Below are positions 1-64,000 of a DNA stretch of 64,000 bases, one piece after another. Every line of letters begins with the position of its first letter. Position 1 is the first letter of the stretch. The position numbers were made by a program, and so were the translations under genes. The stretch spans positions 210 through 64,209 of the forward strand of contig JAZRJE010000011.1 of NCBI GenBank assembly GCA_045645645.1, written 5' to 3'. Origin of the DNA: Candidatus Enterousia sp. (GTDB lineage: Bacteria > Pseudomonadota > Alphaproteobacteria > Rs-D84). The notes below the pieces were generated by a model. The model did no database searches and had not been told where the DNA came from. It saw only the letters and a program-made list of their open reading frames with translations.

Positions 1-42
1 CGTTTTTAGGTAGAACTGTGTCAAATTCGGGGCCCCATTAAT

Positions 43-74
43 AAATCCTGTCGAAAGATAGGATTTTTATTTTG
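43..74 (+). terminator. Rho-independent terminator (hairpin with GAAA loop, then a T-run) for a gene upstream of the window
   Basis: aaatcctgtc-gaaa-gataggattt stem followed by ttttatttt. Confidence 0.55.
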
Positions 75-80
75 GGCGGT

Positions 81-506
81 TCATAAGTGAATAATTTCTG
101 CGTCTGGAATCATGCTTGCAATGTATTCTGCGGCTAAGCGTCTGTGGCACATATCTGCGTTTTTTTCTGTACATAACAGGCAGATGTGGTCCAAAGATTC
201 CAGTGGTACATTCGCCAATGGTTGGCGTTCTGCAATTGTTTTACGATAAATCGGCTCAGCATCTGCCCAGACCATCTGTTTATCCTTGAACGATGTCAGC
301 ATTTCAAATGTTGGTGCAAATTCTGGATGATACTCATAACGTTCGCCAAGAACCGATGCCAGATTCTCCCCACTGTAATACGGAACATATTTACTGACCC
401 GCCACAGGCGAATGTCCCACACGCAATTTATTCTTGCAGCATCTAAAACCTCCAGAAACACTTCTGGCTTTTTTCCACTAAAACCAATTGTGAATATCTT
501 TGTCAT
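81..506 (-). CDS. DUF488 family protein
   Basis: 141 aa. N-terminal 'IFTIGFSGK' and 'DIRLWRVSK' plus C-terminal 'LLCTEKNADMCHRRLAAEYI' match the DUF488 pattern (TIGHS...DVR...LLCxE...CHR). Confidence 0.7.
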   Translation of the reverse strand: MTKIFTIGFSGKKPEVFLEVLDAARINCVWDIRLWRVSKYVPYYSGENLASVLGERYEYHPEFAPTFEMLTSFKDKQMVWADAEPIYRKTIAERQPLANVPLESLDHICLLCTEKNADMCHRRLAAEYIASMIPDAEIIHL

Positions 507-553
507 ATCAATACAAGAATAGATATTCGCGCATCAAATAGCAATGATTTTTC

Positions 554-582
554 TTGAATTTTTATCGTTTTTGTGATATCAT
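554..582 (+). promoter_or_regulatory. Sigma70-like promoter with extended -10 (TTGAAT, 17 nt spacer, TGaTATCAT)
   Basis: ttgaat at 554-559, 17-nt spacer, tg at 574-575, tatcat at 577-582. Confidence 0.4.
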
Positions 583-597
583 GCACAGCAACAGCAA

Positions 598-621
598 TAA
601 CGGCGATATGCCGTTTTTTTT
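598..621 (+). terminator. Intrinsic terminator A in the leader of the GH108 gene
   Basis: aacggc-gatat-gccgtt stem followed by T8. Confidence 0.55.
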
Positions 622-624
622 ATT

Positions 625-647
625 GCCCGCAATCGCGGGCATTTTTT
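625..647 (+). terminator. Intrinsic terminator B in the leader of the GH108 gene
   Basis: gcccgc-aatc-gcgggc stem (6 GC-rich bp) followed by aTTTTTT. Confidence 0.65.
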
Positions 648-684
648 ATGAAGAAAAACAGGCTTTGAAACGAAGGAAAATGAT

Positions 685-1197
685 ATGAATTTTGAACAGG
701 CATACAATAAACTAAAAGAGCACGAAGGCGGTTATACAAATGGTAAAAATCAAAAAAAAGACGAACCTACAAACATGGGAATCAAACAAAGTACACTGGA
801 CAGATATTCTGCCAAGTATCCAGAGAAAAATCTTCCGTCCGATGTAAAGCATTTAACAGCCACGCAAGCCAAAGAAATCTATAAATACGAATACTGGGAC
901 AATACAAAAATCCCTGAAATCAAAAATGACAGAATACGCGATGCTGTGTTTGATATGAATGTAATGGGTGGTGCAGGAAAAACGGTTCAACGTGCATTAA
1001 ATTCTTTCTTGGATGCAAACTTAGTTGTTGATGGTGCAATAGGCAGCAAAACAATTAAATCTATAAATACGATTGCCGATAGCAAGGTTAACGAATTTAT
1101 GAAGATACTAAAATCTGAAAGGTTGAATTATTTAAGGGGCACAGCGAACTGGGAAACAGCAAAAAACGGCTGGGCAAAACGAACCAACAAATACTAA
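685..1197 (+). CDS. GH108-type lysozyme with C-terminal PG_binding_3 domain (phage endolysin-like)
   Basis: 170 aa. N-terminal 'HEGGYTN...MGI' resembles the GH108 catalytic EGGY motif. 'VVDGAIGSKTIKSIN' resembles the PG_binding_3 motif. An RBS 'aaggaaaa' precedes the ATG. Confidence 0.7.
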   Translation: MNFEQAYNKLKEHEGGYTNGKNQKKDEPTNMGIKQSTLDRYSAKYPEKNLPSDVKHLTATQAKEIYKYEYWDNTKIPEIKNDRIRDAVFDMNVMGGAGKTVQRALNSFLDANLVVDGAIGSKTIKSINTIADSKVNEFMKILKSERLNYLRGTANWETAKNGWAKRTNKY

Positions 1198-1285
1198 TTT
1201 TTGTCTAATCCTGTCGCCTTCAAGTGTTGCGTGCATGCCACAGAAGACACTAACTGAGTCTGCATTACTAAAATGCAGCCTCAGT

Positions 1286-1525
1286 TTATCTTCTGATTCC
1301 GTTTGAAACAATATGCCAACAGGAATAAAATATTTCTGTATCTGTTTCTCTATCATATTGATATTTTTTACCTTTGTATTCTGCGTTATTACCTGTTATT
1401 TCAATCTTGCCTTCAACATCACAAATATGTAAGTCGTACCAAGATTGCAACTTTAAAATGCATGATGAATCATCACAGTTAAAAATTTCCATTACCCCAT
1501 CAAAAATGGCGTCTTGATTATTCAA
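1286..1525 (-). CDS. Hypothetical protein (phage cluster)
   Basis: 79-aa ORF at the distal end of the minus-strand phage operon. No motif recognised. Confidence 0.35.
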   Translation of the reverse strand: MNNQDAIFDGVMEIFNCDDSSCILKLQSWYDLHICDVEGKIEITGNNAEYKGKKYQYDRETDTEIFYSCWHIVSNGIRR

Positions 1526-1566
1526 AATTCATTTGTCAGCCCCAATTTTTTTTGGTGGGGGAATTG

Positions 1567-1824
1567 TCACTTGATAACCGCCCCCTTAATTAAATTTAAA
1601 TCTTCTTTAATATCATCTATTTTTATTTGAATTTGCCCTATTCCTGTTTCTAGAACCGTTGTGCGATTTTCCAACGATGTAATACGAGCGTCTGCACGCT
1701 GAATTTCTATCAACGACGAATCTTGACGTGCAACCCAGTATATAACACCTGCTATAAAAGCAATTAAAAACCAACTGTCGCGCAACACGTCCAAGATACC
1801 TGCGGCACTGGGTTGCATAGTCAT
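1567..1824 (-). CDS. Small membrane-anchored coiled-coil protein (i-spanin-like topology, speculative)
   Basis: 85 aa. N-terminal TM segment 'WFLIAFIAGVIYWVA' is followed by heptad-like 'ITSLENRTTVLETGIGQIQIKIDDIKEDLNLI'. Confidence 0.45.
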   Translation of the reverse strand: MTMQPSAAGILDVLRDSWFLIAFIAGVIYWVARQDSSLIEIQRADARITSLENRTTVLETGIGQIQIKIDDIKEDLNLIKGAVIK

Positions 1825-1827
1825 AAT

Positions 1828-2025
1828 TTATTCTCCTCTTTGTATTAAATGTTCAATTTGTCGTACTAAGGCGCGTTGCCCCTCAAGTGTACGAAGCGCA
1901 GCATCACTGCTGTCTGACCCCAGAACACGTTCTATTGTTATTTTACGCAAATGCGATAATACCAACATGCCTTCATGTGTTTTAAAAATGCGTGCATAGC
2001 ATTTTTCTATATCTGTAACGTTCAT
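1828..2025 (-). CDS. Bbp19-like small phage protein
   Basis: 65 aa. The pattern 'Y.RIF.T.EG..VL..L...........LEGQRALVRQI' resembles Bbp19-family proteins of podoviruses, recalled from memory. Confidence 0.4.
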   Translation of the reverse strand: MNVTDIEKCYARIFKTHEGMLVLSHLRKITIERVLGSDSSDAALRTLEGQRALVRQIEHLIQRGE

Positions 2026-2026
2026 T

Positions 2027-3256
2027 TTATACCCCTGTCAAAGCTTCGGATGCGACCATTTGTGCAATTGGCGCCACATATTTTAATTCTGCGTCACTGT
2101 GCAATGAAATTTCATCTATCAAACCACGACGCGATAAAATTTGCAGTCCTCGTTCGCACATTGGACGAATAAATTCGTGCAATAGACGTCCATATGTGGC
2201 ACCTAATATACGCATCATGTCTGAATTACGTGCCATAATTTCAGTTGCCGTCATTTCTTTTTCACTTAACAGGCCCAGCCTGTCCGCCAATAATGTATGA
2301 CGTATCCGTTCACGCAAATCTTTTAAAACAATTTGTGAAACATCAAAATTAGCACCACTGGTCAATGGTGTCAGACCAGATGAACCAACCGCCTTTGGTA
2401 TAATTGCCCCAGGAGTCAAATTGATGTTGTTTAGATTTATTACACCATCATCATCGGCCTGCCATATACCAGACACTGCAATTGTTGCATTTTTTAAAAC
2501 CAATTCTACAACCTTATTCGCAGTTTTAATATCTGGTAATGCGCGCAGAACTGGACTGAAACCATATGTTTCACCACTGGTAACAGACCATCGAAATATC
2601 AAGTACGGATTAGTGTCAAATGTACCACGACCAACAATATTGTTTTCTATGTCACCGTCAACATCCAGCCATGCAATAAAATCTGTCCCAACTAAGCTTT
2701 GAACTAGCCTAATTGGTGTATCTGGATCTTGTTTTATAACATCACGCATATTTTTTGGGGGTGTCCATGTCGGATATTTTTTCAATGCATCACGCAATGG
2801 CATTGATGTTGTATGAAATACGGCATTCGGTAAAATCGCAATATCTGACATGGGTATTGCTGTAAATGAAAACGCAGATGATGCGCCAATCGGATTTTCA
2901 GCCATAAACAGACATGCTGTCCCCAGAACAACTAAGTCCATATAGCACTGATGAATTGTTGTATAAAAGTTTGAGTCATTCAAATGTGAACGCAAAACAG
3001 ACGTTGCATATGTGGCGTCTGGGGATTTATCGCTTTCTGCAACCAGATTTAGCCATAACGATTCTGGTGGTGTCAAAAGTGTGTATAACGATGCCGCCAG
3101 ATTATCAACTGCATCAGATGCGGTGGCATCAAATAATGTAGCACATTCTTCTTCGATCGTTGGGACAGTGTAACGTCGTGCTTCATCCCAGCGACGCATC
3201 CATGGACTGCGCATATCTAGCGCACGTTTATATAATTGTTGCAAATTTTGTTGCAT
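2027..3256 (-). CDS. Phage portal (head-to-tail connector, T7 gp8-like)
   Basis: 409 aa. N-terminal 'LYKRALDMRSPWMRRWDEARRYTVPT...DNLAASLYTLLTPPESLW' parallels T7 gp8 'YERLKNDRAPYETRAQNCAQYTIPS...NNLASKLMLALFP'. Confidence 0.7.
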   Translation of the reverse strand: MQQNLQQLYKRALDMRSPWMRRWDEARRYTVPTIEEECATLFDATASDAVDNLAASLYTLLTPPESLWLNLVAESDKSPDATYATSVLRSHLNDSNFYTTIHQCYMDLVVLGTACLFMAENPIGASSAFSFTAIPMSDIAILPNAVFHTTSMPLRDALKKYPTWTPPKNMRDVIKQDPDTPIRLVQSLVGTDFIAWLDVDGDIENNIVGRGTFDTNPYLIFRWSVTSGETYGFSPVLRALPDIKTANKVVELVLKNATIAVSGIWQADDDGVINLNNINLTPGAIIPKAVGSSGLTPLTSGANFDVSQIVLKDLRERIRHTLLADRLGLLSEKEMTATEIMARNSDMMRILGATYGRLLHEFIRPMCERGLQILSRRGLIDEISLHSDAELKYVAPIAQMVASEALTGV

Positions 3257-3287
3257 ATTTTTTCCTTTTGGTTGTTATTCAAGATTT

Positions 3288-4136
3288 TTAGATTAAGAAA
3301 TTCGTATTTGCTTGAAATATTTTATTCTGACGCCCCACAGAATGTACGGCAATTGGACCCTGGGCAATCGCACCTGCGACGGCATCCAATCCATCATCAT
3401 GTCCAATTCCACCCAGTGGTGACCAACCCAGCATTTCTGATATAAATGGAGTCTGCTGAATTCGTGTGTGTGCATATAAATGACCAGATGTTAATATTGG
3501 TTCAATTGCATCTAGGATTCTGTCTGATTTATTTTTATTGTTTGTTATTTTATTAACACAAATATTTTCACCATGACGATTGGCAACATCACGCATAATT
3601 TCTGGCAATGCGTTCCCCAGACCATTTGTTTCAATCGTTATACGACGACTTTTATGGCGCAACATAAAATCTAGTACCATTTCGCACTGACTGTTTAGTG
3701 GATGCGTATCATTATCTGATACATGCATGTACATAACATCATCTATAAAAATATTATGATTTTTGTCATCTCGATACAGACATACACATACACTGTCATC
3801 TGATTTGCGACGCCCGCTGGACGGATCCCAATAAAAAGAGACACCCGTTATCAGATGTGGCCCCAGACGAGCACTGTGCCAGTCAAATATATCTTCATAA
3901 ATGTGTATTTGCCCTGGATCTAGCCTTATGCGTTCTGGTGGCACAAAATCTAGCATCATTTGTGATGAAAAATGTCTAGGCCCAACAATTTGTCTTATTT
4001 GATTGATTTTATCTAATGGAAAAAGCTCGGGCCACACAGGATTTCCACAACTGTCAACAATCGGTATCTTTAATATGCGATAACCAGATAAAAAAGGCGT
4101 TGAAAAACTAAAATTTTTATATACTATATCAGACAT
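3288..4136 (-). CDS. Terminase large subunit, C-terminal nuclease half (split gene)
   Basis: RNaseH-like nuclease acidic motifs 'FYWDPSSG', 'ITIETNGLG' and 'GHDDGLDAVAGAI'. Start taken at MSDIVYKNF (ATG 4136). An upstream in-frame ATG at 4211 would overlap dnaB. Confidence 0.7.
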   Translation of the reverse strand: MSDIVYKNFSFSTPFLSGYRILKIPIVDSCGNPVWPELFPLDKINQIRQIVGPRHFSSQMMLDFVPPERIRLDPGQIHIYEDIFDWHSARLGPHLITGVSFYWDPSSGRRKSDDSVCVCLYRDDKNHNIFIDDVMYMHVSDNDTHPLNSQCEMVLDFMLRHKSRRITIETNGLGNALPEIMRDVANRHGENICVNKITNNKNKSDRILDAIEPILTSGHLYAHTRIQQTPFISEMLGWSPLGGIGHDDGLDAVAGAIAQGPIAVHSVGRQNKIFQANTNFLI

Positions 4137-5694
4137 GGACTTTACTCCCAAAACTTTACCGACAAATCTGGAAGCAGAACAAGCAGTTCTGGCGGCGGTT
4201 TTAATGAACAATCGTGCACTGGAACGCGTATCTGAATTCTTAACTCATGAACACTTTTCGCATCCAGCACATCAGGAAATTTATAAGCTGGCAGAACGAC
4301 AATTCGCAGCAGGAATACCATTTGATATTATTACCGCAAAGACTTATTTGGAACAGCAAGGTGTCCTGGAATCCGTTGGCGGGGTCGAATATTTAAGCCA
4401 ACTGTCCAGCGCTGGCGCAACCGTTGTAAATGTCGAACAATATGGACGAATCGTTTATGAGAACGCACAAAGACGCGATTTGATTAATCTGGCACAATCT
4501 ATTATGGACAGTGCTTTTGTTGAGGACATGGACAATCCTGTTAATCGACAAATCGAAGTAGCGGAACAAAGACTGTTTGATATGGCAACTACAGGTACAT
4601 CAGAACGTGATGTCGTATCAATAGCAACAGCGTTACAAGCCGCCCTGAGAGAAGCTGAAACTGCATACAAAGCGGACGGGCAACTGTCTGGGTTGACGAC
4701 TGGATTGACTGCACTGGACAGATCTATTAGTGGCCTGCATCATTCAGACCTTATTATTATTGCAGGACGTCCAGCGATGGGAAAAACAACGCTTGCGATG
4801 AACATCGCATTTAATGCTGCGAATGCTATTCATTATGGTATGGCAAATAAAAACTATAAGGGGGCTGTCGTATTCTTTAGTCTTGAAATGTCACATTCAC
4901 AGCTGGCAGCACGTGTATTATCATCACAGTCAAAGGTCCCTGCATCAGCCATGCGCGAAGGTAACTTGACAGATGAAGATATGTTAAAAATGACGCAGTA
5001 TGCGGATGCAATCAGCAAGATTCCGCTGTGCATTGATGATACACCAGGTATGTCTGTTCCAATGATGCGAACACGTGCAAGAAGATTGGCACGAAAATAT
5101 GGTGGTATCGCATTAATTGTTGTGGATTATCTGCAACTAATGACATCCCCAGGGGGAAAACGTAGTGATAATCGTGTACAAGAAATTTCAGAAATAACGC
5201 GTGGATTAAAGATGCTGGCTAAGGAATTAGATGTTCCTGTTATTGCATTGTCACAGCTGTCACGTAGCGTTGAACAACGTGATGATAAACGACCACAGTT
5301 GGCAGATTTGCGTGAATCTGGTTCTATTGAACAAGACGCTGACATTGTTATGTTCACATATCGCGAAGAATACTATCTGGCAAACAGGAATCCGTCTGAA
5401 CGTATTTCAAACACAACAAATTCATCAATGGTTGAATCATGGCAAAAACGCTATGAACAATCACGCGGTAAGGCTGACATAATCATCGGGAAAAATCGAC
5501 ATGGACGACCAGAAACCGTTCGTACCGCGTTCTTGGGGGATTATAGCCTGTTTGATAACTTGCCAGATGAATTTGAAATACGTGGCGAAACAACAACTAG
5601 TGTAGTGGCCAGTGCACCAATCCCACTAGACGGTTCAGAATTTGCACCAACGCCAATTGATATTGATGCTATCCCAGACGATATGCCGTTATAA
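4135..5694 (+). CDS. dnaB: Replicative DNA helicase DnaB
   Basis: 519 aa. N-terminal 'NLEAEQAVLAAVLMNN', Walker A 'GRPAMGKTTLAMN', 'VDYLQLM', 'ALSQLSR' and 'IGKNRHGRPETV'. Confidence 0.9.
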   Translation: MDFTPKTLPTNLEAEQAVLAAVLMNNRALERVSEFLTHEHFSHPAHQEIYKLAERQFAAGIPFDIITAKTYLEQQGVLESVGGVEYLSQLSSAGATVVNVEQYGRIVYENAQRRDLINLAQSIMDSAFVEDMDNPVNRQIEVAEQRLFDMATTGTSERDVVSIATALQAALREAETAYKADGQLSGLTTGLTALDRSISGLHHSDLIIIAGRPAMGKTTLAMNIAFNAANAIHYGMANKNYKGAVVFFSLEMSHSQLAARVLSSQSKVPASAMREGNLTDEDMLKMTQYADAISKIPLCIDDTPGMSVPMMRTRARRLARKYGGIALIVVDYLQLMTSPGGKRSDNRVQEISEITRGLKMLAKELDVPVIALSQLSRSVEQRDDKRPQLADLRESGSIEQDADIVMFTYREEYYLANRNPSERISNTTNSSMVESWQKRYEQSRGKADIIIGKNRHGRPETVRTAFLGDYSLFDNLPDEFEIRGETTTSVVASAPIPLDGSEFAPTPIDIDAIPDDMPL

Positions 5695-5768
5695 TTATTT
5701 TACTTGCCATTGTTTTAAAAATTGACTATTATTTTGTCAAGATTGTATTTTTTTAAGGGGTTTTTGCA

Positions 5769-6776
5769 ATGGCTCAAGAAGAAATTATTTTTCCAAATAA
5801 TATCAGAAATATTCGTTTAGCAAATGGAATGAAAATGACAGAACTGGCACGTCGTGCGGGGTTATCTTTGTCTGCAGTTTCCAAAATTGAAAAGGGCGTG
5901 CGACGCCTGAACCAAAAACAGTTACTGAACATATGTAACATATTGGGTTGCAAGTTATCTGATATTTTCATTAAGGAATCTGATGACGTTGCAGAACAAT
6001 GGCAAACAGAAATCAAACGTCGTTTGAATGACAACGAAGATGGTGGTCTGAAAATTTTTGGCAGTGGATTGCGTAAAATTCGTCAGCAAGCTGGTAAAAC
6101 CATCGCTCAGGCTGCAAAAGACGCGGGGATGACACTTTCTGTATATCACAAGATTGAAGTTGGTCAACGTGAAATATATGAAGATGAACTTGAACCATTG
6201 GCACGCTCTTTTGCTTTAAGTGTAGAAAATATATTTAATAAAATTGCCACTATGTACAAAAGCGGTGAATTAAACAAACAAATTAATAAAGTTAAAGAAC
6301 GTGTAAAATCTGTATTAGAACCAGGCAATCCTTTATCCAGCATTGATATGCATGGCGGATTGTATGGTGCAAAATTATATGACAGTGCACGCAAAAAATT
6401 AGTTCCTGTGTTTGGAACACCTGCAGGCAAAGCAATTAGCTTCAGAAAATCTGATAAAACCATGATTGTTGCACCAATGTCACTAGAAGGACACAGCGGA
6501 ATTTATGCAGTAGTGCCAAATACAAAACGTTTGGGTGGCATGATCCCTGAGAAGTCGTATTTATTCGTAGATGTTGACGCACCTGTGTCGCCAGGAGACA
6601 TGGCCGTTTGTATAGATGCTGATTTTGCCGCATTGGATTCTGAAACCACCGTATCTGCACAGATTGTAAGTGTACGCCAAGATACCAAGGGAAAAATTTA
6701 TGGACAAATCGTCGGCCCAGATGAAAAAATAACACCACAAACAATGCATAAAATTGTAATGGTCGTTATGGAATAA
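5769..6776 (+). CDS. Dual XRE-type HTH regulator with C-terminal S24 (LexA/CI)-like domain lacking the catalytic Ser
   Basis: Two HTH_XRE units ('IRNIRLANGMKMTELARRAGLSLSAVSKIEKG' and 'LRKIRQQAGKTIAQAAKDAGMTLSVYHKIEVG'). The C-terminus 'GGMIPEKSYLFVDVDAPVSPGDMAVC' aligns to the S24 'GDSMxP...GD.v.v' motif with Ser replaced by Gly. Confidence 0.6.
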   Translation: MAQEEIIFPNNIRNIRLANGMKMTELARRAGLSLSAVSKIEKGVRRLNQKQLLNICNILGCKLSDIFIKESDDVAEQWQTEIKRRLNDNEDGGLKIFGSGLRKIRQQAGKTIAQAAKDAGMTLSVYHKIEVGQREIYEDELEPLARSFALSVENIFNKIATMYKSGELNKQINKVKERVKSVLEPGNPLSSIDMHGGLYGAKLYDSARKKLVPVFGTPAGKAISFRKSDKTMIVAPMSLEGHSGIYAVVPNTKRLGGMIPEKSYLFVDVDAPVSPGDMAVCIDADFAALDSETTVSAQIVSVRQDTKGKIYGQIVGPDEKITPQTMHKIVMVVME

Positions 6777-6805
6777 AAACATCACCCGCAGGAGAGAGAT
6801 CTGAG

Positions 6806-7444
6806 ATGAAAGCAAAAGCCAGTAAGACCGCACATAGATTATTAAATTTGTACCGCCAAGAGCACGTCATAATTGGGGGTTGGGCAGCTATTAATCCAAT
6901 TTTTATTAACGATGCAGACACATATGTCATAGAAGAATTAAAGGATATGCCAACGGGTAAGGCTTTGATACAGCATATTGAAAACCTGCGTAGTGGCAAG
7001 ACACCGATGGATTCAATAGAACCAGAACTGCTACCGTATGGGGGCATGATGACAGAATCTGTATTAACAAATGTAACCCTTACGGGCCCAGAAATAAATG
7101 AACTGCGGCATGCATTGGATGCATTTACACCTGATCAGGACGGTCTGAGGATGATTTCTGGTCTAAATGCGGTTAATAAATTCGGTGACGAATGGCAATC
7201 TGCAATATACAGCGCTTTATCATCGGACCCTGTTCTGTTACATAAATGGGAAGTTGTAACAAAAACATATCGGGCTTATCAGCTGTGGGATAACGCAGCA
7301 GAAATTGTCAGCCAACCAATAGACGATCGCATACGTGCAGAAATCCAAGCCGACATGCCAGAATATGAAACGTATTTGCCAATGTTTGGTGAGGCAGGCA
7401 AAGAACTATTGATTAAGTTGCGCACGTTTATAAGTTCTATCTAG
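6806..7444 (+). CDS. Hypothetical protein (third gene of the cassette inside the terminase gene)
   Basis: 212-aa ORF preceded by RBS 'aggagagag'. No motif recognised. Confidence 0.5.
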   Translation: MKAKASKTAHRLLNLYRQEHVIIGGWAAINPIFINDADTYVIEELKDMPTGKALIQHIENLRSGKTPMDSIEPELLPYGGMMTESVLTNVTLTGPEINELRHALDAFTPDQDGLRMISGLNAVNKFGDEWQSAIYSALSSDPVLLHKWEVVTKTYRAYQLWDNAAEIVSQPIDDRIRAEIQADMPEYETYLPMFGEAGKELLIKLRTFISSI

Positions 7445-8091
7445 TTAACACTTGTGCGATAGATTGTATCCATGGTATGTGGCGTACCGATATAAATCAT
7501 GGTTCCTGTTGGCGATAAAATAAAATCTAATTCGCGTAAACGTTCACGTAGATTTTCACGTTTTTGGGCAGTGTTGGATGTATTTGGTACTTCTACATCG
7601 TCACAAATGATTAAATCTGAACGCATGCCTGTTATATTGCCATGTACCCCTTGACATATAACAGAAGGTTCACGAACACCAATTGGGCGATTTACCGTAA
7701 TACGACCAGATGACCATTCTTTGCGTGACGTCGGAATCAAATCGACACACCAAGGATGGTTTTCTAATATATGTCGAATATGATTTACCATACGTGTTGC
7801 TAGCCCCGTCTCAGCGGATAGTATTAATATCCTTGTTTGAGGACGTAGATACAATGTACATGCAGCAAAAACACCAACAACTGTTGATTTACCAGAATGC
7901 CGAAATGCCATTAATAATCCACGATGCGTATCGTCATTCATAATATCGACCAAAAACCGCATTATTTCTTGATGATGCTGGGGAGTATTTAACCCCAGCA
8001 CCCTATTCCAAGCATCTAAAAAATTACAATATTCTGTATACATCGTATTGTTATATGTTGCATATGTTTTTCTAGCCGACAAGATCGTCAA
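7441..8091 (-). CDS. Terminase large subunit, N-terminal ATPase half (split gene)
   Basis: Walker A 'FRHSGKSTVV', Walker B 'LIICDDVEV' and coupling motif 'IGTPH'. The ORF stops at 7441, directly against the cassette. Confidence 0.75.
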   Translation of the reverse strand: MTILSARKTYATYNNTMYTEYCNFLDAWNRVLGLNTPQHHQEIMRFLVDIMNDDTHRGLLMAFRHSGKSTVVGVFAACTLYLRPQTRILILSAETGLATRMVNHIRHILENHPWCVDLIPTSRKEWSSGRITVNRPIGVREPSVICQGVHGNITGMRSDLIICDDVEVPNTSNTAQKRENLRERLRELDFILSPTGTMIYIGTPHTMDTIYRTSVN

Positions 8092-8419
8092 ATCGACTTA
8101 GAATAGACTTTAGTAAATTTGGCTTAGAAGTACGTGTCGACTTTAATTTTTGCAAATTATAGGTGCGCTTTTTATCGTATGGTTCTTCTGTTTCTGATTT
8201 CAGTCTTGTCAACACTGCACCTGCGGTTTGACCATGCGAAGAAACACCAGAAGCACCATATTTTGCACGTTGTGTCGCCAATGTTTTTTTTACCAGATTT
8301 GTTTTAGCTTGTTCATCGGACACCATTTGTTTCAAAATTTCCTGACGTTCTGATTTGTTCTTTTTTTTATTGTCTTTGTAATCTAAAATTTCTGTGACAT
8401 CTGATACTAGCTGTGCCAT
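8072..8419 (-). CDS. Hypothetical basic protein. It is a small-terminase candidate by position only.
   Basis: 115 aa, Lys-rich, overlaps the TerL-N start by 20 nt. No motif recognised. Confidence 0.4.
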   Translation of the reverse strand: MAQLVSDVTEILDYKDNKKKNKSERQEILKQMVSDEQAKTNLVKKTLATQRAKYGASGVSSHGQTAGAVLTRLKSETEEPYDKKRTYNLQKLKSTRTSKPNLLKSILSRFDDLVG

Positions 8420-8451
8420 AAAAATCTCCTTTGGTTTGAATTAAACTTGAG

Positions 8452-10170
8452 CTAGATAGAATAAGTCCCAACTATATTTACGGACAAAATTGTTGTCGAA
8501 TAAGGTTCATCTCCATGCAGTGTCCAAACAGGGACAGTCATGTCGTATGACGAACCAAGAATGTTTACAGATACATCACCAGAAAAACCAACCGAAGATT
8601 CAGAATAAACTTCATTCGGCAAACGAATTCTGTTTTTATTTATAAATATTGATTTTGTATTCCATATCCGCGCTGTAATTTTTTTGATTCTGGTGTGCTT
8701 GATATTATGACCTGATGCACGTAAAGGCAATGCAGATGCACACCATGAAATATTATATTTATTTGAATCCTGTTTTGCTGCAGACGAAAATCTTTCCAAT
8801 GAAAATATACCTTCGCGCTCAACAATAACATACGTTATATCATTTACGACACAGACAGATTTAAAATTACCATGTGTACTGTATCGTCCCCAGGCATTGA
8901 TACCCAGTGATGAATTCTTATTTAAAACAGCCATTGTACCATCCGACATGGTGACGTACAACTTGTGCCAGGTCGCATTATACGCAATATCAACAGGTGT
9001 CGTCATCATATGCTTAGAAAAAGCACATAAATCTGTGGCATTATATGATTCCCCCAGTTCATCAAGTGTCAATTCGCGTATATCCTGTAAATTATTTGAT
9101 ACAAATACTGTTGCGCCCTCGATACGCTGAGGTGGCAAATATGTTTCAGCAAAGGATCCCACTGATGTATGTTGCTTTATATTTACTGACGATGGAGTCA
9201 GTGGCTTATTAGAAACAGCCCATTCACCAACAGTTGTTAATATCTGTAAATTATCACCACTGACAACAGTACATATTTGTTGACGTTGCTGTGATAACAA
9301 TGTCAGGAAAATAGCTTCGTCGTCAAGACCTGTACCAACATCAAAATTTTTGTGTTGCGCAACCTTTGACATCCAAACCCCTGCAGGATATGACCGCGAA
9401 CCACCAAACACAAGTCTATCTTGGTGAAATGTAATACTGCATGGCCAACCACGTACTGTACTGAATGCCGCTTCGGCCCAATCTGTTACTGGTTTATTTG
9501 GTAAGGTATAACCACCATTAGTATATGCCAGAACTTGCGTGGGGCTGATATATTTATACACAACCCATTGTCTGTCAGCTAGCAATAATTCTGTACCAAC
9601 ATATTGTGTATTCCAAAAATCGCGACTTGTTGTAAAAGTAGCATAGTTATTACCTTGGTCGCTGCCTGATACTGTAATAGAAACATCTTGGACATCGTCA
9701 TATCGCATGAATGGCATATGTATATTCATATTACTGTCATCACGATCAAAAACAAAGTTGTTTAATACAAAGCCTGATGATGTTTTTTTTAAAATCTTTG
9801 GCTGTACATCTGGATGTACAAAAACCATTGAATCAAAACGTTGTGCATATTGTAATTTTGATAAGCTTTCTTGTGACCATGATGTTAGCAAACTTGCTAA
9901 GCGTACGCCTTCTGGAGAATACACCCATATATGCCCATCAGAAATTGCTAAAATATAATTTTCTGTTTCACTAACAGAAAAAGGTATTAATCGCGCACTA
10001 CTAGATAATGTCGCAAGCTGTATTAAACCATAACGACGTGTCATTGCACCGCTGTCTAAGACATCTAGGTTTTCCATATAAGATAAACCGTCTATATTAT
10101 CATGCGCGTAAAATTCTGGCGCGACTTCGCCATATGAAAAAGAGTTTTGGTTTTTTGAAAAGTTTGCCAT
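8452..10170 (-). CDS. Tail tubular protein B-like (T7 gp12-like)
   Basis: 572 aa. N-terminal 'FSYGEVAPEFYAHDNIDGLSYMENLDVLDSGAMTRRYGL' parallels the gp12 pattern 'GGISQQPDILRYPDQG...ETEGLQKRPPL'. It lies directly after the gp11-like gene. Confidence 0.5.
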   Translation of the reverse strand: MANFSKNQNSFSYGEVAPEFYAHDNIDGLSYMENLDVLDSGAMTRRYGLIQLATLSSSARLIPFSVSETENYILAISDGHIWVYSPEGVRLASLLTSWSQESLSKLQYAQRFDSMVFVHPDVQPKILKKTSSGFVLNNFVFDRDDSNMNIHMPFMRYDDVQDVSITVSGSDQGNNYATFTTSRDFWNTQYVGTELLLADRQWVVYKYISPTQVLAYTNGGYTLPNKPVTDWAEAAFSTVRGWPCSITFHQDRLVFGGSRSYPAGVWMSKVAQHKNFDVGTGLDDEAIFLTLLSQQRQQICTVVSGDNLQILTTVGEWAVSNKPLTPSSVNIKQHTSVGSFAETYLPPQRIEGATVFVSNNLQDIRELTLDELGESYNATDLCAFSKHMMTTPVDIAYNATWHKLYVTMSDGTMAVLNKNSSLGINAWGRYSTHGNFKSVCVVNDITYVIVEREGIFSLERFSSAAKQDSNKYNISWCASALPLRASGHNIKHTRIKKITARIWNTKSIFINKNRIRLPNEVYSESSVGFSGDVSVNILGSSYDMTVPVWTLHGDEPYSTTILSVNIVGTYSI

Positions 10171-10191
10171 TTTATGCTTCCATTTCTACAG

Positions 10192-10710
10192 TTAAAAACG
10201 TGTGTTTATCAGTGAAAAATTTTCTATACAGCTACTGGGGGCGGTTGCACTGTCTATAAATTTCGCCGATTGTAATTCTGTTTCATAAAGTGCTGCCAAC
10301 ATTCTAAAGATAGTCTGATCGCCCAACAATGGAACACAAAATTCTAGCGCTAATTTTGTTGCAGCTAATGAAATAAAATAACCTGGAAAACATTCTGTTT
10401 CGACACGACAAACAGCTAATATTTTTATTTTTTTTGCAGAAGAAAGTATTTTGTTTCCGCACACTTGACCATTTGATTTTAATATGCGTAATACATCCGC
10501 AGGTATGATAAATTCACCGCTTGTGTTTGCGACCAGTTCTAATTCCTTGGTTGCAAATCGCCATGGATGCAAAGACAACAATGCATTAACAACAGGATCA
10601 AACAAGGTACGTGCTAATTGAGATGATGCATTATCATCAGTTAATGACTGAATCGGTTTTTCACCGATTTTTAACAGCGCCATCGAACATAAATCTATTT
10701 TTGTAAGCAT
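10192..10710 (-). CDS. Tail tubular protein A / adaptor-like (T7 gp11-like)
   Basis: 172 aa. 'CSMALLKIGEKPIQSLTDDNASSQLARTLF...HPWRFA' parallels gp11 '[31 protein letters not shown]...RGWTFN'. Confidence 0.55.
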   Translation of the reverse strand: MLTKIDLCSMALLKIGEKPIQSLTDDNASSQLARTLFDPVVNALLSLHPWRFATKELELVANTSGEFIIPADVLRILKSNGQVCGNKILSSAKKIKILAVCRVETECFPGYFISLAATKLALEFCVPLLGDQTIFRMLAALYETELQSAKFIDSATAPSSCIENFSLINTRF

Positions 10711-10725
10711 TTTTCCACCATGATT

Positions 10726-10763
10726 TATTAAAAAATAATGGTGACGCAGAATACGTCACCATT
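10726..10763 (-). terminator. Intrinsic terminator after the capsid and 77-aa genes
   Basis: aatggtgacg/cgtcaccatt 10-bp stem. On the minus strand it is followed by aTTTTTT. Confidence 0.55.
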
Positions 10764-10789
10764 CATTATTAAGTTTTTACTTATATTTT

Positions 10790-11023
10790 TTATGCCAATG
10801 CACCAGTGGTTACATTGTTAGCAGTTATGTTGATTTTCTTGATTGATGTATTGTCTGAGGCATTAATAATTACAACATCCCCGATATTCATCAATGTTTT
10901 TACATCATTAAAATATCCTGTGGCTGTAATTGTTGCCATGGTTTCAGAAACAGATGCATAATGCCATAATGTAAAACCATTTGCGTATGCTATTACTGAC
11001 AAATTTTTATTTTGAAATGCCAT
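10790..11023 (-). CDS. Small phage head-module protein (hypothetical)
   Basis: 77-aa ORF 33 nt downstream of the capsid gene with RBS 'aaaggaaaa'. No motif recognised. Confidence 0.45.
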   Translation of the reverse strand: MAFQNKNLSVIAYANGFTLWHYASVSETMATITATGYFNDVKTLMNIGDVVIINASDNTSIKKINITANNVTTGALA

Positions 11024-11056
11024 ATATTTTTCCTTTGGTTGAAATTTTGTTTTACA

Positions 11057-11884
11057 TTAAGCAACTTGTGCATCTGTACATTTGACACGAACAATGCCAT
11101 CATTATCGATCAATACCGCCCCTTGGGACATGCTGTTGCTGATAAAGTGGGCCGCACGTTCGCCATGCCATGAAATATCAGACTTAACCTCTTGACCACA
11201 CGCATGACCGATGCTGGATGCATGATAAATAAAACAATCGCGCTTATCGTCTGTTACTGGCAAGCCATTATGCAAAACCCATGTGATACCCAACCATTTT
11301 TTAGATTCAAAACCATTTACTAATGGATTGGAATCACCAACATAGTCTGATGACACAAATTCATCCATCGACAACAATTCATTCCATTGACGCACACCAA
11401 CAACAGCGAATCTGCGACCATCATCTGGCACGTCATTGCTATTCAGAATTTCAACAGCAGATAAAATTAAATCTTTTGTTAATGATGTAGAATAATCACC
11501 AACAGATAATGTCGAATTATTCATTGCGTTAATAATTAACTCATCTGTCTTACGCCCCAATGCATATGCACCAGCTGATGCAACCACACGACGCTCATCA
11601 ATATTTGTTTTTAATTCATCTAAGGCATCAACCCAATCACCAGCATAATAATCTTGCAATAAACATTCTACTGGTTCATGGTTTAAATTCATCACAGGAA
11701 CAATCCCATGACGCGATTTTGTACTGGCAATACCCTTACCTACTTTCTGAAAAGTCGTTGAAGCACCAACAACACCAGACTTACTGCGTATTGTTGAGCG
11801 CAATTTTGTACCCATCTGTTGATAGGCCAAATGAACATCGGCTTCGAACTGTTTTACGAAAACCTGATCAATTGAAATTGACAT
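11057..11884 (-). CDS. Major capsid protein (T7 gp10-like)
   Basis: 275 aa. 'VFVKQFEADVHLAYQQ...RSKSGVVGASTTFQKVG' parallels gp10 'LFLKVFGGEVLTAFAR...RSISSGKSAQFPVLG'. It follows the scaffold gene. Confidence 0.6.
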   Translation of the reverse strand: MSISIDQVFVKQFEADVHLAYQQMGTKLRSTIRSKSGVVGASTTFQKVGKGIASTKSRHGIVPVMNLNHEPVECLLQDYYAGDWVDALDELKTNIDERRVVASAGAYALGRKTDELIINAMNNSTLSVGDYSTSLTKDLILSAVEILNSNDVPDDGRRFAVVGVRQWNELLSMDEFVSSDYVGDSNPLVNGFESKKWLGITWVLHNGLPVTDDKRDCFIYHASSIGHACGQEVKSDISWHGERAAHFISNSMSQGAVLIDNDGIVRVKCTDAQVA

Positions 11885-12012
11885 ACTTATTCCTTTACTT
11901 GATTAATAATAATGCGTAATATACGCGCAAATTTTTTGTGTTTTTGGTTATGCAATTAATGCGCCACAAACATAAAAATACAGTGGGGTCATTATGACTT
12001 ATCCACAAAAAA

Positions 12013-12045
12013 ATTCAGTCAGACTGTTACTTCATCTGACTGAAT
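12013..12045. terminator. Bidirectional intrinsic terminator (11-bp stem flanked by A7 and T7)
   Basis: attcagtcaga ... tctgactgaat with A-run upstream and T-run downstream. Confidence 0.65.
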
Positions 12046-12051
12046 TTTTTT

Positions 12052-12076
12052 AAAAACCCCAGACCTTTGTCTGGGG
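12052..12076 (-). terminator. Intrinsic terminator immediately after the Lys/Ala-repeat gene
   Basis: ccccagac-cttt-gtctgggg stem. On the minus strand it is followed by TTTTT. Confidence 0.6.
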
Positions 12077-12097
12077 CATATTATATATTTTTTTATA

Positions 12098-12352
12098 TTA
12101 TTTCTTTTTTGCGCATGCTTTTTTTGCAACTGGTTTCGCAACTACTTTTTTTGCGCATGCTTTTTTTGCAACTGGTTTCACAGCTACTTTTTTTGCAGGT
12201 GCTTTTTTGGCAACTGGTTTCACAACTACTTTTTTTGCAGGTGCTTTTTTTGCGACTGGTTTCGCAACTACTTTTTTTGCAGGTGCTTTTTTTGCAACTG
12301 GTTTCGCAGCTACTTTTTTTGCAGCTTTCTTTTTAAACAAACTAAATACCAT
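12098..12352 (-). CDS. Histone H1-like Lys/Ala/Pro-repeat protein (84 aa)
   Basis: MVFSLFKKKAA, then 5 x 14-aa units 'KKV(A/V)(A/V)KPVAKKA(P/C)A', then KKK. A strong SD (aaggagag) precedes ATG 12352. Confidence 0.7.
   Translation of the reverse strand: MVFSLFKKKAAKKVAAKPVAKKAPAKKVVAKPVAKKAPAKKVVVKPVAKKAPAKKVAVKPVAKKACAKKVVAKPVAKKACAKKK
12110..12319. repeat. 5 x 42-bp in-frame tandem repeat (coding)
   Basis: Near-identical 42-bp units visible directly in the sequence. They encode the KKVxxKPVAKKAxA unit. Confidence 0.9.
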
Positions 12353-12459
12353 TCTTTCTCTCCTTACATCATTTGTTATACGAACAAATTCTTTTTTGTT
12401 CTTACTGTGTATTTTATCTGAATCTAACAAAATAGTAAAGAAGAAAGTGATTTTTTTTC

Positions 12460-13137
12460 TTATGAATATAATTTTTTAAATCCATTTTCTATTTTACGAA
12501 CATATTCTGGATCATTGTCACGCCAATATTTTGGGTCACGCATCATACGACGTAAATCTGAATCTGTTAAATTTTTTGTTTCATTTTTTTCTGTTTGAAC
12601 ACTTGGTTCCATCGACTGCATCATTTTATAAACACTTTGAATTCCCTGGGCTGAGGAGCATAATTCTTCAAACGCATCTGATGGTAAAAATTTTTCTCCG
12701 AATGTTTTTATAGCTAACAATGCATCATTCATTTTTTCTTTTGATCCAAAAAAGTTTTTTAATTCATTAATTGCATTTGATTCTTTTTGCACTGCAAATA
12801 ATTCTGACACAACAGGTGATAAATAATCCGTTGCAATAGAATAAATTTTTTCAACCTGTGTTGTTGTCAATCCGATTTCATGAAATTTTTTTCGCAAATT
12901 TTCATCATCAAATACTTCATGATTTGGATATTCTTCCCCACTTTCTGGAACACCAATTGCACGATTAAAACGCTGCTTTACAGCATCGTCACTGTCTGCT
13001 GTGGGCACCGTTATCATTGTTCCAATTTTACGTTCTAGTTCTGAATAAGATTTCATTAAAGCATCGGCATTTAACGTTCCATCTGTATTTAAAAATTTTT
13101 CTGGAATTTTATCCATTTTCTTGTCCTTTGTTTTCAT
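12460..13137 (-). CDS. Capsid scaffolding protein (T7 gp9-like)
   Basis: C-terminal 'LRRMMRDPKYWRDNDPEYVRKIENGF' parallels gp9 'MIKAMSDPRYRTDANYRRQVEQKV'. It is acidic and helical. Start is uncertain (ATG 13137 or 13116). The longer ORF to 13290 is hydrophobic and overlaps the upstream gene. Confidence 0.6.
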   Translation of the reverse strand: MKTKDKKMDKIPEKFLNTDGTLNADALMKSYSELERKIGTMITVPTADSDDAVKQRFNRAIGVPESGEEYPNHEVFDDENLRKKFHEIGLTTTQVEKIYSIATDYLSPVVSELFAVQKESNAINELKNFFGSKEKMNDALLAIKTFGEKFLPSDAFEELCSSAQGIQSVYKMMQSMEPSVQTEKNETKNLTDSDLRRMMRDPKYWRDNDPEYVRKIENGFKKLYS

Positions 13138-13306
13138 TTGATTTGCGTAAAAAATAAATCCCACCAAGGGTAAATATAGATTGCATCGCGACAAAAATAT
13201 CACTATCACCAACAAGGTATGCGGTAATCGCAGATAGTATCCCAACCCCTGATATAATATAAGTTCGATGGCCAGATAAAAATCCACCATTAAAAAATTT
13301 ATTCAT
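13109..13306 (-). CDS. Small 2-TM membrane protein (holin-like by size, topology and position)
   Basis: 65 aa with two hydrophobic segments and a charged C-terminus, directly downstream of the muralytic enzyme gene. Confidence 0.45.
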   Translation of the reverse strand: MNKFFNGGFLSGHRTYIISGVGILSAITAYLVGDSDIFVAMQSIFTLGGIYFLRKSNENKGQENG

Positions 13307-13320
13307 TTAATAAAACCTTT

Positions 13321-13731
13321 TTATAAGTAAAACAACAAATCATCTATATCCAATATATAACCACGTGAACGTGCCCAATCTGGCATTACATCACTATGGT
13401 GAAAACAGGTTGCACCACGACACATATCTGGCAATGTACCCATAATCATGCGACCTGCAACACGTAAACACATTTGAAACCCACGACAAGTTGGCAAAAC
13501 ATTCAACAACGAATGTCTGGCAGAACTGGCGTCTAAAGAATTAAATAAATCTGGGTTATTTATAATACTACAAATATGTTGGCCTGTTAATTGTGACTTG
13601 TTTTGTATCATTGATGTCATTGCTTCCACTGCGGCTAATGATGAAGCCGATGTTTCTGCATAGACAATGCGTGCAATCTGATACAAAAGTTTTTTAGACG
13701 CATCTGGGTTTCTTATTAGTTTCAAATCCAT
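13321..13731 (-). CDS. Cell wall hydrolase, SleB/CwlJ (Hydrolase_2)-like
   Basis: 136 aa. 'IARIVYAETS...AVEAMTSMIQNK...NNPDLFNS' and 'GATCFHHSDVMPDWA' fit the family pattern (ARviYaE...NR...qF...AthFh...PsWa). Confidence 0.6.
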   Translation of the reverse strand: MDLKLIRNPDASKKLLYQIARIVYAETSASSLAAVEAMTSMIQNKSQLTGQHICSIINNPDLFNSLDASSARHSLLNVLPTCRGFQMCLRVAGRMIMGTLPDMCRGATCFHHSDVMPDWARSRGYILDIDDLLFYL

Positions 13732-13754
13732 ATCAAACTACCCCCAAAAAATTT

Positions 13755-13785
13755 AAAAAAAAAGTCGCCATTAAGGCGACTTTTA
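13755..13785. terminator. Bidirectional intrinsic terminator separating birA from the phage cluster
   Basis: agtcgcc-attaa-ggcgact stem with A9 upstream and T4 downstream (T9 on the minus strand). Confidence 0.6.
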
Positions 13786-13891
13786 AAGAAAAAAAAATCC
13801 CAACAAAAATGTTGAGATAGAACTTCCGCTTGTTACGCCATGTATTGTATCAGAAAATACCACGAAAGTCAAGCAAATAATTTTCAACCAA

Positions 13892-14587
13892 TCACTTATT
13901 TATATCTGGCATAGTTATTTCATCACCATAAACCAATAAATATCCATTTCCACGACGTAAAATTAATGCACCGTTTTCATTAATACCAATCAATTCTGCA
14001 GATGCACCATGATATATTACATCTTTATTTAAACCAACAACCAAATCTAACCATCGATTACGTACAAGTGCAAAATCAGTATTACGCCATACATCCATAT
14101 GATGCATTAAACGCCCCAATAAATCATTCGCAGATACATCTGTATACTTGTCTAGTTTTGTAGTCTGGTATTCTGCAACAGTAGGATTTGTTTTTACATT
14201 TATTCCAATACCAACAATTACATAATCACGACAATATTCAATTAAAATTCCACTAACTTTTTTATTATCTATCAATATGTCATTAGGCCATTTAATATTT
14301 GGCCTGATACCAAATGAAATTAGAGTTTCTGCAACTGCTACAGCAACTGCATACGACAATCGCCCATCACGAACATCTGCATCATATATAAAACTAACAT
14401 ATAAATTGCCATGATGAGAGATCCATCGACGTTTATATCGTCCACGCCCCGCACTTTGCGCCAATGCAACAACCGCTGTTTTATCAGCAGCTTTACCATG
14501 CACAACCATATCATAAGCTACGTCTTGGGTGCTAGGAATTTTATCATACGAAAAAACCTTATACCCTGCCAAGTTGATAAACCCCAT
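13892..14587 (-). CDS. birA: Biotin--[acetyl-CoA-carboxylase] ligase (group I, no HTH)
   Basis: 231 aa. 'QSAGRGRYKRRWIS' matches the GRGRxGRxW motif, and 'KWPNDILIDNKKVSGILIE' is present. Confidence 0.85.
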   Translation of the reverse strand: MGFINLAGYKVFSYDKIPSTQDVAYDMVVHGKAADKTAVVALAQSAGRGRYKRRWISHHGNLYVSFIYDADVRDGRLSYAVAVAVAETLISFGIRPNIKWPNDILIDNKKVSGILIEYCRDYVIVGIGINVKTNPTVAEYQTTKLDKYTDVSANDLLGRLMHHMDVWRNTDFALVRNRWLDLVVGLNKDVIYHGASAELIGINENGALILRRGNGYLLVYGDEITMPDINK

Positions 14588-15014
14588 TATTATTTATGAT
14601 AAATTCGCGCCCAAACATCTTGCGTAGCTGATATATAGCCGTATCGACGGCATGTGTAGATGCACTAGGGGCATACCCCAGCGCCACCTTTAAATCATTT
14701 AAACACATGCCACCAGATTGAAATAACGCAACAACAATCTGAGCTTGTACCCATGATAAAGATACAGATCGTTTAAATATCTGATCCAATATATGTTGGT
14801 TGTCCTGAGCCTTTATTATTAAAGCCTTTAATCCTATAGCTGAAATTGGTAACGATATATCCAGGTCATCTAAATTCAAATCCGTTACACAAGGAGTGTC
14901 CAAAACAACCGCATTCAAATCAGTCAATATTTGACGCCACACTGTATCTGATGAAAATATACGAATACCTGACAACATATATGCACAATACCTCATACAA
15001 TACGAATTGTCCAA
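14559..15014 (-). CDS. OmpR/PhoB-type winged-helix DNA-binding protein with a short non-canonical N-terminal domain
   Basis: C-terminal 'LSWVQAQIVVALFQ...LKVALGY...THAVDTAIYQLRKMFGREFIINNNGVYQLG' fits the Trans_reg_C pattern. Start codon is uncertain (TTG 15014, ATG 14996 or ATG 14978). Confidence 0.5.
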   Translation of the reverse strand: MDNSYCMRYCAYMLSGIRIFSSDTVWRQILTDLNAVVLDTPCVTDLNLDDLDISLPISAIGLKALIIKAQDNQHILDQIFKRSVSLSWVQAQIVVALFQSGGMCLNDLKVALGYAPSASTHAVDTAIYQLRKMFGREFIINNNGVYQLGRV

Positions 15015-15074
15015 TAAAAAACCACATGCGATTTCATGTGGCTTTTGGTGTCAAAAACTTTGAAATACTTTATA

Positions 15075-15320
15075 TTATTCACGTGCTGCTTCTTGGTTAT
15101 CAATGAATTTGGTAAAATCTTGAATTTTTGCACCCGTAGATGACAAAATCTTTGAAATACTGTTGGTAGATGGCCATCGTGGTTGACCTTCCTTGGACCA
15201 TCGTTTACTTCTATTAAACGTTGTGGGATCTAAACCACTGCATTTCGCCAAACCAGAACAAGACATTCCATGTTCGGTTGCAAAGCGTTCTATTGCCCGC
15301 CATACATCTTCGTGGGTCAT
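15075..15320 (-). CDS. CI/Cro-like HTH DNA-binding protein (81 aa)
   Basis: 'WRAIERFATEHGMSCSGLAKCSGLDPTTFNRSKR' is typical of phage-repressor N-terminal domains. Confidence 0.55.
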   Translation of the reverse strand: MTHEDVWRAIERFATEHGMSCSGLAKCSGLDPTTFNRSKRWSKEGQPRWPSTNSISKILSSTGAKIQDFTKFIDNQEAARE

Positions 15321-15490
15321 TTTTTCTCTCCTTCAATTGTTGCCAGAAATAACATTAATGTTCTAGCATACATTGATTTTATTCAACACCAGCAAGACTT
15401 ACAACAAGTACCATTTCCTAGGTTTTCCAGCATAACAGAAATCTTTACAAGAAAAAAAACGTATACAAAAAAAATTTTTTGACAAAATAC

Positions 15491-15519
15491 TTGACAAACA
15501 AAATTATCTGTATTATATT
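15491..15519 (+). promoter_or_regulatory. Sigma70-like promoter (TTGACA, 17 nt spacer, TATATT)
   Basis: Consensus -35 at 15491-15496 and -10 at 15514-15519. Confidence 0.5.
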
Positions 15520-15526
15520 TCGATTC

Positions 15527-15718
15527 GTCAAAGGAAGCAAAGCCGATGACCAGGTGTGAAAACATCTGTGGGGTCCAGGGATTCAGACTCCCTCCTACAT
15601 TCTCTCTCCTCTGGACTCTGGCCCCCAGAACATATTTTTAGAATGCCCAATTTCTTTTTCTCCTTTCCTTCCTTTCGGGGCATTCGGAAATACCGCTGGC
15701 AACAGCGGTGTTTTTTTT
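15527..15718 (+). ncRNA. Candidate about 190-nt small RNA, CU-rich, with its own promoter and terminator (family unknown)
   Basis: No credible ORF. The region is locally GC-rich and structured (ggggtccag...ctggac..cccc and gggattcagactccc). It has CU-rich tracts 'ccctcctacattctctctcctc' and 'ttctcctttccttcctttc' and a terminator accgctg-gcaa-cagcggt followed by T8 at 15692-15718. Confidence 0.45.
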
Positions 15719-15759
15719 ATAATTGACCAGCATAGACAATTTTTATTAAACTGCACTTG

Positions 15760-16929
15760 ATGAGAATAAAATATCTAATTTTACCATTGTTACTTATGGG
15801 GACACAAACCTATGCAGCTCAGTATCGTGCCGCAATGGTTGCAGACATGGATACAGGACGTGTATTATATCAAGAAAATGCTAACGAATTGAATTATCCT
15901 GCCAGTCTTACTAAAATTATGACGCTGTATTTGACATTTGACGCGTTGGAGCATGGGCGACTTGCTTTGAACGACTATCTTATTGTGTCCAAGTCGGCCG
16001 CAAATGCTGAACCAGTTAAGTTGGGATTGCCCGCAGGTGCAAAAATAAAGGTTGAAGATGCAATTAAAGCGGTTGCTGTACACAGCGCAAATGACGTAGC
16101 ACAAGTGCTGGCAGAAAACCTAAAAGGGGGCCAAGAAGAATCTTTTGCTGATTTAATGACACGTGTCGCACACGAAATCGGGTTAACGCGTACTAATTTT
16201 GAGAACTCGTCGGGACTGCCAAATGACGAACATATGTCAACTGCGCGTGACATCGCATTATTGTCAATGGCTGTATACAAACACTTTCCACAATATTGGA
16301 AATATTTTGGGATAAAATCTTGGACCTATAATGGCAAAACATACACAAATGGAAATCGCTTATTGACTTCTTTTAATGGGTGTGACGGTATGAAAACTGG
16401 GTACACAAAAAAATCTAAGTATTCGTTGGTTGCAACAGCTCACCGTGGTGACGTGCATTTGATGTCCGTTGTTTTAGGCGCAGAAAACAAGGATGTGCGT
16501 GCAAATGTCGCTGCACAAATATTGAACAAAGGATTTTCATTAATGGGTGCACAACCAAAATCTATTGTTTCTGCACCAGCACCCTCATATTCGCAAACTG
16601 CAGCAGAACCAACAAAATCTGCTTCTACCTTCAATGCAGCATATAACGCTGCTACGTCTGCTACAACACAATCGTATCATTCCCCAGTTGCCGCTGTTCC
16701 AGATACACAGACAGGCATAGCAGGCATTCAGTTTGGGGCTTTTTCATCACGCGATGCAGCAGAAAACCAAATTAAAAGAGTAAAGAACACGTTGGGGGTT
16801 GATGCCGTAATTGAAACAGCTCCTAATGGGATGTATCGTGTGCGAATTAATGGACTGTCAGAAGCCCAGGCACAAAGTATAAAATCTGCTGCAACAACAC
16901 ATGGAATTGACAGCTACGTTTTTCATTAG
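15760..16929 (+). CDS. D-alanyl-D-alanine carboxypeptidase (PBP5/S11 type) with C-terminal SPOR domain
   Basis: Signal peptide, SxxK 'SLTKIM', SxN 'SAN', KTG 'KTGYT', and a SPOR-like C-terminus 'GIQFGAFSSRDAAENQIKRV...YRVRINGL'. Confidence 0.85.
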   Translation: MRIKYLILPLLLMGTQTYAAQYRAAMVADMDTGRVLYQENANELNYPASLTKIMTLYLTFDALEHGRLALNDYLIVSKSAANAEPVKLGLPAGAKIKVEDAIKAVAVHSANDVAQVLAENLKGGQEESFADLMTRVAHEIGLTRTNFENSSGLPNDEHMSTARDIALLSMAVYKHFPQYWKYFGIKSWTYNGKTYTNGNRLLTSFNGCDGMKTGYTKKSKYSLVATAHRGDVHLMSVVLGAENKDVRANVAAQILNKGFSLMGAQPKSIVSAPAPSYSQTAAEPTKSASTFNAAYNAATSATTQSYHSPVAAVPDTQTGIAGIQFGAFSSRDAAENQIKRVKNTLGVDAVIETAPNGMYRVRINGLSEAQAQSIKSAATTHGIDSYVFH

Positions 16930-16944
16930 TATTGTATGGTGGTT

Positions 16945-17541
16945 ATGAATCCAAAAATAGATAAGTTAATTAAGATTTTTGCAAAACTACCGCGTGTTGG
17001 GGCACGTGGCGGTCAACGTATTGCATTGGCTTTGTTACAAGATAAAACTGGACGTGCAGTGAATTTAGCCACAGCATTGATTGACGCTGCAGAAACAATC
17101 GCACCATGTGCATGTTGCGGTGTTCTGACAAACAAAGGTAGTTTATGCGAATTTTGCATCAACGAAAATCGTGCAAATGGGCAGTTGTGTATTGTTCGCG
17201 ATTTAGCTGATGTTTGGACATTAGAAAAATCATCTGTTTTTCATGGACGCTATCACATAATAGGCGGTTTATTATCTGGGGCTGGTGGTGTGTTACCAGA
17301 AGATTTAAACATAAAAAACCTTGCCACACGAATTAAAAACGAGAACTTTACAGAAATTATATTTGCTTTGCCTAATACTGTTGAAGGCAAAACAACACAA
17401 CATTATATAATGTCCGCAATTGGACCTGATCCAACCATAAGTTTTTCAGAGTTGGCATCAGGTGTACCATTGGGGGGTGATTTGGATTACATTGATGATG
17501 GCACTTTGACATTGGCTTTTGGGGGACGTAAATCATTATGA
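16945..17541 (+). CDS. recR: Recombination protein RecR
   Basis: 'KLPRVGARGGQRIALALL', C4 zinc finger 'CACCG...CEFC' and a Toprim region 'LCIVRDLADV'. Confidence 0.85.
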   Translation: MNPKIDKLIKIFAKLPRVGARGGQRIALALLQDKTGRAVNLATALIDAAETIAPCACCGVLTNKGSLCEFCINENRANGQLCIVRDLADVWTLEKSSVFHGRYHIIGGLLSGAGGVLPEDLNIKNLATRIKNENFTEIIFALPNTVEGKTTQHYIMSAIGPDPTISFSELASGVPLGGDLDYIDDGTLTLAFGGRKSL

Positions 17542-18362
17542 TTAATAAAATTACATCATTACCCCCAGTATCAACAATGATGCGCGATGCGGGGCTGGAA
17601 CCAAAAAAACAATTTGGTCAGAATTTTTTGTTTGATTTAAATCTGACAGGACGTATTGCACACAGTGTTCCAGATATAGCAAATGACACAGTGATAGAAG
17701 TTGGCCCAGGCCCAGCAGGATTGACACGTGCACTTTTGTTGGCAGGGGCAAAAAAAGTTATTGCAATTGAAAAAGATAAAACAACACAACCTATTCTGAC
17801 ACAGGTTATAGATGCATCAGATGGTAGACTAAGCGTTATTTATGATGATGCATTACGAGTAGACTTTTCATCACTGGGGGTTGATGAATATTCAATATGC
17901 GCTAATCTGCCATATAATGTTGGAACACAATTATTAATCGGTTGGTTACATAAAATAGCCGCCAAGGAACATATTAAGTCCATGACCCTGATGTTCCAGC
18001 GAGAAGTTGCTTGTCGCATAACGGCACATCCTGGGGATGAGCACTATGGACGTTTAGCAGTTTTAACTTCTTTGATTGCAGATGCCAAGATTTTGTTTGA
18101 TGTACCAAATACCGCATTCGTTCCGCGCCCACGCGTACAAAGTGCTGTTGTACAAATTATCCCAAACAAAGAAAAAATTTCAAAAATAAAAGACTTGAAT
18201 AAAATTGAACAAATAACAGCTAAATTATTTGGTCAACGACGCAAAATGATCCGCGCAATTATGCCAGGAATTCAATGGGAAAAATATGGTTTGAATGGAA
18301 CGGAACGTGCAGAAAACATTAAACCAGAAACATTTGCATTGATGGCCAATGATTTGCTATAG
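17538..18362 (+). CDS. rsmA: 16S rRNA (adenine1518/1519-N6)-dimethyltransferase
   Basis: 'KKQFGQNFLFDLNLTGRI', 'VIEVGPGPAGLTRALL', 'ANLPYNVGT'. Confidence 0.9.
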   Translation: MINKITSLPPVSTMMRDAGLEPKKQFGQNFLFDLNLTGRIAHSVPDIANDTVIEVGPGPAGLTRALLLAGAKKVIAIEKDKTTQPILTQVIDASDGRLSVIYDDALRVDFSSLGVDEYSICANLPYNVGTQLLIGWLHKIAAKEHIKSMTLMFQREVACRITAHPGDEHYGRLAVLTSLIADAKILFDVPNTAFVPRPRVQSAVVQIIPNKEKISKIKDLNKIEQITAKLFGQRRKMIRAIMPGIQWEKYGLNGTERAENIKPETFALMANDLL

Positions 18363-18401
18363 TCTTTGTGTGTATGTAATGCTAGATTGGGAGGGGGATA
18401 C

Positions 18402-20108
18402 ATGCCAATATCTGTTTTAATATTTTTAGGTGTTATTTTTGTATTGGTGTACGCATTACGCACAATGCGCATCAGTGCATTGGTCGCTTTTCTGTTGGCT
18501 GGTCTGCTGTCTGGTCCATACGTTTTTGACTTATTTGAGCTAAATCAAACCTGGCAATTCCTGGGGGATATTGGAATTTTATTTTTGTGGTTTACGATTG
18601 GCTTGGAAATAAACATGCGACGTCTGTGGAATTTACGTCATACAATATTTGGTTTTGGAGCTGCTCAGGTAATGATGGTTGCAGTAATGTTGTTTCCCAT
18701 ATTATTTGGCATCACAGTATGGTCAATTATGGGATGTATCATGGTGTCTTTGATGTTAGCAATGTCCAGCACATCATCTGCGATGGATTTGCTGATGTCA
18801 CAAAACCAGTTAAACACAAATATGGGACGTCAAACATTTTCGATTCTATTATTCCAAGATCTGTTATCTATACCACTGTTGGCGATGTTGCCTGTTTTTG
18901 CTGGAAAAAGTTTTAATCTGGGTGCCAGCGCAATTGATGTTATTGTTATTTCAGCCGCACTATTAATTAGTGTTGTAATTATAGGACGCTTTGTATTAAA
19001 CCCACTATTAAAACTGGTTGGAAAACTTAAATCTAAAGAAGCTTTTTTGTTGGCAATAATGCTTAACATTGTTATATGGGCGGCTTTATTAGATGCCATG
19101 GGGTTGCCAGCGGGGCTTGGGGCGTTCTTGGCAGGAATGCTGATGTCAGAAACCGTGTATCGTCACCAGATTGATGCGCAAATAGAACCATATGCAACAT
19201 TATTCTTGGCACTATTCTTTATTGTGTTGGGCATGGGATTGGATCTTACAATCCTGTTAAACAATTGGTATATTGTGTTTGGTGGTTTGATTGGACTGGT
19301 AGCAATAAAATTTATTGCAATTTTTATTGTTGCACGTGTCAGAAATGTTGATATTCCAGACGCAACAATGATTGCATTGTTGCTGACACAGGGGGGCGAA
19401 TTTGCTTTATTAATGCTTCAAACTTTAAAATCTGCTGGGATTGACGCCATCCCTGTTCCTCATCAGGAAATACTGTCTGCTATTATAGTACTGTCAATCA
19501 TGACAACACCAGTATTGTTGACTGTCTATAATTATCTTAGACGTAAAGGTAAGCTGATGCCGCATCGATTTGTTCGTGATTTTGACAAAGATAACCCAGA
19601 CATAAAACCAGTTGTTATGATTTGTGGTTTTGGACGCGTCGGACAAATTATCGCACAGATACTGACTTCGCAAAAAATTCCTTATATCGCAATAGATTTG
19701 GATTTAAGTGCAATTATTGTTGGACGCGAAAAAGGATATAATGTTGTATATGGTGACGCAACAAACGACGCAGTTCTGCGAAGCTTTGGATTGGGGGCAC
19801 GTGGCTTACGTACAGTTGTTGTTGCATTGGATAATGCGGCAACAGCACGTCAGTCTGTTTTAGCAGCACACACTGTCGCACCAAGAGCAAAAATATTTGC
19901 ACGTGCACGGAATTTGACAGAATCCCAAACACTTATAAAAGATGGTGCTGTTACAGCAATGCCAGAAACAATCGAATCTTCATTTGTATTGAGTCGCATT
20001 TTATTAGAACACTTGGGCAAATCAGACAAAGATATACAACATCTGATGGAAGACTTGAGAAAAAATAACTATGCAAAGATAGACAAGCAGATTTCTGATA
20101 AACAATGA
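18402..20108 (+). CDS. CPA2-family monovalent cation:proton antiporter with TrkA-N (KTN) domain (KefB/KefC-like)
   Basis: About 12 TM segments, then 'VVMICGFGRVGQIIAQIL' as a Rossmann KTN domain. Start taken at ATG 18402 after RBS gggaggggg. Confidence 0.8.
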   Translation: MPISVLIFLGVIFVLVYALRTMRISALVAFLLAGLLSGPYVFDLFELNQTWQFLGDIGILFLWFTIGLEINMRRLWNLRHTIFGFGAAQVMMVAVMLFPILFGITVWSIMGCIMVSLMLAMSSTSSAMDLLMSQNQLNTNMGRQTFSILLFQDLLSIPLLAMLPVFAGKSFNLGASAIDVIVISAALLISVVIIGRFVLNPLLKLVGKLKSKEAFLLAIMLNIVIWAALLDAMGLPAGLGAFLAGMLMSETVYRHQIDAQIEPYATLFLALFFIVLGMGLDLTILLNNWYIVFGGLIGLVAIKFIAIFIVARVRNVDIPDATMIALLLTQGGEFALLMLQTLKSAGIDAIPVPHQEILSAIIVLSIMTTPVLLTVYNYLRRKGKLMPHRFVRDFDKDNPDIKPVVMICGFGRVGQIIAQILTSQKIPYIAIDLDLSAIIVGREKGYNVVYGDATNDAVLRSFGLGARGLRTVVVALDNAATARQSVLAAHTVAPRAKIFARARNLTESQTLIKDGAVTAMPETIESSFVLSRILLEHLGKSDKDIQHLMEDLRKNNYAKIDKQISDKQ

Positions 20109-20125
20109 TTAAATTATAAAAACAA

Positions 20126-20150
20126 GTCCCCAAATGGGGACATTTTATTT
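20126..20150 (+). terminator. Intrinsic terminator after the kef-like gene
   Basis: gtcccc-aaat-ggggac followed by attttattt. Confidence 0.55.
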
Positions 20151-20199
20151 GCTTTTATAGTGTCAGATTGCTATATTCTATGCAGATAGGAACAAAGCT

Positions 20200-20739
20200 A
20201 TGAAAAAGACATTAAAAATACTGTCAATAATAATCGGTGTAATTGCACTGGACACGCTCACAAAAGGCTGTTTGCTGTATCTGATATTGGGATACACACC
20301 TGTTGCAGGAGCGGCATGGGAATTGATACCAAACCCATATTTAATGGCGTATGTTACCAGATTTTTTAACATTGTGTTCACATGGAATTTTGGAACAGCC
20401 TTCTCTATGTTCAATGGACTGGGGGAATATGCACCACTTGTGTTGGTTATTATGACAGGATTTGTGATTGGGGGCATTTTGTACTATCTGTTTGCACGTG
20501 CAAAAAAATATGAACTTATACCGATGGCATTAATTGCTGGAGGCGCATTGGGAAATCTGATAGACAGAATCCGCTTTGGTGCGGTCGTTGACTTTTTAGA
20601 CTTTCACATCGGCGCATATCACTGGCCTGCATTTAACGTTGCTGATATTTGCATCGTTATCGGGGTCGGACTGTATATCTTAAATTGGTATAGCGCACGT
20701 CGTACATGTTTAAAAAATATTAATAAAGGTGGCAAGTAA
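20200..20739 (+). CDS. lspA: Lipoprotein signal peptidase II
   Basis: 'NFGTAFSMF', 'GGALGNLIDR', 'FNVADICIVIG'. Confidence 0.9.
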   Translation: MKKTLKILSIIIGVIALDTLTKGCLLYLILGYTPVAGAAWELIPNPYLMAYVTRFFNIVFTWNFGTAFSMFNGLGEYAPLVLVIMTGFVIGGILYYLFARAKKYELIPMALIAGGALGNLIDRIRFGAVVDFLDFHIGAYHWPAFNVADICIVIGVGLYILNWYSARRTCLKNINKGGK

Positions 20740-20741
20740 TT

Positions 20742-22301
20742 ATGGTTCAATATTTGGATAAAAATTCTGGTTTTGCACAGTGGAATGCAAACAAGAACGC
20801 AAATGCAAAAAAATCACCTATGTCTGGATTTATGTGGTGGTTCTTGATTTTCGTTGGTGTTTGGTGGTTGCTGGGAACGTTAATGACCCCAAAGACAACA
20901 AACGTCATCAGCGATAATACACCCAGTGTGGACATATCGAATGTACCTGTGTCCACTGTTAAAAATGACGACATCAGCTTTAATGTTCAAGGTTTGCGGA
21001 TTTATGATATAAGTCTGGAAAAATTTGATGTATCCGCAAATGACGCAACACACGTGAAATTGCTGGGCGATGGCGGATATGCCGAATTTGGATTGGTTGC
21101 CAATGGTACAACTGCACCAACAGCCACAACAATATGGAAAAATAAAGACGGAAATCTATACTGGCGTAATTCGGATGGCGTAGAATTTAACCGAACAATA
21201 ACGACAGATCAATATGTTATCCAAGTTTCTGATACAATAAAAAATGCAACAAAGCAGAATATATTTGTGGCACCATATGGTCACATGACACGAAAAAATG
21301 ATATTCGCAACTCTGCTGGCGTGTCGGTTGGGGCAGTCACATATGAAAATAACAACATGGAACGTCTTGACTGGCGTAAAATAGATAAGCGTTCATACGC
21401 ATACACGACAACAAGTGGTTTTATTGGCTTTGCAGACCAATATTGGGAAACTGTTATGTCATTATCTGTATTGGATCAAACAATGACATTAAAAAAGCTG
21501 TCTGATATGTATGGAGCAGATGTTGCAACACAACCAAAATCAATTGCCCCAGGAGAAACAGCAACTATTTCATATACTATGTATGCAGGACCACTGGAAC
21601 AGAATGCACTGGATGTGGCTAATAAATATATCACTGGAATTGATAAAACAATTGATTATGGATGGTTCGGCTTTTTGGCCAGACCAATGCTGTGGTTTAT
21701 TAATACATTAAATGCAATCGTAATGAATTATGGAATCGCAATTATATTAATGACACTGATATTGCGCATGTTAATGTGGCCGTTAACACGCAAATCATAT
21801 ACTTCTATGATCGCGATGCAAAAGATGCAACCAGAAATGCAACGTATTCAGAAATTATATGCAAATGATAAAATGCGTCTGCAAATGGAAATGATGAAGT
21901 TGTATCAAACACACAAGACATCACCTATGTCTGGCTGCCTGCCAATGCTGATTCAGATCCCGATATTCTTTGCATTATATAAAGCACTGTTGGTGTCTGT
22001 ACAAATGCGCAGTGCTAACTTCTTGTGGATATCAGATTTGGCTGTAATGGACCCTTACTTTATATTACCGATATTAATGGGGGCAACAATGTGGTGGCAG
22101 CAATATCTGCAAAGCTCTTCACGCGGAAAATCCAGCGATAAAAATGATATCACAGCCCAAACGCAGAAAATGATGCGATGGATGCCTGTGTTGTTTACAA
22201 TCATGTTTGCATGGATGCCTGCTGGACTGGTTTTGTATTGGACGGCATCTAATATATTTGGTATTATTCAAATGTATATAATAAAGAAAACAGGTAAATA
22301 A
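20742..22301 (+). CDS. yidC: Membrane protein insertase YidC
   Basis: 519 aa. N-terminal TM and periplasmic domain, then 60KD_IMP core 'GIAIILMTLILRMLMWPLTRKSYTSMIAMQKMQPEMQRIQ'. Confidence 0.9.
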   Translation: MVQYLDKNSGFAQWNANKNANAKKSPMSGFMWWFLIFVGVWWLLGTLMTPKTTNVISDNTPSVDISNVPVSTVKNDDISFNVQGLRIYDISLEKFDVSANDATHVKLLGDGGYAEFGLVANGTTAPTATTIWKNKDGNLYWRNSDGVEFNRTITTDQYVIQVSDTIKNATKQNIFVAPYGHMTRKNDIRNSAGVSVGAVTYENNNMERLDWRKIDKRSYAYTTTSGFIGFADQYWETVMSLSVLDQTMTLKKLSDMYGADVATQPKSIAPGETATISYTMYAGPLEQNALDVANKYITGIDKTIDYGWFGFLARPMLWFINTLNAIVMNYGIAIILMTLILRMLMWPLTRKSYTSMIAMQKMQPEMQRIQKLYANDKMRLQMEMMKLYQTHKTSPMSGCLPMLIQIPIFFALYKALLVSVQMRSANFLWISDLAVMDPYFILPILMGATMWWQQYLQSSSRGKSSDKNDITAQTQKMMRWMPVLFTIMFAWMPAGLVLYWTASNIFGIIQMYIIKKTGK

Positions 22302-22304
22302 AAG

Positions 22305-22326
22305 TCCCCCAAACGGGGGATTTTTT
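22305..22326 (+). terminator. Intrinsic terminator between convergent yidC and parC
   Basis: tccccc-aaac-ggggga followed by T6. Confidence 0.6.
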
Positions 22327-24556
22327 ATTTACCGAATTTTCCACTGCGCGGGAATCCAACTGGGATTGTACGCCCCTGAGATGCCCGTTTGGCAACCCAA
22401 GGCTTCCAATCCGACATCTTTGTTGTTCCACGACCCGTTGTCCAACCAAAGCCATCAGCAGCATCAAAAAACATAACATCCAAAACATACGTACGCTCAG
22501 CATTATATTTTTGTAAAATAACACCTTTGCCACGTGACATTTGTGGTATTTCAGACGTTGCAAATATCAACAGTTTATCATTAGAACCAGACATTGCAAC
22601 CATATCACCCGTGACACGAACACACATAATCGCAGGATCTTTGGTGTCAACATTCATAACCTGTTTGCCATTACGGGTCTGAGCCAAACACGCATCGCCA
22701 GATACAATAAATCCAACACCATGACGCCCAACAACCAAATACTTGGCATTCATATCAAGTACAAATGCATTAACAATCGTCTCGTCAGCACCAATATCTG
22801 CCATCATACGAACAGATTCACCAAAGCCACGGGCAGACGGCAATTCGTTCGCAGACAAAGTAAACATTTTGCCACCAGATGCAAACAAGTTAACTTTATC
22901 TGTTGACATCGCATGAAATGCAAATTGTAATTCATCACCCTCTTTGAACTTTAAGTCCAATGCGTTTAAATCCATATGGCCTTTTGCCGCACGAATCCAA
23001 CCCATCGTTGATAAAATTATCGTTAATGGCTCTTTCTCAATGAATTCATCCGCATCAACAACAACTTCTTCTGTTTGTTCTGCCCATGTTGTACGACGAC
23101 GTCCCAACGCTGTCTTTTTGTCATAACGTTTTTTAATGTCCGCAAACCAAGCCTTTAGCTGTTCATTCTGCATTTCTGGATTTTCCATCAGTTCTTGCAG
23201 TTGACGCTGTTCTTCACGCAAAGCAGCATCTTCACGTTTAATTTCCATTTCTTCCAATTTACGTAAAGAACGCAAGCGAGTATTTAAGATTGCCTCTACC
23301 TGAATTTCTGTCAAATTGAATTCGGCAGTCAATACAGCTTTTGCATCATCTTCTGTCCTGATAATTTCTATAACCCTGTCTAAATTCAGGTAAACAACCA
23401 GCAGCCCACCAAGTATTTCTAAGCGTCGGGCAATGTTATTCAAACGCCATGTCGTGCGACGCAGCAAAACTTCTTTTTGATGCGCAACAAATTCACGCAA
23501 CACATCACCAATTGGCATTACACGTGGCGCACCATTAGAGTCAATGACATTGAAGTTCATGTTAAATCTGGACTCAAGATCCGTCATAGCAAACAAATGA
23601 GCCATCATTTTGTCCGCTGGGATATTCCTTGTTTTTGGCGTAATGACAATCCGCACATCTGTCGTGGATTCATCAACAATATCATCAACCAATGGTAATT
23701 TTTTAGCGTCTATTAAAGCGGCAATTTGTTCAACTAGCTTCGATTTTACAATACCATACGGAATTTCTGTAATTACAACTTGATAGCTGCCACGCTCTAA
23801 TTCTTCAACAGACCAACGGGCACGAATGCGAAATGCGCCACGACCTGTATCATAATTTTTTACAATTGTTTCAAAAGAATCTATCAACACACCACCAGTC
23901 GGAAAATCTGGTCCAATCATTTTTTTCATAATCTGGACAGTCGTAGATTCTGGTTTATCAACAACCAGTGATAACGCATCACAAACCTCTGCTACGTTAT
24001 GTGTCGGAATATTTGTCGCCATACCAACAGCAATCCCCATTCCACCATTAGCTAGCAAATTTGGAAAGGCCCCAGGCATAACAACAGGTTCCATTGTTGT
24101 GCCGTCAAAATTTGGCATCATGTCAACACTGGATTCATCCAGCCCTTCCATAATTAACATGGCTGCATCTGTCATCTTAGATTCAGTGTATCGATAAGCC
24201 GCCTGGGGATCACCATCAATATTACCAAAATTCCCCTGTCCATCAATTAATGGATAGCGCACGGAAAAATCCTGGGCCAGACGAACCATCGCATCATAAA
24301 CAGAAGCATCCCCATGTGGATGATAATGACCCAACACATCACCAACAACCGTTGCACATTTACGAAATGCCGCATTCGGCGACAACTTCTGACGCAACAT
24401 AGAATATAAAATACGACGATGCACAGGCTTTAACCCGTCACGAACATCAGGCAACGCACGTGAAACAATCGTACTGACCGCATAAGACAGATAGCGTTCT
24501 GATAACGCATCTGACAACTGTTGAGAATCTATTCTTTCGATAATTTCTTTAACCAT
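22325..24556 (-). CDS. parC: DNA topoisomerase IV subunit A
   Basis: 743 aa. 'LPDVRDGLKPVHRRILYSM', 'HPHGDASVYDAMVRLAQDF', active-site 'AYRYTESKM'. The length fits ParC rather than GyrA. Confidence 0.85.
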   Translation of the reverse strand: MVKEIIERIDSQQLSDALSERYLSYAVSTIVSRALPDVRDGLKPVHRRILYSMLRQKLSPNAAFRKCATVVGDVLGHYHPHGDASVYDAMVRLAQDFSVRYPLIDGQGNFGNIDGDPQAAYRYTESKMTDAAMLIMEGLDESSVDMMPNFDGTTMEPVVMPGAFPNLLANGGMGIAVGMATNIPTHNVAEVCDALSLVVDKPESTTVQIMKKMIGPDFPTGGVLIDSFETIVKNYDTGRGAFRIRARWSVEELERGSYQVVITEIPYGIVKSKLVEQIAALIDAKKLPLVDDIVDESTTDVRIVITPKTRNIPADKMMAHLFAMTDLESRFNMNFNVIDSNGAPRVMPIGDVLREFVAHQKEVLLRRTTWRLNNIARRLEILGGLLVVYLNLDRVIEIIRTEDDAKAVLTAEFNLTEIQVEAILNTRLRSLRKLEEMEIKREDAALREEQRQLQELMENPEMQNEQLKAWFADIKKRYDKKTALGRRRTTWAEQTEEVVVDADEFIEKEPLTIILSTMGWIRAAKGHMDLNALDLKFKEGDELQFAFHAMSTDKVNLFASGGKMFTLSANELPSARGFGESVRMMADIGADETIVNAFVLDMNAKYLVVGRHGVGFIVSGDACLAQTRNGKQVMNVDTKDPAIMCVRVTGDMVAMSGSNDKLLIFATSEIPQMSRGKGVILQKYNAERTYVLDVMFFDAADGFGWTTGRGTTKMSDWKPWVAKRASQGRTIPVGFPRSGKFGK

Positions 24557-24633
24557 AGCATATGAAATTTAAAACATTTGAAAAAAAATAACAACAGAAA
24601 AAATGCCCGCTATATCTGTGCGAGCTTTTATTT

Positions 24634-24912
24634 TCACTGAGCAATCTTGTGTTTTATCTCACGTATGCGGGCTAATATTTCTTTTAAATCTTCATCCGTA
24701 ACCGTCGGGGAACTTTTAGACCTGACCTCATCCGCAAGAACGATGCACAGTGTTGCCAATAGCGAACTTTCTGGCAAAGGCCCAATTTTGTCTAAAATCT
24801 GGCGTGCACGCGCATCAACCATTTTACCCAATTCGATAAGACGAGCCTCCTGACCGTCTTCGCAACCCATGGGATAATTTTTATTCACAATTGGTATAGA
24901 AACAACACTCAT
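24634..24912 (-). CDS. zapA: Cell division protein ZapA
   Basis: 92 aa. The pattern 'V.I.I..K.Y...C.DGQE..L..L...V' is typical of ZapA. It is coupled to an upstream DUF4164-like gene. Confidence 0.65.
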   Translation of the reverse strand: MSVVSIPIVNKNYPMGCEDGQEARLIELGKMVDARARQILDKIGPLPESSLLATLCIVLADEVRSKSSPTVTDEDLKEILARIREIKHKIAQ

Positions 24913-25118
24913 GATAATTTCTTTAGTATGCTTATGGATTTATCTATCAAATCTGTCGCCCGTGCGTTCTTGTCACGCAAGACACGAACCTGTTCAGTTA
25001 AAATAGCGACTTCTAAATCAGTCTGCTTGCCAGCGGCAACCGCTGTGCCACGCAATGCTGTCGCCGCAGTTTCCAAGGATGCTAATTCCTGAAAAATCTG
25101 TTCTTTAATATCTGCCAT
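24909..25118 (-). CDS. DUF4164-like coiled-coil protein (ZapA partner in alphaproteobacteria)
   Basis: 69-aa coiled coil with a 4-nt overlap with zapA. This linkage is typical of alphaproteobacteria, recalled from memory. Confidence 0.45.
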   Translation of the reverse strand: MADIKEQIFQELASLETAATALRGTAVAAGKQTDLEVAILTEQVRVLRDKNARATDLIDKSISILKKLS

Positions 25119-25202
25119 AATTGCAGTTTAAGATATTTTTTATATGCGTTCAACCTTAAAATATGATATAATGTTCTGGTAAATTGTGGGGGACTGGATT
25201 CA

Positions 25203-26186
25203 ATGAAAACTAAAATCATCTATATTTCTGGAAATGAACTGTTTGAAATCTCTGAAATTCGGGCTGCTTTCGAAGAAGTACGAAAGACATTGGGATTGGA
25301 TAAGGATACGATATTGTTTGGTGTACCTGTGGATACAGATAATGCGATACTTCAGACCAATGCTCCAGAAATACAATCTGTAGAACAAAAGCGCGTAGAA
25401 ATTGTCGAAAACACCCCATGTTTGGAAACTGCTTCAGAAATAATAGAGCCATGTATAGCACAAGAAGAGATTGGTTCTGATGAAAATGATATGATTGTAG
25501 AAGATGTAGTTGAAATATCATCAGAAAATAATGAGATATATGTTGAACCACAACCAAATGTAGAAGAATTTGTCACAGATAGTGAAAGCGAAACGGTTAT
25601 TCCGATACTATCTGTTCTGGGGGGAACACAGACACAAGAAGAAGAAAACATCGAAGATAAAAACACAACAACAGTCGATATACAGACTGTTGATGAAATA
25701 GAAGTACCCGCAGAAAACACTACAGATGAAATTGAAACAGATACATTAAAAATATCAATAGAAGAAGTGGTCGCAGCCCAAGTACCAGTTGAAGAAAAAG
25801 AAAAAACACTGGAAGAACTGCTGGAAAGTATGACGCCACTGGGTGAAGATTTAATTAGTGAACCACAAGTAGAATCTGCAGATATAGAAAACGACATTGA
25901 TGATGACAGCTTTTCCGTTTCAATGACAGATGAACTAGCCGACACAGATGCAACATTGGCACAGCTAGCAAATGAATTTGCACAGACACAAGATCAAATT
26001 CCTGAAACACCAAAAGCATCAGGAAGTGGCAAAATTAGTAAATTGAAAAATATATTACCATTTAAAAAGGCCAAACGTGATGACAATGGGTTAATGGGTG
26101 ACTTATTTGGTTGGGCGGGTATTGCCGCAAATGACGAGGATTTTTCAATACCAGGATTCTTTACCAGTGCTGGTGGGCAAAAATAA
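25203..26186 (+). CDS. Highly acidic low-complexity protein with conserved-looking termini (hypothetical)
   Basis: 327 aa. The central approx. 200 aa are rich in E, D, T, V and I. The C-terminus is 'LMGDLFGWAGIAANDEDFSIPGFF'. Confidence 0.55.
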   Translation: MKTKIIYISGNELFEISEIRAAFEEVRKTLGLDKDTILFGVPVDTDNAILQTNAPEIQSVEQKRVEIVENTPCLETASEIIEPCIAQEEIGSDENDMIVEDVVEISSENNEIYVEPQPNVEEFVTDSESETVIPILSVLGGTQTQEEENIEDKNTTTVDIQTVDEIEVPAENTTDEIETDTLKISIEEVVAAQVPVEEKEKTLEELLESMTPLGEDLISEPQVESADIENDIDDDSFSVSMTDELADTDATLAQLANEFAQTQDQIPETPKASGSGKISKLKNILPFKKAKRDDNGLMGDLFGWAGIAANDEDFSIPGFFTSAGGQK

Positions 26187-26195
26187 TACACGTGA

Positions 26196-27236
26196 ATGAA
26201 TACAGAAACTGTTTTTAGATTGCTTCACAATGCCGGGTTTAATAATCTGGGGGCAGATGATGCATATATATACATGGAAGATCCTGCTTGTATAACTCGC
26301 AGTTTTGAAACTTTTTTTGAATACGCTTGGATTATTCTGATTTTTATTACGGGTATAATGTTGGCAGGTTGGGCATGGGCAATGATACGCGGATCAAAAA
26401 ACGCAGAGTTTAATTCCATTGCAAATAATTTAAAAAACTTGGTTCTTATACTGGGCGTAATTAGCGCAACACCAGTTTTGATTAATTTTATATATGGCGG
26501 TGATTTAATCGGACAAGCCTGCAAAACAATAGCTATTCCATTAGAAACAATAGACAAGTTGTTGGCACAGCGATATGAAGAATTGGCTAAGCACGACGAA
26601 TATAACCTGTATGAAAATTTTGAAATCTATGATTCTGGAGCAATAGAACAGCAACAGATATCTGTTTCAACTTCAGAACCAGCCCCAAAAAAAAATCCAG
26701 AAAACATGGACATTATAGCAACCACAAAAATTGCAGAAACAGAAATACACCAACCTGCCCCACGCTTAGCGCCATCAGTATCGCCAAACATGACCCCAAT
26801 ACGTGCAATAGAATCGGGTAATGATGTCATTTTTGTCGCAACAGATGGTCAAGAATATAAACATATTGGCGGAACACGTGCATGGCGTAATAACAACCCT
26901 GGCAACATAAGAATGTCTGAATTTTCAAAACGCATGGGCGCAATCGGTAGTGCTGGTGGCTTTGCAGTATTTCCAAACGAACAAACTGGCAGCAATGCAG
27001 TAAAACAACTGCTACGCTCAAAAAACTACCAGAACAAAACCATTGCTGGCGCAATCAGCCGATACGCCCCACCGTCAGAAAATAATACCGCTGCATACAA
27101 CAATAGTATCGCAAGGTTAACTGGCTTGGATATAAATAGAAGTATGTCAACTTTAACAGAACAAGAATTAGATAATGTTGTAAACGCAATCAGACAAATA
27201 GAAGGCTGGAAGCCAGGAAAAATTGAAAAAATATAA
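26196..27236 (+). CDS. Membrane protein with C-terminal 'WRNNNPGNIR' domain (unnamed phage- or cell-wall-associated module)
   Basis: 346 aa with two TM segments and a linker. Then 'GGTRAWRNNNPGNIR...GGFAVFPNEQTG.NAVKQLL....Y..KTIAGAISRYAPPSENNTAAY'. Confidence 0.55.
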   Translation: MNTETVFRLLHNAGFNNLGADDAYIYMEDPACITRSFETFFEYAWIILIFITGIMLAGWAWAMIRGSKNAEFNSIANNLKNLVLILGVISATPVLINFIYGGDLIGQACKTIAIPLETIDKLLAQRYEELAKHDEYNLYENFEIYDSGAIEQQQISVSTSEPAPKKNPENMDIIATTKIAETEIHQPAPRLAPSVSPNMTPIRAIESGNDVIFVATDGQEYKHIGGTRAWRNNNPGNIRMSEFSKRMGAIGSAGGFAVFPNEQTGSNAVKQLLRSKNYQNKTIAGAISRYAPPSENNTAAYNNSIARLTGLDINRSMSTLTEQELDNVVNAIRQIEGWKPGKIEKI

Positions 27237-27250
27237 CAAAGGAATAAACA

Positions 27251-27856
27251 ATGCATCAGCGTATGGGATTTTTCAAATCACTTGTTATTATAATCATGCT
27301 TGTATTAATTGGTGCGATGATTGCAATGTTGCACAAAAACAATTTTAATAATTCTAGTAGAACTATTGGTATTGATAGTCCACAAATATCACACACAAAT
27401 AAAAACCAAGAATTATTTGATGATGGCTTAGGCAAACCTTCATCAATGATATATGGAACACTGGATGAATTCGGCGAAGGCGTTGAAAGTACCGCTGAGT
27501 TTTATAAGGACATTAACAATGATGGTACACCTGACACAATAACAAAAAAACATATTGCAACAGGTAACGATCATGACTATTACGAATACAAAATAGAATT
27601 AAATGTAAATGGGGTTATGGTAAATATAACCCCCAGTGGTATGCGAACAACACATGGTGCAGATTGTGCATTACGTTTAATAAAATTCAAGTTCAAACCA
27701 AAATTTGAGATCATAATAATATCACGTCCGTTCCAAGACACATGGGATACACCGTCCTTAGCAACAGAATATTTATATCAACTGAACCAGAATCAGATCG
27801 TAAACACATCACGCAAAAATTTAGTACAAATATGTGACGTTACTGAACTGTTTTAG
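27251..27856 (+). CDS. Membrane-anchored hypothetical protein
   Basis: 201 aa with N-terminal TM 'LVIIIMLVLIGAMIAML' and an 'INNDGTPDTI' segment. Confidence 0.5.
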   Translation: MHQRMGFFKSLVIIIMLVLIGAMIAMLHKNNFNNSSRTIGIDSPQISHTNKNQELFDDGLGKPSSMIYGTLDEFGEGVESTAEFYKDINNDGTPDTITKKHIATGNDHDYYEYKIELNVNGVMVNITPSGMRTTHGADCALRLIKFKFKPKFEIIIISRPFQDTWDTPSLATEYLYQLNQNQIVNTSRKNLVQICDVTELF

Positions 27857-27857
27857 T

Positions 27858-28580
27858 TTATTCATATCTGGATTGGCGTATTTCGTACTGTTCTAATTCA
27901 CCCAATTGACGTGCATTACGCATACTATATACAGAAGCATCTGCACCAACTATAATATGATCATATAATCTTATACGGTGCTCTAGTAAAACTTTCCCTA
28001 CATGTGTCGTAAGTGAAATATCATCAGATGATGGTAAAACACCACCAACAGGATGATTATGACATAAAATTACCATAGATGCACCTTTAGTTAATGCATC
28101 TGCTAAAATTTTGTCACTGTAGACATAAGAAGAATTAACTGAACCGATATTGTGTAAATCATCACAAATTAATCGAAATTCATGATCCAGATAAAAAACA
28201 TGTAATTCTTCCACCTTTTTATGTGCCATTTGTGTTCGACAATAATTTTCCAAAACATTTTGATGGGCAAATACAGGACAATCAACCAAATGTCGCTTAT
28301 ATCCTTTGGACACAATGCTGCGCAATAAATTAAAAAATAATGCAACACCTGGACCAACACCATCAACCGAAATGATATCAGATGTATCTGCCATCATGGC
28401 ATTATAGGCTGAACCAAAACGCTTTCTTAATAACCGAGACAGAACCCGCACATCTCGACGCTGAATTACGTATGTTAATAGTAACTCCAGCTCTTCATCG
28501 TCACTAAGCTTGCCTTCTTCAAATTTTTGACGCAACCGCTGACGATGACCAGCCCGTAATAACGGATCAGTTTTAAGCAT
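27858..28580 (-). CDS. radC: RadC-family JAB/MPN domain protein
   Basis: 'ILCHNHPVGGVLPSSDDISLT' (HNHPSG...S.D motif). Start taken at MLKTDPLL (28580), because the longer ORF overlaps map. Confidence 0.85.
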   Translation of the reverse strand: MLKTDPLLRAGHRQRLRQKFEEGKLSDDEELELLLTYVIQRRDVRVLSRLLRKRFGSAYNAMMADTSDIISVDGVGPGVALFFNLLRSIVSKGYKRHLVDCPVFAHQNVLENYCRTQMAHKKVEELHVFYLDHEFRLICDDLHNIGSVNSSYVYSDKILADALTKGASMVILCHNHPVGGVLPSSDDISLTTHVGKVLLEHRIRLYDHIIVGADASVYSMRNARQLGELEQYEIRQSRYE

Positions 28581-28585
28581 ATTAT

Positions 28586-29347
28586 TTAAACCATTTTTTC
28601 TGTAAATATTATTGCGCCATCTTCGGTTATACCAATTGTGTGTTCCCATTGAGCAGATAAACCACCATCAACTGTGCGTGCCGTCCAACCATCTGCATCA
28701 ATCTTACATTCTGGTGATCCAGTATTAATCATTGGCTCAATAGTAAAAACTAAACCAGGTACCATTTTAACCTTGTCCCAGCGTTTATCATAGAAATGAT
28801 ATATCTGTGGATCATCATGCATAACTTTACCAATACCATGTCCTACAAAATCACGTGAAATTGAAAATCCGTGTGGCGTAACAACTTCTTCGATAACCTT
28901 GCCTATCTCAGACAATGGTACCCCAGGTGCACAAATTGAAATTGCAGCATTTAAAGCATCTTGACAAACATTAACCAGCTTGCGGGCCTGGGGGGCAACA
29001 TTGCCAATCATATACATACGTGATGCATCACCATGAAACCCCTTAAATTCCGCCGTCAAATCCACATTGACTATGTCTCCATCCTTTAAAATGACATCAT
29101 CACTGGGAATACCATGCACGATTACATCATTTACAGATGTACAAATATTTTTAGGATAGCCTTGATAACCTAAATCAGAAGAACGCGCACCGTTTTCTTT
29201 CAAAAATTGTGCAACCAATCGATCAATTTCACCAGTTGAAACACCTGCCTTAATATGTGGGCTTATAAAATCAAAACATCGGGCAACCAAATCACCAACC
29301 ACACGTAAACGTTTAAAATCTTTTGGGGCATAAACAGATGCAAGCAT
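28586..29347 (-). CDS. map: Methionine aminopeptidase type I
   Basis: 253 aa. 'VHGIP', 'DIVNVDL', 'GFHGDASRM', 'FVGHGIG', 'TIEPMI', 'AQWEHT'. Confidence 0.9.
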   Translation of the reverse strand: MLASVYAPKDFKRLRVVGDLVARCFDFISPHIKAGVSTGEIDRLVAQFLKENGARSSDLGYQGYPKNICTSVNDVIVHGIPSDDVILKDGDIVNVDLTAEFKGFHGDASRMYMIGNVAPQARKLVNVCQDALNAAISICAPGVPLSEIGKVIEEVVTPHGFSISRDFVGHGIGKVMHDDPQIYHFYDKRWDKVKMVPGLVFTIEPMINTGSPECKIDADGWTARTVDGGLSAQWEHTIGITEDGAIIFTEKMV

Positions 29348-29349
29348 TA

Positions 29350-30336
29350 CTAATTCCTTCGTTTTACAGCCAGACGTGCAGCACGAACAGATAACTTTAG
29401 TGAAAAATCACGTAATAAAACCTCTGCTGGCATGCCAGTAGTACGCAATTGTTTTTCCAGTTCGTTTAAACGAACTAAAACAGCTGCTATTTCTGATTCT
29501 GGCCACATCTTAACCGCGTTATTAAATTTCTCGGCGACTTTCCAAAATAAGCGGGGTAACTGTCCGTCAACAACCGCTGTCATCAGTTTTTTAAAATGAC
29601 CGTCCAGCATCCGAACCAACATATTTGGTTCCGCATTATCATATAACAATCTATCTAGTGCTGTCATCGTCTGGGAAATATGACCCGCTGTCAACGAATA
29701 CAAAAAATCATCCATATCAGCCGCAGCAGAATCAGGCAGACATTTTTCTACGTCTTCTAAATCAACCGTTTTTTTATCATCAACATACAGTGCTAGTTTT
29801 GTTAAAAAACCACGCGTAATACCGCGGTCACCACCCAAGTGTGCTGTCATATATGCCATTGCATCTGGGTGAATACGTTCTATTCCAGCAGCAGACAATT
29901 CATTCCTGATTAATGGGGCCAATGTACGGGCATCATCAGTATAACACGCCAAAGCTGCTAATTTCTCATTTGATTCAAACAACGATCTTAAACTGCCACC
30001 AGCACGCAAATCACCCGCAGCAACAACAACCGTTGCACATAACCCAGTATGAGATATCAATTCTTCTATGGCACGTGCAGATGCGTCACCAGCATTTGAA
30101 ATCATAACCATTTTACGACCACCAAACATAGATGGTGTACAGCTTTCCGCAAACAGCGCATCCTGCTTGTCACGTAATTCGTCGGAATCCAATGCAAATA
30201 GATTGTCTTTTTCTATTCCTAACTTGGCAATTGCAGCATCACAAAACTCATCTACCTGACCAGCATCAGGACCATAAATCAATACGGCACGAATGGTTTC
30301 TATACCCGAATTAAAATCTGATTCTTTCCACTTCAT
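29350..30336 (-). CDS. holA: DNA polymerase III subunit delta
   Basis: 328 aa. 'VLIYGPDAGQVDE' N-terminus, helical C-terminus, and the conserved lptE-holA arrangement. Confidence 0.7.
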   Translation of the reverse strand: MKWKESDFNSGIETIRAVLIYGPDAGQVDEFCDAAIAKLGIEKDNLFALDSDELRDKQDALFAESCTPSMFGGRKMVMISNAGDASARAIEELISHTGLCATVVVAAGDLRAGGSLRSLFESNEKLAALACYTDDARTLAPLIRNELSAAGIERIHPDAMAYMTAHLGGDRGITRGFLTKLALYVDDKKTVDLEDVEKCLPDSAAADMDDFLYSLTAGHISQTMTALDRLLYDNAEPNMLVRMLDGHFKKLMTAVVDGQLPRLFWKVAEKFNNAVKMWPESEIAAVLVRLNELEKQLRTTGMPAEVLLRDFSLKLSVRAARLAVKRRN

Positions 30337-30812
30337 TTATTCGATTCTTCTCCAGAAACTAAATTATGAGTGGCAACAATAGCACGAGTGCTAATCTTTT
30401 CAGACAATACCACCAGCGAATTTTTAATCGCATTATTATAAGAAGCATTAGAAGCAACAAGATATCTGACAAACGTATAAGATTCAGATGCATTTTCGCT
30501 TCCTTTGACAAGGATGCGCCCCGATGATGTTTCTGTCAATGTATATGTCGCAGTCAAAGATACTTCCTGCCACGTGGCATCACCTGTTAATTCACGTGCC
30601 TTATACTGGGTAACAGGACTGCCCATATTAACAGTTAATGTATATTTTGCTGATTCATCATGCGCCCCACCAAACTTGGCATTCAATGCATTACGCAGTT
30701 CAATGCCATTAATCCCCTTTATCGGGGCAACATAAATATCCGTATCGTTGCCAACAAACATTGGTGTAAAACCACAGCTTGTTAAACATAACAGTAAAAT
30801 AATTTTTTTCAT
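30333..30812 (-). CDS. lptE: LPS-assembly lipoprotein LptE-like
   Basis: Lipobox 'LLLCLTSCGF', 159 aa, 4-nt overlap with holA. Confidence 0.55.
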   Translation of the reverse strand: MKKIILLLCLTSCGFTPMFVGNDTDIYVAPIKGINGIELRNALNAKFGGAHDESAKYTLTVNMGSPVTQYKARELTGDATWQEVSLTATYTLTETSSGRILVKGSENASESYTFVRYLVASNASYNNAIKNSLVVLSEKISTRAIVATHNLVSGEESNK

Positions 30813-30879
30813 AACTAAACTTCCTGTTGCAGTTTATACTTATATTAGCTACACTTTTAATAAATCGCAAGGGAGAAAG

Positions 30880-32115
30880 ATGAATATTTTTATCATGATT
30901 TTAATGATATTGTTCATGGGTGGGTTCTACCTTGTTAACAGCCCCAGCCAGAAAATCGCTGAACACGAAACAAATAATGCAATCGCTGTAGCAGATATGC
31001 GGGCAATAGTACAATGCGCATCTGCGGTTCATAACGCACAAATACGAGGAACCTTGTTCGAAGACATTTGTATCGAACAAAATAATATTATTAGTCAATA
31101 TATATGTCTGGATACTCGATTAAAGATAACCAGCTGCGAAGTTGTAAGAAATAAAAAACCTGCTTTTTCATACATAGTTACAGCAACAGGAGTCCTGGAT
31201 TTAAGTAAATACAACACAATAATGGAAATTCTGGAGCAAGATTTTAGCGACGCTGGTACATTTGGTATTTTTGATGAAAATATAATCATGTCAGGGGGTA
31301 CAACCAGCAAACGAATTGTGCCAGCAGCAATAATCGAAGAAATGAAACTGGAACCAGGACAATTGGTATATTTAACACAATATGAAACCCCCGATACGCA
31401 AACAGAATATGTATTTAATGTCGCTCAGGATATTATATGTCCTGTTGGAACTGTTAAAATTTATAAATTTGGTAGATGGCAATGTACGGGTTATAATACA
31501 AAGACCAATTGTGGTGGGGATATGACATGGGATTCTGATTTAATGGAATGCGTGCCAGATGAGTCCAGAAAACCACTTTGCACAAACAATCAGACAGCTA
31601 TTATTGTTGATGACGTTTGGGAATGCATAAGTCCTTTCCAAGAAAAAAGTTGCCCCGAAAAAATGGTTGCTCGTTTAAACTATAATACTTTAGAGTGGGA
31701 ATGTGTTATGGATCCCCAAGATATTGCTAGTACAAAAAAATGCGAACACGTCAGATACAATTCTGTCTATGGCGTGGCAGGAACAACATTGCGCGTTCCC
31801 CAGACATCATGCACAGATTGTGAGAAAATGCTTGTTGATAATGAAACATGTGTTGCACGATGTGTACCAGATGAAACAAAGATTACAGATCCACGATGCT
31901 ATAATGGTAATGCTTCAGATTGTAGCGGGCCAACGCGTGCATTTTTCTTTGGATTTCCAAGCAAAGAATATATTATGCAATCAGGAATAGATATTACTGA
32001 CGTGAACATCGGAACAGGCGTTTCGCAGAACAGACGATTTAATTGCAAAGATTGCAGTGAAACAGGCATCAATATGGAATTGTCCAAACCGCCATATGTA
32101 GTTATATGTAACTAA
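30880..32115 (+). CDS. Cysteine-rich, N-terminally membrane-anchored (probably periplasmic) protein, hypothetical
   Basis: 411 aa from ATG 30880 (RBS gggaga). It has TM 'IFIMILMILFMGGFYLV' and many Cys residues with recurring 'W(E/Q)C' and 'C(V/I)PDE' motifs (GRWQCTGY, LMECVPDE, DVWECISP, LEWECVMDP, ARCVPDE). Confidence 0.6.
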   Translation: MNIFIMILMILFMGGFYLVNSPSQKIAEHETNNAIAVADMRAIVQCASAVHNAQIRGTLFEDICIEQNNIISQYICLDTRLKITSCEVVRNKKPAFSYIVTATGVLDLSKYNTIMEILEQDFSDAGTFGIFDENIIMSGGTTSKRIVPAAIIEEMKLEPGQLVYLTQYETPDTQTEYVFNVAQDIICPVGTVKIYKFGRWQCTGYNTKTNCGGDMTWDSDLMECVPDESRKPLCTNNQTAIIVDDVWECISPFQEKSCPEKMVARLNYNTLEWECVMDPQDIASTKKCEHVRYNSVYGVAGTTLRVPQTSCTDCEKMLVDNETCVARCVPDETKITDPRCYNGNASDCSGPTRAFFFGFPSKEYIMQSGIDITDVNIGTGVSQNRRFNCKDCSETGINMELSKPPYVVICN

Positions 32116-32143
32116 TACCAATTTTATATTTTGTCAATTTTTG

Positions 32144-32171
32144 TTGACTTATTGTATTTTTTTGCTATATT
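32144..32171 (+). promoter_or_regulatory. Sigma70-like promoter for the OLD-family gene (TTGACT, 16 nt spacer, TATATT)
   Basis: ttgact at 32144-32149 and tatatt at 32166-32171. Confidence 0.4.
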
Positions 32172-32200
32172 TTGACCATAAATAGTTGGAGGCATCAAAT

Positions 32201-33856
32201 ATGCAAATAGACTCTGTCACAATTCATAACTTTCGATCTATCCAAGACGCTACTTTATCTTTCCAAGACTATTCTATCATAGTTGGTGAAAACAATGTTG
32301 GAAAAAGCAACATAATTGATGCAATTCGTTGCTTTTATGGGGATATTGAATTTAAAGAAGATGATTTTTGCAGGGCTTGCAATACCAAACCTAAAAAAAA
32401 TACATCACAAAAAGACAATAAAAAAGTAGCATGGATTGAAATTGAATATAATCTGACAGACAAAGAATATGGAGCCCTGCCAAAAAAATATCAAATTACT
32501 GCAAACAAATTACGTATTCGCAAAGATTTAAGTGGCACAGGGGCTTTTTATGGATATACAAAAGAAGGCTTGGAAACAAGCACTTTCTGTGGTCAGCGCA
32601 ACAGTATTCCGACAAATTTAGGACATATAATATATGTTCCTGCTGTTGTTGATGTTAATGGAAATACAAAAACGTCTGGTACAACAGCTTTAAATAACCT
32701 GATTTCGCTGATATGTCAAAACCCAAGCTTTCAAAAGGAAATGGACATACATTTACAGTCAGCTATTCGAAGCCTTAATCTTGTAACATCACCAAAGCTT
32801 AAAAGTATTAGTCAGGCAATTAATAATGAAATAAAATCTTCAGGCGTTAATGTAAATATAGGAACACGAAAATTTACAACTGAAGAAATCTTAAAGTTTT
32901 TGCTGAATATCAATGTAGATGATGGTGTTGGCCCAATGGATTTGTCTAAAATAGGAACAGGTGTTCAGCGCAGAATTATTGCAAGCTTGATAAAACTGAA
33001 TGCGCACTACACCAGTATATCTGAACGTCATAAGAAAAAAAGACGTTTTACGTCAGAAGATTTCCAAAGCGCAACAGAAAAACTTACCGCAAATTTAACA
33101 CTTAATACAGTTGCGCAGGAAAAAGCAACTCACAGATTCAGACCAAGAATGGATTTGTTGCTGTTCGAAGAACCAGAAGTGTCCCTGCATCCAGCAGCAA
33201 TCGCAGATCTGGCACATGATTTACATGATTTTGCAAAAACCCACAACCAACAGGTTATCGCCACAACACATTCCAGCCAACTGGTATCAGAAGATATTAT
33301 GGACATTCGTGGATTAATACGTGTTGAAAAACAAAAAAATCGTACCGTTACTTACCAAAATCAAATACCAGATGCAGATTTACAAATGGCAAAAAATATG
33401 GTGTATTTTGATCGCCCACGAAGTGATATGTTCTTTGCAAAAAAAGTGATACTGGTTGAAGGTCCAACAGAATATATGCTGTACAACTATTTAAAACGCC
33501 GTGGCGATTTGCCACACAGTTTAACACAAAATGTCACACTGATTGAAACAGTTGGGAAATGGTCTATGCCCTATTTCTTGAAGGTATTAAATAACTATAA
33601 TATTCGTCACGCCGTTTTATACGATACAGACGGCGATCCTAATCGTCAAGATAACATTGATGTTCGTAACCAGTTTTCTGCATTGACAGAATATTCTTAT
33701 GGATTTCCACGCGATATAGAAACATTCTGTGGAATTAGAAAATCAGGCAACCCTGCAATTAATATTATTAACAAATTTGAAGACGGCACAGTAGATGCTT
33801 CAACCCAAGCAGCTGTTGTGCAAATATTTAAGGACATTATAACAAAACATAGATAA
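32201..33856 (+). CDS. OLD-family ATP-dependent endonuclease (ABC-type ATPase plus TOPRIM), stand-alone
   Basis: 'ITIHNFRSIQD...IVGENNVGKSNIIDAI' (Walker A), 'LLLFEEPEVSLHP' (Walker B), 'ATTHS', TOPRIM 'VILVEGPTEY' and 'VLYDTDGD'. RBS ggagg lies 8 nt before ATG 32201. Confidence 0.8.
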   Translation: MQIDSVTIHNFRSIQDATLSFQDYSIIVGENNVGKSNIIDAIRCFYGDIEFKEDDFCRACNTKPKKNTSQKDNKKVAWIEIEYNLTDKEYGALPKKYQITANKLRIRKDLSGTGAFYGYTKEGLETSTFCGQRNSIPTNLGHIIYVPAVVDVNGNTKTSGTTALNNLISLICQNPSFQKEMDIHLQSAIRSLNLVTSPKLKSISQAINNEIKSSGVNVNIGTRKFTTEEILKFLLNINVDDGVGPMDLSKIGTGVQRRIIASLIKLNAHYTSISERHKKKRRFTSEDFQSATEKLTANLTLNTVAQEKATHRFRPRMDLLLFEEPEVSLHPAAIADLAHDLHDFAKTHNQQVIATTHSSQLVSEDIMDIRGLIRVEKQKNRTVTYQNQIPDADLQMAKNMVYFDRPRSDMFFAKKVILVEGPTEYMLYNYLKRRGDLPHSLTQNVTLIETVGKWSMPYFLKVLNNYNIRHAVLYDTDGDPNRQDNIDVRNQFSALTEYSYGFPRDIETFCGIRKSGNPAINIINKFEDGTVDASTQAAVVQIFKDIITKHR

Positions 33857-33857
33857 T

Positions 33858-33884
33858 TCCCCCAATTCTGGGGATTTTTATTTT
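33858..33884 (+). terminator. Intrinsic terminator after the OLD gene (overlaps the convergent gene's stop)
   Basis: tcccc-caattct-gggga followed by tttttatttt. Confidence 0.5.
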
Positions 33885-34807
33885 CCACAAATCAAATAAA
33901 CAATATATGCAACATACAATAAAATAAATATAATTCCTGGAATACGTGTTAGACACTTTTTATATGCGGTAAACAATAATAATAATGCGACCGCAAATGT
34001 AGCGACAGCACCGTCAAACAAAAATTCTGGCGCAAATGGTATTGGCAATATCACACCAGCAATCCCCAGCACAAACAATATATTAAATATATTTGAACCA
34101 ACAATATTACCAATTGCGATATCAGATTCACCTTTGCGTGCAGCAATAACACTGGTTACTAATTCAGGCAGACTGGTACCAACAGCGATTATTGTCAGCC
34201 CAATAACACGTTCACTGATACCAATATATCTTGCAATGGAACATGCTGATTCAACTGTTATATTGCTGCCCAGAACCAACGCAACTAAACCCAAAATGAT
34301 ATATAAACCTATGCTAAACTTAGTAAGATTCTTTGTACAACATAATTCGCACTGAGTACCACGTGATATAAAGTATAAATATGCTAAAAACATGCTAAAC
34401 ATACCTAAAAAAACACATGAGGCAACACGTGATAAAACACCATAACTCCACCCCAACCAGCATAACAATGCTGACATCACCAAAATAAATGGTATTTCAT
34501 ATCGGATTGTATTTTTTTGAACTGTTAATGGTGTGATTATCGCCGCAACACCCAGAATTAAAAATATATTAGTAATGTTTGAACCAATGACGTTACCAAT
34601 CGCAATCGCATTAGAACCATGCATTGCAGAAGATATGCTGACGGCGGCTTCTGGCGCACTGGTCCCCATCGCAACAACAGTCAAACCAATAATGATGGGG
34701 GGGATGCACATGCGTGTAGCCAAGCTGGAAGCACCATCAACAAAATAATCTGCCCCCTTAATAAGCAGAACAAAACCAATAACCAGTAACAATAAATCTA
34801 TTAGCAT
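33878..34807 (-). CDS. Ca2+/Na+ antiporter (CaCA family, YrbG-like)
   Basis: Two alpha-repeats '[10 protein letters not shown]' and '[10 protein letters not shown]', with about 10 TM segments. Confidence 0.85.
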
Positions 34808-34874
34808 AATGTTTCTCTTTTCTTTCGAAAGGAATCATATCATATATCTTTTTTTCTAATCAACCAATGTTTAT

Positions 34875-34905
34875 TAAAAAACGCCCCTTTTTTATGATGG
34901 GGCGT
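34875..34905 (-). terminator. Intrinsic terminator after the DUF378 gene
   Basis: acgcccc ... ggggcgt stem. On the minus strand it is followed by T6. Confidence 0.55.
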
Positions 34906-34932
34906 GGACATGAAACTGAAGTAAGTATTGAC

Positions 34933-35145
34933 TTAGCGATTGGTGCGAACTGGACGGTCGACAAACATCCAAATTAACCATATCAACGCTGATATACCAA
35001 CCAAGGCATACACAATGTTGCTGGCCAAGCTTGCAGGCCCGAACAAGAACGCAACCAAGTCAAAACCAAAGATACCAATCAACCCCCAATTCAAGGCGCC
35101 GATAAATGTCAATGGTTTTAAAACATAGTTTAATAGCCCTTTCAT
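34933..35145 (-). CDS. DUF378 small membrane protein
   Basis: 70 aa. 'IGALNWGLIGIFGFDLVAFLFG' is the typical DUF378 signature. Confidence 0.7.
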   Translation of the reverse strand: MKGLLNYVLKPLTFIGALNWGLIGIFGFDLVAFLFGPASLASNIVYALVGISALIWLIWMFVDRPVRTNR

Positions 35146-35307
35146 CTGTTTTTTCTCCTTTTCAAAGGTTAAATCGTCTTAATTAAAGACACATTAATTA
35201 TACCTGCTTTTTTTATCATACGCAACAACAATACACCTATTAGGAAAACGTTCCAAACCTTGTATTTCTAGGATTTTTATCAACAACACCGATACGTATT
35301 GCCGCAA

Positions 35308-35982
35308 CTATTTAATTAACTTTTTTATAACATAATTTGCCATTAGCAACCCAAAAACACCCGTTACAGTTATATTAGAACCCATATTTTTTGCATGTCC
35401 AGATACGGATGCGGGCGTTTCTGTCGAAAATACAGTTGGAAAATCAGGCAAGTTTAATCCACGAACCGCGCGACGAACACGCCCTGCCAAGGGACACACT
35501 GTCGTTTTTGACAACGGCGCTATCTTTATTTTTGATATATCCATTTTTAATGCTGCCCCCATACTGGAAATCAATGGGATTTTCTTTTTCGCACACCATT
35601 TATATAACGAAACCTTTGATGAAACAGTGTCTATTGCATCAATTACAAAGTCTGGTTGCACATCCAAATCGGTGTTTTCATCCCAAAACAGATTGTAAGA
35701 GGTAACAAGTGTATCTGGATTAATATCATGAATGCGTGCAACAACAACATCTATCTTGGGCACACCAATCGTTGAATCAAATGCAACCAACTGACGATTT
35801 ATATTTGATATATCAACATTATCAAAATCTATGACAATTATATGACCAACACCTGTGCGGGCTAATGCCTCTATCGCAAAGGAACCAACAGCACCACATC
35901 CAACAATCATAACTGCTGATGCACGCAGTTCTTTAACACCTGTATCACCAAATAATAAACGTGTCCTGTATAATCTAGTCAT
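35308..35982 (-). CDS. ThiF/MoeB-family E1-like enzyme (TcdA-like tRNA t6A dehydratase)
   Basis: 'VMIVGCGAVGSFAIEALARTGVGHIIVIDFDNVDISNINRQ'. Confidence 0.65.
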   Translation of the reverse strand: MTRLYRTRLLFGDTGVKELRASAVMIVGCGAVGSFAIEALARTGVGHIIVIDFDNVDISNINRQLVAFDSTIGVPKIDVVVARIHDINPDTLVTSYNLFWDENTDLDVQPDFVIDAIDTVSSKVSLYKWCAKKKIPLISSMGAALKMDISKIKIAPLSKTTVCPLAGRVRRAVRGLNLPDFPTVFSTETPASVSGHAKNMGSNITVTGVFGLLMANYVIKKLIK

Positions 35983-36661
35983 TTTTTAATAATTCCATCG
36001 CATTATTATAAATAGTTTCTGTAATATCTGCAAGCGAAGTCCCCAAAATTTCAGCCATATGTTGTACAACATTAATAACGTCTGATGGTGCATCAGAATC
36101 CGTTTCAGACAAGATTCGATTTACTGGAACACTGCGCAAAGCATTTATTGCACGCTGACGCAACGGATTACAAATTGCCTGACCGAACGAGAAATATGAC
36201 CGATACCTTAGTAATTGCTTAATCACCTCATTAGATGCATCAAAACCATGAAAAACAATCGCAGGCGGTGTGTATTTTGATAATGCTGTCAAAATATTAT
36301 CCCACCCGCCAACACAGTGAATATGAACAATACGCCCAAGTTGGTGCGCCATCTTCAACTGTGACACAAAACAATCAATCTGTTGTGGCATATCTGGTTT
36401 ATACTTATCTAAACCGATTTCCCCGATCATAAAATTGCTGTCGGTTAACAAAATATTGCGCATCTGGCTTAACCAATTTAATGGCAGGTCTGATACATAC
36501 CACGGATGAATACCAATTGCACCATAAACACCAGCTTGATGTGCAATACTGGATAGATTTATCCAATCTGATATTTTCGCAGAATTTGTAATAGCGATTG
36601 CTATATCTGATGGCAAGACTTTTAAATCCTTTAAATGACAGTGTGCATCAACGTATTTCAT
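35975..36661 (-). CDS. TatD-family metal-dependent hydrolase
   Basis: 'YVDAHCHL' N-terminus, 'IGEIGLD', 'VHIHCV', 'ETDSDAP'. Confidence 0.8.
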   Translation of the reverse strand: MKYVDAHCHLKDLKVLPSDIAIAITNSAKISDWINLSSIAHQAGVYGAIGIHPWYVSDLPLNWLSQMRNILLTDSNFMIGEIGLDKYKPDMPQQIDCFVSQLKMAHQLGRIVHIHCVGGWDNILTALSKYTPPAIVFHGFDASNEVIKQLLRYRSYFSFGQAICNPLRQRAINALRSVPVNRILSETDSDAPSDVINVVQHMAEILGTSLADITETIYNNAMELLKND

Positions 36662-36869
36662 GACTTTTTTCTTAAAAACACCCCTTAATAAACATATGTA
36701 ATTATTAACCAGACTTAAACACTAGATACTCTACTCGCTTTGTTTATTAGGATAAAACAATACGAAAAAAAAGCAATTGGTTTTAAAGTGGTCTACTGTA
36801 GCAAATTTTTATTGTAAAAAGACAAAATCCGTATAATATATATGCGTATATAAATTTAAGGATAAAAAA

Positions 36870-38231
36870 ATGCCAGCAAAAACAGTTAATGATATAGTTG
36901 CACTTTGCAAACGTCGTGGTTTTATTTTCACAGGATCTGAAATCTATGGTGGTTTAGGGGGTGCGTATGATTATGGTCCATATGGCGTTGAATTGATGAA
37001 AAATATTCGCAATGCATGGTGGAATGCAATGATTTATTCGCGCAATGATGTTGAAGGACTGGATGCTGCGCTGATTTCTAATCGTTTGTTGTGGAAATAT
37101 TCTGGACACGAAGCAGGTTTTTCCGATCCGCTGGTTGAATGCAAAAAGTGTGGCACACGTATGCGGCAAGATAAAATGAAGGATCAAACAAAGTGCGACA
37201 ATTGTGGTAGCACAGAAATTACTGAACCACGCGCATATCAACTGATGATGGGATTGTCAATTGGTGCAACCGCAGATGGTGCGATTAATGCATATTTGCG
37301 TCCAGAAACAGCAACAACAACGTATACAAACTTTAAAAATATTTTAGATGCAAAACCACACAAGTTACCGTTTGGTATAGCGCAAATTGGTAAAGCTTTT
37401 AGAAACGAGATTTCCCCACGTGGATTCGTTTTCCGTATGCGCGAATTTGAGCAAGCAGAATTACAATATTTCGTTCGCCCAGACCAAGATGAACAGTATC
37501 ATAAAATGTGGATGAACACACGTCTTGCTTGGTGGATAGATGAATTAGGAATACCAGCTGAAAAATTACGCTTTACGCCTCATGAAAAGCTGGCACACTA
37601 TGCTAAAGCTGCCGTAGATATTGAATATGAATTTCCAGATGGTTTTGACGAAGTTGAAGGTATTCATAATAGACAAGATTTTGATTTAGGCTCTCACACT
37701 AAATCACAAAATGAATTTGATATACATGCAAATGTTTTGGAAAATAAGGATAGCACCACAAAGCTGTCTTATTCAGATCCACAGACTGGCGAAAACTTTA
37801 TACCATATGTTATTGAAACTGCGATGGGGGTCAATCGCGCAATGCTGGCTGTGATGCTGGAAGCATATACAGAAGAAGACTTGGGTGATGGTAAATCACG
37901 CACTGTATTGAAGTTAAAGCCAAAATTATCACCTGTTAAGGCAGCTGTTATTCCATTGGCACGCAATGTTCCAGAATTGCTAGAAATCGCGACAAATATT
38001 GAAAACGACTTGCGCAAGCTGGCAATTGGTCGAATTGAACTGGAAAATTCTGGTAATATTGGTAAAAACTATCGCAGACATGATGAAATCGGTACACCTG
38101 TTTGTATTACTGTTGACCACCAAACAATGGAAGACAATACGGTTACGTTGCGTCATCGTGACAGTATGGAACAAGAACGCGTCGCAATTGCAGATGTGAC
38201 TAAACGCGTATTGGAAATTGTTAACGGATAA
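36870..38231 (+). CDS. glyQS: Glycine--tRNA ligase (alpha2 GlyQS type)
   Basis: 453 aa. 'CKRRGFIFTGSEIYGGLGGAYDYGPYGVELMKNI', 'FRNEISPRGFVFRMREFEQAE', and an anticodon-binding C-terminus. Confidence 0.9.
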   Translation: MPAKTVNDIVALCKRRGFIFTGSEIYGGLGGAYDYGPYGVELMKNIRNAWWNAMIYSRNDVEGLDAALISNRLLWKYSGHEAGFSDPLVECKKCGTRMRQDKMKDQTKCDNCGSTEITEPRAYQLMMGLSIGATADGAINAYLRPETATTTYTNFKNILDAKPHKLPFGIAQIGKAFRNEISPRGFVFRMREFEQAELQYFVRPDQDEQYHKMWMNTRLAWWIDELGIPAEKLRFTPHEKLAHYAKAAVDIEYEFPDGFDEVEGIHNRQDFDLGSHTKSQNEFDIHANVLENKDSTTKLSYSDPQTGENFIPYVIETAMGVNRAMLAVMLEAYTEEDLGDGKSRTVLKLKPKLSPVKAAVIPLARNVPELLEIATNIENDLRKLAIGRIELENSGNIGKNYRRHDEIGTPVCITVDHQTMEDNTVTLRHRDSMEQERVAIADVTKRVLEIVNG

Positions 38232-38256
38232 AAAAACCACCGTTTGGTGGTTTTTT
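38231..38256. terminator. Bidirectional intrinsic terminator between glyQS and the Imm/SHOCT gene
   Basis: A6, then aaccacc-gttt-ggtggtt, then T6. Confidence 0.65.
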
Positions 38257-38590
38257 ATTTTAATAGCTTGGATTTTATTTCTTCATATTCTGAACGTGTA
38301 ATTGACTTATTCTGATATAACTTGGCTACTTTTTCTAACTTGTCTATATTTGTATCACGCATTGCACATTCTCCGCGCCAAACCAACGATAAAATCATTG
38401 CAACAATCCAAGTAATCCCAAAAAATATCCCCATCCATGCCAAAATTGAAATGGTTGTCTTTTCACCCCCACATATACCACGCGCATTAGCAATCCATAT
38501 TGGAATACATAAAATACCAACCAAAATAAGCCCTGATATAAACATAATACCAAAAACAATTAAAAATTCTGCCATAAATCCCTCTTTCAT
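38255..38590 (-). CDS. Superinfection-immunity-like membrane protein with C-terminal SHOCT domain
   Basis: 2-3 TM segments ('IPIWIANARG', 'ILAWMGIFFGITWIVAMILSL'), then 'IDKLEKVAKLYQNKSITRSEYEEIKSKLL' as a SHOCT-like motif. Confidence 0.55.
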   Translation of the reverse strand: MKEGFMAEFLIVFGIMFISGLILVGILCIPIWIANARGICGGEKTTISILAWMGIFFGITWIVAMILSLVWRGECAMRDTNIDKLEKVAKLYQNKSITRSEYEEIKSKLLK

Positions 38591-38654
38591 TTTTGCATAT
38601 ATCTAAATTATACAGAACATATATAGATTAACCAATAGGACAGATTGCACACAA

Positions 38655-40874
38655 TTACATAAAATTAATAGGATTTACATCAATTTTAATACGAATATTT
38701 GCTGGTGTTTTAACAGAAGCCAACCATTTGGCTACAATTGGTTGCAAATTTGCATTGCGACCGCCAGAGACCAGAAAGCGCATTCGATACCAAGATCTAA
38801 CTTGATATATCTGTGCGGCGATTGGCCCCATTATCTTGCCGCCATTTAAAACGGGTGCTGCCGCAGATAAAGTCGCGCAAAATTGAGATAATACTGATTC
38901 ACGCTGACCTTCAACAATAACCGCTATCAGTTGACCATATGGAGGCATTTGCGCCAGTTTACGCCCAGCCATATCTGTATCCATAAAGCTGTCGCGATCA
39001 CCAGCACAAATCGCTGCTAAAACAGGATGGTCTGGCTGATATGTTTGCAATAATACCGTTCCTGGATATACACCACGACCAGCACGACCTGCCACTTGAA
39101 ACAATTGCTGAAATGTATGTTCACCAGCACGAAAATCCGTACCAAACAGCCCCATATCACTATCAACAACACCAACCAGTGTCAGATTTGGAAAATGGTG
39201 CCCTTTTGCTAGTATTTGTGTACCAATAACAATGTCTATATTGCCAGATTCCATTTGGGAAACAAGGCGCTCTAATGACTGTCGTGACAAAATCGTATCA
39301 CTAGATACCAACGCAGTACGAGCTGCTGGGAATTTTATATTAATTTCTTCTTGTATCTTTTCTAGCCCTGCCCCACGCATAGAAACATTCGTATTACAAG
39401 ACGGACACTGTTGCATAAGTGGCATAGTACGACCACACATATGACACAACAATTTTCCAATACGCTTGTGGTATGTCATACCAACACTGCAATCTGGACA
39501 TGTTGCTGTCCAACCACATTTCTTACATTGAATAATCGGTGCAAAACCACGTCGATTGATAAACAACATTGCCTGATGCCCAATATCTAGGGTACTGCGC
39601 AATGCGTCACATAAAGGACGTGATAAATATCCAGATTGCTCTGTATCATCAATAATATACGGTTCAGGACGATGTTCACGCAAATCTATGGTCTTTATTT
39701 CTGGTAACTGTGCACCACCAAATCGTGACGTCAGTCGCAGATGTTTATATTTACCCAACTTTACATTTTCCAACGTTTCTGCAGCAGGTGTAGCACTGGC
39801 CAGAACAACAGGAAAACCTTTGATATTTGCACATAAAATCGCCATGTCTCGTGCATGATAATTTCCCATATCTTCCTGTTTATATGAAGTATCATGTTCT
39901 TCGTCAATTACAATTAATGATAAATCCTGCCACGGCAGAAACAAGGCACTGCGTGTACCAACAATTATTCGAATTTTTCCATCCATGACACCACGCCATA
40001 TTTCACGACGACGAGCAGCTGTCAAATTACTGTGCCAAACAACAGGTGGTGCACCAAAACGTGACTCAAAACGTGATATAAATTGCGCAGTTAATGCAAT
40101 TTCAGGCATCATCAATAATACAGACCCACCACGAGAATACGCACGCCATGCTGCATCAAAATAAACCTGGGTCTTGCCACTGCCAGTTATACCGTCTAAT
40201 AAATGTACAGAATAAACACCCGCATCAATAGCCGCACCAATTTTATCAGCGGCAGATTGCTGTTCTGAATTCAATAAAACATTTCCAATATCATTGTATG
40301 TATAAATAAAATCATGGGACAACACTTCCCGTGTGGCAGACGGAATTAGCGTACCATTTTTTATCATTGTACGAATAACAGAACTGCTGACATGCGAAAT
40401 ATTCTGAATATCCGATATAGACATTGCATCATTATCATTTGATGCAAATGCATCTGACACTGCAATACGATTATCTGTCATGCGAGCTGTTGATTCATGA
40501 TTATACAGATATAATTCTTCGGTACGCGGCGGCAAAAAAGCATCTGTAACATTTACAATCAATCGCAACACAGCACCAGTTGGCATCAACGTCCAATCAG
40601 ACATACGCTGTATCCACTGCAGTGTTGTAATTGGGATAGATTTATCATATACCTGAGCAATGTTTTTAATCTTTGTTTCTGGTAACCCACTGTCACCATA
40701 CCCCCAAATAACACCAATATAAGACCGATTCATAACTGTCACACGAACAAACGTTCCAATATCAGCATGTGCGGTTAACCGATAATCATAACCAGTGTTT
40801 ACCGCATTCGGAATTAAAACTTTTACAATTGTGCCAGGTATAAACATAATGACAAAATACTTGTTTTTTTTCAT
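38655..40874 (-). CDS. priA: Primosomal protein N' (replication restart helicase PriA)
   Basis: 'LLDGITGSGKTQVY' (Walker A), 'VIDEEHD', Cys-rich zinc region 'CKKCGWTATCPDCSVGMTYH...CHMCG...CPSC'. The N-terminal start is uncertain. Confidence 0.9.
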   Translation of the reverse strand: MKKNKYFVIMFIPGTIVKVLIPNAVNTGYDYRLTAHADIGTFVRVTVMNRSYIGVIWGYGDSGLPETKIKNIAQVYDKSIPITTLQWIQRMSDWTLMPTGAVLRLIVNVTDAFLPPRTEELYLYNHESTARMTDNRIAVSDAFASNDNDAMSISDIQNISHVSSSVIRTMIKNGTLIPSATREVLSHDFIYTYNDIGNVLLNSEQQSAADKIGAAIDAGVYSVHLLDGITGSGKTQVYFDAAWRAYSRGGSVLLMMPEIALTAQFISRFESRFGAPPVVWHSNLTAARRREIWRGVMDGKIRIIVGTRSALFLPWQDLSLIVIDEEHDTSYKQEDMGNYHARDMAILCANIKGFPVVLASATPAAETLENVKLGKYKHLRLTSRFGGAQLPEIKTIDLREHRPEPYIIDDTEQSGYLSRPLCDALRSTLDIGHQAMLFINRRGFAPIIQCKKCGWTATCPDCSVGMTYHKRIGKLLCHMCGRTMPLMQQCPSCNTNVSMRGAGLEKIQEEINIKFPAARTALVSSDTILSRQSLERLVSQMESGNIDIVIGTQILAKGHHFPNLTLVGVVDSDMGLFGTDFRAGEHTFQQLFQVAGRAGRGVYPGTVLLQTYQPDHPVLAAICAGDRDSFMDTDMAGRKLAQMPPYGQLIAVIVEGQRESVLSQFCATLSAAAPVLNGGKIMGPIAAQIYQVRSWYRMRFLVSGGRNANLQPIVAKWLASVKTPANIRIKIDVNPINFM

Positions 40875-40912
40875 CTTTTCAATATCATTATTTTAAACAA
40901 TGGAGTGATTTT

Positions 40913-41656
40913 ATGTGGAAACCATTTTTTGAATTTTTATGGGCTGTATCTTATTTGATTCCTGGTCGTCGTATGCGTACATGGTTTAGACTTGAAAAAT
41001 GTTTTGACTATAAAAACAAATTAAAAGCAATTCGTAATAAATATCCTGAACTGGACTGGTCAAAAATGCGTTTGGCAAAAGGCGGTGGCAGTCTGGCATT
41101 TATCGTGGATGACAATGTGTTCAAAGTGCGCAAATTTCATGAAAAAGATAACAGCATTATAAAATTCGAACGTGAAAAACGAATTACAGATGCAATTGCC
41201 CCTGTGTTGCCAGTTGCCGTACCAAAGATTGAACTGATTCAAGCCGACAAATATTTATTTTATAAAACTAAATTTATTCCTGGACGTGTTTTGATTGATT
41301 TACCTTTAGAAAAAATATTGTTGCACAAAGATAAAATCGGCACACAAATTGGACAAATTATATACACATTGCACAACACAGACTTCAACGAACTGAAAGA
41401 TTTATGTAAAAATCCCCAGAAAACAGATGCACGTGGTTTAGTGCATGGTGATATGTGTAGCAATATTATTGTTAATCCAGAAACAATGGATGTTGTTGGC
41501 ATTATTGATTGGGAATATGCCGCGTACACATCCTTGCGACAAGAGTTTTTTGGTATATTCCGTGTTCGTCGAAAAATGCGCCAAACCGATATTGCACCTA
41601 TCGCCATGTGGGAATATTATAGATTGCGTGATGAAAATACAGAAAAACTTCAATAA
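40913..41656 (+). CDS. Aminoglycoside phosphotransferase (APH)/kinase-like family protein
   Basis: 'LVHGDMCSNIIVN' (HGDxxxxN catalytic loop) and 'GIIDWEYA' (DxD/IDWE motif). Confidence 0.65.
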   Translation: MWKPFFEFLWAVSYLIPGRRMRTWFRLEKCFDYKNKLKAIRNKYPELDWSKMRLAKGGGSLAFIVDDNVFKVRKFHEKDNSIIKFEREKRITDAIAPVLPVAVPKIELIQADKYLFYKTKFIPGRVLIDLPLEKILLHKDKIGTQIGQIIYTLHNTDFNELKDLCKNPQKTDARGLVHGDMCSNIIVNPETMDVVGIIDWEYAAYTSLRQEFFGIFRVRRKMRQTDIAPIAMWEYYRLRDENTEKLQ

Positions 41657-41728
41657 TATTCATTTTACTTGTTGACAAACGTCTTTTTTGTATATTATAA
41701 TATCTCTCGTTTAAAAGAGGGCACAATT

Positions 41729-42274
41729 ATGACACAAAAGAAAAACTGCGCAGCATTCCAAGAGTTCCTGGAATACAAAAACTATATTTTGGAAAAATTT
41801 TTAGAAAAATTTGGTAAATCGTATGACAATGTTAAAAACTTGCGCGATAGATGGTTTCATGAATACGAATATACTGCAGATCGCGAGAAGTTCTTGGTAC
41901 ATACATCAAAATTATATCTGCGTATTTTCCCAAAAACGCGTGATCTAAAATTCTTGAATGCTTTAACAAATCATATGGCCGATTATTTGTCAGAATATAC
42001 GATGCGTAGAAAAACGTACGAAACAAAAGAAGAAAGACGTGCCGCACGCAAAGCCGAAAAAGTCGCATTGAAACACGCATTATACACAGAAAACACCTAT
42101 ATTCAGACCTTGGTGTTTAATAAAACTAAGAAGGGCTTATACAACACTAAAAAAACAAATTCTGCTACAAAATATAATCATGCCAAAATTGAGCGCGCAA
42201 AACATGATCGAATAGTTCATAAACAAGTACAAGCAGAATTTATTGAAGTCAGTCAATACAAAAATAAAAGATAA
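41729..42274 (+). CDS. Basic hypothetical protein (paralog A)
   Basis: 181 aa from ATG 41729 (RBS aaagaggg), with a Lys/Arg-rich C-terminal half. Confidence 0.5.
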   Translation: MTQKKNCAAFQEFLEYKNYILEKFLEKFGKSYDNVKNLRDRWFHEYEYTADREKFLVHTSKLYLRIFPKTRDLKFLNALTNHMADYLSEYTMRRKTYETKEERRAARKAEKVALKHALYTENTYIQTLVFNKTKKGLYNTKKTNSATKYNHAKIERAKHDRIVHKQVQAEFIEVSQYKNKR

Positions 42275-42279
42275 ATACT

Positions 42280-42861
42280 ATGATAAATGATATTCAAAAC
42301 AAATCAGCAAAGCGCACACCTGCCCAACGTATGTTTTATCGTCAGTATTTACCATATATAAAACAAAAAACACTAGAACTGTTTCCACAGTCCTATATGA
42401 CGATTGACACATTAACAGACGAATGGCTAAAAAGCGCAAAGTGGGACACAAAGTTTGCCCAGGAAATTGTATTTCAATCTAAGACATTCTTTAAACAAAC
42501 GATACATCCAAACAGTGGGTACGCTTGGAATCCAGATTTTTTATCCCAAGTAATTGATCTGATTATACAATATTTGAAGCCATATTTCTTGAATGCACCA
42601 CACTATCATAATGCAGAAAAGCAGGTGCAGCAATACTTAGAAAATAAACTAAAAACAGAGAACGCTTTCTATAATCGTGCAATTGCAAGATACGAAAATA
42701 GCTTGATAAAAAAAGCGCGCAGGACACAAACAGAAACTGTTGAAAAATCCACATCGGTTACACAAAATAAAAAACGTGAACGTATTAAGGTTGAACGCAC
42801 ACTAGATAAATTTAATAACACAAAATATGCAATAAAAGTAGATATTCAGAAAATAAAATAA
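42280..42861 (+). CDS. Basic hypothetical protein (paralog B)
   Basis: 193 aa with weak collinear similarity to the preceding ORF (F..(F/Y)L.Y(K/I)......LE.F...Y and FL......I..YL..Y). Confidence 0.5.
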   Translation: MINDIQNKSAKRTPAQRMFYRQYLPYIKQKTLELFPQSYMTIDTLTDEWLKSAKWDTKFAQEIVFQSKTFFKQTIHPNSGYAWNPDFLSQVIDLIIQYLKPYFLNAPHYHNAEKQVQQYLENKLKTENAFYNRAIARYENSLIKKARRTQTETVEKSTSVTQNKKRERIKVERTLDKFNNTKYAIKVDIQKIK

Positions 42862-42889
42862 AAATCCCGCATATGCGGGATTTTTTTTT
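42861..42889. terminator. Bidirectional intrinsic terminator
   Basis: A4, then atcccgc-atat-gcgggat, then T9. Confidence 0.65.
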
Positions 42890-44594
42890 ACTCAGACACC
42901 TTTGGTATAAGAACCAAATCATTGTAATGTGTCAAGAAACGTTTTCCCGTTGCACAATATACCTTTTGCAAGGAATCTTTGTACTCACGAACAGCAGAAA
43001 CCCAACGTTGCTGGATATCATCCTGAGCCCCCTGGTATGCGGTAAAAGCCCCCATTGCACCACCAGCACCAGCACCAATCAAAGTCCCTTTTAGACGTGC
43101 TTTGTTCCCTAAATCAATCAGACCACCATCTTCGGCATCAACATACATCGGATAAAAGTTATCTAGGCTTATTACAGCATCCGCATTCAACACCACAGGC
43201 TGGCCGTCAGCACCACGTCCCATAATATTATTTTCGGCATTTGGATGCTCTTTTTGGAATCGGCCCCAGTCTTTCTTCTTCCAACCAAAAGCCCGGTCAG
43301 TAACCCCAACCACAACCGCAGGTGTTGTTGAATCAACAATTGTTCCACTGCAAATATTTATAAGCTTTTCACTGTCGCTTTCAGTCCATCGACCAGATGG
43401 TTTCAGCTCATTATTGGAACTCAACTCATAAAAAGTTTCTATGTTCGCATAGCCACTATTTGCAATTTTTTGCATGTTGTACAATTCACCATTAACGTCT
43501 TTATTTGTTTGTTCGGTTTCGTACCCACATGGGATTATATTTGCAACTTCTTTTTTGAAAACCTCACACTTTTCGGCTGTGCATTTGTACACATTTTCAC
43601 TTAAAGTATTGTAATAATATCCGTCAGCAGATGAAATATAACCACCAGACTTGATTACAGCACCCCACAGACATTTTTGATCCTTATCCTCGTATTTACA
43701 ATTTTCAATACGCATAACAGAATCACCAGATGCCGCCATGTTACCAATCAGACCACCCGCAGCTGCATTTACCCCCGCAGATAATATCATATCCCCAGCA
43801 ACCTTGCCAGCATAGACATTCCCAGCCATAATTGCCGCACCAGTCAGACCACCAATCGCTGTCGATGTTAATTTTTCTTTGTTCGTACCAAGCAACGAAT
43901 CTTGACCAACTGCATTTTCACCAACCACATTACCCGCCACTGCCGCAATCAAGGCTCCCGCAGCAATCTTCAAACCAGCATGTTGTTTTTGCTCTTGATT
44001 CATTACAGCAATTACATCTTCAACGGTGGGTTCCGCATCATTTGGAAATGTAACAGTACCAGCAGATGGAAGATATGAATATTCTGGCCAATCAGAAATA
44101 TTGCATCTAATTGAATCACCTGCTGCTAAATTAATACGCGCCAAAACTAAATCACTTCCATTTTCACCCATTTGGTATCCACGCATCTCAACAACAGACA
44201 CACACTGTGAACCACTGGCGCTTTTAGTCCCAGCCGTTGGCGTATCCCATGCAAAATCACCATTTGGATAAACTGCACCACAATTAACCAACTGTCCATA
44301 TGTGACAGATGTCGCATCACCACGCGCAATTTCAGATGCCAGTGTTTGATTTGCTACACGAATTGGCAATTCTACCATGGGATTCGAATTTTCTGTTTGA
44401 CCAACCACCCCCATATCATCACTGGTATCATCCATTACAACTGGCGCTGGATTACGTATCGCATTAACCTGTTCATACGATGCAGCATAACTGCGTGATT
44501 TATTACCAACACGTATTGCGGCATGCGCATCACCACATGTCACAAGCAAAGCTGCAAACAAAGAATAATGCAAAATATTTTTTTTGGATTTCAT
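42888..44594 (-). CDS. Secreted or surface protein with glycine-zipper-rich segments (hypothetical)
   Basis: 568 aa. Signal peptide 'LFAALLVTCGDAHA-A'. Gly/Ala-rich 'AGALIAAVAGNVVG...GGLTGAAIMAGNVYAGKVAG...AAAGGLIGNMAASG' and C-terminal 'GTLIGAGAGGAMGAF'. Confidence 0.55.
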   Translation of the reverse strand: MKSKKNILHYSLFAALLVTCGDAHAAIRVGNKSRSYAASYEQVNAIRNPAPVVMDDTSDDMGVVGQTENSNPMVELPIRVANQTLASEIARGDATSVTYGQLVNCGAVYPNGDFAWDTPTAGTKSASGSQCVSVVEMRGYQMGENGSDLVLARINLAAGDSIRCNISDWPEYSYLPSAGTVTFPNDAEPTVEDVIAVMNQEQKQHAGLKIAAGALIAAVAGNVVGENAVGQDSLLGTNKEKLTSTAIGGLTGAAIMAGNVYAGKVAGDMILSAGVNAAAGGLIGNMAASGDSVMRIENCKYEDKDQKCLWGAVIKSGGYISSADGYYYNTLSENVYKCTAEKCEVFKKEVANIIPCGYETEQTNKDVNGELYNMQKIANSGYANIETFYELSSNNELKPSGRWTESDSEKLINICSGTIVDSTTPAVVVGVTDRAFGWKKKDWGRFQKEHPNAENNIMGRGADGQPVVLNADAVISLDNFYPMYVDAEDGGLIDLGNKARLKGTLIGAGAGGAMGAFTAYQGAQDDIQQRWVSAVREYKDSLQKVYCATGKRFLTHYNDLVLIPKVSE

Positions 44595-44612
44595 TCTCTC
44601 TCTATCCGTATA

Positions 44613-45707
44613 TTAGAACTGAAGACGCATACGAACACCAACATCTACCATTCCCAGACGTCCACTTTCATACCAATTTGTATAGTGGAAAACACTGTCG
44701 TATGGTGCCTCATATTCGCCACCAGCACCGTCACCCAACCATTCAGTCTGAGACACAATGATTGATCCTGATGTTTTAACTTTGCCGAGATTGGCATAGC
44801 GCACAAAGAAATCCAACTTGATTCCACCGTCCATTTCTGTTGTTACACCGCCTTCTAACATGAACGCTAATTGTTCCGTTGTGCCGCCATTATGATATGC
44901 ATAAATATCAGATATACCCGTTAAATCACCAGCGCCAGCACCAATAGGATCCATTTCAGAATAGAATGTACTGTCATAAACAACATAGTCTGCCACAGTA
45001 TTCAAAGATATCCCGACACCAGCACCAATATATGGACGCAACGACCCACCAGCCAAATACCCAGTATAAGAATCAACATTATAATAAACGTTTAACATCG
45101 TAGTATTTGATGTAATAGCCCCACCATCAACTGTCGCATCAATCAGACCACCAGCACCATCAGACGTACGAACCATAGTCGGATATGCTAAACCAGAATA
45201 ACGCAGGTAAGAAAAGTCAACACGAACATCGTTATTAATAGCCGCGCCAACTGATAACTGTAACGGAATAATTGTATCCGAATGGTAGCCACCTTCTTCG
45301 AACGCACCAGGAACAAAGAATGCATTCTGTTCCCCAGTATAATCTGCAGACATCCCCCCTATCAACGAAGCTGTATACGCTACAGAAACACCGACATACA
45401 ACCCACTGTCTGCCAAACGCTCATAATCAGCGGGCTGATAATAGGAACGACCAGCAGTTGTCTGACTGGTTCCAACGTATGGCAACGCACCCGTTATTCG
45501 TGTCGGCTGTGCCGCAGCAACAGAACGATATTGGTTATACTGAGCCTGTTGTTGAGGCTGTGCAACCATACGACTGTTAGACGTTGGCATATACTGTCCC
45601 ATACCACCCGTCCCCATCCCTTGATAGACAGGATATGCCGCATGTAGCACAGCAGGCAACCCAAACAAAACACTGGCAAAAGTGGCAAAAACTCTTGATT
45701 TTTTCAT
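44613..45707 (-). CDS. Outer-membrane beta-barrel protein (porin/OMP-like)
   Basis: Signal peptide 'MKKSRVFATFASVLFGLPAVLHA', alternating beta-strand pattern and a C-terminal '...GVRMRLQF' terminal-Phe OMP signature. Start taken at ATG 45707. Confidence 0.6.
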   Translation of the reverse strand: MKKSRVFATFASVLFGLPAVLHAAYPVYQGMGTGGMGQYMPTSNSRMVAQPQQQAQYNQYRSVAAAQPTRITGALPYVGTSQTTAGRSYYQPADYERLADSGLYVGVSVAYTASLIGGMSADYTGEQNAFFVPGAFEEGGYHSDTIIPLQLSVGAAINNDVRVDFSYLRYSGLAYPTMVRTSDGAGGLIDATVDGGAITSNTTMLNVYYNVDSYTGYLAGGSLRPYIGAGVGISLNTVADYVVYDSTFYSEMDPIGAGAGDLTGISDIYAYHNGGTTEQLAFMLEGGVTTEMDGGIKLDFFVRYANLGKVKTSGSIIVSQTEWLGDGAGGEYEAPYDSVFHYTNWYESGRLGMVDVGVRMRLQF

Positions 45708-45784
45708 ACTTCCCCGAATTCCTTTTGTGAATATTATATCATATTTCAAAACATCACACAAGCATTCAGAAGCCATATATTAAC

Positions 45785-45810
45785 AAAAAAAAATCCCCAC
45801 AGGGGGGGAT
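45785..45810 (-). terminator. Intrinsic terminator after pgk
   Basis: atcccc ... ggggat stem. On the minus strand it is followed by T9. Confidence 0.6.
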
Positions 45811-45812
45811 TT

Positions 45813-46982
45813 TTATTTTTCTTCCAATATCGCAATACCTGGCAAAATACGCCCTTCTATAAATTCTAAGAACGCACCACCACCAGTAGACACATACGTA
45901 ATATCATCTTTTACACCACATGCAGTTAATGCTGCAACCGTATCACCACCACCAACAACGCTGTCCAAGTCACCACGACGCGTTTGTTCTGCTATCGCAT
46001 TAGCCAACGCAAAAGATCCATACGACCACACCGGAGACCATTCCGCCATACCAACAGTGCCATTCCAAATCACGGTCTTGGCCATACGTATTTCATGCAC
46101 ATCACGCTCAGTCGTTGCAATACCAGCATCAATAATAATATCATCGTCTTCAATTTGCGAAAAATCTTTGTTACTACGTTCGGCATCACGTTCAAACACC
46201 TTTGCGACCCCTTTATCCAGTGGCAACAACATACGACAATTATTATCACGTGCATAATCCAGAATTTCTAAAGCTGTTTCACGCTGATCTGCTTCATACA
46301 ACGAATTTCCAACACGATCACCAAGCGCATAATTAAATGTTGTACCCAGCGCACCACCAACAATCATAGCATCAGACAATTTCGCCAACGCTTTTAACAC
46401 ACCAATTTTTGTTGAAATCTTGCTGCCCGCAACAATAGACAATAATGGACGCTTTGGATTTTTCATAACAGCACTAAGACAAGAAATTTCAGACGCTAAC
46501 AAATCCCCCGCATACGACGGCAATATTTCTGCAACCCCAACAGTACTGGCATGCGCACGATGAGATACCGCAAAAGCATCATTTACAAACACATCAAAAC
46601 CACGCGCCAATTCCGTTGCAAATGCAATATCATTTTTTTCTTCGCCAGAATAAAAACGAACATTCTCAAGCAAGACCACGTCACCATCATGCATATCGAC
46701 CATAAAATCTTTGTCCAGACAATCTGAAATCAGTCGCACCCCCAGATACTGCGCAACAGGCAACAACGAATACGTCATATTTCTTTCGCCTTTTGGGCGT
46801 CCTAAATGCGCACAAATTGCAATACGTGCGCCCATTTGACGCAACTTGTTAATCGTTGGCATACTTTGTTCGATACGAAAACCATCTGTTATTTGCCCAT
46901 CTACAATCTGAACATTAAAGTCGTCACGCAATAACACATATTTTCCACGCAAATCCAATCCATCAATCGTGCGAAGTTTCAT
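45813..46982 (-). CDS. pgk: Phosphoglycerate kinase
   Basis: 389 aa. 'LLRDDFNV', 'HLGRPKG', 'GGGDTVAA', 'STGGGAFLEF'. Confidence 0.9.
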   Translation of the reverse strand: MKLRTIDGLDLRGKYVLLRDDFNVQIVDGQITDGFRIEQSMPTINKLRQMGARIAICAHLGRPKGERNMTYSLLPVAQYLGVRLISDCLDKDFMVDMHDGDVVLLENVRFYSGEEKNDIAFATELARGFDVFVNDAFAVSHRAHASTVGVAEILPSYAGDLLASEISCLSAVMKNPKRPLLSIVAGSKISTKIGVLKALAKLSDAMIVGGALGTTFNYALGDRVGNSLYEADQRETALEILDYARDNNCRMLLPLDKGVAKVFERDAERSNKDFSQIEDDDIIIDAGIATTERDVHEIRMAKTVIWNGTVGMAEWSPVWSYGSFALANAIAEQTRRGDLDSVVGGGDTVAALTACGVKDDITYVSTGGGAFLEFIEGRILPGIAILEEK

Positions 46983-47595
46983 TTTTTATCCTTTCTTTTA
47001 CTGGTCCAAAAGACGTTCGGTGATGCACCGTTATACCATATTTTTCAATTGCCTGTAAATGGGTTTTTGTTGGATATCCTGCATTTTTATCCCAGCCATA
47101 TTCAGGATACTGGGCTGATAAATCCGCCATGATTTTATCACGTGTTTCTTTGGCAACGACAGATGCCGCCGCAATCGACAGTGATTTTGCATCCCCCTTG
47201 ACCAGGGGTGCACCCGACACCCCAGACGGCACCCGATTACCGTCAATTAAACACCAATCTGGCACACATCCCAATCCAGACACCGCCCGTTCCATTGCAC
47301 GCATAGACGCCCATAATATGTTAAGCTCATCAATTTCTGCGGGGGAACAAGCCCCAACCGACCATATGGTATTTTTAACAATCCAATCGTAGGCAACCGA
47401 ACGCTGGTGGGCAGTCATCTGTTTTGAATCACGTATAACGACAGGTATTTCAATATCATGATTTGGGAACACAACCGCAGCCGCCACCACTGGCCCACAC
47501 AATGGACCACGCCCTGCCTCATCAACACCAGCGACAACACGAAATCCTGAATCTAATTCTGGTTTAAATGTCGGAATACTTTTCATGTAATACAT
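46963..47595 (-). CDS. rnhB: Ribonuclease HII
   Basis: 'AGVDEAGRGPLCGPVVAAAV', 'DSKQMT', 'SIAAASVVAK'. Confidence 0.9.
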   Translation of the reverse strand: MYYMKSIPTFKPELDSGFRVVAGVDEAGRGPLCGPVVAAAVVFPNHDIEIPVVIRDSKQMTAHQRSVAYDWIVKNTIWSVGACSPAEIDELNILWASMRAMERAVSGLGCVPDWCLIDGNRVPSGVSGAPLVKGDAKSLSIAAASVVAKETRDKIMADLSAQYPEYGWDKNAGYPTKTHLQAIEKYGITVHHRTSFGPVKERIKNETSHD

Positions 47596-47709
47596 ACTAG
47601 CAATTTTTAAAAATAAATAAAAACACTTTTTGTATTGACATTTTTTTATTTTGTACTATGTTATTATGTGACAGGTTGATACTAACACTAATAAAAAAGG
47701 AAGAAAAAA

Positions 47710-48003
47710 ATGAGCAAAAGATTGACAAACAGTGAAGCAAATTTCTATTTAGCAGCAGCTAAATTAAACAAAGCAACATCAATGGTATTGTACTATGTTG
47801 GATTGATTGGCGCACCAGCAATGGGTATTTTTAAGGCCACACAAGCAGATCGATTCTCAGAAGGTGTAGAATGCGTTTTAGCTGGCGGAATTGTTGGCGC
47901 ACTTACAATAGGAGTTGCAGCGGTTTTACGTCAGCAAAATATTCCGCTGTTGCGTGATTATGTAAATGCACGAAACCAGGCTAATAATCAAAAAGCAAAA
48001 TAA
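47710..48003 (+). CDS. Small 2-TM membrane protein (hypothetical)
   Basis: 97 aa with two hydrophobic segments and RBS aaaggaag. Confidence 0.45.
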   Translation: MSKRLTNSEANFYLAAAKLNKATSMVLYYVGLIGAPAMGIFKATQADRFSEGVECVLAGGIVGALTIGVAAVLRQQNIPLLRDYVNARNQANNQKAK

Positions 48004-48260
48004 TGTCCACATACAGTCAAAATTACAATCACAAAAATCCAAATGATTTTAACAATCATGTTTTCTTGTTGGTGTATATTATGCTAAATGGAATATCTGT
48101 GAGCGGTGCATTTGGTACAACCAAAGACATTATTAATGGACAGACAGATAGCGGCAATATTATTGCACTGTTGCTATGGGTGGGGGTCACAGCGCACACC
48201 GCCAAACGTGCAATAGATTTGTACAAAAGAATATATAACAACAAAGACAACCAAAAATAA
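48003..48260 (+). CDS. Small 2-TM membrane protein (hypothetical), translationally coupled to the preceding ORF
   Basis: 85 aa with a TAATG stop/start overlap. Confidence 0.45.
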   Translation: MSTYSQNYNHKNPNDFNNHVFLLVYIMLNGISVSGAFGTTKDIINGQTDSGNIIALLLWVGVTAHTAKRAIDLYKRIYNNKDNQK

Positions 48261-48261
48261 A

Positions 48262-48285
48262 ATTCCCAATCTGGGGATTTTTTAT
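48262..48285 (+). terminator. Weak intrinsic terminator
   Basis: attccc-aatct-ggggat followed by T6. Confidence 0.4.
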
Positions 48286-48773
48286 CTGCTCTTATTGCGA
48301 GCAAAATTTTCCAGCATCCGTATATTACACCGTACATAGTCTGCTACATCGCATAAACACCACTCGCTGGCGGCAGAACAGTACAAATGACTGCAAACAA
48401 AGAACCATTTCGGACTCAATGCATAATAATCTTTTTTCTTTTTATCCCAAACAATAACATTACCATAAACATCAGTGCCATTTATGGAAGCTCTCTCAGT
48501 TTTATAGCGAGCCGTCTTGGCAACAATCATAACAGGTCGCAAATCTTGTAGATCAGAACACCGTTCCCACATTTGCTTAAACTCTGGCATCTTTGATGCA
48601 ACATCCCGCACCCCAGCAACCAACACACCATTATATATTTTTTGATTTATGGCCCCCGTATCTATGTGATACACAACTATCTCTTTATACGACTCTTTTA
48701 ACAGACTTTCCATTTTTTCATGGGTCAATTCAGACTTCTTTTTATTAAATAATCTGGAAAACAAATTTATCAT
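48282..48773 (-). CDS. Hypothetical protein
   Basis: 163-aa ORF downstream of the U32 peptidase gene. No motif recognised. Confidence 0.45.
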   Translation of the reverse strand: MINLFSRLFNKKKSELTHEKMESLLKESYKEIVVYHIDTGAINQKIYNGVLVAGVRDVASKMPEFKQMWERCSDLQDLRPVMIVAKTARYKTERASINGTDVYGNVIVWDKKKKDYYALSPKWFFVCSHLYCSAASEWCLCDVADYVRCNIRMLENFARNKSR

Positions 48774-48781
48774 AACTGCCC

Positions 48782-50029
48782 CTATTTATGCTTGTACGCC
48801 AAAACATACGGCACAATTTTATCGGTCCACGCATCACCAAACCATGCACGCGGTATCAAAATAGTATTACCCATACCTGCCGCCATTTTTGAAACAGATT
48901 CACCATTTTTTGCATTAATCAGTTCTTTTAACGTCACTGAAACCCCGTCAATACGTCCTGGTATAACAAACGTCACAACGTCATCCACATGCGTTTCATT
49001 ACGCAACTCCATCGCAACATGCGTGTCTGTCACATTGACAACAACGCCCGCAGCATGATAATCAGATGTACTGCGTGTCGTTTCATAATTATGCGCATCC
49101 GCAGTCACAGGCCCATCAAAGAATGCAGTTGTATACCCACGTGTTTCTAAACGATTTAATTCAGTCATATATGGTACTGGATTAAAATTATCTGGATTTG
49201 CAGCATACGCATCCATTGCACACCGATATGCATTCACAACCGAACCAACATAGTATTCAGACCGATTGCGCCCCTCAATTTTCAAACTGTCTGGATTTGC
49301 GGCAATAACTTCGTCCAATCGTGGCATCAGGCATAAATCCTTGGAATTCATGATATAAGCACCATGTTCATCCTCATCAATCGGCATTTCAACGCCTGTT
49401 TCTTTTTCGCGCAGAATCACGTCATATTTCCAACGACACAGCTGTGCACACGCCCCACGATTTGCAGGACGACCTGTTATAAAGTTTGATAATAAGCATC
49501 GCCCCGAATAAGACATACACATCGCACCATGCACAAATATTTCAAGCCCTACATCTGGACACGCCGCACGAATTTCTTTAAACTCTTTGTGCGATACTTC
49601 GCGCGCCAGCACACATAATTTTGCCCCTGCATTTTGCCAGAATTTAACAGTCTTAGCAGAACAAATATTTGCCTGGGTTGAAATATGAATTGGAATTTCT
49701 GGAAAATTTTCACGCACCCACATAACAATCCCAGGATCAGACACAATCAGGGCATCTGGCTGTAAATAACGTATAACTTCAGCTACACGTGGCATATTGT
49801 CATATTCAAAATCATGCGCAAACAGATTGAAAGCTAGATAGACTTTCTTGCCAGCAGCATGCGCCAGTTCAATCCCCTGTTTCACACCTTCTACATCTAT
49901 TTTTGCGCGTGCCCGCATAGAAAAGCCTGGCAGTCCAGCATAAATTGCATCTGCACCATATAAAATGGCGGTTTTAAAAGCGTCCAACGTACCCGCTGGC
50001 GCTAAAAGTTCTGGCAGTTTTTTTATCAT
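48782..50029 (-). CDS. Peptidase U32 family protein
   Basis: 415 aa. 'ELLAPAGTLDAFKTAILYGADAIY', 'ISTQANI', 'EIFVHGAMCMSYSGRCLLS'. Confidence 0.85.
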   Translation of the reverse strand: MIKKLPELLAPAGTLDAFKTAILYGADAIYAGLPGFSMRARAKIDVEGVKQGIELAHAAGKKVYLAFNLFAHDFEYDNMPRVAEVIRYLQPDALIVSDPGIVMWVRENFPEIPIHISTQANICSAKTVKFWQNAGAKLCVLAREVSHKEFKEIRAACPDVGLEIFVHGAMCMSYSGRCLLSNFITGRPANRGACAQLCRWKYDVILREKETGVEMPIDEDEHGAYIMNSKDLCLMPRLDEVIAANPDSLKIEGRNRSEYYVGSVVNAYRCAMDAYAANPDNFNPVPYMTELNRLETRGYTTAFFDGPVTADAHNYETTRSTSDYHAAGVVVNVTDTHVAMELRNETHVDDVVTFVIPGRIDGVSVTLKELINAKNGESVSKMAAGMGNTILIPRAWFGDAWTDKIVPYVLAYKHK

Positions 50030-50139
50030 ACCTTATATTCTTAACTGTTATTTTATAAAATCAAGGATTTATTCATAAAGACCTTTAAAAAAAAGGATAA
50101 TTATGATAAAATTCTCATTTAGAAAAAGGAGAAAAGAAT

Positions 50140-50694
50140 ATGGTGTGGAGCATAGTTGCGAAGCAATTCATTAAACAAGGCGCAAAAACTGTAGCCAAAA
50201 AAGGCGGAAAAAAAATTGCTGCCAAGGGCGCCAAAGCCGCTGCAGGTGGAACCTTTATGAAAATATTAGACTACACCGACCCTTTTTACTGGATTGGCCG
50301 CGGTCTTAAAGCATCTAAAAAAACAATTGCCAAGACCGCCAAGAAAAAAGCATTTAAAAAGGCCGCTGCAAAAACAGCAATAATGGGCGGTGCTGGGCTA
50401 ACTTTTGGAAGTGTACTTAGCAGTGTTGGCACAACTATTGCGGCGCCAGAATTTATTATTCCTGCATTATTGGGTGCAACTGTTGGGGCATACGGTTTTT
50501 ATAAAGTAAACACTATATTTGGCAAAAAGAAGAGCTCACACAATGAGGATTCTACACCAAAAACAGTGACAATAAAAAATGAAAAACCTATTGATTTGAA
50601 AGAATTTAAACCAAAACAAATTAAGCAAATAAGGAAATTAACACCTGCACAAATACATGCTTTGCGAGCTAAAGAATATACACACGCAGCGTAA
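50140..50694 (+). CDS. Lys/Ala-rich protein with central hydrophobic Gly-rich segments (hypothetical)
   Basis: 184 aa. 'AKKGGKKIAAKGAKAAAGG', 'KKTIAKTAKKKAFKKAAAK', then 'IMGGAGLTFGSVLSSVGTTIAAPEFIIPALLGATVGAYGF'. Confidence 0.5.
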   Translation: MVWSIVAKQFIKQGAKTVAKKGGKKIAAKGAKAAAGGTFMKILDYTDPFYWIGRGLKASKKTIAKTAKKKAFKKAAAKTAIMGGAGLTFGSVLSSVGTTIAAPEFIIPALLGATVGAYGFYKVNTIFGKKKSSHNEDSTPKTVTIKNEKPIDLKEFKPKQIKQIRKLTPAQIHALRAKEYTHAA

Positions 50695-50756
50695 AAATAA
50701 ACAATGTAATTTTTTACTTGCGTTAAGTTTTTAGATATGTATAATTGTGGGGCATT

Positions 50757-50832
50757 GCCGGTTTAGCTCAGTTGGTAGAGCGGCTGATTTGTAATCAGTA
50801 GGTCGTTGGTTCAAGTCCGACAACCGGCACCA
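50757..50832 (+). tRNA. tRNA-Thr (anticodon UGU), CCA encoded
   Basis: Acceptor stem GCCGGTT/AACCGGC, D-arm TAGCTCAGTTGGTAGAGC, anticodon loop TTTGTAA, T-arm GGTTCAAGTCC, then ACCA. Confidence 0.9.
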
Positions 50833-50833
50833 G
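50788..50833 (+). repeat. attL core: 46-bp direct repeat (3' part of tRNA-Thr)
   Basis: Identical to 62400-62445. Confidence 0.9.
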
Positions 50834-50837
50834 TTTC

Positions 50838-50859
50838 CCGCGGTTTTCCGCGGTTTTTT
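50838..50859 (+). terminator. Island-borne intrinsic terminator now serving the tRNA
   Basis: ccgcgg-tttt-ccgcgg followed by T6. Confidence 0.6.
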
Positions 50860-50920
50860 ATTTGTTTTGAAAACCACCATTTTTTGAAACTTATGGCATT
50901 TTTTTGTGTTTTTTGGAATA

Positions 50921-51023
50921 AAATGTCCCAAATTTGGACCAAAAAAATCCCAATAAAAGCCACAGAAAACTGCAATAAAATCATCGGCGCACTAAAAAAA
51001 TTTTATGGTCCAGTTTTGGTCCA
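50921..51023 (+). repeat. Left-arm repeat set: ATGTCCCAAATTTGGACCA plus ATGGTCCAGTTTTGGTCCA (candidate integrase arm-type sites)
   Basis: TGGACCA at 50935-50941 and TGGTCCA at 51006-51012 and 51017-51023. The same composite motifs are present at 62170-62311. Confidence 0.6.
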
Positions 51024-51262
51024 ACAACTTTTGATTTTTTTGCCCCGACAGTGGTCAAATGTTTTTGTGGCACAGTCATACCACCAACCTGCTTAATCGC
51101 TGACACGAGGCATTTATTGCGCAGAAATACGGCAAAAAAGCATTCTTTTTATACAGGAACTGAATTTTAACCCGATATCCATAGGGGGGGGGTATGGGAT
51201 ACCGCCCCTCTGATTTTATGGCTGTGTTTTTTTACCGCTCTTCAACGGCAGGGAGCGACGAA

Positions 51263-51604
51263 CTATTTTAAGCCATTTCCACAATTTATACAATATTTAG
51301 CATGTTTTTTATTTACTGTTTTGCACTTAGCGCATGTTTTTAAGTGTTTTATATTTGCACCACATTTGGGACAGAACGCATCGTTTTCTTCAACGAACAC
51401 ATGGCATTTCGGACAACGAGGCACAGGTTTATTATCTGAATTAGTTGGCATCAGGCCCCCGCATTCTGAACAATGCAGAGTTGTTTTGCGTGGAATAAAG
51501 AAAACTAATGGCCCAAATATAAGTGCAAACAATATGGCACGCCCCAAACCCGTCCGCGGTTCTACAATGGTTTCTTTTTTACATTTATCGCAATACGCCC
51601 GCAT
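51263..51604 (-). CDS. Multi-zinc-ribbon protein with an internal TM segment
   Basis: 113 aa. CxxC pairs 'CDKCKK', 'CSECGG', 'CPKCH', 'CPKCG', 'CAKCK', 'CINCG'. Hydrophobic 'AILFALIFGPLVFFI'. Its start lies 14 nt after the hsdR stop. Confidence 0.6.
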   Translation of the reverse strand: MRAYCDKCKKETIVEPRTGLGRAILFALIFGPLVFFIPRKTTLHCSECGGLMPTNSDNKPVPRCPKCHVFVEENDAFCPKCGANIKHLKTCAKCKTVNKKHAKYCINCGNGLK

Positions 51605-51618
51605 TTTTATCTCCTTTA

Positions 51619-54600
51619 TTATTCACTAATACTGAAAAAGCGTTCAAAGAATGCCACAATCTTTTCAATCACTGTTTTTTTCTTTTGGGCGCGGTTATTA
51701 TCACGGTCAAACATGGACATTGGTGGCAAGATTTTGCCAATATCTGTGCCACTGGTTTGAACCGCACCATCGCGGAATGCATTTTGAACAAACTTGTATG
51801 TTTCTTCACGGTTCAAGTTTTCTTCGGCAATTATACGGTCCAGTTCTGCGGCCTTGGCACTGTTAACAAATTTAACCCAATCACGGTCAACAATGGTGTC
51901 AGGTGTTAAAGATGCCACGAACTGCATAATCAGGTCTTTTTTATTACGCAATTCAACACTGGAATCCACCGCCTTTTGGATTGTTATCAAAATTTCTTTG
52001 TCATTCATGTGTGATTCATGATAACGCGCAATCAAGGACAGGATATAGTCAATGTTAACGTCCACGGACTTTATCAATTCCATTTCAAAGACCACATCGT
52101 CCTTTACATTTTCTGCGGTGCCATGCGTTGGGCGCATTTCTGCATACAGACCGATATACATACTTTGGTAATCTTGGAATTGGCGCGGACTTAATATTTC
52201 ATTGCCAGCAAATTCATCAAATGAATGCAAAATGTTCTTTACGCGCAATATTGCACCGAACAGACGCACAAATTCTTTCTTGTCGCTTTCAGACGCCAAC
52301 ACAATGCCCGCTTGGAATTTATCAGTTAATTCACTTATCAGTTCGGCATAACCCGCCACATGCTTGCCGTTCTTTTCATAACCGTTATAATATTCATCAT
52401 AAGTTTTCAGCAATACCAAACCAGCCGCATCTTTGTCGCCAAACAAGGCAATACTTTCATTTGTTGCGTTTTCCAAGTTGCGGAAACATACAATATTGCC
52501 ATGCGTTTTAACAGCATTCAAAATACGGTTAGTGCGTGAAAAGGCCTGCAATAAACCATGTTGGCGCAGGTTCTTGTCCACCCACAGTGTGTTTAATGTT
52601 GTGGCATCAAAACCAGTCAGAAACATATTGACCACGATAACCATGTCCAATTCACGGTTTTTAATACGCAACGACAGGTCTTTGTAATAGTTTGGGAATT
52701 TGGCAGCACTGGTATCAAATGCGGTTCCAAACATTGCATTATAGTCCGCAATGGCCATATCCAAGAAATCACGCGAACTGGCATCCAAACCACTGGTGTC
52801 ATCACTGTTTTCATCCAGAACACCATCCTCTTCATTTACGCCAAAACTGTAAATGGTCGCAATCTTTATTTGTTTGTCCGATGGCAGGTCCGCCATTTGG
52901 CGCTTGAATTCGTTATAATACAGTTTTGCGGCATCAATACTGGACACAGCGAACATGGAATTAAAGCCCGCCAGACGGCGTTCTTTTACCTTGTAAAAGG
53001 TATTGCGCATGGTCTTTTGGTCAAAGTGTTCCAAAATATACTTTGTTATGCGACTAATGCGTTCAGGGGCCAATAATATACCCTCGCGGTCAATGTCGGC
53101 AACCTGCTTGTCGTCAATATCTTCTGCAACGCGCAGGGTTGAAACATAATCAATTTTGAACGGCAGAACATTCTTGTCACGAATGGCGTCCACAATGGTA
53201 TAAGTGTGCAACTTTTGCCCGAACGCCTGTTCTGTGGTTTTCAGGTCTGGTTTACCGCCACCCTGGGCATTGGCTGCAAAGATTGGTGTGCCTGTAAAGC
53301 CAAACAGGTGATATTTCTTGAACGACTTTGTTATAGCACTGTGCATTTCACCAAATTGGGAACGGTGGCATTCATCGAATATCAAAACCACATGTTGGTC
53401 AAACACAGGGTGGTCACGATGCTTTTTAATGAAAGTCGACAGTTTTTGAATGGTGGTTATAATAATTCGCGCACTGGATTCTGGACGCAACTGGCGTTCC
53501 AATACGGCAGTGCTGGTATTGCTGTTGGCGGCACCTTTTTGGAAACGGTCATATTCCAACATTGTTTGATAGTCCAAGTCCTTGCGGTCAACCACAAACA
53601 AAACCTTGTCTATGTCGGTGCGTGCGCTGGCCAATTGGGCGGTTTTGAAACTGGTTAATGTTTTGCCCGAACCCGTGGTGTGCCAAATATAACCACCACC
53701 GTCAACGGTTCCCCATTTCTTATAGTTATTTGCAATTTGTATTTTGTTCAATATGCGTTCGGTGGCCACAATTTGGTATGGGCGCATAACCAGCAATTGT
53801 TGGTCCGCATTAAATACACAATACTTGGTTAAAACATTCAAAATACTGTGGCGCGCCAAGAATGTTTTTGCAAAGTCCATCAGGTCTGTGATTGGCATAT
53901 TGTTGGCGTCCGCCCACCATGATGTGAATTCAAAACTGTTGCTGGTGCGTTTGCCTGCCTTGGGGCCACGATTGGCATTTTCGTTTATGTGTGAAATGCG
54001 GGTGGTGTTACTGTAATACTTGGTATATGTGCCATTTGAAATAACGAAAATCTGAACATATTCATACAGACCAGAACCCGCCCAGAAACTGTCACGCTGA
54101 TAACGGTTTATTTGGTTAAAGGCCTCTTTGATATCAACGCCACGGCGTTTTAATTCCACATGAACCATTGGAATACCATTAACCAATATGGTCACATCAT
54201 AACGATTTTCATGCACGCCTGCATCGGTTTCATATTGGTTTATAACCTGCAAGGTGTTATTGTGAATGTTTTCTTTGTCAATCAGGTAAATATTTTTAAC
54301 TGTCCCGTTGTCACGGGTTAACAACTGAATATGGTCTTCTTGGATAATGCGTGTTTTTTCACGAATGCCATTTGATTGGTTGGCAATATTTTGGGCAAAG
54401 AACCGATCCCATTCCGCATCGGTAAAGGTATATTTATTTAATTTTTCCAACTGTTGGCGCAGGTTGGCAATCAATTCGGATTCAGTGTGAATTTTTACAG
54501 GTTCATACCCCTGGGCCCCAAGTTGTTTTATGAATGCCTGTTCTAATGCGGCCTCGGACTGATAGCGTGTTGCGCTGGTGTCACCTGCGTTATATTCTGC

Positions 54601-54648
54601 GACAACCGTGCCTTGGACATTTTGTGCAACAACATCGTATTTAACCAT
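51619..54648 (-). CDS. hsdR: Type I restriction enzyme R subunit
   Basis: 1009 aa. 'WHTTGSGKTLTSF' (motif I), 'LIFDECHRSQ' (DEAH motif II), 'FTGTPIF', 'QAFSRTNR'. Confidence 0.9.
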   Translation of the reverse strand: MVKYDVVAQNVQGTVVAEYNAGDTSATRYQSEAALEQAFIKQLGAQGYEPVKIHTESELIANLRQQLEKLNKYTFTDAEWDRFFAQNIANQSNGIREKTRIIQEDHIQLLTRDNGTVKNIYLIDKENIHNNTLQVINQYETDAGVHENRYDVTILVNGIPMVHVELKRRGVDIKEAFNQINRYQRDSFWAGSGLYEYVQIFVISNGTYTKYYSNTTRISHINENANRGPKAGKRTSNSFEFTSWWADANNMPITDLMDFAKTFLARHSILNVLTKYCVFNADQQLLVMRPYQIVATERILNKIQIANNYKKWGTVDGGGYIWHTTGSGKTLTSFKTAQLASARTDIDKVLFVVDRKDLDYQTMLEYDRFQKGAANSNTSTAVLERQLRPESSARIIITTIQKLSTFIKKHRDHPVFDQHVVLIFDECHRSQFGEMHSAITKSFKKYHLFGFTGTPIFAANAQGGGKPDLKTTEQAFGQKLHTYTIVDAIRDKNVLPFKIDYVSTLRVAEDIDDKQVADIDREGILLAPERISRITKYILEHFDQKTMRNTFYKVKERRLAGFNSMFAVSSIDAAKLYYNEFKRQMADLPSDKQIKIATIYSFGVNEEDGVLDENSDDTSGLDASSRDFLDMAIADYNAMFGTAFDTSAAKFPNYYKDLSLRIKNRELDMVIVVNMFLTGFDATTLNTLWVDKNLRQHGLLQAFSRTNRILNAVKTHGNIVCFRNLENATNESIALFGDKDAAGLVLLKTYDEYYNGYEKNGKHVAGYAELISELTDKFQAGIVLASESDKKEFVRLFGAILRVKNILHSFDEFAGNEILSPRQFQDYQSMYIGLYAEMRPTHGTAENVKDDVVFEMELIKSVDVNIDYILSLIARYHESHMNDKEILITIQKAVDSSVELRNKKDLIMQFVASLTPDTIVDRDWVKFVNSAKAAELDRIIAEENLNREETYKFVQNAFRDGAVQTSGTDIGKILPPMSMFDRDNNRAQKKKTVIEKIVAFFERFFSISE

Positions 54649-54664
54649 TTTTCACCCCTGTATT

Positions 54665-55831
54665 TTATGCCGCCATTGGGAATGACAACAATTTATCCCG
54701 ATAATATTCATACTGTTGACGGCGTGCGTTTATTTCCGCAGGCAACCCGTCAGATATATCATTCACCAACGCATCAAATTTATCCAAAATCGCAACAATC
54801 CGTTCCTGTTCCGCAAGTGGCGGAATTGGGATTTGAAATTTAGCAAACTCTTCTTTTGTAATTGTTTTTATTATACCCCCCCTTGCAAATTCCTTTTCAA
54901 TGCCGAACACACGCTGCAACTGATATGCAAAGTATTTTTTAGATATATCGATTTTATAATCTGAAAATATTGCCAATGTTCTGTCGACATAAGAATCATA
55001 TTGTGTCAAGGCAACCCTACCTATACTGCCTTGTATAGAAACAATAACCGTATCATTTGGTACAAAAACGCTCATTGGCTGCGCTAATACAGAAATTTTG
55101 TTTTTAGTATTGTTAACCAATCTTAAATCATTGCCAACATCGACCACTTGCACAAACGGCATTGCACCATCGCCGCCATACCACTTTTCTTCGCCATAGG
55201 GTTGTGGGAACGAACCACGTCTAAAATTACAAATTTCAGAAAGTGCCATTGTTCTTACCCCCCCCTGTGAAATATCAGCAAAATTCAACAACTTATCACG
55301 ATAGTGTTCATATTGTTTTTTTCTTGCCTCCAGTTCTGCCTCCAGTTCTGTAAAAGAGTCCAGAATACGAACTATTTCCTGCTGCACTGGCAATGGTGGA
55401 ACGGGGATTTGAATATTCCGTAAATTTTGCTGGTTTAACTTTGGGGGCGTTCCTCGCACAATATCAGAAACATCTGTCGCAGATAACGCAAAATAAACAT
55501 ACCGTAAATTTGCAACATCCTGCCTTTCGCTTAATACATGCGCATGGTTATTCACCCAAATTTTACCAGTCGCCCAATTTAATACTGGAGACTTGTTTGG
55601 ATTTATTACACTACCGTCTTCACCGACCAGCAAGAAAGTTCCGTCAAACAAGTATCCCGAAACCCTATCTTGAATCCCATTTGCACCATAATATGGGAAT
55701 TCCCCAGCGGTGCGTTTAGATTTTGTTATGGGCTTTCTTCGACTGTCCAATATGTCGCAAATTTCCCCAAGCGACTTATATTCCACACCATTCGGGCAAT
55801 ATTTTGCAATTAAGTCGATTATTTTTGACAT
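54665..55831 (-). CDS. hsdS: Type I restriction enzyme S (specificity) subunit
   Basis: 388 aa. Two TRDs are separated by conserved helices 'PPLPVQQEIVRILDSFTELEAELEARKKQYEHYRDKLL' and 'PPLAEQERIVAILDKFDALV...RRQQYEYYRDKLL'. Confidence 0.9.
   Translation of the reverse strand: MSKIIDLIAKYCPNGVEYKSLGEICDILDSRRKPITKSKRTAGEFPYYGANGIQDRVSGYLFDGTFLLVGEDGSVINPNKSPVLNWATGKIWVNNHAHVLSERQDVANLRYVYFALSATDVSDIVRGTPPKLNQQNLRNIQIPVPPLPVQQEIVRILDSFTELEAELEARKKQYEHYRDKLLNFADISQGGVRTMALSEICNFRRGSFPQPYGEEKWYGGDGAMPFVQVVDVGNDLRLVNNTKNKISVLAQPMSVFVPNDTVIVSIQGSIGRVALTQYDSYVDRTLAIFSDYKIDISKKYFAYQLQRVFGIEKEFARGGIIKTITKEEFAKFQIPIPPLAEQERIVAILDKFDALVNDISDGLPAEINARRQQYEYYRDKLLSFPMAA
54876..54882 (-). repeat. G7 homopolymer inside hsdS (coding strand)
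   Basis: C7 on the plus strand. It encodes 'ARGGI'. Confidence 0.9.
55258..55265 (-). repeat. G8 homopolymer inside hsdS (coding strand)
   Basis: C8 on the plus strand. It encodes 'SQGGV'. Confidence 0.9.
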
Positions 55832-56436
55832 TGGTCACCTCCCTCTGGGGCTTGCAGTTCACTTGCAAACAAATCACGAAGTTTTTTATCAGATTTACAA
55901 ACGTCTGCATGTTCTTTTACATATTCAAAACTTTTCATAACATCGTGTTTCATTTGACCAGAATTTAATGCGCCATTACAATCCAAACGAATATAACTTT
56001 CATTGGTATAATCCAGCGGTTTTTCAAAAAACATTTTCAATTCATCATAAAAGAAATACAGTTTATCTTGAATGGCACTTGAAAAAAACAACTCGGATTC
56101 TTGGCATGTATTCAACATGCGTTTCAACAACAAAGAAACAGTTTTTGCATTTAATGTTTCAATTTCAATCAAACTGATTGTATGCAAAATATCATAAAAT
56201 TCTGTATAAACTTTTAACTTATATGGATATTCTGCCGACCATTTGCGCATTTTTTCATCCGCATCTGCATTTTTACGCTGTTCGATTAAATCTTTTTTAC
56301 GAATATGATGTTGCCACCACAAAGTCCCGACTGTTGCAAAAATCGATACCCCCAACGCAATCCAAGCAACCCAATCAATGCCAGAATTTTGGACCGTGAT
56401 AACATCGTTAATTAAATGGGTTTGAACGGGTTCCAT
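55819..56436 (-). CDS. Single-pass membrane protein embedded between hsdM and hsdS (unknown function)
   Basis: 205 aa. TM 'WVAWIALGVSIFATVGTLWW' and a helical C-terminal domain. Its start overlaps the hsdM stop (TAATG) and its end overlaps the hsdS start by 13 nt. It is visibly more AT-rich than the hsd genes. Confidence 0.6.
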   Translation of the reverse strand: MEPVQTHLINDVITVQNSGIDWVAWIALGVSIFATVGTLWWQHHIRKKDLIEQRKNADADEKMRKWSAEYPYKLKVYTEFYDILHTISLIEIETLNAKTVSLLLKRMLNTCQESELFFSSAIQDKLYFFYDELKMFFEKPLDYTNESYIRLDCNGALNSGQMKHDVMKSFEYVKEHADVCKSDKKLRDLFASELQAPEGGDQCQK

Positions 56437-57995
56437 TATTCATCCCCCTGTAAATCTGCAACAATTGCATCAATTTGGGTACGCAATACGCTTTGACGGG
56501 CAACAATGTCGCCAATGCGTGCATTCAGTTCGTTTATATCGATTTTTTCACGCGTATCGGGCTGTTCAACATATGTGGATACAGACAGGTTATAATCATT
56601 TTCCGCAACATCGGTGTTATTTACCAATTTGGCAAAGTGTTCCATATCTGCGCGCCCAATAAACGCATTCAATATTGTTTCAATGTTTTCATCAGATAAT
56701 TTATTCTTGTTCCCAGAATGCACAAATTGGCTGCCTGCATCAATAAACAGAATGCCATTGTCCGTTTTGTTTTTCTTTAATACGATAATACAGGTTGCGA
56801 TTGTCACCCCAAAGAACAGGTTTGCGGGCAACTGAATAATGCAATCTACATAATTGTTATCAACCAAGTATTTACGGATTTTCTGTTCTGCACCACCACG
56901 ATACAGCACCCCAGGGAATTCAACAATTGCCGCCGTGCCAGATGCCGACAACCATGACAACATATGCATTGTGAATGCAAGGTCTGATTTGCCGCGTGGT
57001 GCCAACACACCCGCAGGTGCAAAGCGTGGGTCGTTTATCAGCAATGGGTTATCATCGCCATCCCATGGAATTGAATAAGGCGGGTTGGATACAATCGCAT
57101 CAAACGGTTCTTCATCCCAATGTTTTGGCTCCAACAATGTGTCGCCATGTGCGATATTAAACTTTTCATAATTTATATTATGCAGGAACATGTTAATACG
57201 GCACAGATTGTATGTGGTTATGTTCTTTTCCTGGCCAAAGAATCCCTGACGCACGCCATTTTGTCCCAATATTTTTGCAAACTTTAACAATAACGAACCC
57301 GAACCACATGCAGGGTCATAAACCTTGTTAACCTCGGTCTTGCCGACAAGGGTGATTTTTGCCAACAGTTCTGATACTTCTTGCGGGGTAAAGAATTCAC
57401 CACCAGATTTACCCGCATTGCTGGCATACATGGTCATAAGATATTCATACGCATCACCAAAGGCATCAATGCTGTTATCTGTGAAATTCCCAAGGTCCAA
57501 ACCAGCAATGGCATCCAATATTTTTACCAGTTTTTTGTTTCTTTCTGGGACGGATGCACCCAATTTATTACTGTTCACATCAATGTCGTCAAACAGGCCA
57601 CGGAAATCATCTTCACTTTCTGCGCCAATGGCGGAATTTTCAATATTCGCAAATACGGCAGCCAATGTTTCATTCAGGTTGGCATCTGCCTTGGCCGTGC
57701 GTTGGATATTTACAAACAATTCAGACGGCAGGATAAAAAACCCTTTGGATTCAATACATTCATTGCGTGCGATTTCTGCGCTGGCATCGTTCAGGTTGGC
57801 ATAACTGAAATCTTTATTACCAGCGGCATGTTCGTTTTTATCAATATAGTGCGCAATATTTTCGGATATAAAGCGATAAAATAAAAAGCCCAATACATAT
57901 GCTTTGAAATCCCAACCGTCAACCGCACCACGCAAATCGTTTGCAATCTGCCATATAACACGGTGCAATTCCGCTCTTTCCTGTTCGCGCGCCAT
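56436..57995 (-). CDS. hsdM: Type I restriction enzyme M (methyltransferase) subunit
   Basis: 519 aa. HsdM_N region, '[13 protein letters not shown]' (AdoMet motif I), 'IVSNPPYS' (NPPY motif IV). Confidence 0.9.
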
Positions 57996-58346
57996 TATAA
58001 ACCCCTACATTTGAAAAAATTAAACCACCGAACAAAGCGGTGGTTGGAGGTTCAGAACTATAATACTCGGAATATAGCGGGCTTATTCAATATATTCACC
58101 GCCCTCCAACCATACAGATTGGAGGTATTTTTTGTCCCCACGGACACCGAGTATAAAACGGGTTCTGACGCCCAACACAGCAACCGCCATGTCATTGCAT
58201 ATACTACAACAAAAAATGACAAAAATCAAATCCCACCTGTTAAGGTGGGGGGGTGGTATTGTTATATGGTATGTGAATAATATACATGGGGGTTATTGGT
58301 GGGGTATATTGGTATGGCACATATAGCCCACTTATTACACAGTGGC

Positions 58347-59813
58347 TTACAGTGTTATATCATCTGGGACCACTGATTCTGCCATCTTGTTCATTATGCA
58401 CTCTGCGTCTTGGAACGCTTTTTCATACATAATATTTCGCTGTTCAACGGACATGTCCATGTTATCCACGGACTTTGCGTTCAAAATTGAATTTTTACGC
58501 AGGATGCTGCACAGTGAAAACGGGTCATCATCTTTACTGGTATGTTCTGCATGCGTTCCCACTGTTGGTGCGCAAGGCGGAACAACGGGACAAGGCGTTT
58601 CAGGTGCGGCTGCTACTGTTTCATATTCACCTGTTTCATTGGGCAAATAACTCTGAAACGCATCTTCAAACGCCGCCAATTCATAACCGCGTGCAGTTTT
58701 TGCCCCAAGGCGCTTTTGGATTGGCCTGATATTAAAGCCATGCAACATGTTTGCCAATTTTACATTGGTTAGCACAACATGCCCATATTGCCTGTCACCC
58801 CATGGTCGACTTTCGCAACGATACAAATGCCCCAACAGGTCCTTGGTCGCTATAAAATCACACCCAATGTTATTGAACACATCACGAATGTCGGCCAACA
58901 ACTGAATTTCCAAAACTTCGGCATCATCGTTTTTTGGGACCAAACACCCCGCGGCATAAGTTAATTCATTCACCAGTGTTGGCGATATTAAATACGCAAT
59001 GGCAAATAATGGTTCCCATATATCCTTGGCACGGTCATGCAGGAATTTGGGCATCGTGGGGTTAATTTCACCAATTGCTCTGGCATTATCCCACATAAAA
59101 CGCATGCACATGCTGCGCAATTGTTCAGTGTGCGACAACAATGCATTTGGGCGCAATCTTTCAACAGTGTCGTTTGGCTTTTTACGCCGCATTACAACCG
59201 CAATACTGCGGTCCATTATGGTGCTGTCGCGTTCACCAATACCCGCAATTGCCATCGCACTAAAACACGCAAATCTTTTGGGCAAATAACCGCTCTTGGT
59301 ATCCACATTACGAACAACATGACCATTTTTCTGATATCCTGCATTGATAACGCTACGCATCGTTTGGTCGCCATTCATGAAACAATCGGCCTCGTCAATT
59401 AACAAGGTTGGGTGCATGGCATCAATGCAACGAAACACGCCAGACGCAGTTATGCCTGCAACATTCAATGGTCGATCGACCGTCATTTCCAGCAACTGCA
59501 ACAATTGGGTTTTGCCACATCTTGGAACAGGTGAATAAATACATAACCGTGGTGTATAATAAAACACATCCATGGCATATGTATGCAGCACCCAAAACGG
59601 CAACATACTTGATACGCCATCGGGCAAGACCAGAAAGCGTTCAAACACCGCTTTCAACGCACCCACTAAATCCATGCCATTTACTGGTTCTGGCCATGGT
59701 GTTGGCATTGGTATATCTTGACTGTTTTTATTTTTCATATTACTATCCCTATGACCATAATGTGAATCCGTGCCAGTTTGGGCGGATTCATTTTTTGTTA
59801 AAACATCTGCCAT
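58347..59813 (-). CDS. DUF3631-like P-loop protein of integrative elements
   Basis: 'WPEPVNG..L......F.R......G.....PFWVLHTY...VFYYTPRLCIYSPVPRCGKTQLLQLL' and 'LLIDEAD'. Start taken at MADVL (59813). Confidence 0.6.
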   Translation of the reverse strand: MADVLTKNESAQTGTDSHYGHRDSNMKNKNSQDIPMPTPWPEPVNGMDLVGALKAVFERFLVLPDGVSSMLPFWVLHTYAMDVFYYTPRLCIYSPVPRCGKTQLLQLLEMTVDRPLNVAGITASGVFRCIDAMHPTLLIDEADCFMNGDQTMRSVINAGYQKNGHVVRNVDTKSGYLPKRFACFSAMAIAGIGERDSTIMDRSIAVVMRRKKPNDTVERLRPNALLSHTEQLRSMCMRFMWDNARAIGEINPTMPKFLHDRAKDIWEPLFAIAYLISPTLVNELTYAAGCLVPKNDDAEVLEIQLLADIRDVFNNIGCDFIATKDLLGHLYRCESRPWGDRQYGHVVLTNVKLANMLHGFNIRPIQKRLGAKTARGYELAAFEDAFQSYLPNETGEYETVAAAPETPCPVVPPCAPTVGTHAEHTSKDDDPFSLCSILRKNSILNAKSVDNMDMSVEQRNIMYEKAFQDAECIMNKMAESVVPDDITL

Positions 59814-59815
59814 GA

Positions 59816-60046
59816 TTATGCCCCCTTTCTTACTCTGCCCGTGGATGAGGGGTTTGTGGAAACCCACTGAAAGAATTTGACTTCATCAATCAAAACCTTG
59901 GCCCCAACACGGTGGATTACCCCCATGTCATCCAATCCATTGAACGGGCGGTGAAATACCAGGTCCCTGATGCTGCCCTCAGAAAATGCAGGGTGTTTTT
60001 TTGCGAACTGTTTAACAGTTAAATAATGTGGAACACCATCACTCAT
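59816..60046 (-). CDS. Excisionase/AlpA-like HTH DNA-binding protein
   Basis: 76 aa. 'YLTVKQFAKKHPAFSEGSIRDLV' is HTH-like. It lies between the integrase module and the DUF3631 gene. Confidence 0.45.
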   Translation of the reverse strand: MSDGVPHYLTVKQFAKKHPAFSEGSIRDLVFHRPFNGLDDMGVIHRVGAKVLIDEVKFFQWVSTNPSSTGRVRKGA

Positions 60047-60182
60047 TATAAACTCCTATATTGTTTTATTTGTTTGAGTTTCGTTGCAACTTGCTGGGAA
60101 TATAAGATGTTTATAAAAAAGTTAAAAAGGAAACAAAGTCGACAAAAACGTCGACTTATTTAGAATTTTTTATATTTTGATT

Positions 60183-60980
60183 TTACTGGTTTTTCTTATT
60201 TATCGTTTTCACTAGGGCACTGATATCAAAACTAATATCATACCCCTTATTAAGACCAGGACATGAATTGTTTATCATTTGGATAACTGCGGTGGCAAAA
60301 TCTACAAACGGTGTGCTTTGTCGTTTAACTTGTTTTTTTTGATTAGGGCGCATTGTCTGCAAATCCCCAATAATCGGCAATGGTTTTCTTGTATTTGAAG
60401 ATGCAGATACTGGCGTGGGCTTTTTGCCTGTTGTAAGTTTGTAAATATCCATAAGCCGTTCTATAAAGCGTTTGTTTATTGCATTACTGTGTGTTTCCAA
60501 GTCGGTTGGGCGGTGGGCTGCCAATGGTCCCATTTTGTTTATTAAGTATGTAAAGAAACGATCTTGCAATTCTGGGGCTGCGATTAGCAATTCATCCCAT
60601 GGCATAATGGTGTGGCCCGCATGTTTCAAATCTGAAAACGCTTGGTCTATACGGTCATACAAATATGCCTTTGTGTTGGGGTTTTCTAATATGCGTTTAA
60701 TGTTTCGGACATTAATTAACAACTCTTCCAATTCATTGTGTATATCCCCAGTGGTCATCAAACGCATTTTATAATCAACAACCAATTGTTTCATTGCGTC
60801 TGTTAAGTAAAAATCCAACTCATCAATTTGCGCTGCGGGAGCAATTATTAACTCTTTGGAAACAAACAAAGAAACAGTCGGAACAATTTCTGTTTCAGCG
60901 GACTCCCCTGAATGCAGCATAAATTTTATATCATCATACAATTGATATTTTTGGTCTGGTGTATATCTAATGGTTGTCAT
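60183..60980 (-). CDS. Hypothetical island protein
   Basis: 265-aa ORF overlapping the integrase stop by 14 nt. No motif recognised. Confidence 0.5.
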   Translation of the reverse strand: MTTIRYTPDQKYQLYDDIKFMLHSGESAETEIVPTVSLFVSKELIIAPAAQIDELDFYLTDAMKQLVVDYKMRLMTTGDIHNELEELLINVRNIKRILENPNTKAYLYDRIDQAFSDLKHAGHTIMPWDELLIAAPELQDRFFTYLINKMGPLAAHRPTDLETHSNAINKRFIERLMDIYKLTTGKKPTPVSASSNTRKPLPIIGDLQTMRPNQKKQVKRQSTPFVDFATAVIQMINNSCPGLNKGYDISFDISALVKTINKKNQ

Positions 60981-62034
60981 CTGTTTCCCCGAATATTTTT
61001 GCGTTCATACTGGCCACGACACTGCTTTTATGTGCATTGGACAGGTGCGCATACCGTTTTACCATGGAAAGCGTTTTATGCCCCAAGACATCTGCGATTT
61101 CATTTGGGCTGGCACCATTCATTGCCAAATAACTGGCACAGGTGTGGCGCAAATCATGGAATCTGAAATCAGGCAACTTGGCCTTGGCCACCACGGTTGC
61201 CCAACTGCGTTTTATTTCACAAGGCCCCGAATTTTTATCATTTGGGAACAGCCATATGTCGGATTTGCGCTTTTCATACAACTGGCGCACTAATTCTAAC
61301 GCTGGCCCCCATAATGGCAAACCGCGCATTTCACCATTCTTGGTATGTTCCAGAACCGCCCAACCACTATCCAAATCAACATTCGCCCATTTCAGCGACA
61401 ATATTTCACCACGTCTGGCACCAGTTGAAATTGCCAATACGATGATTGTGTATAATTCCTTATTTTTGGATTCTTTGGCGGCATTCAACAACCGATCCCG
61501 CTCTGTATCACTTAAAAAGCGTGTGCGCCCTTTGTTTTCGCGTTTGTGTTCAACCCTTGTCACGGGATTTGTATCCAACCAGCCCTGCGTTTTTACACCA
61601 TAGGCCAACGCACAACTTAACGCAGCCAAATATCTGTTTAGTGTTGCGGGACTTTTAGGGCGCTTGCCATATTGGATTTTTGCAATTTGGTCCAATGCGT
61701 TGGTTATAACCGTGGGAGTCAAAGAATACAGTTTGGTTGTGCCAATAAACCTGTCCCATTCATCCAACTGAGTGGTTAAATTCTTGGCAGACCGCAACCC
61801 CTTATCTTCAATATGCCGCTTATACAACGTCAGCAATTCGCTAAAAGTGTGATTACGCGCATTCATGTTGGGCATGTGCTTTTGGTCGCGCATTTCTGTT
61901 TCGGTTTTGGCGGCCCATTCACGCGCCAATGTTTTACTGGAAAATGTCGCTGTTTGGATAAGATTTCCCTCAACGCGAACTCGCGCCCTATATTTAACAC
62001 CTGCCTTGGTTATTCTTTTTTCTATTGTCGCCAT
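60967..62034 (-). CDS. int: Tyrosine-type site-specific integrase
   Basis: 355 aa from MATIEKR (62034). 'TGARRGEIL' (catalytic Arg), 'FHDLRHTCAS' (HxxR), 'LGHKTLSMVKRYAHL' (catalytic Tyr). The upstream in-frame extension to 62346 is rejected. Confidence 0.9.
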   Translation of the reverse strand: MATIEKRITKAGVKYRARVRVEGNLIQTATFSSKTLAREWAAKTETEMRDQKHMPNMNARNHTFSELLTLYKRHIEDKGLRSAKNLTTQLDEWDRFIGTTKLYSLTPTVITNALDQIAKIQYGKRPKSPATLNRYLAALSCALAYGVKTQGWLDTNPVTRVEHKRENKGRTRFLSDTERDRLLNAAKESKNKELYTIIVLAISTGARRGEILSLKWANVDLDSGWAVLEHTKNGEMRGLPLWGPALELVRQLYEKRKSDIWLFPNDKNSGPCEIKRSWATVVAKAKLPDFRFHDLRHTCASYLAMNGASPNEIADVLGHKTLSMVKRYAHLSNAHKSSVVASMNAKIFGETDDNH

Positions 62035-62169
62035 CACTTTTGCCTTGTTTTCTGACACTTTACAATAACTTACAGCAAATGTCAAAAAGATACCATAGAT
62101 TATTAATCTGTGGAACGGTCTGCCGACGCCCGCAGAATTCTGGGATTTATTTTCAACATAAATAAAAAA

Positions 62170-62311
62170 TGGTCCAGTTTTGGTCCAGAACGACAAGTTT
62201 GCATATCGCAAAACCCTCAAAAAACCGATGCTTTCAGAGCAAAAATTCGGCACCCAACTTTTACTGAATTTTATTGTCGCATTTTGAAAAAAATGTCCCC
62301 AAAGTGGACCA
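62170..62311 (+). repeat. Right-arm repeat set: ATGGTCCAGTTTTGGTCCA plus ATGTCCCCAAAGTGGACCA (candidate integrase arm-type sites)
   Basis: TGGTCCA at 62170-62176 and 62181-62187, and TGGACCA at 62305-62311. The set mirrors the left-arm set around the core. Confidence 0.6.
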
Positions 62312-62399
62312 TTTAGATAATAAAAAACGCCTTTCAACACAGGCACTAATTTGATTTTTCAGGATTTTTCAAGCGTTCACAAACGCCCCCTGAACAATG

Positions 62400-62445
62400 T
62401 TTGTAATCAGTAGGTCGTTGGTTCAAGTCCGACAACCGGCACCAG
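62400..62445 (+). repeat. attR core: 46-bp direct repeat (displaced 3' tRNA-Thr fragment, not a functional tRNA)
   Basis: Identical to 50788-50833. It lacks the 5' half of the tRNA. Confidence 0.9.
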
Positions 62446-62450
62446 AATAA

Positions 62451-62475
62451 CCCCTTGATTCAAGGGGATTTTTTA
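62451..62475 (+). terminator. Intrinsic terminator following the displaced tRNA 3' fragment (probably the original tRNA terminator)
   Basis: cccctt-gattc-aagggg followed by attttttatt. Confidence 0.6.
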
Positions 62476-62604
62476 TTGCTTTATCCAATCTACAAAAATT
62501 GACAAAAAATTTTTTGCTACTCGTTTGCTACCGGCCGACATGACGAATCTTCCTTGAATATCGATAAATATTTATTACTATTTTTTTCAAAAGGATCCAT
62601 CACC

Positions 62605-63435
62605 ATGCAAGATTTAGTTAAATTTTTACCTTATTTATTACCACTGGAAACACCGGTCGAAGACGACCAAAATTTAGCCCTGGTCTCGCTTTATTTTCGC
62701 GGGGCCTATGCCGACCATATTTTACAAATACTGCATATTGCAGAAATTATCCCGACCGATGTATCTGTTATCGCCAATGACGATATGCCCGATGTAATTA
62801 ACAGGATAGAAAAATTATTCTCGCTATCTGCCAATTATTGCTTTGTTGACAATAAAAATGACACGGTTCAAATCTTTACAGGCAGCAAGATGAAATCAAA
62901 CTGGGTTGAAATCGAAGAAAAAATGCTGGAACAAGCCAAACAGGAAAACAAAGAACACGCAAATGTACGCCCCCAGGATATTATGACCGAAAAGAAGCAA
63001 GAACCTGGATTTGCCAATAAATGTATTGCGGGCATCCTGTTCAAAGACCTGTTATTACTGTTTGAATCTATATTAAAAAATCTAGAAAACACGAATAGCA
63101 ATTTCGCTTACAATGCAGCCATGTTCTTTAATACATTGACCCGTGCCAAGTCACTTAATTATCGATTAAACGCATTCAGCAACCGTCAGAAATATAAAAA
63201 AGGTGCTGACAAAACCGCCGATGCAAAAAATGTTATTCGTGAAAGATATGAAAAAATCATCTATGATATGGGTATTCAGCAGAAAGATACCCTGCCACAA
63301 AATATCTCTGAAACGATGAAATTAGTCCGTGAAGAATACTGCAAACGACACAAACGCAAGAAATCTCCCCTGATTTCCAAAATCCTTGAAGAGTTGCTGA
63401 TTTCTGCGCCAAAACGCAAAATTCTAGCTAGCTAG
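62605..63435 (+). CDS. Hypothetical protein (first gene of the adjacent element)
   Basis: ORF from ATG 62605 (an alternative TTG lies at 62554), with a basic C-terminus. No motif recognised. Confidence 0.45.
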   Translation: MQDLVKFLPYLLPLETPVEDDQNLALVSLYFRGAYADHILQILHIAEIIPTDVSVIANDDMPDVINRIEKLFSLSANYCFVDNKNDTVQIFTGSKMKSNWVEIEEKMLEQAKQENKEHANVRPQDIMTEKKQEPGFANKCIAGILFKDLLLLFESILKNLENTNSNFAYNAAMFFNTLTRAKSLNYRLNAFSNRQKYKKGADKTADAKNVIRERYEKIIYDMGIQQKDTLPQNISETMKLVREEYCKRHKRKKSPLISKILEELLISAPKRKILAS

Positions 63436-63514
63436 AATTCTCATTTCTGTAAATTTCGATAAATCCCTCTTAGTCTTCAAGCATAACGATAAACTAAACA
63501 AAAGGAAGTTAACT

Positions 63515-63733
63515 ATGCTTGAAGATTTTACGTTTAAGTTGCTAAACCAACGTCAGGCGGCCCAGTATCTGGGGACGACTGTCGGGACGTTAAACAGTTG
63601 GCGCCATTGTGGCAAAAACACTCTGCCGTTCATTCGATGGGGAAACCGTATTCGGTACCGAAAATCCGACCTGGATGCGTGGATTGAACACCAGCTGATT
63701 AACAAGTTAGACGAAGGGGGCGAAAATGTATAA
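63515..63733 (+). CDS. AlpA-family (HTH_17) phage/island regulatory protein
   Basis: 72 aa. 'LLNQRQAAQYLGTTVGTLNSWRHCGKNTLPFIRWGNRIRYRKSDLDAWI' fits the AlpA pattern. Confidence 0.65.
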   Translation: MLEDFTFKLLNQRQAAQYLGTTVGTLNSWRHCGKNTLPFIRWGNRIRYRKSDLDAWIEHQLINKLDEGGENV

Positions 63734-64000
63734 TGTACAACAAATCTCGTACATGGGTACCTATTCGATACCCGAAGTATGCCAGATGATTAATCGTTCT
63801 GAACGTACCGTGCGCCAGATGATTGCAAACGGCTTGACCACAATTGACGACAAACGACCAACACTTATTCGCGGGACGAATTTGATAGATTTTCTGTTAA
63901 ATGAAAACGACAAAAATCGTTGCCCAATCGAATTCCACCAGTTCTATTGTCTGCACTGTCGCCAGGCCCGCATACCCAAGGGCAAGGTTATATGGTTTTC
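63726..64000 (+). CDS. HTH-containing protein, partial (runs off the window)
   Basis: Open frame from ATG 63726 with no stop to the window end. 'IPEVCQMINRSERTVRQMIANGL' is HTH-like, followed by Cys pairs 'CPIEFHQFYCLHC'. Confidence 0.45.
   Translation, partial: MYNVQQISYMGTYSIPEVCQMINRSERTVRQMIANGLTTIDDKRPTLIRGTNLIDFLLNENDKNRCPIEFHQFYCLHCRQARIPKGKVIWF

Follow-up and report, generated by a model that had tools for sequence, protein, structure and literature searches.

A T7-type large terminase encoded in two pieces around dnaB, in a probably domesticated podovirus-derived particle locus of uncultured gut Alphaproteobacteria

Why would a large terminase gene be cut in two by an opposite-strand segment carrying dnaB, and what has become of the phage genes around it? 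We looked at this in a window of 64,000 nucleotides from Candidatus Enterousia sp., whose host group is a clade of uncultured gut Alphaproteobacteria. The original prediction left three readings side by side: an insertion that inactivated a prophage terminase, a functional two-piece terminase, or a domesticated particle locus into which a replication gene had been locked.

The ORF at 7441-8091 (-), named TerL_N, had been credited with terminase ATPase motifs and that at 3288-4136 (-), TerL_C, with nuclease motifs, and this was confirmed. RHSGKST (Walker A), LIICDDVE (Walker B) and IGTPH (motif III) in the former, and FYWDPSSG, ITIETNG and HDDGLDAV in the latter, are all present and invariant among orthologues, the TerL_N motifs in seven species and the catalytic D/E/D residues of TerL_C in nine loci. 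TerL_N, the ATPase core, matches Pfam Terminase_6N, positions 269-459 of PHROG 38 and positions 2-190 of the 500 of NCBIfam termin_lrg_T7 (NF033889; 227 bits, cut-off 150). TerL_C matches positions 484-701 of PHROG 38, positions 232-500 of NF033889 and the profile Terminase-T7_RNaseH-like (33.1 bits, cut-off 27). The half-length PHROG terminase families phrog_4758 and phrog_5573 match the respective halves. As the original prediction had proposed, the halves were concatenated and aligned to intact terminases. The joined halves gave a single-piece alignment with intact T7-like TerL across 97% of their own length, and aligned with intact metagenomic TerLs (470-495 aa) at 95-98% coverage and 40-44% identity. 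No residues are missing at the joint, where about 13 extra ones are found. A Foldseek search with the joined model returned full-length TerL structures (8dgc_E at 7.9e-25), and the AlphaFold2 pLDDT was below 50 for residues 189-269, which surround the joint. The single-piece alignments exclude a chance likeness of two ORFs to one TerL. Judged from their sequences, the two ORFs together make up one T7-type large terminase, in colinear order.

The split therefore stood, but not its placement at the ATPase/nuclease boundary. The break lies about 8 residues past motif III, inside the ATPase domain, and some 100 residues of the C-half precede the nuclease profile (Terminase_6C starts at around residue 102). 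TerL_C thus comprises the remaining ATPase domain (~70-100 aa) and the RNaseH-like nuclease, and about 100 of its residues, assigned to the ATPase part, show conservation with intact TerLs. The coordinates of the 216-aa N-half ORF also held; its start is probably the ATG at 8043 (200 aa), used by several orthologues, although 8091 may serve instead. At the joint itself, the N-half terminates 3-7 residues beyond DTIY, the first C-half residues are promoter-encoded, and there is a possible six-codon similarity between the end of the N-half (DTIYRT) and the beginning of the C-half (DIVYKN).

Three plus-strand genes (dnaB, a regulator and orf212) lie between the halves, with the overlaps that had been described: CATG at 4134-4137, shared by the TerL_C and dnaB starts, and CTAG at 7441-7444, shared by the orf212 and TerL_N stops. 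The start codon of TerL_C is the ATG within this CATG, which is found together with a Shine-Dalgarno motif in 66 loci; the motif is GGAG or GGGG, 8-9 nt upstream of the start, and is encoded by dnaB codons 4-5 (66/66 loci). Since no conserved promoter for TerL_C and the portal gene was found inside dnaB, the route by which these two are transcribed is a conjecture.

The original prediction saw no room for a conventional promoter at the 5' end of dnaB (4135..5694, +). This proved wrong: TerL_C codons 1-13 hold a conserved sigma-70-type promoter, TTGAAA-N16-TACTAT (4100..4127, +; codons 4-13), whose -10 element ends 7 nt ahead of the dnaB ATG. It took the form TTGAAA-N16-TAC(T/C)AT in 43 of the 67 loci and TTGAAT-N16-TAATCT in the other 24. 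Across the seven genes tested, third codon positions showed excess conservation in this block only (0.87; background, 0.42). On this conservation, dnaB is predicted to be transcribable from its own promoter within the first TerL_C codons.

The DnaB protein (Pfam DnaB_C, 1.8e-100) had been assigned to the alphaproteobacterial chromosomal type, and this was borne out. It clears both cellular equivalog models, NF006606 (603 bits, cut-off 540) and TIGR00665 (503 bits, cut-off 385), fails phage_DnaB TIGR03600 (417 bits, cut-off 499), and has in common with alphaproteobacterial chromosomal DnaB an insertion before IIGKxRHG. In the tree, the DnaBs of the locus form a monophyletic clade within alphaproteobacterial DnaB. 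It could be argued that this DnaB is a second helicase belonging to the element, over-replicating the locus or its neighbourhood before packaging, with the real dnaB elsewhere. In Bartonella the GTA is indeed coupled to a phage-derived helicase and origin (PMC2697382, PMC3610622), DnaB-like helicases are common in phages (the protein matches PHROG 19 at 1.4e-110), and the regulator and orf212 are absent beside dnaB in 72 outgroup loci. We nevertheless consider this unlikely in view of the profile scores, the chromosomal insertion and the nearest relatives, which are chromosomal DnaBs. Moreover, dnaB was retained in a locus that has lost particle genes (L006) and lies beside recG in another (L005). 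No second match from eight related genomes was present among the best 80, which is weak evidence because the scan was pattern-limited.

The regulator (5769..6776, +) had been called a dual-HTH, S24-like protein. Its two HTH_3 domains were recovered (7.5e-22, two stretches), while the S24-like part is weak: hhalign gave a probability of 51% for the C-terminus against an S24 repressor, with the Ser nucleophile aligned to Arg, and this domain is probably non-catalytic. The promoter scan placed TTGCCA-N17-TATTAT ahead of the gene (5704..5740, +), overlapped by a palindrome, TTGAC-N9-GTCAA, a candidate operator; this site is kept in 5 of 7 species. The product of orf212 (6806..7444, +) is an all-helical protein from a family of 1306 members with no family match in Pfam, PHROG or NCBIfam. 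Its AlphaFold2 model (pLDDT 79.5) matched nothing in PDB or BFVD, and no Q-like fold was found in the structure search. By position, orf212 is an antiterminator candidate.

The split terminase region is the centre of a conserved block of ~13.7 kb, from 15320 to 1567. The order portal, TerL_C, dnaB, regulator, orf212, TerL_N, tail, capsid, birA was found in six species-level MAGs and 79 IMG/VR contigs, and the architecture is unvarying across 86 loci, with identical gene order in L001-L004, L007 and L008 and in 79/79 IMG/VR loci. The block products are scaffold, capsid, tail tube A and B, terminase, portal, Bbp19-like protein and hydrolase. Profile searches (Pfam, PHROG, NCBIfam) found no integrase in the block, and likewise no replication gene besides dnaB and no phage-type replication module. 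No small terminase was recognised in the block, and a homologue of the 98-99 aa ORF preceding the intact TerL of two relatives (L082, L085) was not detectable there.

At the right-hand edge of the block lies HTH81 (15075..15320, -), a small Cro/CI-type HTH protein, 85-92% identical in L002, L003, L007, L114, L145 and L148; it shares 40% identity with the N-terminal HTH of an S24 repressor encoded next to L082, an element with an intact TerL. It is followed by orf151 (14559..15014, -), which overlaps the birA start, is syntenic in nine loci at 41-54% identity, and has no match in Pfam or NCBIfam. The housekeeping gene birA (13892..14587, -), for biotin-protein ligase (TIGR00121, 140.6 bits, cut-off 83), stands between these two and the particle operon; it is the constant flanking host gene and adjoins orf136 wherever the locus extends that far.

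Between birA and the orf136 ATG, the particle operon has a leader (13735..13880, -) with a promoter and two terminators. The promoter, TTGACT-N17-TACAAT with an extended TG, lies at 13872-13844, and tandem hairpins, each with a U-run, follow at 13818-13797 and 13784-13760. The promoter and the two hairpins are kept in 10 loci, the exception being L164, which has one hairpin and a divergent promoter. A consensus fold of five sequences showed compensatory changes in 10 of 19 pairs.

The operon opens with orf136 (13321..13731, -), a SleB-type cell-wall hydrolase and candidate endolysin; its Pfam Hydrolase_2 match (1.8e-4) is below the gathering score, and it is homologous to the Hydrolase_2 gene following TerL in L082 and L085. 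Next come a scaffolding protein of the T7 gp9 family (12460..13137, -; Phage_T7_Capsid, 2.4e-11), whose start at 13137 agrees with a 225-aa orthologue in L007, and a lysine/alanine-rich, histone-H1-like repeat protein of uncertain start (12098..12430, -). The latter has a below-cut-off HC2 match (2.6e-7), a 42-nt unit repeated 5.2 times and a 145-aa orthologue in the same position in L007. The major capsid protein (11057..11884, -; Phage_capsid_2, 5.2e-71) is the product of the most conserved gene of the block (mean identity 86%). The gene is followed by orf77 (10790..11023, -), encoding a small conserved protein and syntenic in all loci, and, in the gap before the tail genes, by a strong intrinsic terminator (10737..10763, -; a 12-bp stem then a T-run). 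Tail tubular protein A, the adaptor (10192..10710, -; Pfam Tube 1.4e-5, PHROG 394 1.2e-31), and B, the nozzle (8452..10170, -; PHROG 376 1.1e-77), precede the conserved orf115 (8072..8419, -), located upstream of TerL_N, syntenic in 70 IMG/VR loci and weakly similar to the ORF after tubeB in L085. Beyond the cassette and TerL_C are the genes for the portal (2027..3256, -; Head-tail_con, 6.9e-82), a small Bbp19-like protein (1828..2025, -; PF25181, 1.4e-11) and orf85 (1567..1824, -), the last conserved one, whose small product has a hydrophobic segment. Synteny stops left of orf85.

Two loci depart from this arrangement. L006 has lost the portal, the tail genes and most of TerL_N by deletion, while the cassette and, beside dnaB, an intact TerL_C with its catalytic residues were retained; L005, a short contig, likewise has an intact TerL_C with these residues and no neighbouring N-half, and there dnaB adjoins recG. 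The C-half could thus have a role of its own, and the halves might be kept for separate jobs, TerL_C for instance as a stand-alone RNaseH/RuvC-like nuclease, with no conventional terminase needed. The faster evolution of TerL_C (mean identity 59%, against 74% for TerL_N) would fit. However, portal and capsid co-occur with both TerL halves in 85/86 syntenic loci, the ~100 ATPase residues of the C-half would be useless to a stand-alone nuclease, and the L005 contig is too short to reveal other genes, making such a division of labour quite unlikely.

An intact terminase might instead be rebuilt in producer cells by cassette excision, RNA trans-splicing or protein splicing. Excision does restore split genes in terminally differentiating cells, with skin in sigK as the model, a lysing producer cell could afford the loss of dnaB, and the likeness at the joint could be a duplication relic. 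Yet the cassette has neither a recombinase gene nor flanking direct repeats, and the window contains no intron or other RNA family, tRNA excepted. There are no intein blocks, the ends at the joint being those given above, and the two halves have separate stop or start codons and separate Shine-Dalgarno motifs. We regard rebuilding as very improbable.

The halves showed no frameshifts, as had been noted, and this extended to every complete copy: 76/76 for TerL_N and 55/55 for TerL_C in IMG/VR, and also seven genomes, with protein identity between copies down to 52%. With pS at ~0.74, which is saturated, pN was 0.17 for TerL_N and 0.28 for TerL_C (pN/pS 0.23-0.37), and 0.10 for the capsid gene. 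Since dS is saturated, the loci are not near-identical strains, and these ratios indicate that both halves are under purifying selection. The inactivating insertion of the original prediction, that is, a decaying prophage remnant whose terminase was killed by the cassette and whose halves are pseudogene fragments still open by chance, is hardly credible: the gene is physically interrupted, integrase and phage replication module are absent, and L006 shows that the locus can decay, but intact halves under purifying selection, invariant catalytic residues and the Shine-Dalgarno motif before TerL_C in 66/66 loci contradict it.

Because both pieces are intact in all 86 related loci, the terminase probably works as two separate proteins. 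Conservation thus favours the two-piece reading, and the locus also looks domesticated, as the third reading had it. Altogether, we think it reasonably probable, from comparative sequence data, that the block derives from a podovirus and has been domesticated into a GTA-like particle locus, inherited vertically and with its terminase in two pieces. A T7-type TerL gene would have been cut at the base of the clade, in a surface loop of the ATPase domain just past motif III, the limits of the intervening 3.3-kb segment coinciding exactly with the dnaB promoter and the orf212 stop codon. The two polypeptides would reassemble non-covalently into a working packaging ATPase/nuclease; a break within the ATPase fold is mechanistically demanding, and this counts against the two-piece reading. 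The dnaB mRNA would be leaderless and DnaB presumably the replicative helicase of the cell. The particle operon may be turned on by antitermination past the leader terminators, a modified polymerase then reading ~12 kb, including 3.3 kb antisense across the cassette, so that transcription extends to TerL_C, portal and orf85.

T7-type TerLs (T7 gp19; PhiV-1 TerL, PDB 8DGC) share with this terminase the Walker A, Walker B and motif III sequences and the RNaseH-like acidic residues, and its two halves between them cover NF033889 from end to end. It differs in consisting of two polypeptides, with the break inside the ATPase domain and ~13 additional residues at the joint. Phage genes that are naturally split or interrupted are known from the T4 topoisomerase (gp39/gp60) and from terminases whose genes contain introns, inteins or homing-endonuclease genes. 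What separates the pieces in such cases is a selfish element or a short spacer, and splicing restores many of them. As in these, one enzyme is made in two pieces; unlike them, the intervening DNA is 3.3 kb of opposite-strand cellular-type genes without splicing signals. The leader has the layout of lambda PR'-tR' with Q antitermination, where a strong promoter and then terminators precede a long late operon, and of the Caulobacter GTA under GafYZ control, in which a strong promoter reportedly lies directly before terminators with the particle operon downstream; no antiterminator was identified in the present locus.

Like the alphaproteobacterial GTAs (RcGTA, Caulobacter GTA, BaGTA), the locus comprises phage-derived head, tail and terminase genes that are fixed in the chromosome, with vertical inheritance, purifying selection and no integrase or phage replication module. 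Those GTAs are siphovirus- or lambda-like, with no sequence relationship to this T7/BPP-1-like set (Head-tail_con, Tube, Phage_T7_Capsid, Bbp19), and each has its terminase in a single gene. They have been shown to produce particles and to package DNA at random, whereas the present locus is a putative producer. BaGTA is functionally tied to a helicase-containing run-off replication locus (PMC2697382, PMC3610622), but the helicase there has been described as phage-derived and similar to Twinkle/T7-gp4, whereas the one here is a cellular DnaB. FpGTA of Faecalibacterium prausnitzii, a compact gut-bacterial GTA-like operon of ~10.5 kb termed the first podovirus-like GTA-like element, also encodes terminase, portal, scaffold and capsid proteins and is predicted to be podovirus-like in morphology, and its packaging was shown by long-read sequencing (PMC12946183). 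It differs, and is set apart by its description, in its Firmicutes host, recognisable TerS and unsplit TerL (PMC12946183).

The nearest cassette-free relatives (L082-L087) are compact elements of ~10 kb beside host genes, without integrase. Together with a faecal virome contig (MT838907), they have Bbp19, scaffold, tube A and B and Hydrolase_2 in common with this locus, at 42-44% identity for the portal, 60-65% for the capsid and 40-44% for TerL. They occupy other chromosomal sites, with the portal gene first and TerL-hydrolase last, an S24 repressor alongside, a candidate TerS of 98-99 aa, and no dnaB, regulator or orf212 inside. Their TerL is one gene of 479-495 aa. PHROG does contain half-length terminase families, but a cassette-free ancestor already in two ORFs found no support among the loci compared: the nearest cassette-free relatives carry the terminase unsplit.

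The original prediction gave the positions and motifs of two terminase ORFs and of their CATG and CTAG junctions, and re-checking on the sequence reproduced them all. The two minus-strand ORFs, TerL_N (7441-8091) and TerL_C (3288-4136), enclose a plus-strand cassette made of dnaB (4135-5694), a gene encoding a 335-aa regulator and orf212 (6806-7444). The CATG at 4134-4137 joins the start codons of dnaB and TerL_C, and the CTAG at 7441-7444 joins the stop codons of orf212 and TerL_N. That both ORFs are pieces of one terminase was borne out by profile searches, since they cover separate stretches of NF033889 and PHROG 38. TerL_N matches Terminase_6N, positions 269-459 of PHROG 38 and positions 2-190 of the 500 of NF033889, the NCBIfam model of T7-type large terminases (227 bits, cut-off 150). 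TerL_C matches Terminase-T7_RNaseH-like (PF22530; 33.1 bits, cut-off 27), positions 484-701 of PHROG 38 and positions 232-500 of NF033889, where it scores 104.9 bits alone, under the whole-protein cut-off of 150. The Walker A, Walker B and motif III residues of TerL_N (GKST, DDVE and GTPH) are invariant in seven species, as are the nuclease acidic motifs of TerL_C (WDPS, E(T/V)NG and HDDG(L/I)DA) in nine loci. Against intact T7-like terminases, the joined halves (482 aa) gave a single alignment that covered 97% of their length at about 27% identity, and with four intact metagenomic TerLs of 470-495 aa the coverage was 95-98% and the identity 40-44%. When the concatenated halves were aligned in this way with intact TerLs, no residues were missing at the joint; between GTPHTxDTIY and PFLxGY the split form is about 13 residues longer.

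The cut had been placed at the boundary between the ATPase and the nuclease, and this has to be corrected: TerL_N ends about 8 residues past motif III. The match to Terminase_6N (215 positions) stops at position 114, which is residue 158 of the joined sequence, the Terminase_6C profile begins at about residue 102 of TerL_C, and in the NF033889 T7 model the cut falls at about position 190-230 of 500. These positions indicate that TerL_C holds the last part of the ATPase domain plus the nuclease. Modelled with AlphaFold2 (mean pLDDT 73), the joined halves matched full-length terminases (8dgc_E, 7.9e-25; HK97, T4 and Sf6, about 1e-9); the model is unreliable at residues 189-269, around the joint, and the packing of the pieces is not readable from it. 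The end of TerL_N (DTIYRT, 7441-7460) and the start of TerL_C (DIVYKN, 4095-4136) look alike, which might reflect six codons duplicated where the insertion took place or, alternatively, a coincidence imposed by the -10 box. The two pieces might also be rebuilt into an intact TerL by excision or splicing. This was rejected, as the three cassette proteins matched no recombinase family in Pfam or NCBIfam, no direct repeats were found at the two cassette junctions and the only RNA family was a tRNA; no supporting signal was seen for an excision, intron or intein route.

To find relatives, one genome per species was scanned with DnaB. Eight metagenome-assembled genomes (MAGs) of uncultured Alphaproteobacteria from deer, yak rumen and other metagenomes were recovered at 68-85% identity, the next matches falling to 49%. 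Over each contig's reach, six of the eight have the identical order from orf85 or portal through birA, with the split and the cassette in place. IMG/VR, scanned with an alignment of orf212, added 79 loci, with orf212 identity as low as 45%, and every one shows the same gene order as far as its contig extends. In these loci an unbroken single alignment was obtained for all complete copies of TerL_N (76/76) and TerL_C (55/55). A T7-type TerL is expected as a single polypeptide of about 470-590 aa; here two ORFs 3.3 kb apart were present in 86/86 loci. The locus is widespread, as protein searches returned more than 100 clusters (at 90% identity) of C-halves of 279-288 aa and 1306 relatives of orf212. 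Across seven species pS is about 0.74, which is saturated, and pN is 0.17 for TerL_N, 0.28 for TerL_C, 0.14 for DnaB and 0.10 for the capsid. The conserved block starts on the left at orf85 and ends on the right beyond birA, at orf151 and an 81-aa HTH protein, HTH81, which is 85-92% identical across species; the two genes together take up 14559-15320 (minus strand), upstream of birA. birA, orf151 and HTH81 are neighbours in every locus reaching that far; since orf151 and HTH81 belong to the conserved block, birA, like dnaB, is enclosed by element-type genes. Left of orf85 (1-1560) synteny with relatives ends, and a GH108 muramidase with a peptidoglycan-binding domain (685-1197, plus strand) and a DUF488 protein (81-506, minus strand) are encoded there. 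Altogether, the sequence comparisons show a split architecture that is fixed, old and under selection, not a recent insertion and not a mobile prophage. A gene interrupted by an opposite-strand cassette had suggested, among other options, a prophage terminase inactivated by insertion, and this explanation is excluded because the halves are conserved.

The nearest intact TerLs are found in clusters of about 10 kb with the order portal, Bbp19, scaffold, capsid, tube A, tube B, TerL and Hydrolase_2, which adjoin host genes (the S10 operon or an RND pump) and an S24 repressor, with no integrase. In these clusters an ORF of 98-99 aa overlaps the TerL start (9715-10014 in L082 and 9702-9998 in L085, two cassette-free relatives) and is a candidate small terminase; both loci also have three small ORFs ahead of portal. 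Homologues of the 98-99 aa ORF and of the three pre-portal ORFs were not detectable in the window's element. A 'Bacteriophage sp.' entry from a human faecal virome (L088, MT838907) is an element with the intact order, its capsid being 65% identical and its GC content 51%. Two variant loci were also found. L006 (1-5700) is degraded, having lost portal and a stretch that takes in the 3' part of the capsid gene, most of TerL_N and what lies between them, with 94 aa of capsid and the last 30 aa of TerL_N as remnants and dnaB inverted; it retains the cassette and an intact TerL_C with its catalytic residues. In L005 (1-4800), recG lies between TerL_C and dnaB. From these two sequences, TerL_C may have a role of its own.

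The plus-strand DnaB contains a DnaB_C domain (1.8e-100) and scores above the cut-offs of the cellular equivalogs (NF006606, 603 bits against 540; TIGR00665, 503 against 385) and under that of phage_DnaB TIGR03600 (417 bits against 499). As had been proposed, it is of the chromosomal alphaproteobacterial type, the insertion before IIGKxRHG being common to alphaproteobacterial chromosomal DnaBs in our alignment. In a neighbour-joining tree its clade is nested within alphaproteobacterial DnaB, and the internal branching agrees with that of other genes. The best 'phage' match (47%) is to a contig from a faecal virome, unverified and of GC 53%, and an exact-protein look-up gave no match. Regarding a second DnaB, the scan, which needs exact 8-residue patterns, returned no further match from the eight related genomes among the best 80; the sequence covered amounted to 64 kb for this genome and, in relatives, to stretches of up to about 21.5 kb (10 kb of flank on each side). 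A canonical 'empty site' at dnaB was not identifiable in outgroup genomes, where the neighbours are too variable. Another human faecal virome entry labelled 'Bacteriophage sp.' (L089, MT835812) is the chromosomal dnaB region of an alphaproteobacterium of GC 53%, that is, host-type DNA within a virus-like-particle preparation.

The tight junction was thought to leave no room for a conventional promoter 5' of dnaB. On the contrary, a sigma-70-type promoter precedes the dnaB ATG in every species, as TTGAAA-N16-TAC(T/C)AT in 43 of 67 loci and TTGAAT-N16-TAATCT in the other 24. Between the end of the -10 element and the ATG there are 7 nt in 59 loci and 25 nt in 8, which predicts a leaderless or almost leaderless mRNA. 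When reverse-complemented, this promoter reads as codons 2-13 of TerL_C, whose N-terminal peptide (MSDIVYKNFSFST or MSIRLNENFNNSI) switches with the promoter variant. Among seven genes tested, excess third-position conservation was confined to TerL_C codons 1-22 (0.87 against a background of 0.42). A similar promoter is present 5' of dnaB in L005 and L006, in which TerL_C is not upstream. Reciprocally, in 66/66 loci the shared CATG supplies the start codon of TerL_C, with GGAG or GGGG 8-9 nt 5' of it; this motif is made by dnaB codons Thr4-Pro5, and the third base of Thr4 is only T or C in the 66 loci. The start signals of each gene are therefore encoded within the other. Third-position conservation revealed no antisense promoter for TerL_C inside dnaB. 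Over the whole region, promoter-like matches were at chance level (45 observed, 51.7 expected); only promoters conserved across species were relied upon.

Around the split, the minus strand carries a compact podovirus-type gene set. In order of transcription, it encodes a SleB-type hydrolase (13321-13731), a T7-gp9-type scaffold (12460-13137), a lysine/alanine-rich, histone-H1-like repeat protein (12098-12430; a 42-nt repeat in 5.2 copies), the capsid (11057-11884), orf77, tail tubes A and B, orf115 and TerL_N, and, after the opposite-strand cassette, TerL_C, portal (2027-3256), a Bbp19-like protein and orf85. The repeat protein, whose counterpart in the related locus L007 is 145 aa long and likewise lies between scaffold and capsid, may be an internal particle or DNA-condensing protein. 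No integrase, polymerase or primase was found in the conserved particle block, and the capsid's nearest phage relatives have genomes of 32-35 kb. The window's other genes are ordinary chromosomal ones (birA, a DacA-like carboxypeptidase gene, recR, rsmA, lspA, yidC, parC, map and holA). A further plus-strand ORF of 556 aa (32186-33856) resembles at its N-terminus the retron Eco8 effector and also OLD/RecF-type ATPases (4.3e-25, well under the family cut-off) and, judging from this match, is a possible defence gene.

Between birA and the hydrolase gene lies an operon leader (13735-13880, minus strand). In ten loci it has a strong promoter in common, cTTGACTTT-N14-TGATAnnnT, followed by two tandem U-run hairpins typical of intrinsic terminators, with compensatory changes in 10 of 19 pairs in a five-sequence consensus fold; an eleventh leader, L164, has a divergent promoter and a single visible hairpin. 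A further strong terminator with a 12-bp stem (10737-10763, minus strand) directly follows the capsid and orf77 genes, a place corresponding to that of the T-phi terminator behind gene 10 of T7. The leader layout is that of antitermination-controlled operons and suggests a short leader RNA. No antiterminator for it was identified. Orf212 is predicted to be all-helical, with no structural match in PDB or BFVD, no family match in Pfam, PHROG or NCBIfam and no link to ORFs of the intact-TerL elements. The 335-aa regulator contains two clear HTH_3 domains (Pfam); its C-terminus matches an S24 protein at 51% probability, with Arg at the position of the Ser nucleophile. Its gene has its own conserved promoter, and the palindrome TTGAC-N9-GTCAA overlapping the -10 element (5722-5740, plus strand) is a candidate auto-regulatory operator.

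Like a gene transfer agent (GTA), the locus is a phage-derived structural and packaging cluster without integrase or phage replication genes, and it keeps one place in the chromosome, diverges together with host genes and is under purifying selection. The particles of a GTA further package random host DNA and are unable to pass on its full gene set, as would be predicted here. What would mark a functional temperate prophage, namely integrase, attachment sites, a replication module or variable presence, was not found for the block, and the site is the same in all relatives. These sequences are best read as a particle locus of GTA-like type that has been domesticated and whose terminase would act as two chains, with two genes of host type, dnaB and birA, interleaved. 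How the locus is built, how old it is, that selection acts on it and that signals are embedded in its genes come directly from the sequences; two-chain assembly, DNA packaging, particle release, antitermination and antisense late transcription through dnaB are what we infer. A bolder version, which we consider unlikely, is that the head-on cassette serves as a commitment switch and the terminase is a true two-chain motor, re-formed from pieces cut within the ATPase fold. A polymerase antiterminated at the leader would cross 3.3 kb antisense to what would be the cell's only dnaB and to the regulator gene, gaining access to TerL_C, portal and orf85, so that particle production would cut helicase and repressor supply together. 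In growing cells, dnaB transcription would protect the distal genes from leaky expression.

If the GTA-like reading holds, a podovirus-type element of gut Alphaproteobacteria would join a very short list of such systems, with an essential-type replication gene, and birA, closely interleaved with particle genes, a testable connection of replication with particle production. It would also provide a natural viral packaging ATPase made of two chains cut within the ATPase domain, which bears on models needing the ATPase and nuclease parts to move as one hinged protein. The promoter in the terminase reading frame and the ribosome-binding site in dnaB form an unusually clear case of mutual constraint between opposite-strand genes. 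Literature searches returned no account of this element, nor of a terminase split by dnaB or another replication gene. GC content and the helicase had suggested the Bartonella GTA (BaGTA) with its run-off replication (ROR), which was ruled out: BaGTA is described as lambda-like with a Twinkle-like helicase in a separate locus (PMC2697382, PMC3610622), and the relatives here are uncultured gut MAGs. The locus would work in the manner of a GTA but has no genes in common with RcGTA or BaGTA. The closest described analogue, by habitat and predicted morphology, is FpGTA of Faecalibacterium (PMC12946183).

Follow-up and report, generated by a model that had tools for sequence, protein, structure and literature searches.

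Genes nested within type I R-M operons are a known theme. One of the described systems closest to the one reported here is Ronin (RonA-HsdS-HsdM), a decoy/abortive-infection system of E. coli ECOR55. In Ronin, RonA is a toxin of 61 residues with a single transmembrane (TM) helix; it is tightly linked to hsdS-hsdM, is neutralised by HsdMS, and is triggered by Ocr or ArdA (Silas et al., bioRxiv 10.1101/2023.04.06.535777). The classical R-M guards are PrrC and RloC, which fire when restriction is inhibited. PrrC, a soluble ABC-ATPase/anticodon nuclease, is embedded in the type IC system EcoprrI, and its gene lies between hsdS and hsdR. Other accessory genes nested in hsd operons encode RhuM/PDC-S05, Fic proteins, and TgvAB (V. 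cholerae VPI-2), a type IV restriction system that works on its own; none of these is a single-pass membrane protein.

Here we describe orf205, which lies between hsdM and hsdS in a genome of the gut alphaproteobacterium Candidatus Enterousia. We use X for orf205 and its small protein family, orf205 being the founding member, found in the window (the whole stretch of 64,000 nucleotides that was analysed). Like RonA, orf205 encodes a small single-TM protein linked to type I hsdM and hsdS, in an integrase-associated island beside a tRNA gene, and the essential upstream non-coding region of Ronin recalls the structured hsdM leader found here. However, RonA and X have no sequence similarity. X is 170–240 residues long with a large, apparently cytoplasmic bundle; and Ronin has the order ronA-hsdS-hsdM, a half-size HsdS and usually no hsdR, whereas the order here is hsdM-X-hsdS-hsdR and the enzyme is a full, apparently functional type IC system. 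X shares with PrrC its embedding in a type IC system, but is an unrelated membrane protein with no sequence similarity to PrrC and a different position in the operon. In sequence and fold it is also unrelated to RhuM/PDC-S05, TgvAB and the Fic proteins. The initial annotation called the layout unfamiliar: this is correct for the X protein family and its position, which are new, but not for the embedding itself, for which PrrC, RloC, TgvAB, RhuM, and Ronin are precedents.

The island and its type IC operon

The operon is the cargo of an 11.6-kb integrative island in tRNA-Thr, with the following features.

50757..50832, plus strand: tRNA-Thr (TGT) (ARAGORN; Rfam tRNA, 74 bits)
50788-50833: left copy of the 46-nt direct repeat (att site), 3' half of tRNA-Thr
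51263..51604, minus strand: 113-residue zinc-ribbon membrane protein (Pfam DZR, 46.9 bits, and Zn_ribbon_15, 44.9 bits, both above cut-off)
51619..54648, minus strand: hsdR, type IC restriction/translocase subunit, 1009 residues (Pfam HSDR_N, SWI2_SNF2, T1R_D3-like, EcoR124_C)
54665..55831, minus strand: hsdS, specificity subunit (Pfam Methylase_S in two stretches, two target-recognition domains, TRDs; PADLOC Specificity_I)
55819-56436, minus strand: orf205 (X), 205 residues, between hsdM and hsdS
55819..56187, minus strand: orf205 C-module, residues 84–205, variable helical bundle, predicted cytoplasmic, 32% GC
56188..56436, minus strand: orf205 N-module, residues 1–83, comprising predicted outside tail, TM helix (23–41), basic/charged linker and joint motif
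56436..57995, minus strand: hsdM, N6-adenine methyltransferase subunit, 519 residues (Pfam N6_Mtase, E 1e-114, and HsdM_N; PADLOC MTase_I; NPPY motif)
57996..58346, minus strand: non-coding leader 5' of hsdM, conserved and structured
58347..62346, minus strand: island backbone, made up of the next four genes
58347-59867, minus strand: DUF3631 protein (Pfam DUF3631)
59816-60046, minus strand: 76-residue ORF
60183-60980, minus strand: 265-residue ORF
60967-62346 as the longest ORF, minus strand: tyrosine integrase (Pfam Phage_integrase)
62400..62445, plus strand: right copy of the 46-nt direct repeat (partial tRNA-Thr), island end

The two copies of the repeat that bounds the island are identical, and the same tRNA-Thr/direct-repeat arrangement is also present in a related genome (L033). 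The true start of the integrase is probably near 62034, because the homolog in L016 aligns only from residue 105. The leader is approximately 95% conserved ahead of hsdM in four other operons (L010, L011, L013 and L033). It contains two terminator-like hairpins (58249-58232 and 58045-58023) and has a folding z-score of −4.45, and it matched no family in an Rfam search.

The operon hsdM-X-hsdS-hsdR is an intact R-M operon, which the EcoR124_C domain of HsdR assigns to type IC (EcoR124-like). The hsdR gene matches PADLOC REase_I at 1172 bits and appears to be intact; its translation shows a DECH helicase motif and a D...ELK nuclease motif. We re-read all coordinates, overlaps, and gaps from the sequence, and the five minus-strand ORFs are packed as originally claimed. 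The hsdM and orf205 genes share a TAATG (1-nt overlap, with the Shine-Dalgarno sequence (SD) GGGGGA 8 nt upstream), while orf205 overlaps hsdS by 13 nt, such that its tail (...PEGGDQCQK, then stop) contains both the SD (GGGAGGTGA) and the ATG of hsdS. The gaps that follow are of 16 nt between hsdS and hsdR (SD GGGGTGA) and 14 nt between hsdR and the zinc-ribbon ORF (SD AAGGAGA). The GC content of orf205 is 34.1% (32.0% in its C-terminal two thirds), compared to 42.4% for hsdM and 42.6% for hsdR, so that orf205 is indeed the more AT-rich. It looks like a later insertion, as had been suggested: besides its composition, the closest X-less relative, an operon on an Arthrobacter plasmid with a 71% identical HsdM, has hsdM, hsdS and hsdR directly overlapping. 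Compared with L010, L012 and L033, the hsdS of the window is conserved only at its 5' end, centre (55232-55401) and 3' end, and its TRDs are unlike those in these near-identical operons.

The 113-residue protein encoded behind hsdR has, as first reported, six CxxC pairs (at residues 5, 45, 64, 78, 91 and 105) and a hydrophobic segment (19–37). These form a LITAF-like split ribbon (CxxC 5 and 45) around the hydrophobic segment, followed by a double zinc ribbon (63–110). The layout is that of small LITAF-like/DZR membrane proteins, whose bacterial members have no known function: a CxxC knuckle, a hydrophobic insert of about 20 residues, a second knuckle, and then DZR. A 72% homolog gives a weak match to zf-LITAF-like. 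The protein is predicted to be a membrane-inserted triple zinc-ribbon protein; its structure prediction is of low confidence, and it matched none of the defence-system models. Its dN/dS of 0.11–0.15 identifies it as a real gene. The SD sequences and the 14-nt gap indicate that it is probably co-transcribed with the hsd genes, as is orf205, and one close lineage (L010, L023-L026) has the same hsdR/zinc-ribbon junction. Since both proteins are also membrane-associated, they could be imagined as a membrane module of two proteins, one a sensor and the other an effector, attached to the R-M system. However, the two fail to co-occur. In operons with 99% identical HsdR, the slot after hsdR holds an ankyrin-repeat gene (L012) or a DUF805 gene (L033), the latter although the X allele is identical to that of the window. 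No homolog of the zinc-ribbon protein was found in any more distant X-bearing locus, and the closest one (86% identical) sits in an unrelated context, behind a 69-residue ORF. This largely refutes the two-protein module, which we consider very improbable, and with it the original view of the two genes as a pair within a five-gene unit. On this distribution, the zinc-ribbon gene is separate, exchangeable cargo and not a component of the operon mechanism.

The X family

The family comprises 34 clusters among 5.8 billion proteins. Every locus with genomic context lies on a metagenome contig from an uncultured gut bacterium, with no known taxonomy in most cases; X was not found in 72,556 plasmids, 3,412 of which carry HsdM homologs, and the patterns used gave no homolog in 2.9 million viral contigs. 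Genomic context is readable for 16 clusters, and in 13 of these X immediately precedes hsdS in a type IC (EcoR124_C) operon. This position is kept throughout the range of identities from 100% down to 27–30%, with X overlapping the start of hsdS by 4–13 nt. On its other side X abuts or overlaps the preceding gene, which is either hsdM or a RhuM gene lying in between (RhuM is directly upstream of X in L034, L036, L037 and L038). The spacing here ranges from an 8-nt overlap to a 4-nt gap at all loci but one (L036, with 39 nt between RhuM and X). These junctions suggest that, in nearly all cases, the hsdM-hsdS message includes X and X is translated from it, and the recurrence of the same position and coupling bears out the proposed tie between orf205 homologs and hsd operons. 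The remaining three clusters (P0003, P0004 and the X of L038) are outside hsd operons, with another small membrane protein after X or RhuM before it, and show that X can exist without HsdMS.

The orf205 protein has one hydrophobic segment (residues 23–41), preceded by a short extracytoplasmic tail, in agreement with the single TM helix originally noted. Between the membrane and a conserved joint lies a charged spacer, rich in E, R and K, which varies by 0–22 extra residues within the family. The joint itself is nearly invariant (W-x-A-x-Y-P-[HY]-[KR]-L...FYD), and reads W66-x-A68-x-Y70-P71-x-x-L74...F80-Y81-D in orf205 (alignments A1, A2). The C-terminal side of the TM segment holds more K+R in 33 of 33 members, which implies a single-pass N-out/C-in membrane protein, the bulk of which would be cytoplasmic, where HsdMS is. 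The AF2 model of orf205 is all-helical (pLDDT 80), with helices in the C-module at 97–117, 120–138, 160–181 and 184–194.

No match to orf205 was found in Pfam, NCBIfam, PADLOC, or the PDB, nor was any fold matched. This would be expected of a spurious ORF, or of a degraded known gene kept since ribosomes must cross it to reach hsdS. We consider this extremely unlikely given the full-length homologs of 170–240 residues in 34 clusters, the conserved motif, the confident all-helical model, the stand-alone copies, and the purifying selection. The dN/dS of the family is 0.09–0.29 for orthologous pairs that have undergone little allele replacement, a range similar to that of hsdM at depth, although apparent values reach 0.46–0.64 where alleles have been swapped. 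X is thus a real gene under purifying selection and not the degraded fragment that the initial annotation had allowed for.

A holin-like signal in X comes from comparison of 31 members with PHROG, where the three families most often matched are all holins: phrog_1350 (15/31, best E 8.7e-5), phrog_4237 (10/31) and phrog_20 (9/31). The Pfam HP1 holin (Phage_holin_2_3) is matched by 6/31. These matches always fall on residues ~20–65 and are individually weak (14–24 bits), all being under curated thresholds, including the Pfam cut-off. X resembles these phage holins in that its TM helix leads into a basic, highly charged stretch on the cytoplasmic side, and the matches may reflect only these features. 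It differs from them in its extra cytoplasmic domain of approximately 140 residues and in a gene context that is not a lysis cassette.

Exchange of X modules by recombination

Comparison of operons with 95–99% identical HsdM shows that the two modules of X recombine at the joint, each being swapped independently of the other and of hsdM and hsdR, in a manner similar to the TRDs of hsdS. Nucleotide homology between the window and operons that are 95–97% identical ends at 56186 and resumes at 55874, within the C-module of orf205: between the window and L010, HsdM is 99% identical and the C-module 24%. The N-module alone is replaced between L034 and L036, the family having two unrelated N-modules, and the entire X is replaced between L041 and L045. 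In the comparison with L033, a tract of 848 nt with zero mismatches ends exactly at the stop codon of X, and its flanks are approximately 3% diverged.

Proposed role of X

We propose, with a probability of roughly 0.4, that X is a restriction-coupled membrane effector, that is, a guard or abortive-infection module, and that it acts in the manner of RonA in Ronin or of PrrC in EcoprrI. X would be made stoichiometrically with HsdM and HsdS, and its cytoplasmic domain would dock on the methyltransferase core, holding the holin-like helices apart. If the complex were then occupied or distorted by an anti-restriction protein of a phage, be it a DNA mimic such as Ocr or ArdA or some other inhibitor, X would be freed to oligomerise, and would depolarise the inner membrane and abort the infection. 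Contact with partners from phage or host would fall to the C-module, which swaps fast, and we count the swapping of modules in favor of this reading, as a probable signature of an arms race. Also in its favor are the strict position and coupling of X, the selection on it, its predicted topology, the recurrence of the holin matches, and its accessory nature, seen in its absence from the plasmids and from the Arthrobacter operon. The logic proposed for Ronin, of a membrane toxin checked by HsdMS and freed by anti-restriction proteins, fits the position, coupling, and predicted topology of X, and with this published precedent the Abi-type backup role originally suggested for orf205 is plausible. 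On the other side, PrrC is present beside X in L019 and L045 (PADLOC, E 1e-96), and a second guard may be redundant in such operons; the two are therefore not alternatives. The slot that holds PrrC in these operons is occupied by an AAA_13 gene in L042, L046 and L047. We also count against a guard the X clusters outside hsd operons, the weak holin scores, the lack of sequence similarity to RonA and PrrC, the presence of hsdR, which sets these operons apart from Ronin, and the restriction of all contexts to metagenome contigs.

X could instead act autonomously in defence or exclusion, as a holin-like Abi or superinfection exclusion protein whose gene hitch-hikes in the hsd operon to be transferred and expressed with it, and which has no functional coupling to HsdM, HsdS or HsdR. 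Stand-alone homologs with 52–54% identity lie beside other defence-like genes (T5orf172/ResIII, SocA_Panacea, and an N6_N4 MTase), and L038 has a RhuM-X pair without hsd genes. The operon lineage hosts other embedded genes (PrrC, RhuM/PDC-S05, and an unknown gene of 381–387 residues), X is AT-rich and behaves like a cassette, and independent embedded systems are documented (TgvAB; Payne 2024). We nevertheless consider autonomy unlikely, though worth keeping in view: in hsd operons X is always immediately 5' of hsdS and overlaps it, in 13 clusters, whereas other embedded genes such as PrrC take the slot between hsdS and hsdR. A classical exclusion protein would act outside the membrane, which fits poorly with a main domain predicted to be cytoplasmic.

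The same topology, with a charged spacer of variable length between membrane and joint, would also suit a membrane tether or assembly regulator that is not a toxin. The bundle would bind the M2S core (or HsdR) and hold the enzyme at the inner membrane, such that it meets incoming DNA early, or such that restriction is delayed or limited while the island establishes in a new host. Either of the two unrelated N-modules could act as the anchor, and translational coupling of X with M and S suggests stoichiometric assembly. Holubova et al. reportedly found type IA and IB enzymes to be membrane-associated, and the type IC enzyme EcoR124I not, which we count for a tether. However, a domain that only docks would be expected to evolve together with its conserved partner, and a tether leaves unexplained why the C-module is replaced so rapidly where HsdM and HsdR are 95–99% identical; nor does it explain the stand-alone homologs or the holin-like signal. 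We therefore regard a tether as rather improbable.

On the sequence evidence, then, we consider orf205 to be a true accessory gene of hsd operons, and a conserved one. We suggest that X probably serves its restriction system as a backup "suicide" or membrane module.

The type IC operon and its island

The R-M genes occupy one strand as five closely packed reading frames, at exactly the positions given in the initial annotation:

Genes of the R-M operon in the window
56436-57995, minus strand: hsdM; N6_Mtase (E 1e-114) and HsdM_N, with an NPPY motif
55819-56436, minus strand: orf205, here called X; no family match in Pfam, NCBIfam or PADLOC
54665-55831, minus strand: hsdS; Methylase_S in two stretches, corresponding to two TRDs
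51619-54648, minus strand: hsdR; HSDR_N, SWI2_SNF2, T1R_D3-like and EcoR124_C
51263-51604, minus strand: 113-aa ORF; Pfam DZR and Zn_ribbon_15

The junction sequences bear out the close packing that had been described. hsdM stops and orf205 starts within the same TAATG, with a GGGGGA SD upstream. hsdS starts 13 nt inside the end of orf205, whose last codons (...E-G-G-D-Q-C-Q-K-stop) encode in another frame the hsdS SD (GGGAGGTGA) and start codon. Gaps of 16 nt and 14 nt separate hsdS from hsdR and hsdR from the 113-aa ORF, respectively, and there is a good SD before each downstream gene.

All the reading frames are intact, and the characteristic motifs are visible: NPPY in HsdM, and DECH and D...ELK in HsdR. 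HsdR contains the nuclease and SF2 motor domains (HSDR_N, SWI2_SNF2, T1R_D3-like) together with the family-specific C-terminal domain EcoR124_C (Pfam, 230 bits), and matches PADLOC REase_I with 1172 bits. Apart from the insertion of orf205 between M and S, the gene order hsdM-hsdS-hsdR is as expected for type IC. On all the defining features that can be tested in sequence, this is a complete and ordinary type IC system of the EcoR124I/EcoprrI family. The AT-richness of orf205 noted in the initial annotation is also evident, at 34.1% GC (32% in the C-terminal two thirds) compared to 42.4% for hsdM and 42.6% for hsdR.

The operon lies within an 11.6-kb island bounded by a perfect 46-nt direct repeat. 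The 3' half of tRNA-Thr forms one copy (50788-50833), and the other is at 62400-62445. Within the island the zinc-ribbon gene (the 113-aa ORF) comes first, then hsdR, hsdS, orf205 and hsdM with its 351-nt leader; beyond these are a DUF3631 gene, a pair of small ORFs and finally a tyrosine integrase (Pfam Phage_integrase, 110 bits). With an integrase and a direct repeat of a tRNA 3' end, the element is recognisable as a tRNA-integrated genomic island. The only species-representative genome that contains orf205 is a MAG of Candidatus Enterousia, an uncultured gut alphaproteobacterium, whose island (locus L033) is approximately 97% identical to the window across the hsd genes.

We note three further features in and around the island. 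Just inside its two ends, at 51005-51023 and 62169-62187, is another perfect direct repeat, 19 nt long (ATGGTCCAGTTTTGGTCCA), whose copies may be arm-type integrase binding sites. The longest integrase ORF (60967-62346, minus strand) is 459 aa long with a GTG start and is probably over-extended: alignment with homologs begins only at residue ~105 (MATIEKR...), which places the likely real start near 62034. Outside the island, beside tRNA-Thr, a Lys/Ala-rich protein of 184 aa with hydrophobic stretches and no family match is encoded at 50140-50694 (plus strand).

The leader upstream of hsdM (57996-58346, minus strand) is non-coding. Related operons conserve it at approximately 95%, including those in which a different gene lies upstream of it. 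Its folding is unusually good (z = -4.45), with two terminator-like hairpins, of which the second (58045-58023) is followed by a U-run and lies only about 20 nt before the hsdM SD. It has no match in Rfam, and may act as an attenuator or regulatory RNA.

Position and architecture of the X family

The X family was identified as 13 protein clusters using the single sequence and 34 using a family profile, in a word-indexed search of 5.8 billion proteins, and HMMER, run exhaustively over 1.84 billion representatives, gave 29. None of the clusters contains a named member. There is no significant match to orf205 in Pfam, NCBIfam, PADLOC or PHROGs, and relaxed family-wide profile scans gave weak matches only.

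The position of X in the genome is very strict. In 13 of the 16 clusters with readable DNA context, X occurs in an EcoR124_C-type operon directly upstream of hsdS, and in all 13 it overlaps the hsdS start, by 4-13 nt. Where X meets hsdM, the two genes either overlap by at most 1 nt or are up to 4 nt apart, and a full hsdR follows hsdS in the window and in related X-bearing loci. Many members that lack DNA context end in ...N-K-D-E-stop, the tail expected from an overlapping ATGAGTAA (HsdS M-S-K...); this overlap was confirmed for clusters P0034 and P0037. The arrangement is kept at only 27-31% identity to orf205, in operons whose HsdM and HsdR are 64-77% identical to those of the window. The closest operon that lacks X (on an Arthrobacter plasmid, HsdM 71% identical) has hsdM, hsdS and hsdR directly overlapping; the comparison of gene organisation shows X to be accessory and dispensable for the R-M architecture. 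No X was found among the 72,556 plasmids of PLSDB, of which 3,412 carry HsdM homologs.

The remaining three clusters lie outside hsd operons. P0003 and P0004 are stand-alone genes, each followed by a small membrane protein and with other defence-like genes nearby, and the third is a RhuM-X pair adjoining an Eco57I-like methylase (L038). The stand-alone homologs raise the alternative that X is an autonomous defence gene that has become embedded in the operon; set beside the strict position in the other 13 clusters, we consider this rather unlikely.

Several other genes recur around X. RhuM lies between hsdM and X in three loci. A RhuM-family gene (Pfam Virulence_RhuM; PADLOC PDC-S05) is directly upstream of X in L034 (5965-7008), L036 (5825-6877) and L038 (5968-7014), with an 8-nt overlap in L034 and L038 and a 39-nt gap in L036; the L038 pair has no hsd genes, and is followed by an unannotated 727-aa protein and then the methylase. 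True PrrC is encoded between hsdS and hsdR of two X operons, L019 (3505-4656) and L045 (8806-9885), with PADLOC E ~1e-96 in both, and Pfam AAA_13 PrrC homologs occupy the same place in L042, L046 and L047, where X is also present. The X operons with PrrC are EcoprrI-like with an extra membrane gene. In three further X-bearing type IC operons the slot taken elsewhere by PrrC holds a gene for a 381-387-aa protein (L039 9154-10317, L041 8773-9918, L048 8039-9196) with no match in Pfam or PADLOC, which is a candidate for another embedded gene. Ankyrin-repeat genes recur just upstream of hsdM (L034, L042, L045-L047), and a DUF3768 gene just after hsdR in X-bearing operons of low GC (L042, L045-L050).

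X proteins are 170-240 aa long. A single hydrophobic segment is present near the N-terminus in 33/33 members, and K and R are more abundant on its C-terminal side, which by the positive-inside rule places the short tail outside and the bulk of the protein in the cytoplasm. The helix is followed by a basic/charged linker whose length varies, then by a joint that is almost invariant, W-x-A-x-Y-P-[HY]-[KR]-L...F-Y-D, and by a poorly conserved helical region. We refer to residues 1-83 of orf205, up to and including the joint, as the N-module and to residues 84-205 as the C-module. The AlphaFold2 model of orf205 (pLDDT 80) is all-helical and contains a bundle and a single long helix, residues 6-89. 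Foldseek searches of PDB and BFVD with this model returned only generic helical bundles, none at E <= 0.001, and the sequence profile found nothing in PDB. A protein of this topology could serve as a membrane tether or assembly regulator for the enzyme, a role that we regard as unlikely.

A recurrent similarity is to holins, in residues ~20-65 (the transmembrane helix and basic stretch), and is weak: all matches are below the curated thresholds. The three PHROG families matched by most members are all holins (15/31, 10/31 and 9/31); the first of these is phrog_1350, with a best E of 8.7e-5. Pfam Phage_holin_2_3 (the HP1 holin) is matched in 6/31, at best with 17.8 bits against a cut-off of 28.8. 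No relatives were found in viral_contigs with the search patterns applied, and the neighbours of X are hsd genes, with no phage or lysis-cassette context. We treat the signal as a probable architectural resemblance and not homology. A match to the Lamassu/ABC-3C domain CTD4 is confined to cluster P0022 (21.5 bits, cut-off 27.6); since it is not recurrent, and there is no PADLOC match to LmuA in the family and the PDB sequence search found no Lamassu chain, this reading was dropped. orf205 matches neither PADLOC PrrC nor Pfam AAA_13, and shows no sign of the ABC-ATPase and anticodon-nuclease domains of PrrC. When RonA (WP_001003201, from NZ_CP010145, an E. coli genome listed in the Ronin supplement) was compared with the 31 members of the X family, neither phmmer nor blastp nor the family profile gave a significant match. 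By these comparisons, X is filed under none of RonA, PrrC, holins or Lamassu CTD4.

Cassette exchange in X and the variable slot behind hsdR

For orthologous pairs with little allele replacement, dN/dS of X is 0.09-0.29, similar to hsdM at depth, and it rises to an apparent 0.46-0.64 where alleles have been swapped. X is judged from these ratios to be under purifying selection, and that orf205 is a meaningless ORF is scarcely credible. Between operons that are otherwise nearly identical, its two modules vary independently:

Identity between pairs of X operons
Window and L010/L012: HsdM 99%, N-module 90%, C-module 24%
L034 and L036: HsdM 98%, N-module 51%, C-module 85%
L041 and L045: HsdM 95%, N-module 41%, C-module 36%

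In the first comparison, nucleotide homology ends at 56186 (codon 83, immediately after the FYD of the joint) and returns at the junction of the X tail and the hsdS start. In the second the difference is confined to the first ~49 codons (the anchor), and in the third both modules differ. This replacement of modules between near-identical operons implies that X acts as a pair of recombining cassettes with the conserved motif as their junction, in a way that resembles the shuffling of hsdS TRDs. The window and L033 share an 848-nt tract with no mismatches (56666-55819), which comprises the last 230 nt of hsdM and all of orf205 and ends exactly at the X stop codon; the flanks differ by about 3% (hsdM 54/1560, hsdR 89/3030), and the hsdS TRDs also differ. 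The tract indicates a very recent recombination or conversion that carried this allele of orf205. A phase-variable shufflon was considered and rejected: there are no inverted repeats and no inverted or spare copies of hsdS, and thus nothing that indicates a site-specific shufflon.

The 113-aa protein has the six CxxC pairs and one hydrophobic segment described in the initial annotation, and is a predicted double zinc ribbon/Zn_ribbon_15 protein (DZR 46.9 bits, cut-off 27.3; Zn_ribbon_15 44.9 bits, cut-off 28.9). A LITAF-like split ribbon surrounds the hydrophobic insert and is followed by the double zinc ribbon. The AlphaFold2 model (pLDDT 61.7) was too poor for a fold search. The gene is under purifying selection and is probably co-transcribed with the hsd operon. 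A homolog with 72% identity is found at the same 14-nt spacing behind a 99%-identical hsdR in L010 and L023-L026. Other operons whose HsdR is 99% identical contain different small genes in this slot:

Occupants of the slot behind hsdR
Window, 51263-51618: zinc-ribbon TM protein
L010, 8344-8712: zinc-ribbon TM protein
L012, 6697-7221: ankyrin-repeat protein
L033 (Enterousia MAG), 12227-12688: DUF805 membrane protein

The SD and downstream flank of the DUF805 gene match those of the window, and more distant X-bearing operons have other genes here, for example DUF3768 or small TM ORFs. The position looks like a cargo slot exchangeable by recombination. The initial annotation had suggested that X and the zinc-ribbon protein form a functional pair. 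Both genes are in the window operon; given the variable occupants, the zinc-ribbon gene is better described as exchangeable cargo than as one half of a pair, and its closest homolog (86% identical) lies behind an unrelated 69-aa ORF. We consider the pairing very unlikely.

A proposed role for X

Type I R-M operons host "guard" genes that punish phages which block restriction; to our knowledge, few have been characterised, namely PrrC/RloC and RonA. That accessory or guard genes are embedded in such operons is a well-established theme, and the classical parallel is PrrC, which is embedded in the type IC system EcoprrI and unleashed by T4 Stp. What is new here is the X protein family, the strictness with which it is placed between hsdM and hsdS of complete R-M operons, and its mosaic evolution as two modules. 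Our results show X as a predicted membrane-anchored, cytoplasm-facing protein, carried on the hsdM-hsdS message of a single type IC lineage and diversifying by cassette exchange.

The published system that would work most like X is Ronin (RonA-HsdS-HsdM). RonA, a protein of 61 aa with one TM helix, is encoded in tight linkage with hsdS-hsdM. By itself it is toxic; HsdMS neutralises it, and Ocr, ArdA and Aop1 trigger it, leading to growth arrest (bioRxiv 10.1101/2023.04.06.535777). X is likewise a single-TM protein tightly linked to hsdS/hsdM, and Ronin also requires an upstream non-coding region, as the window operon has its conserved leader. In contrast, the X family has no homology to RonA, and Ronin is a nuclease-less architecture, usually with no adjacent hsdR, whereas a full hsdR is found beside X. 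PrrC differs in being a separate gene from X in L019 and L045, where both are present.

On the basis of these parallels with Ronin and PrrC, we favour X as a restriction-coupled membrane effector, with a probability of roughly 0.4. In this model the cytoplasmic domain of X would dock on the methyltransferase core and hold X in check; an attack on the core would release it, and it might then act via its holin-like helix. Against the effector reading are the lack of similarity to RonA, the weakness of the holin signal, the existence of stand-alone homologs, and the coexistence of true PrrC with X in two operons.

A bolder proposal, which is speculative and somewhat unlikely, is that X makes the type IC enzyme two-layered, with restriction backed by a membrane suicide or alarm branch: an "R-M with built-in Ronin" that combines a holin-like anchor and a cytoplasmic sensor. 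The sensor would monitor what happens to the HsdM2S core, or bind phage anti-restriction proteins directly. Both modules would be shuffled at the conserved joint like hsdS TRDs, providing a second, recombination-driven specificity, against phage counter-defence and not DNA sequence.

The X family is small and so far found only in metagenomes of uncultured organisms, and its immediate reach is therefore limited. It adds to the genes of type I operons an unannotated family with a very strict, translationally coupled position between hsdM and hsdS. If X is a membrane effector or tether under the control of the methyltransferase core, it would extend the Ronin/PrrC principle to full R-M enzymes with a new type of effector, and would offer a means of studying the sensing of anti-restriction; it would also mean that PADLOC 2.0, Pfam and NCBIfam miss defence modules of uncultured gut bacteria. 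As a putative R-M guard of a second kind, X lends itself to clean tests.
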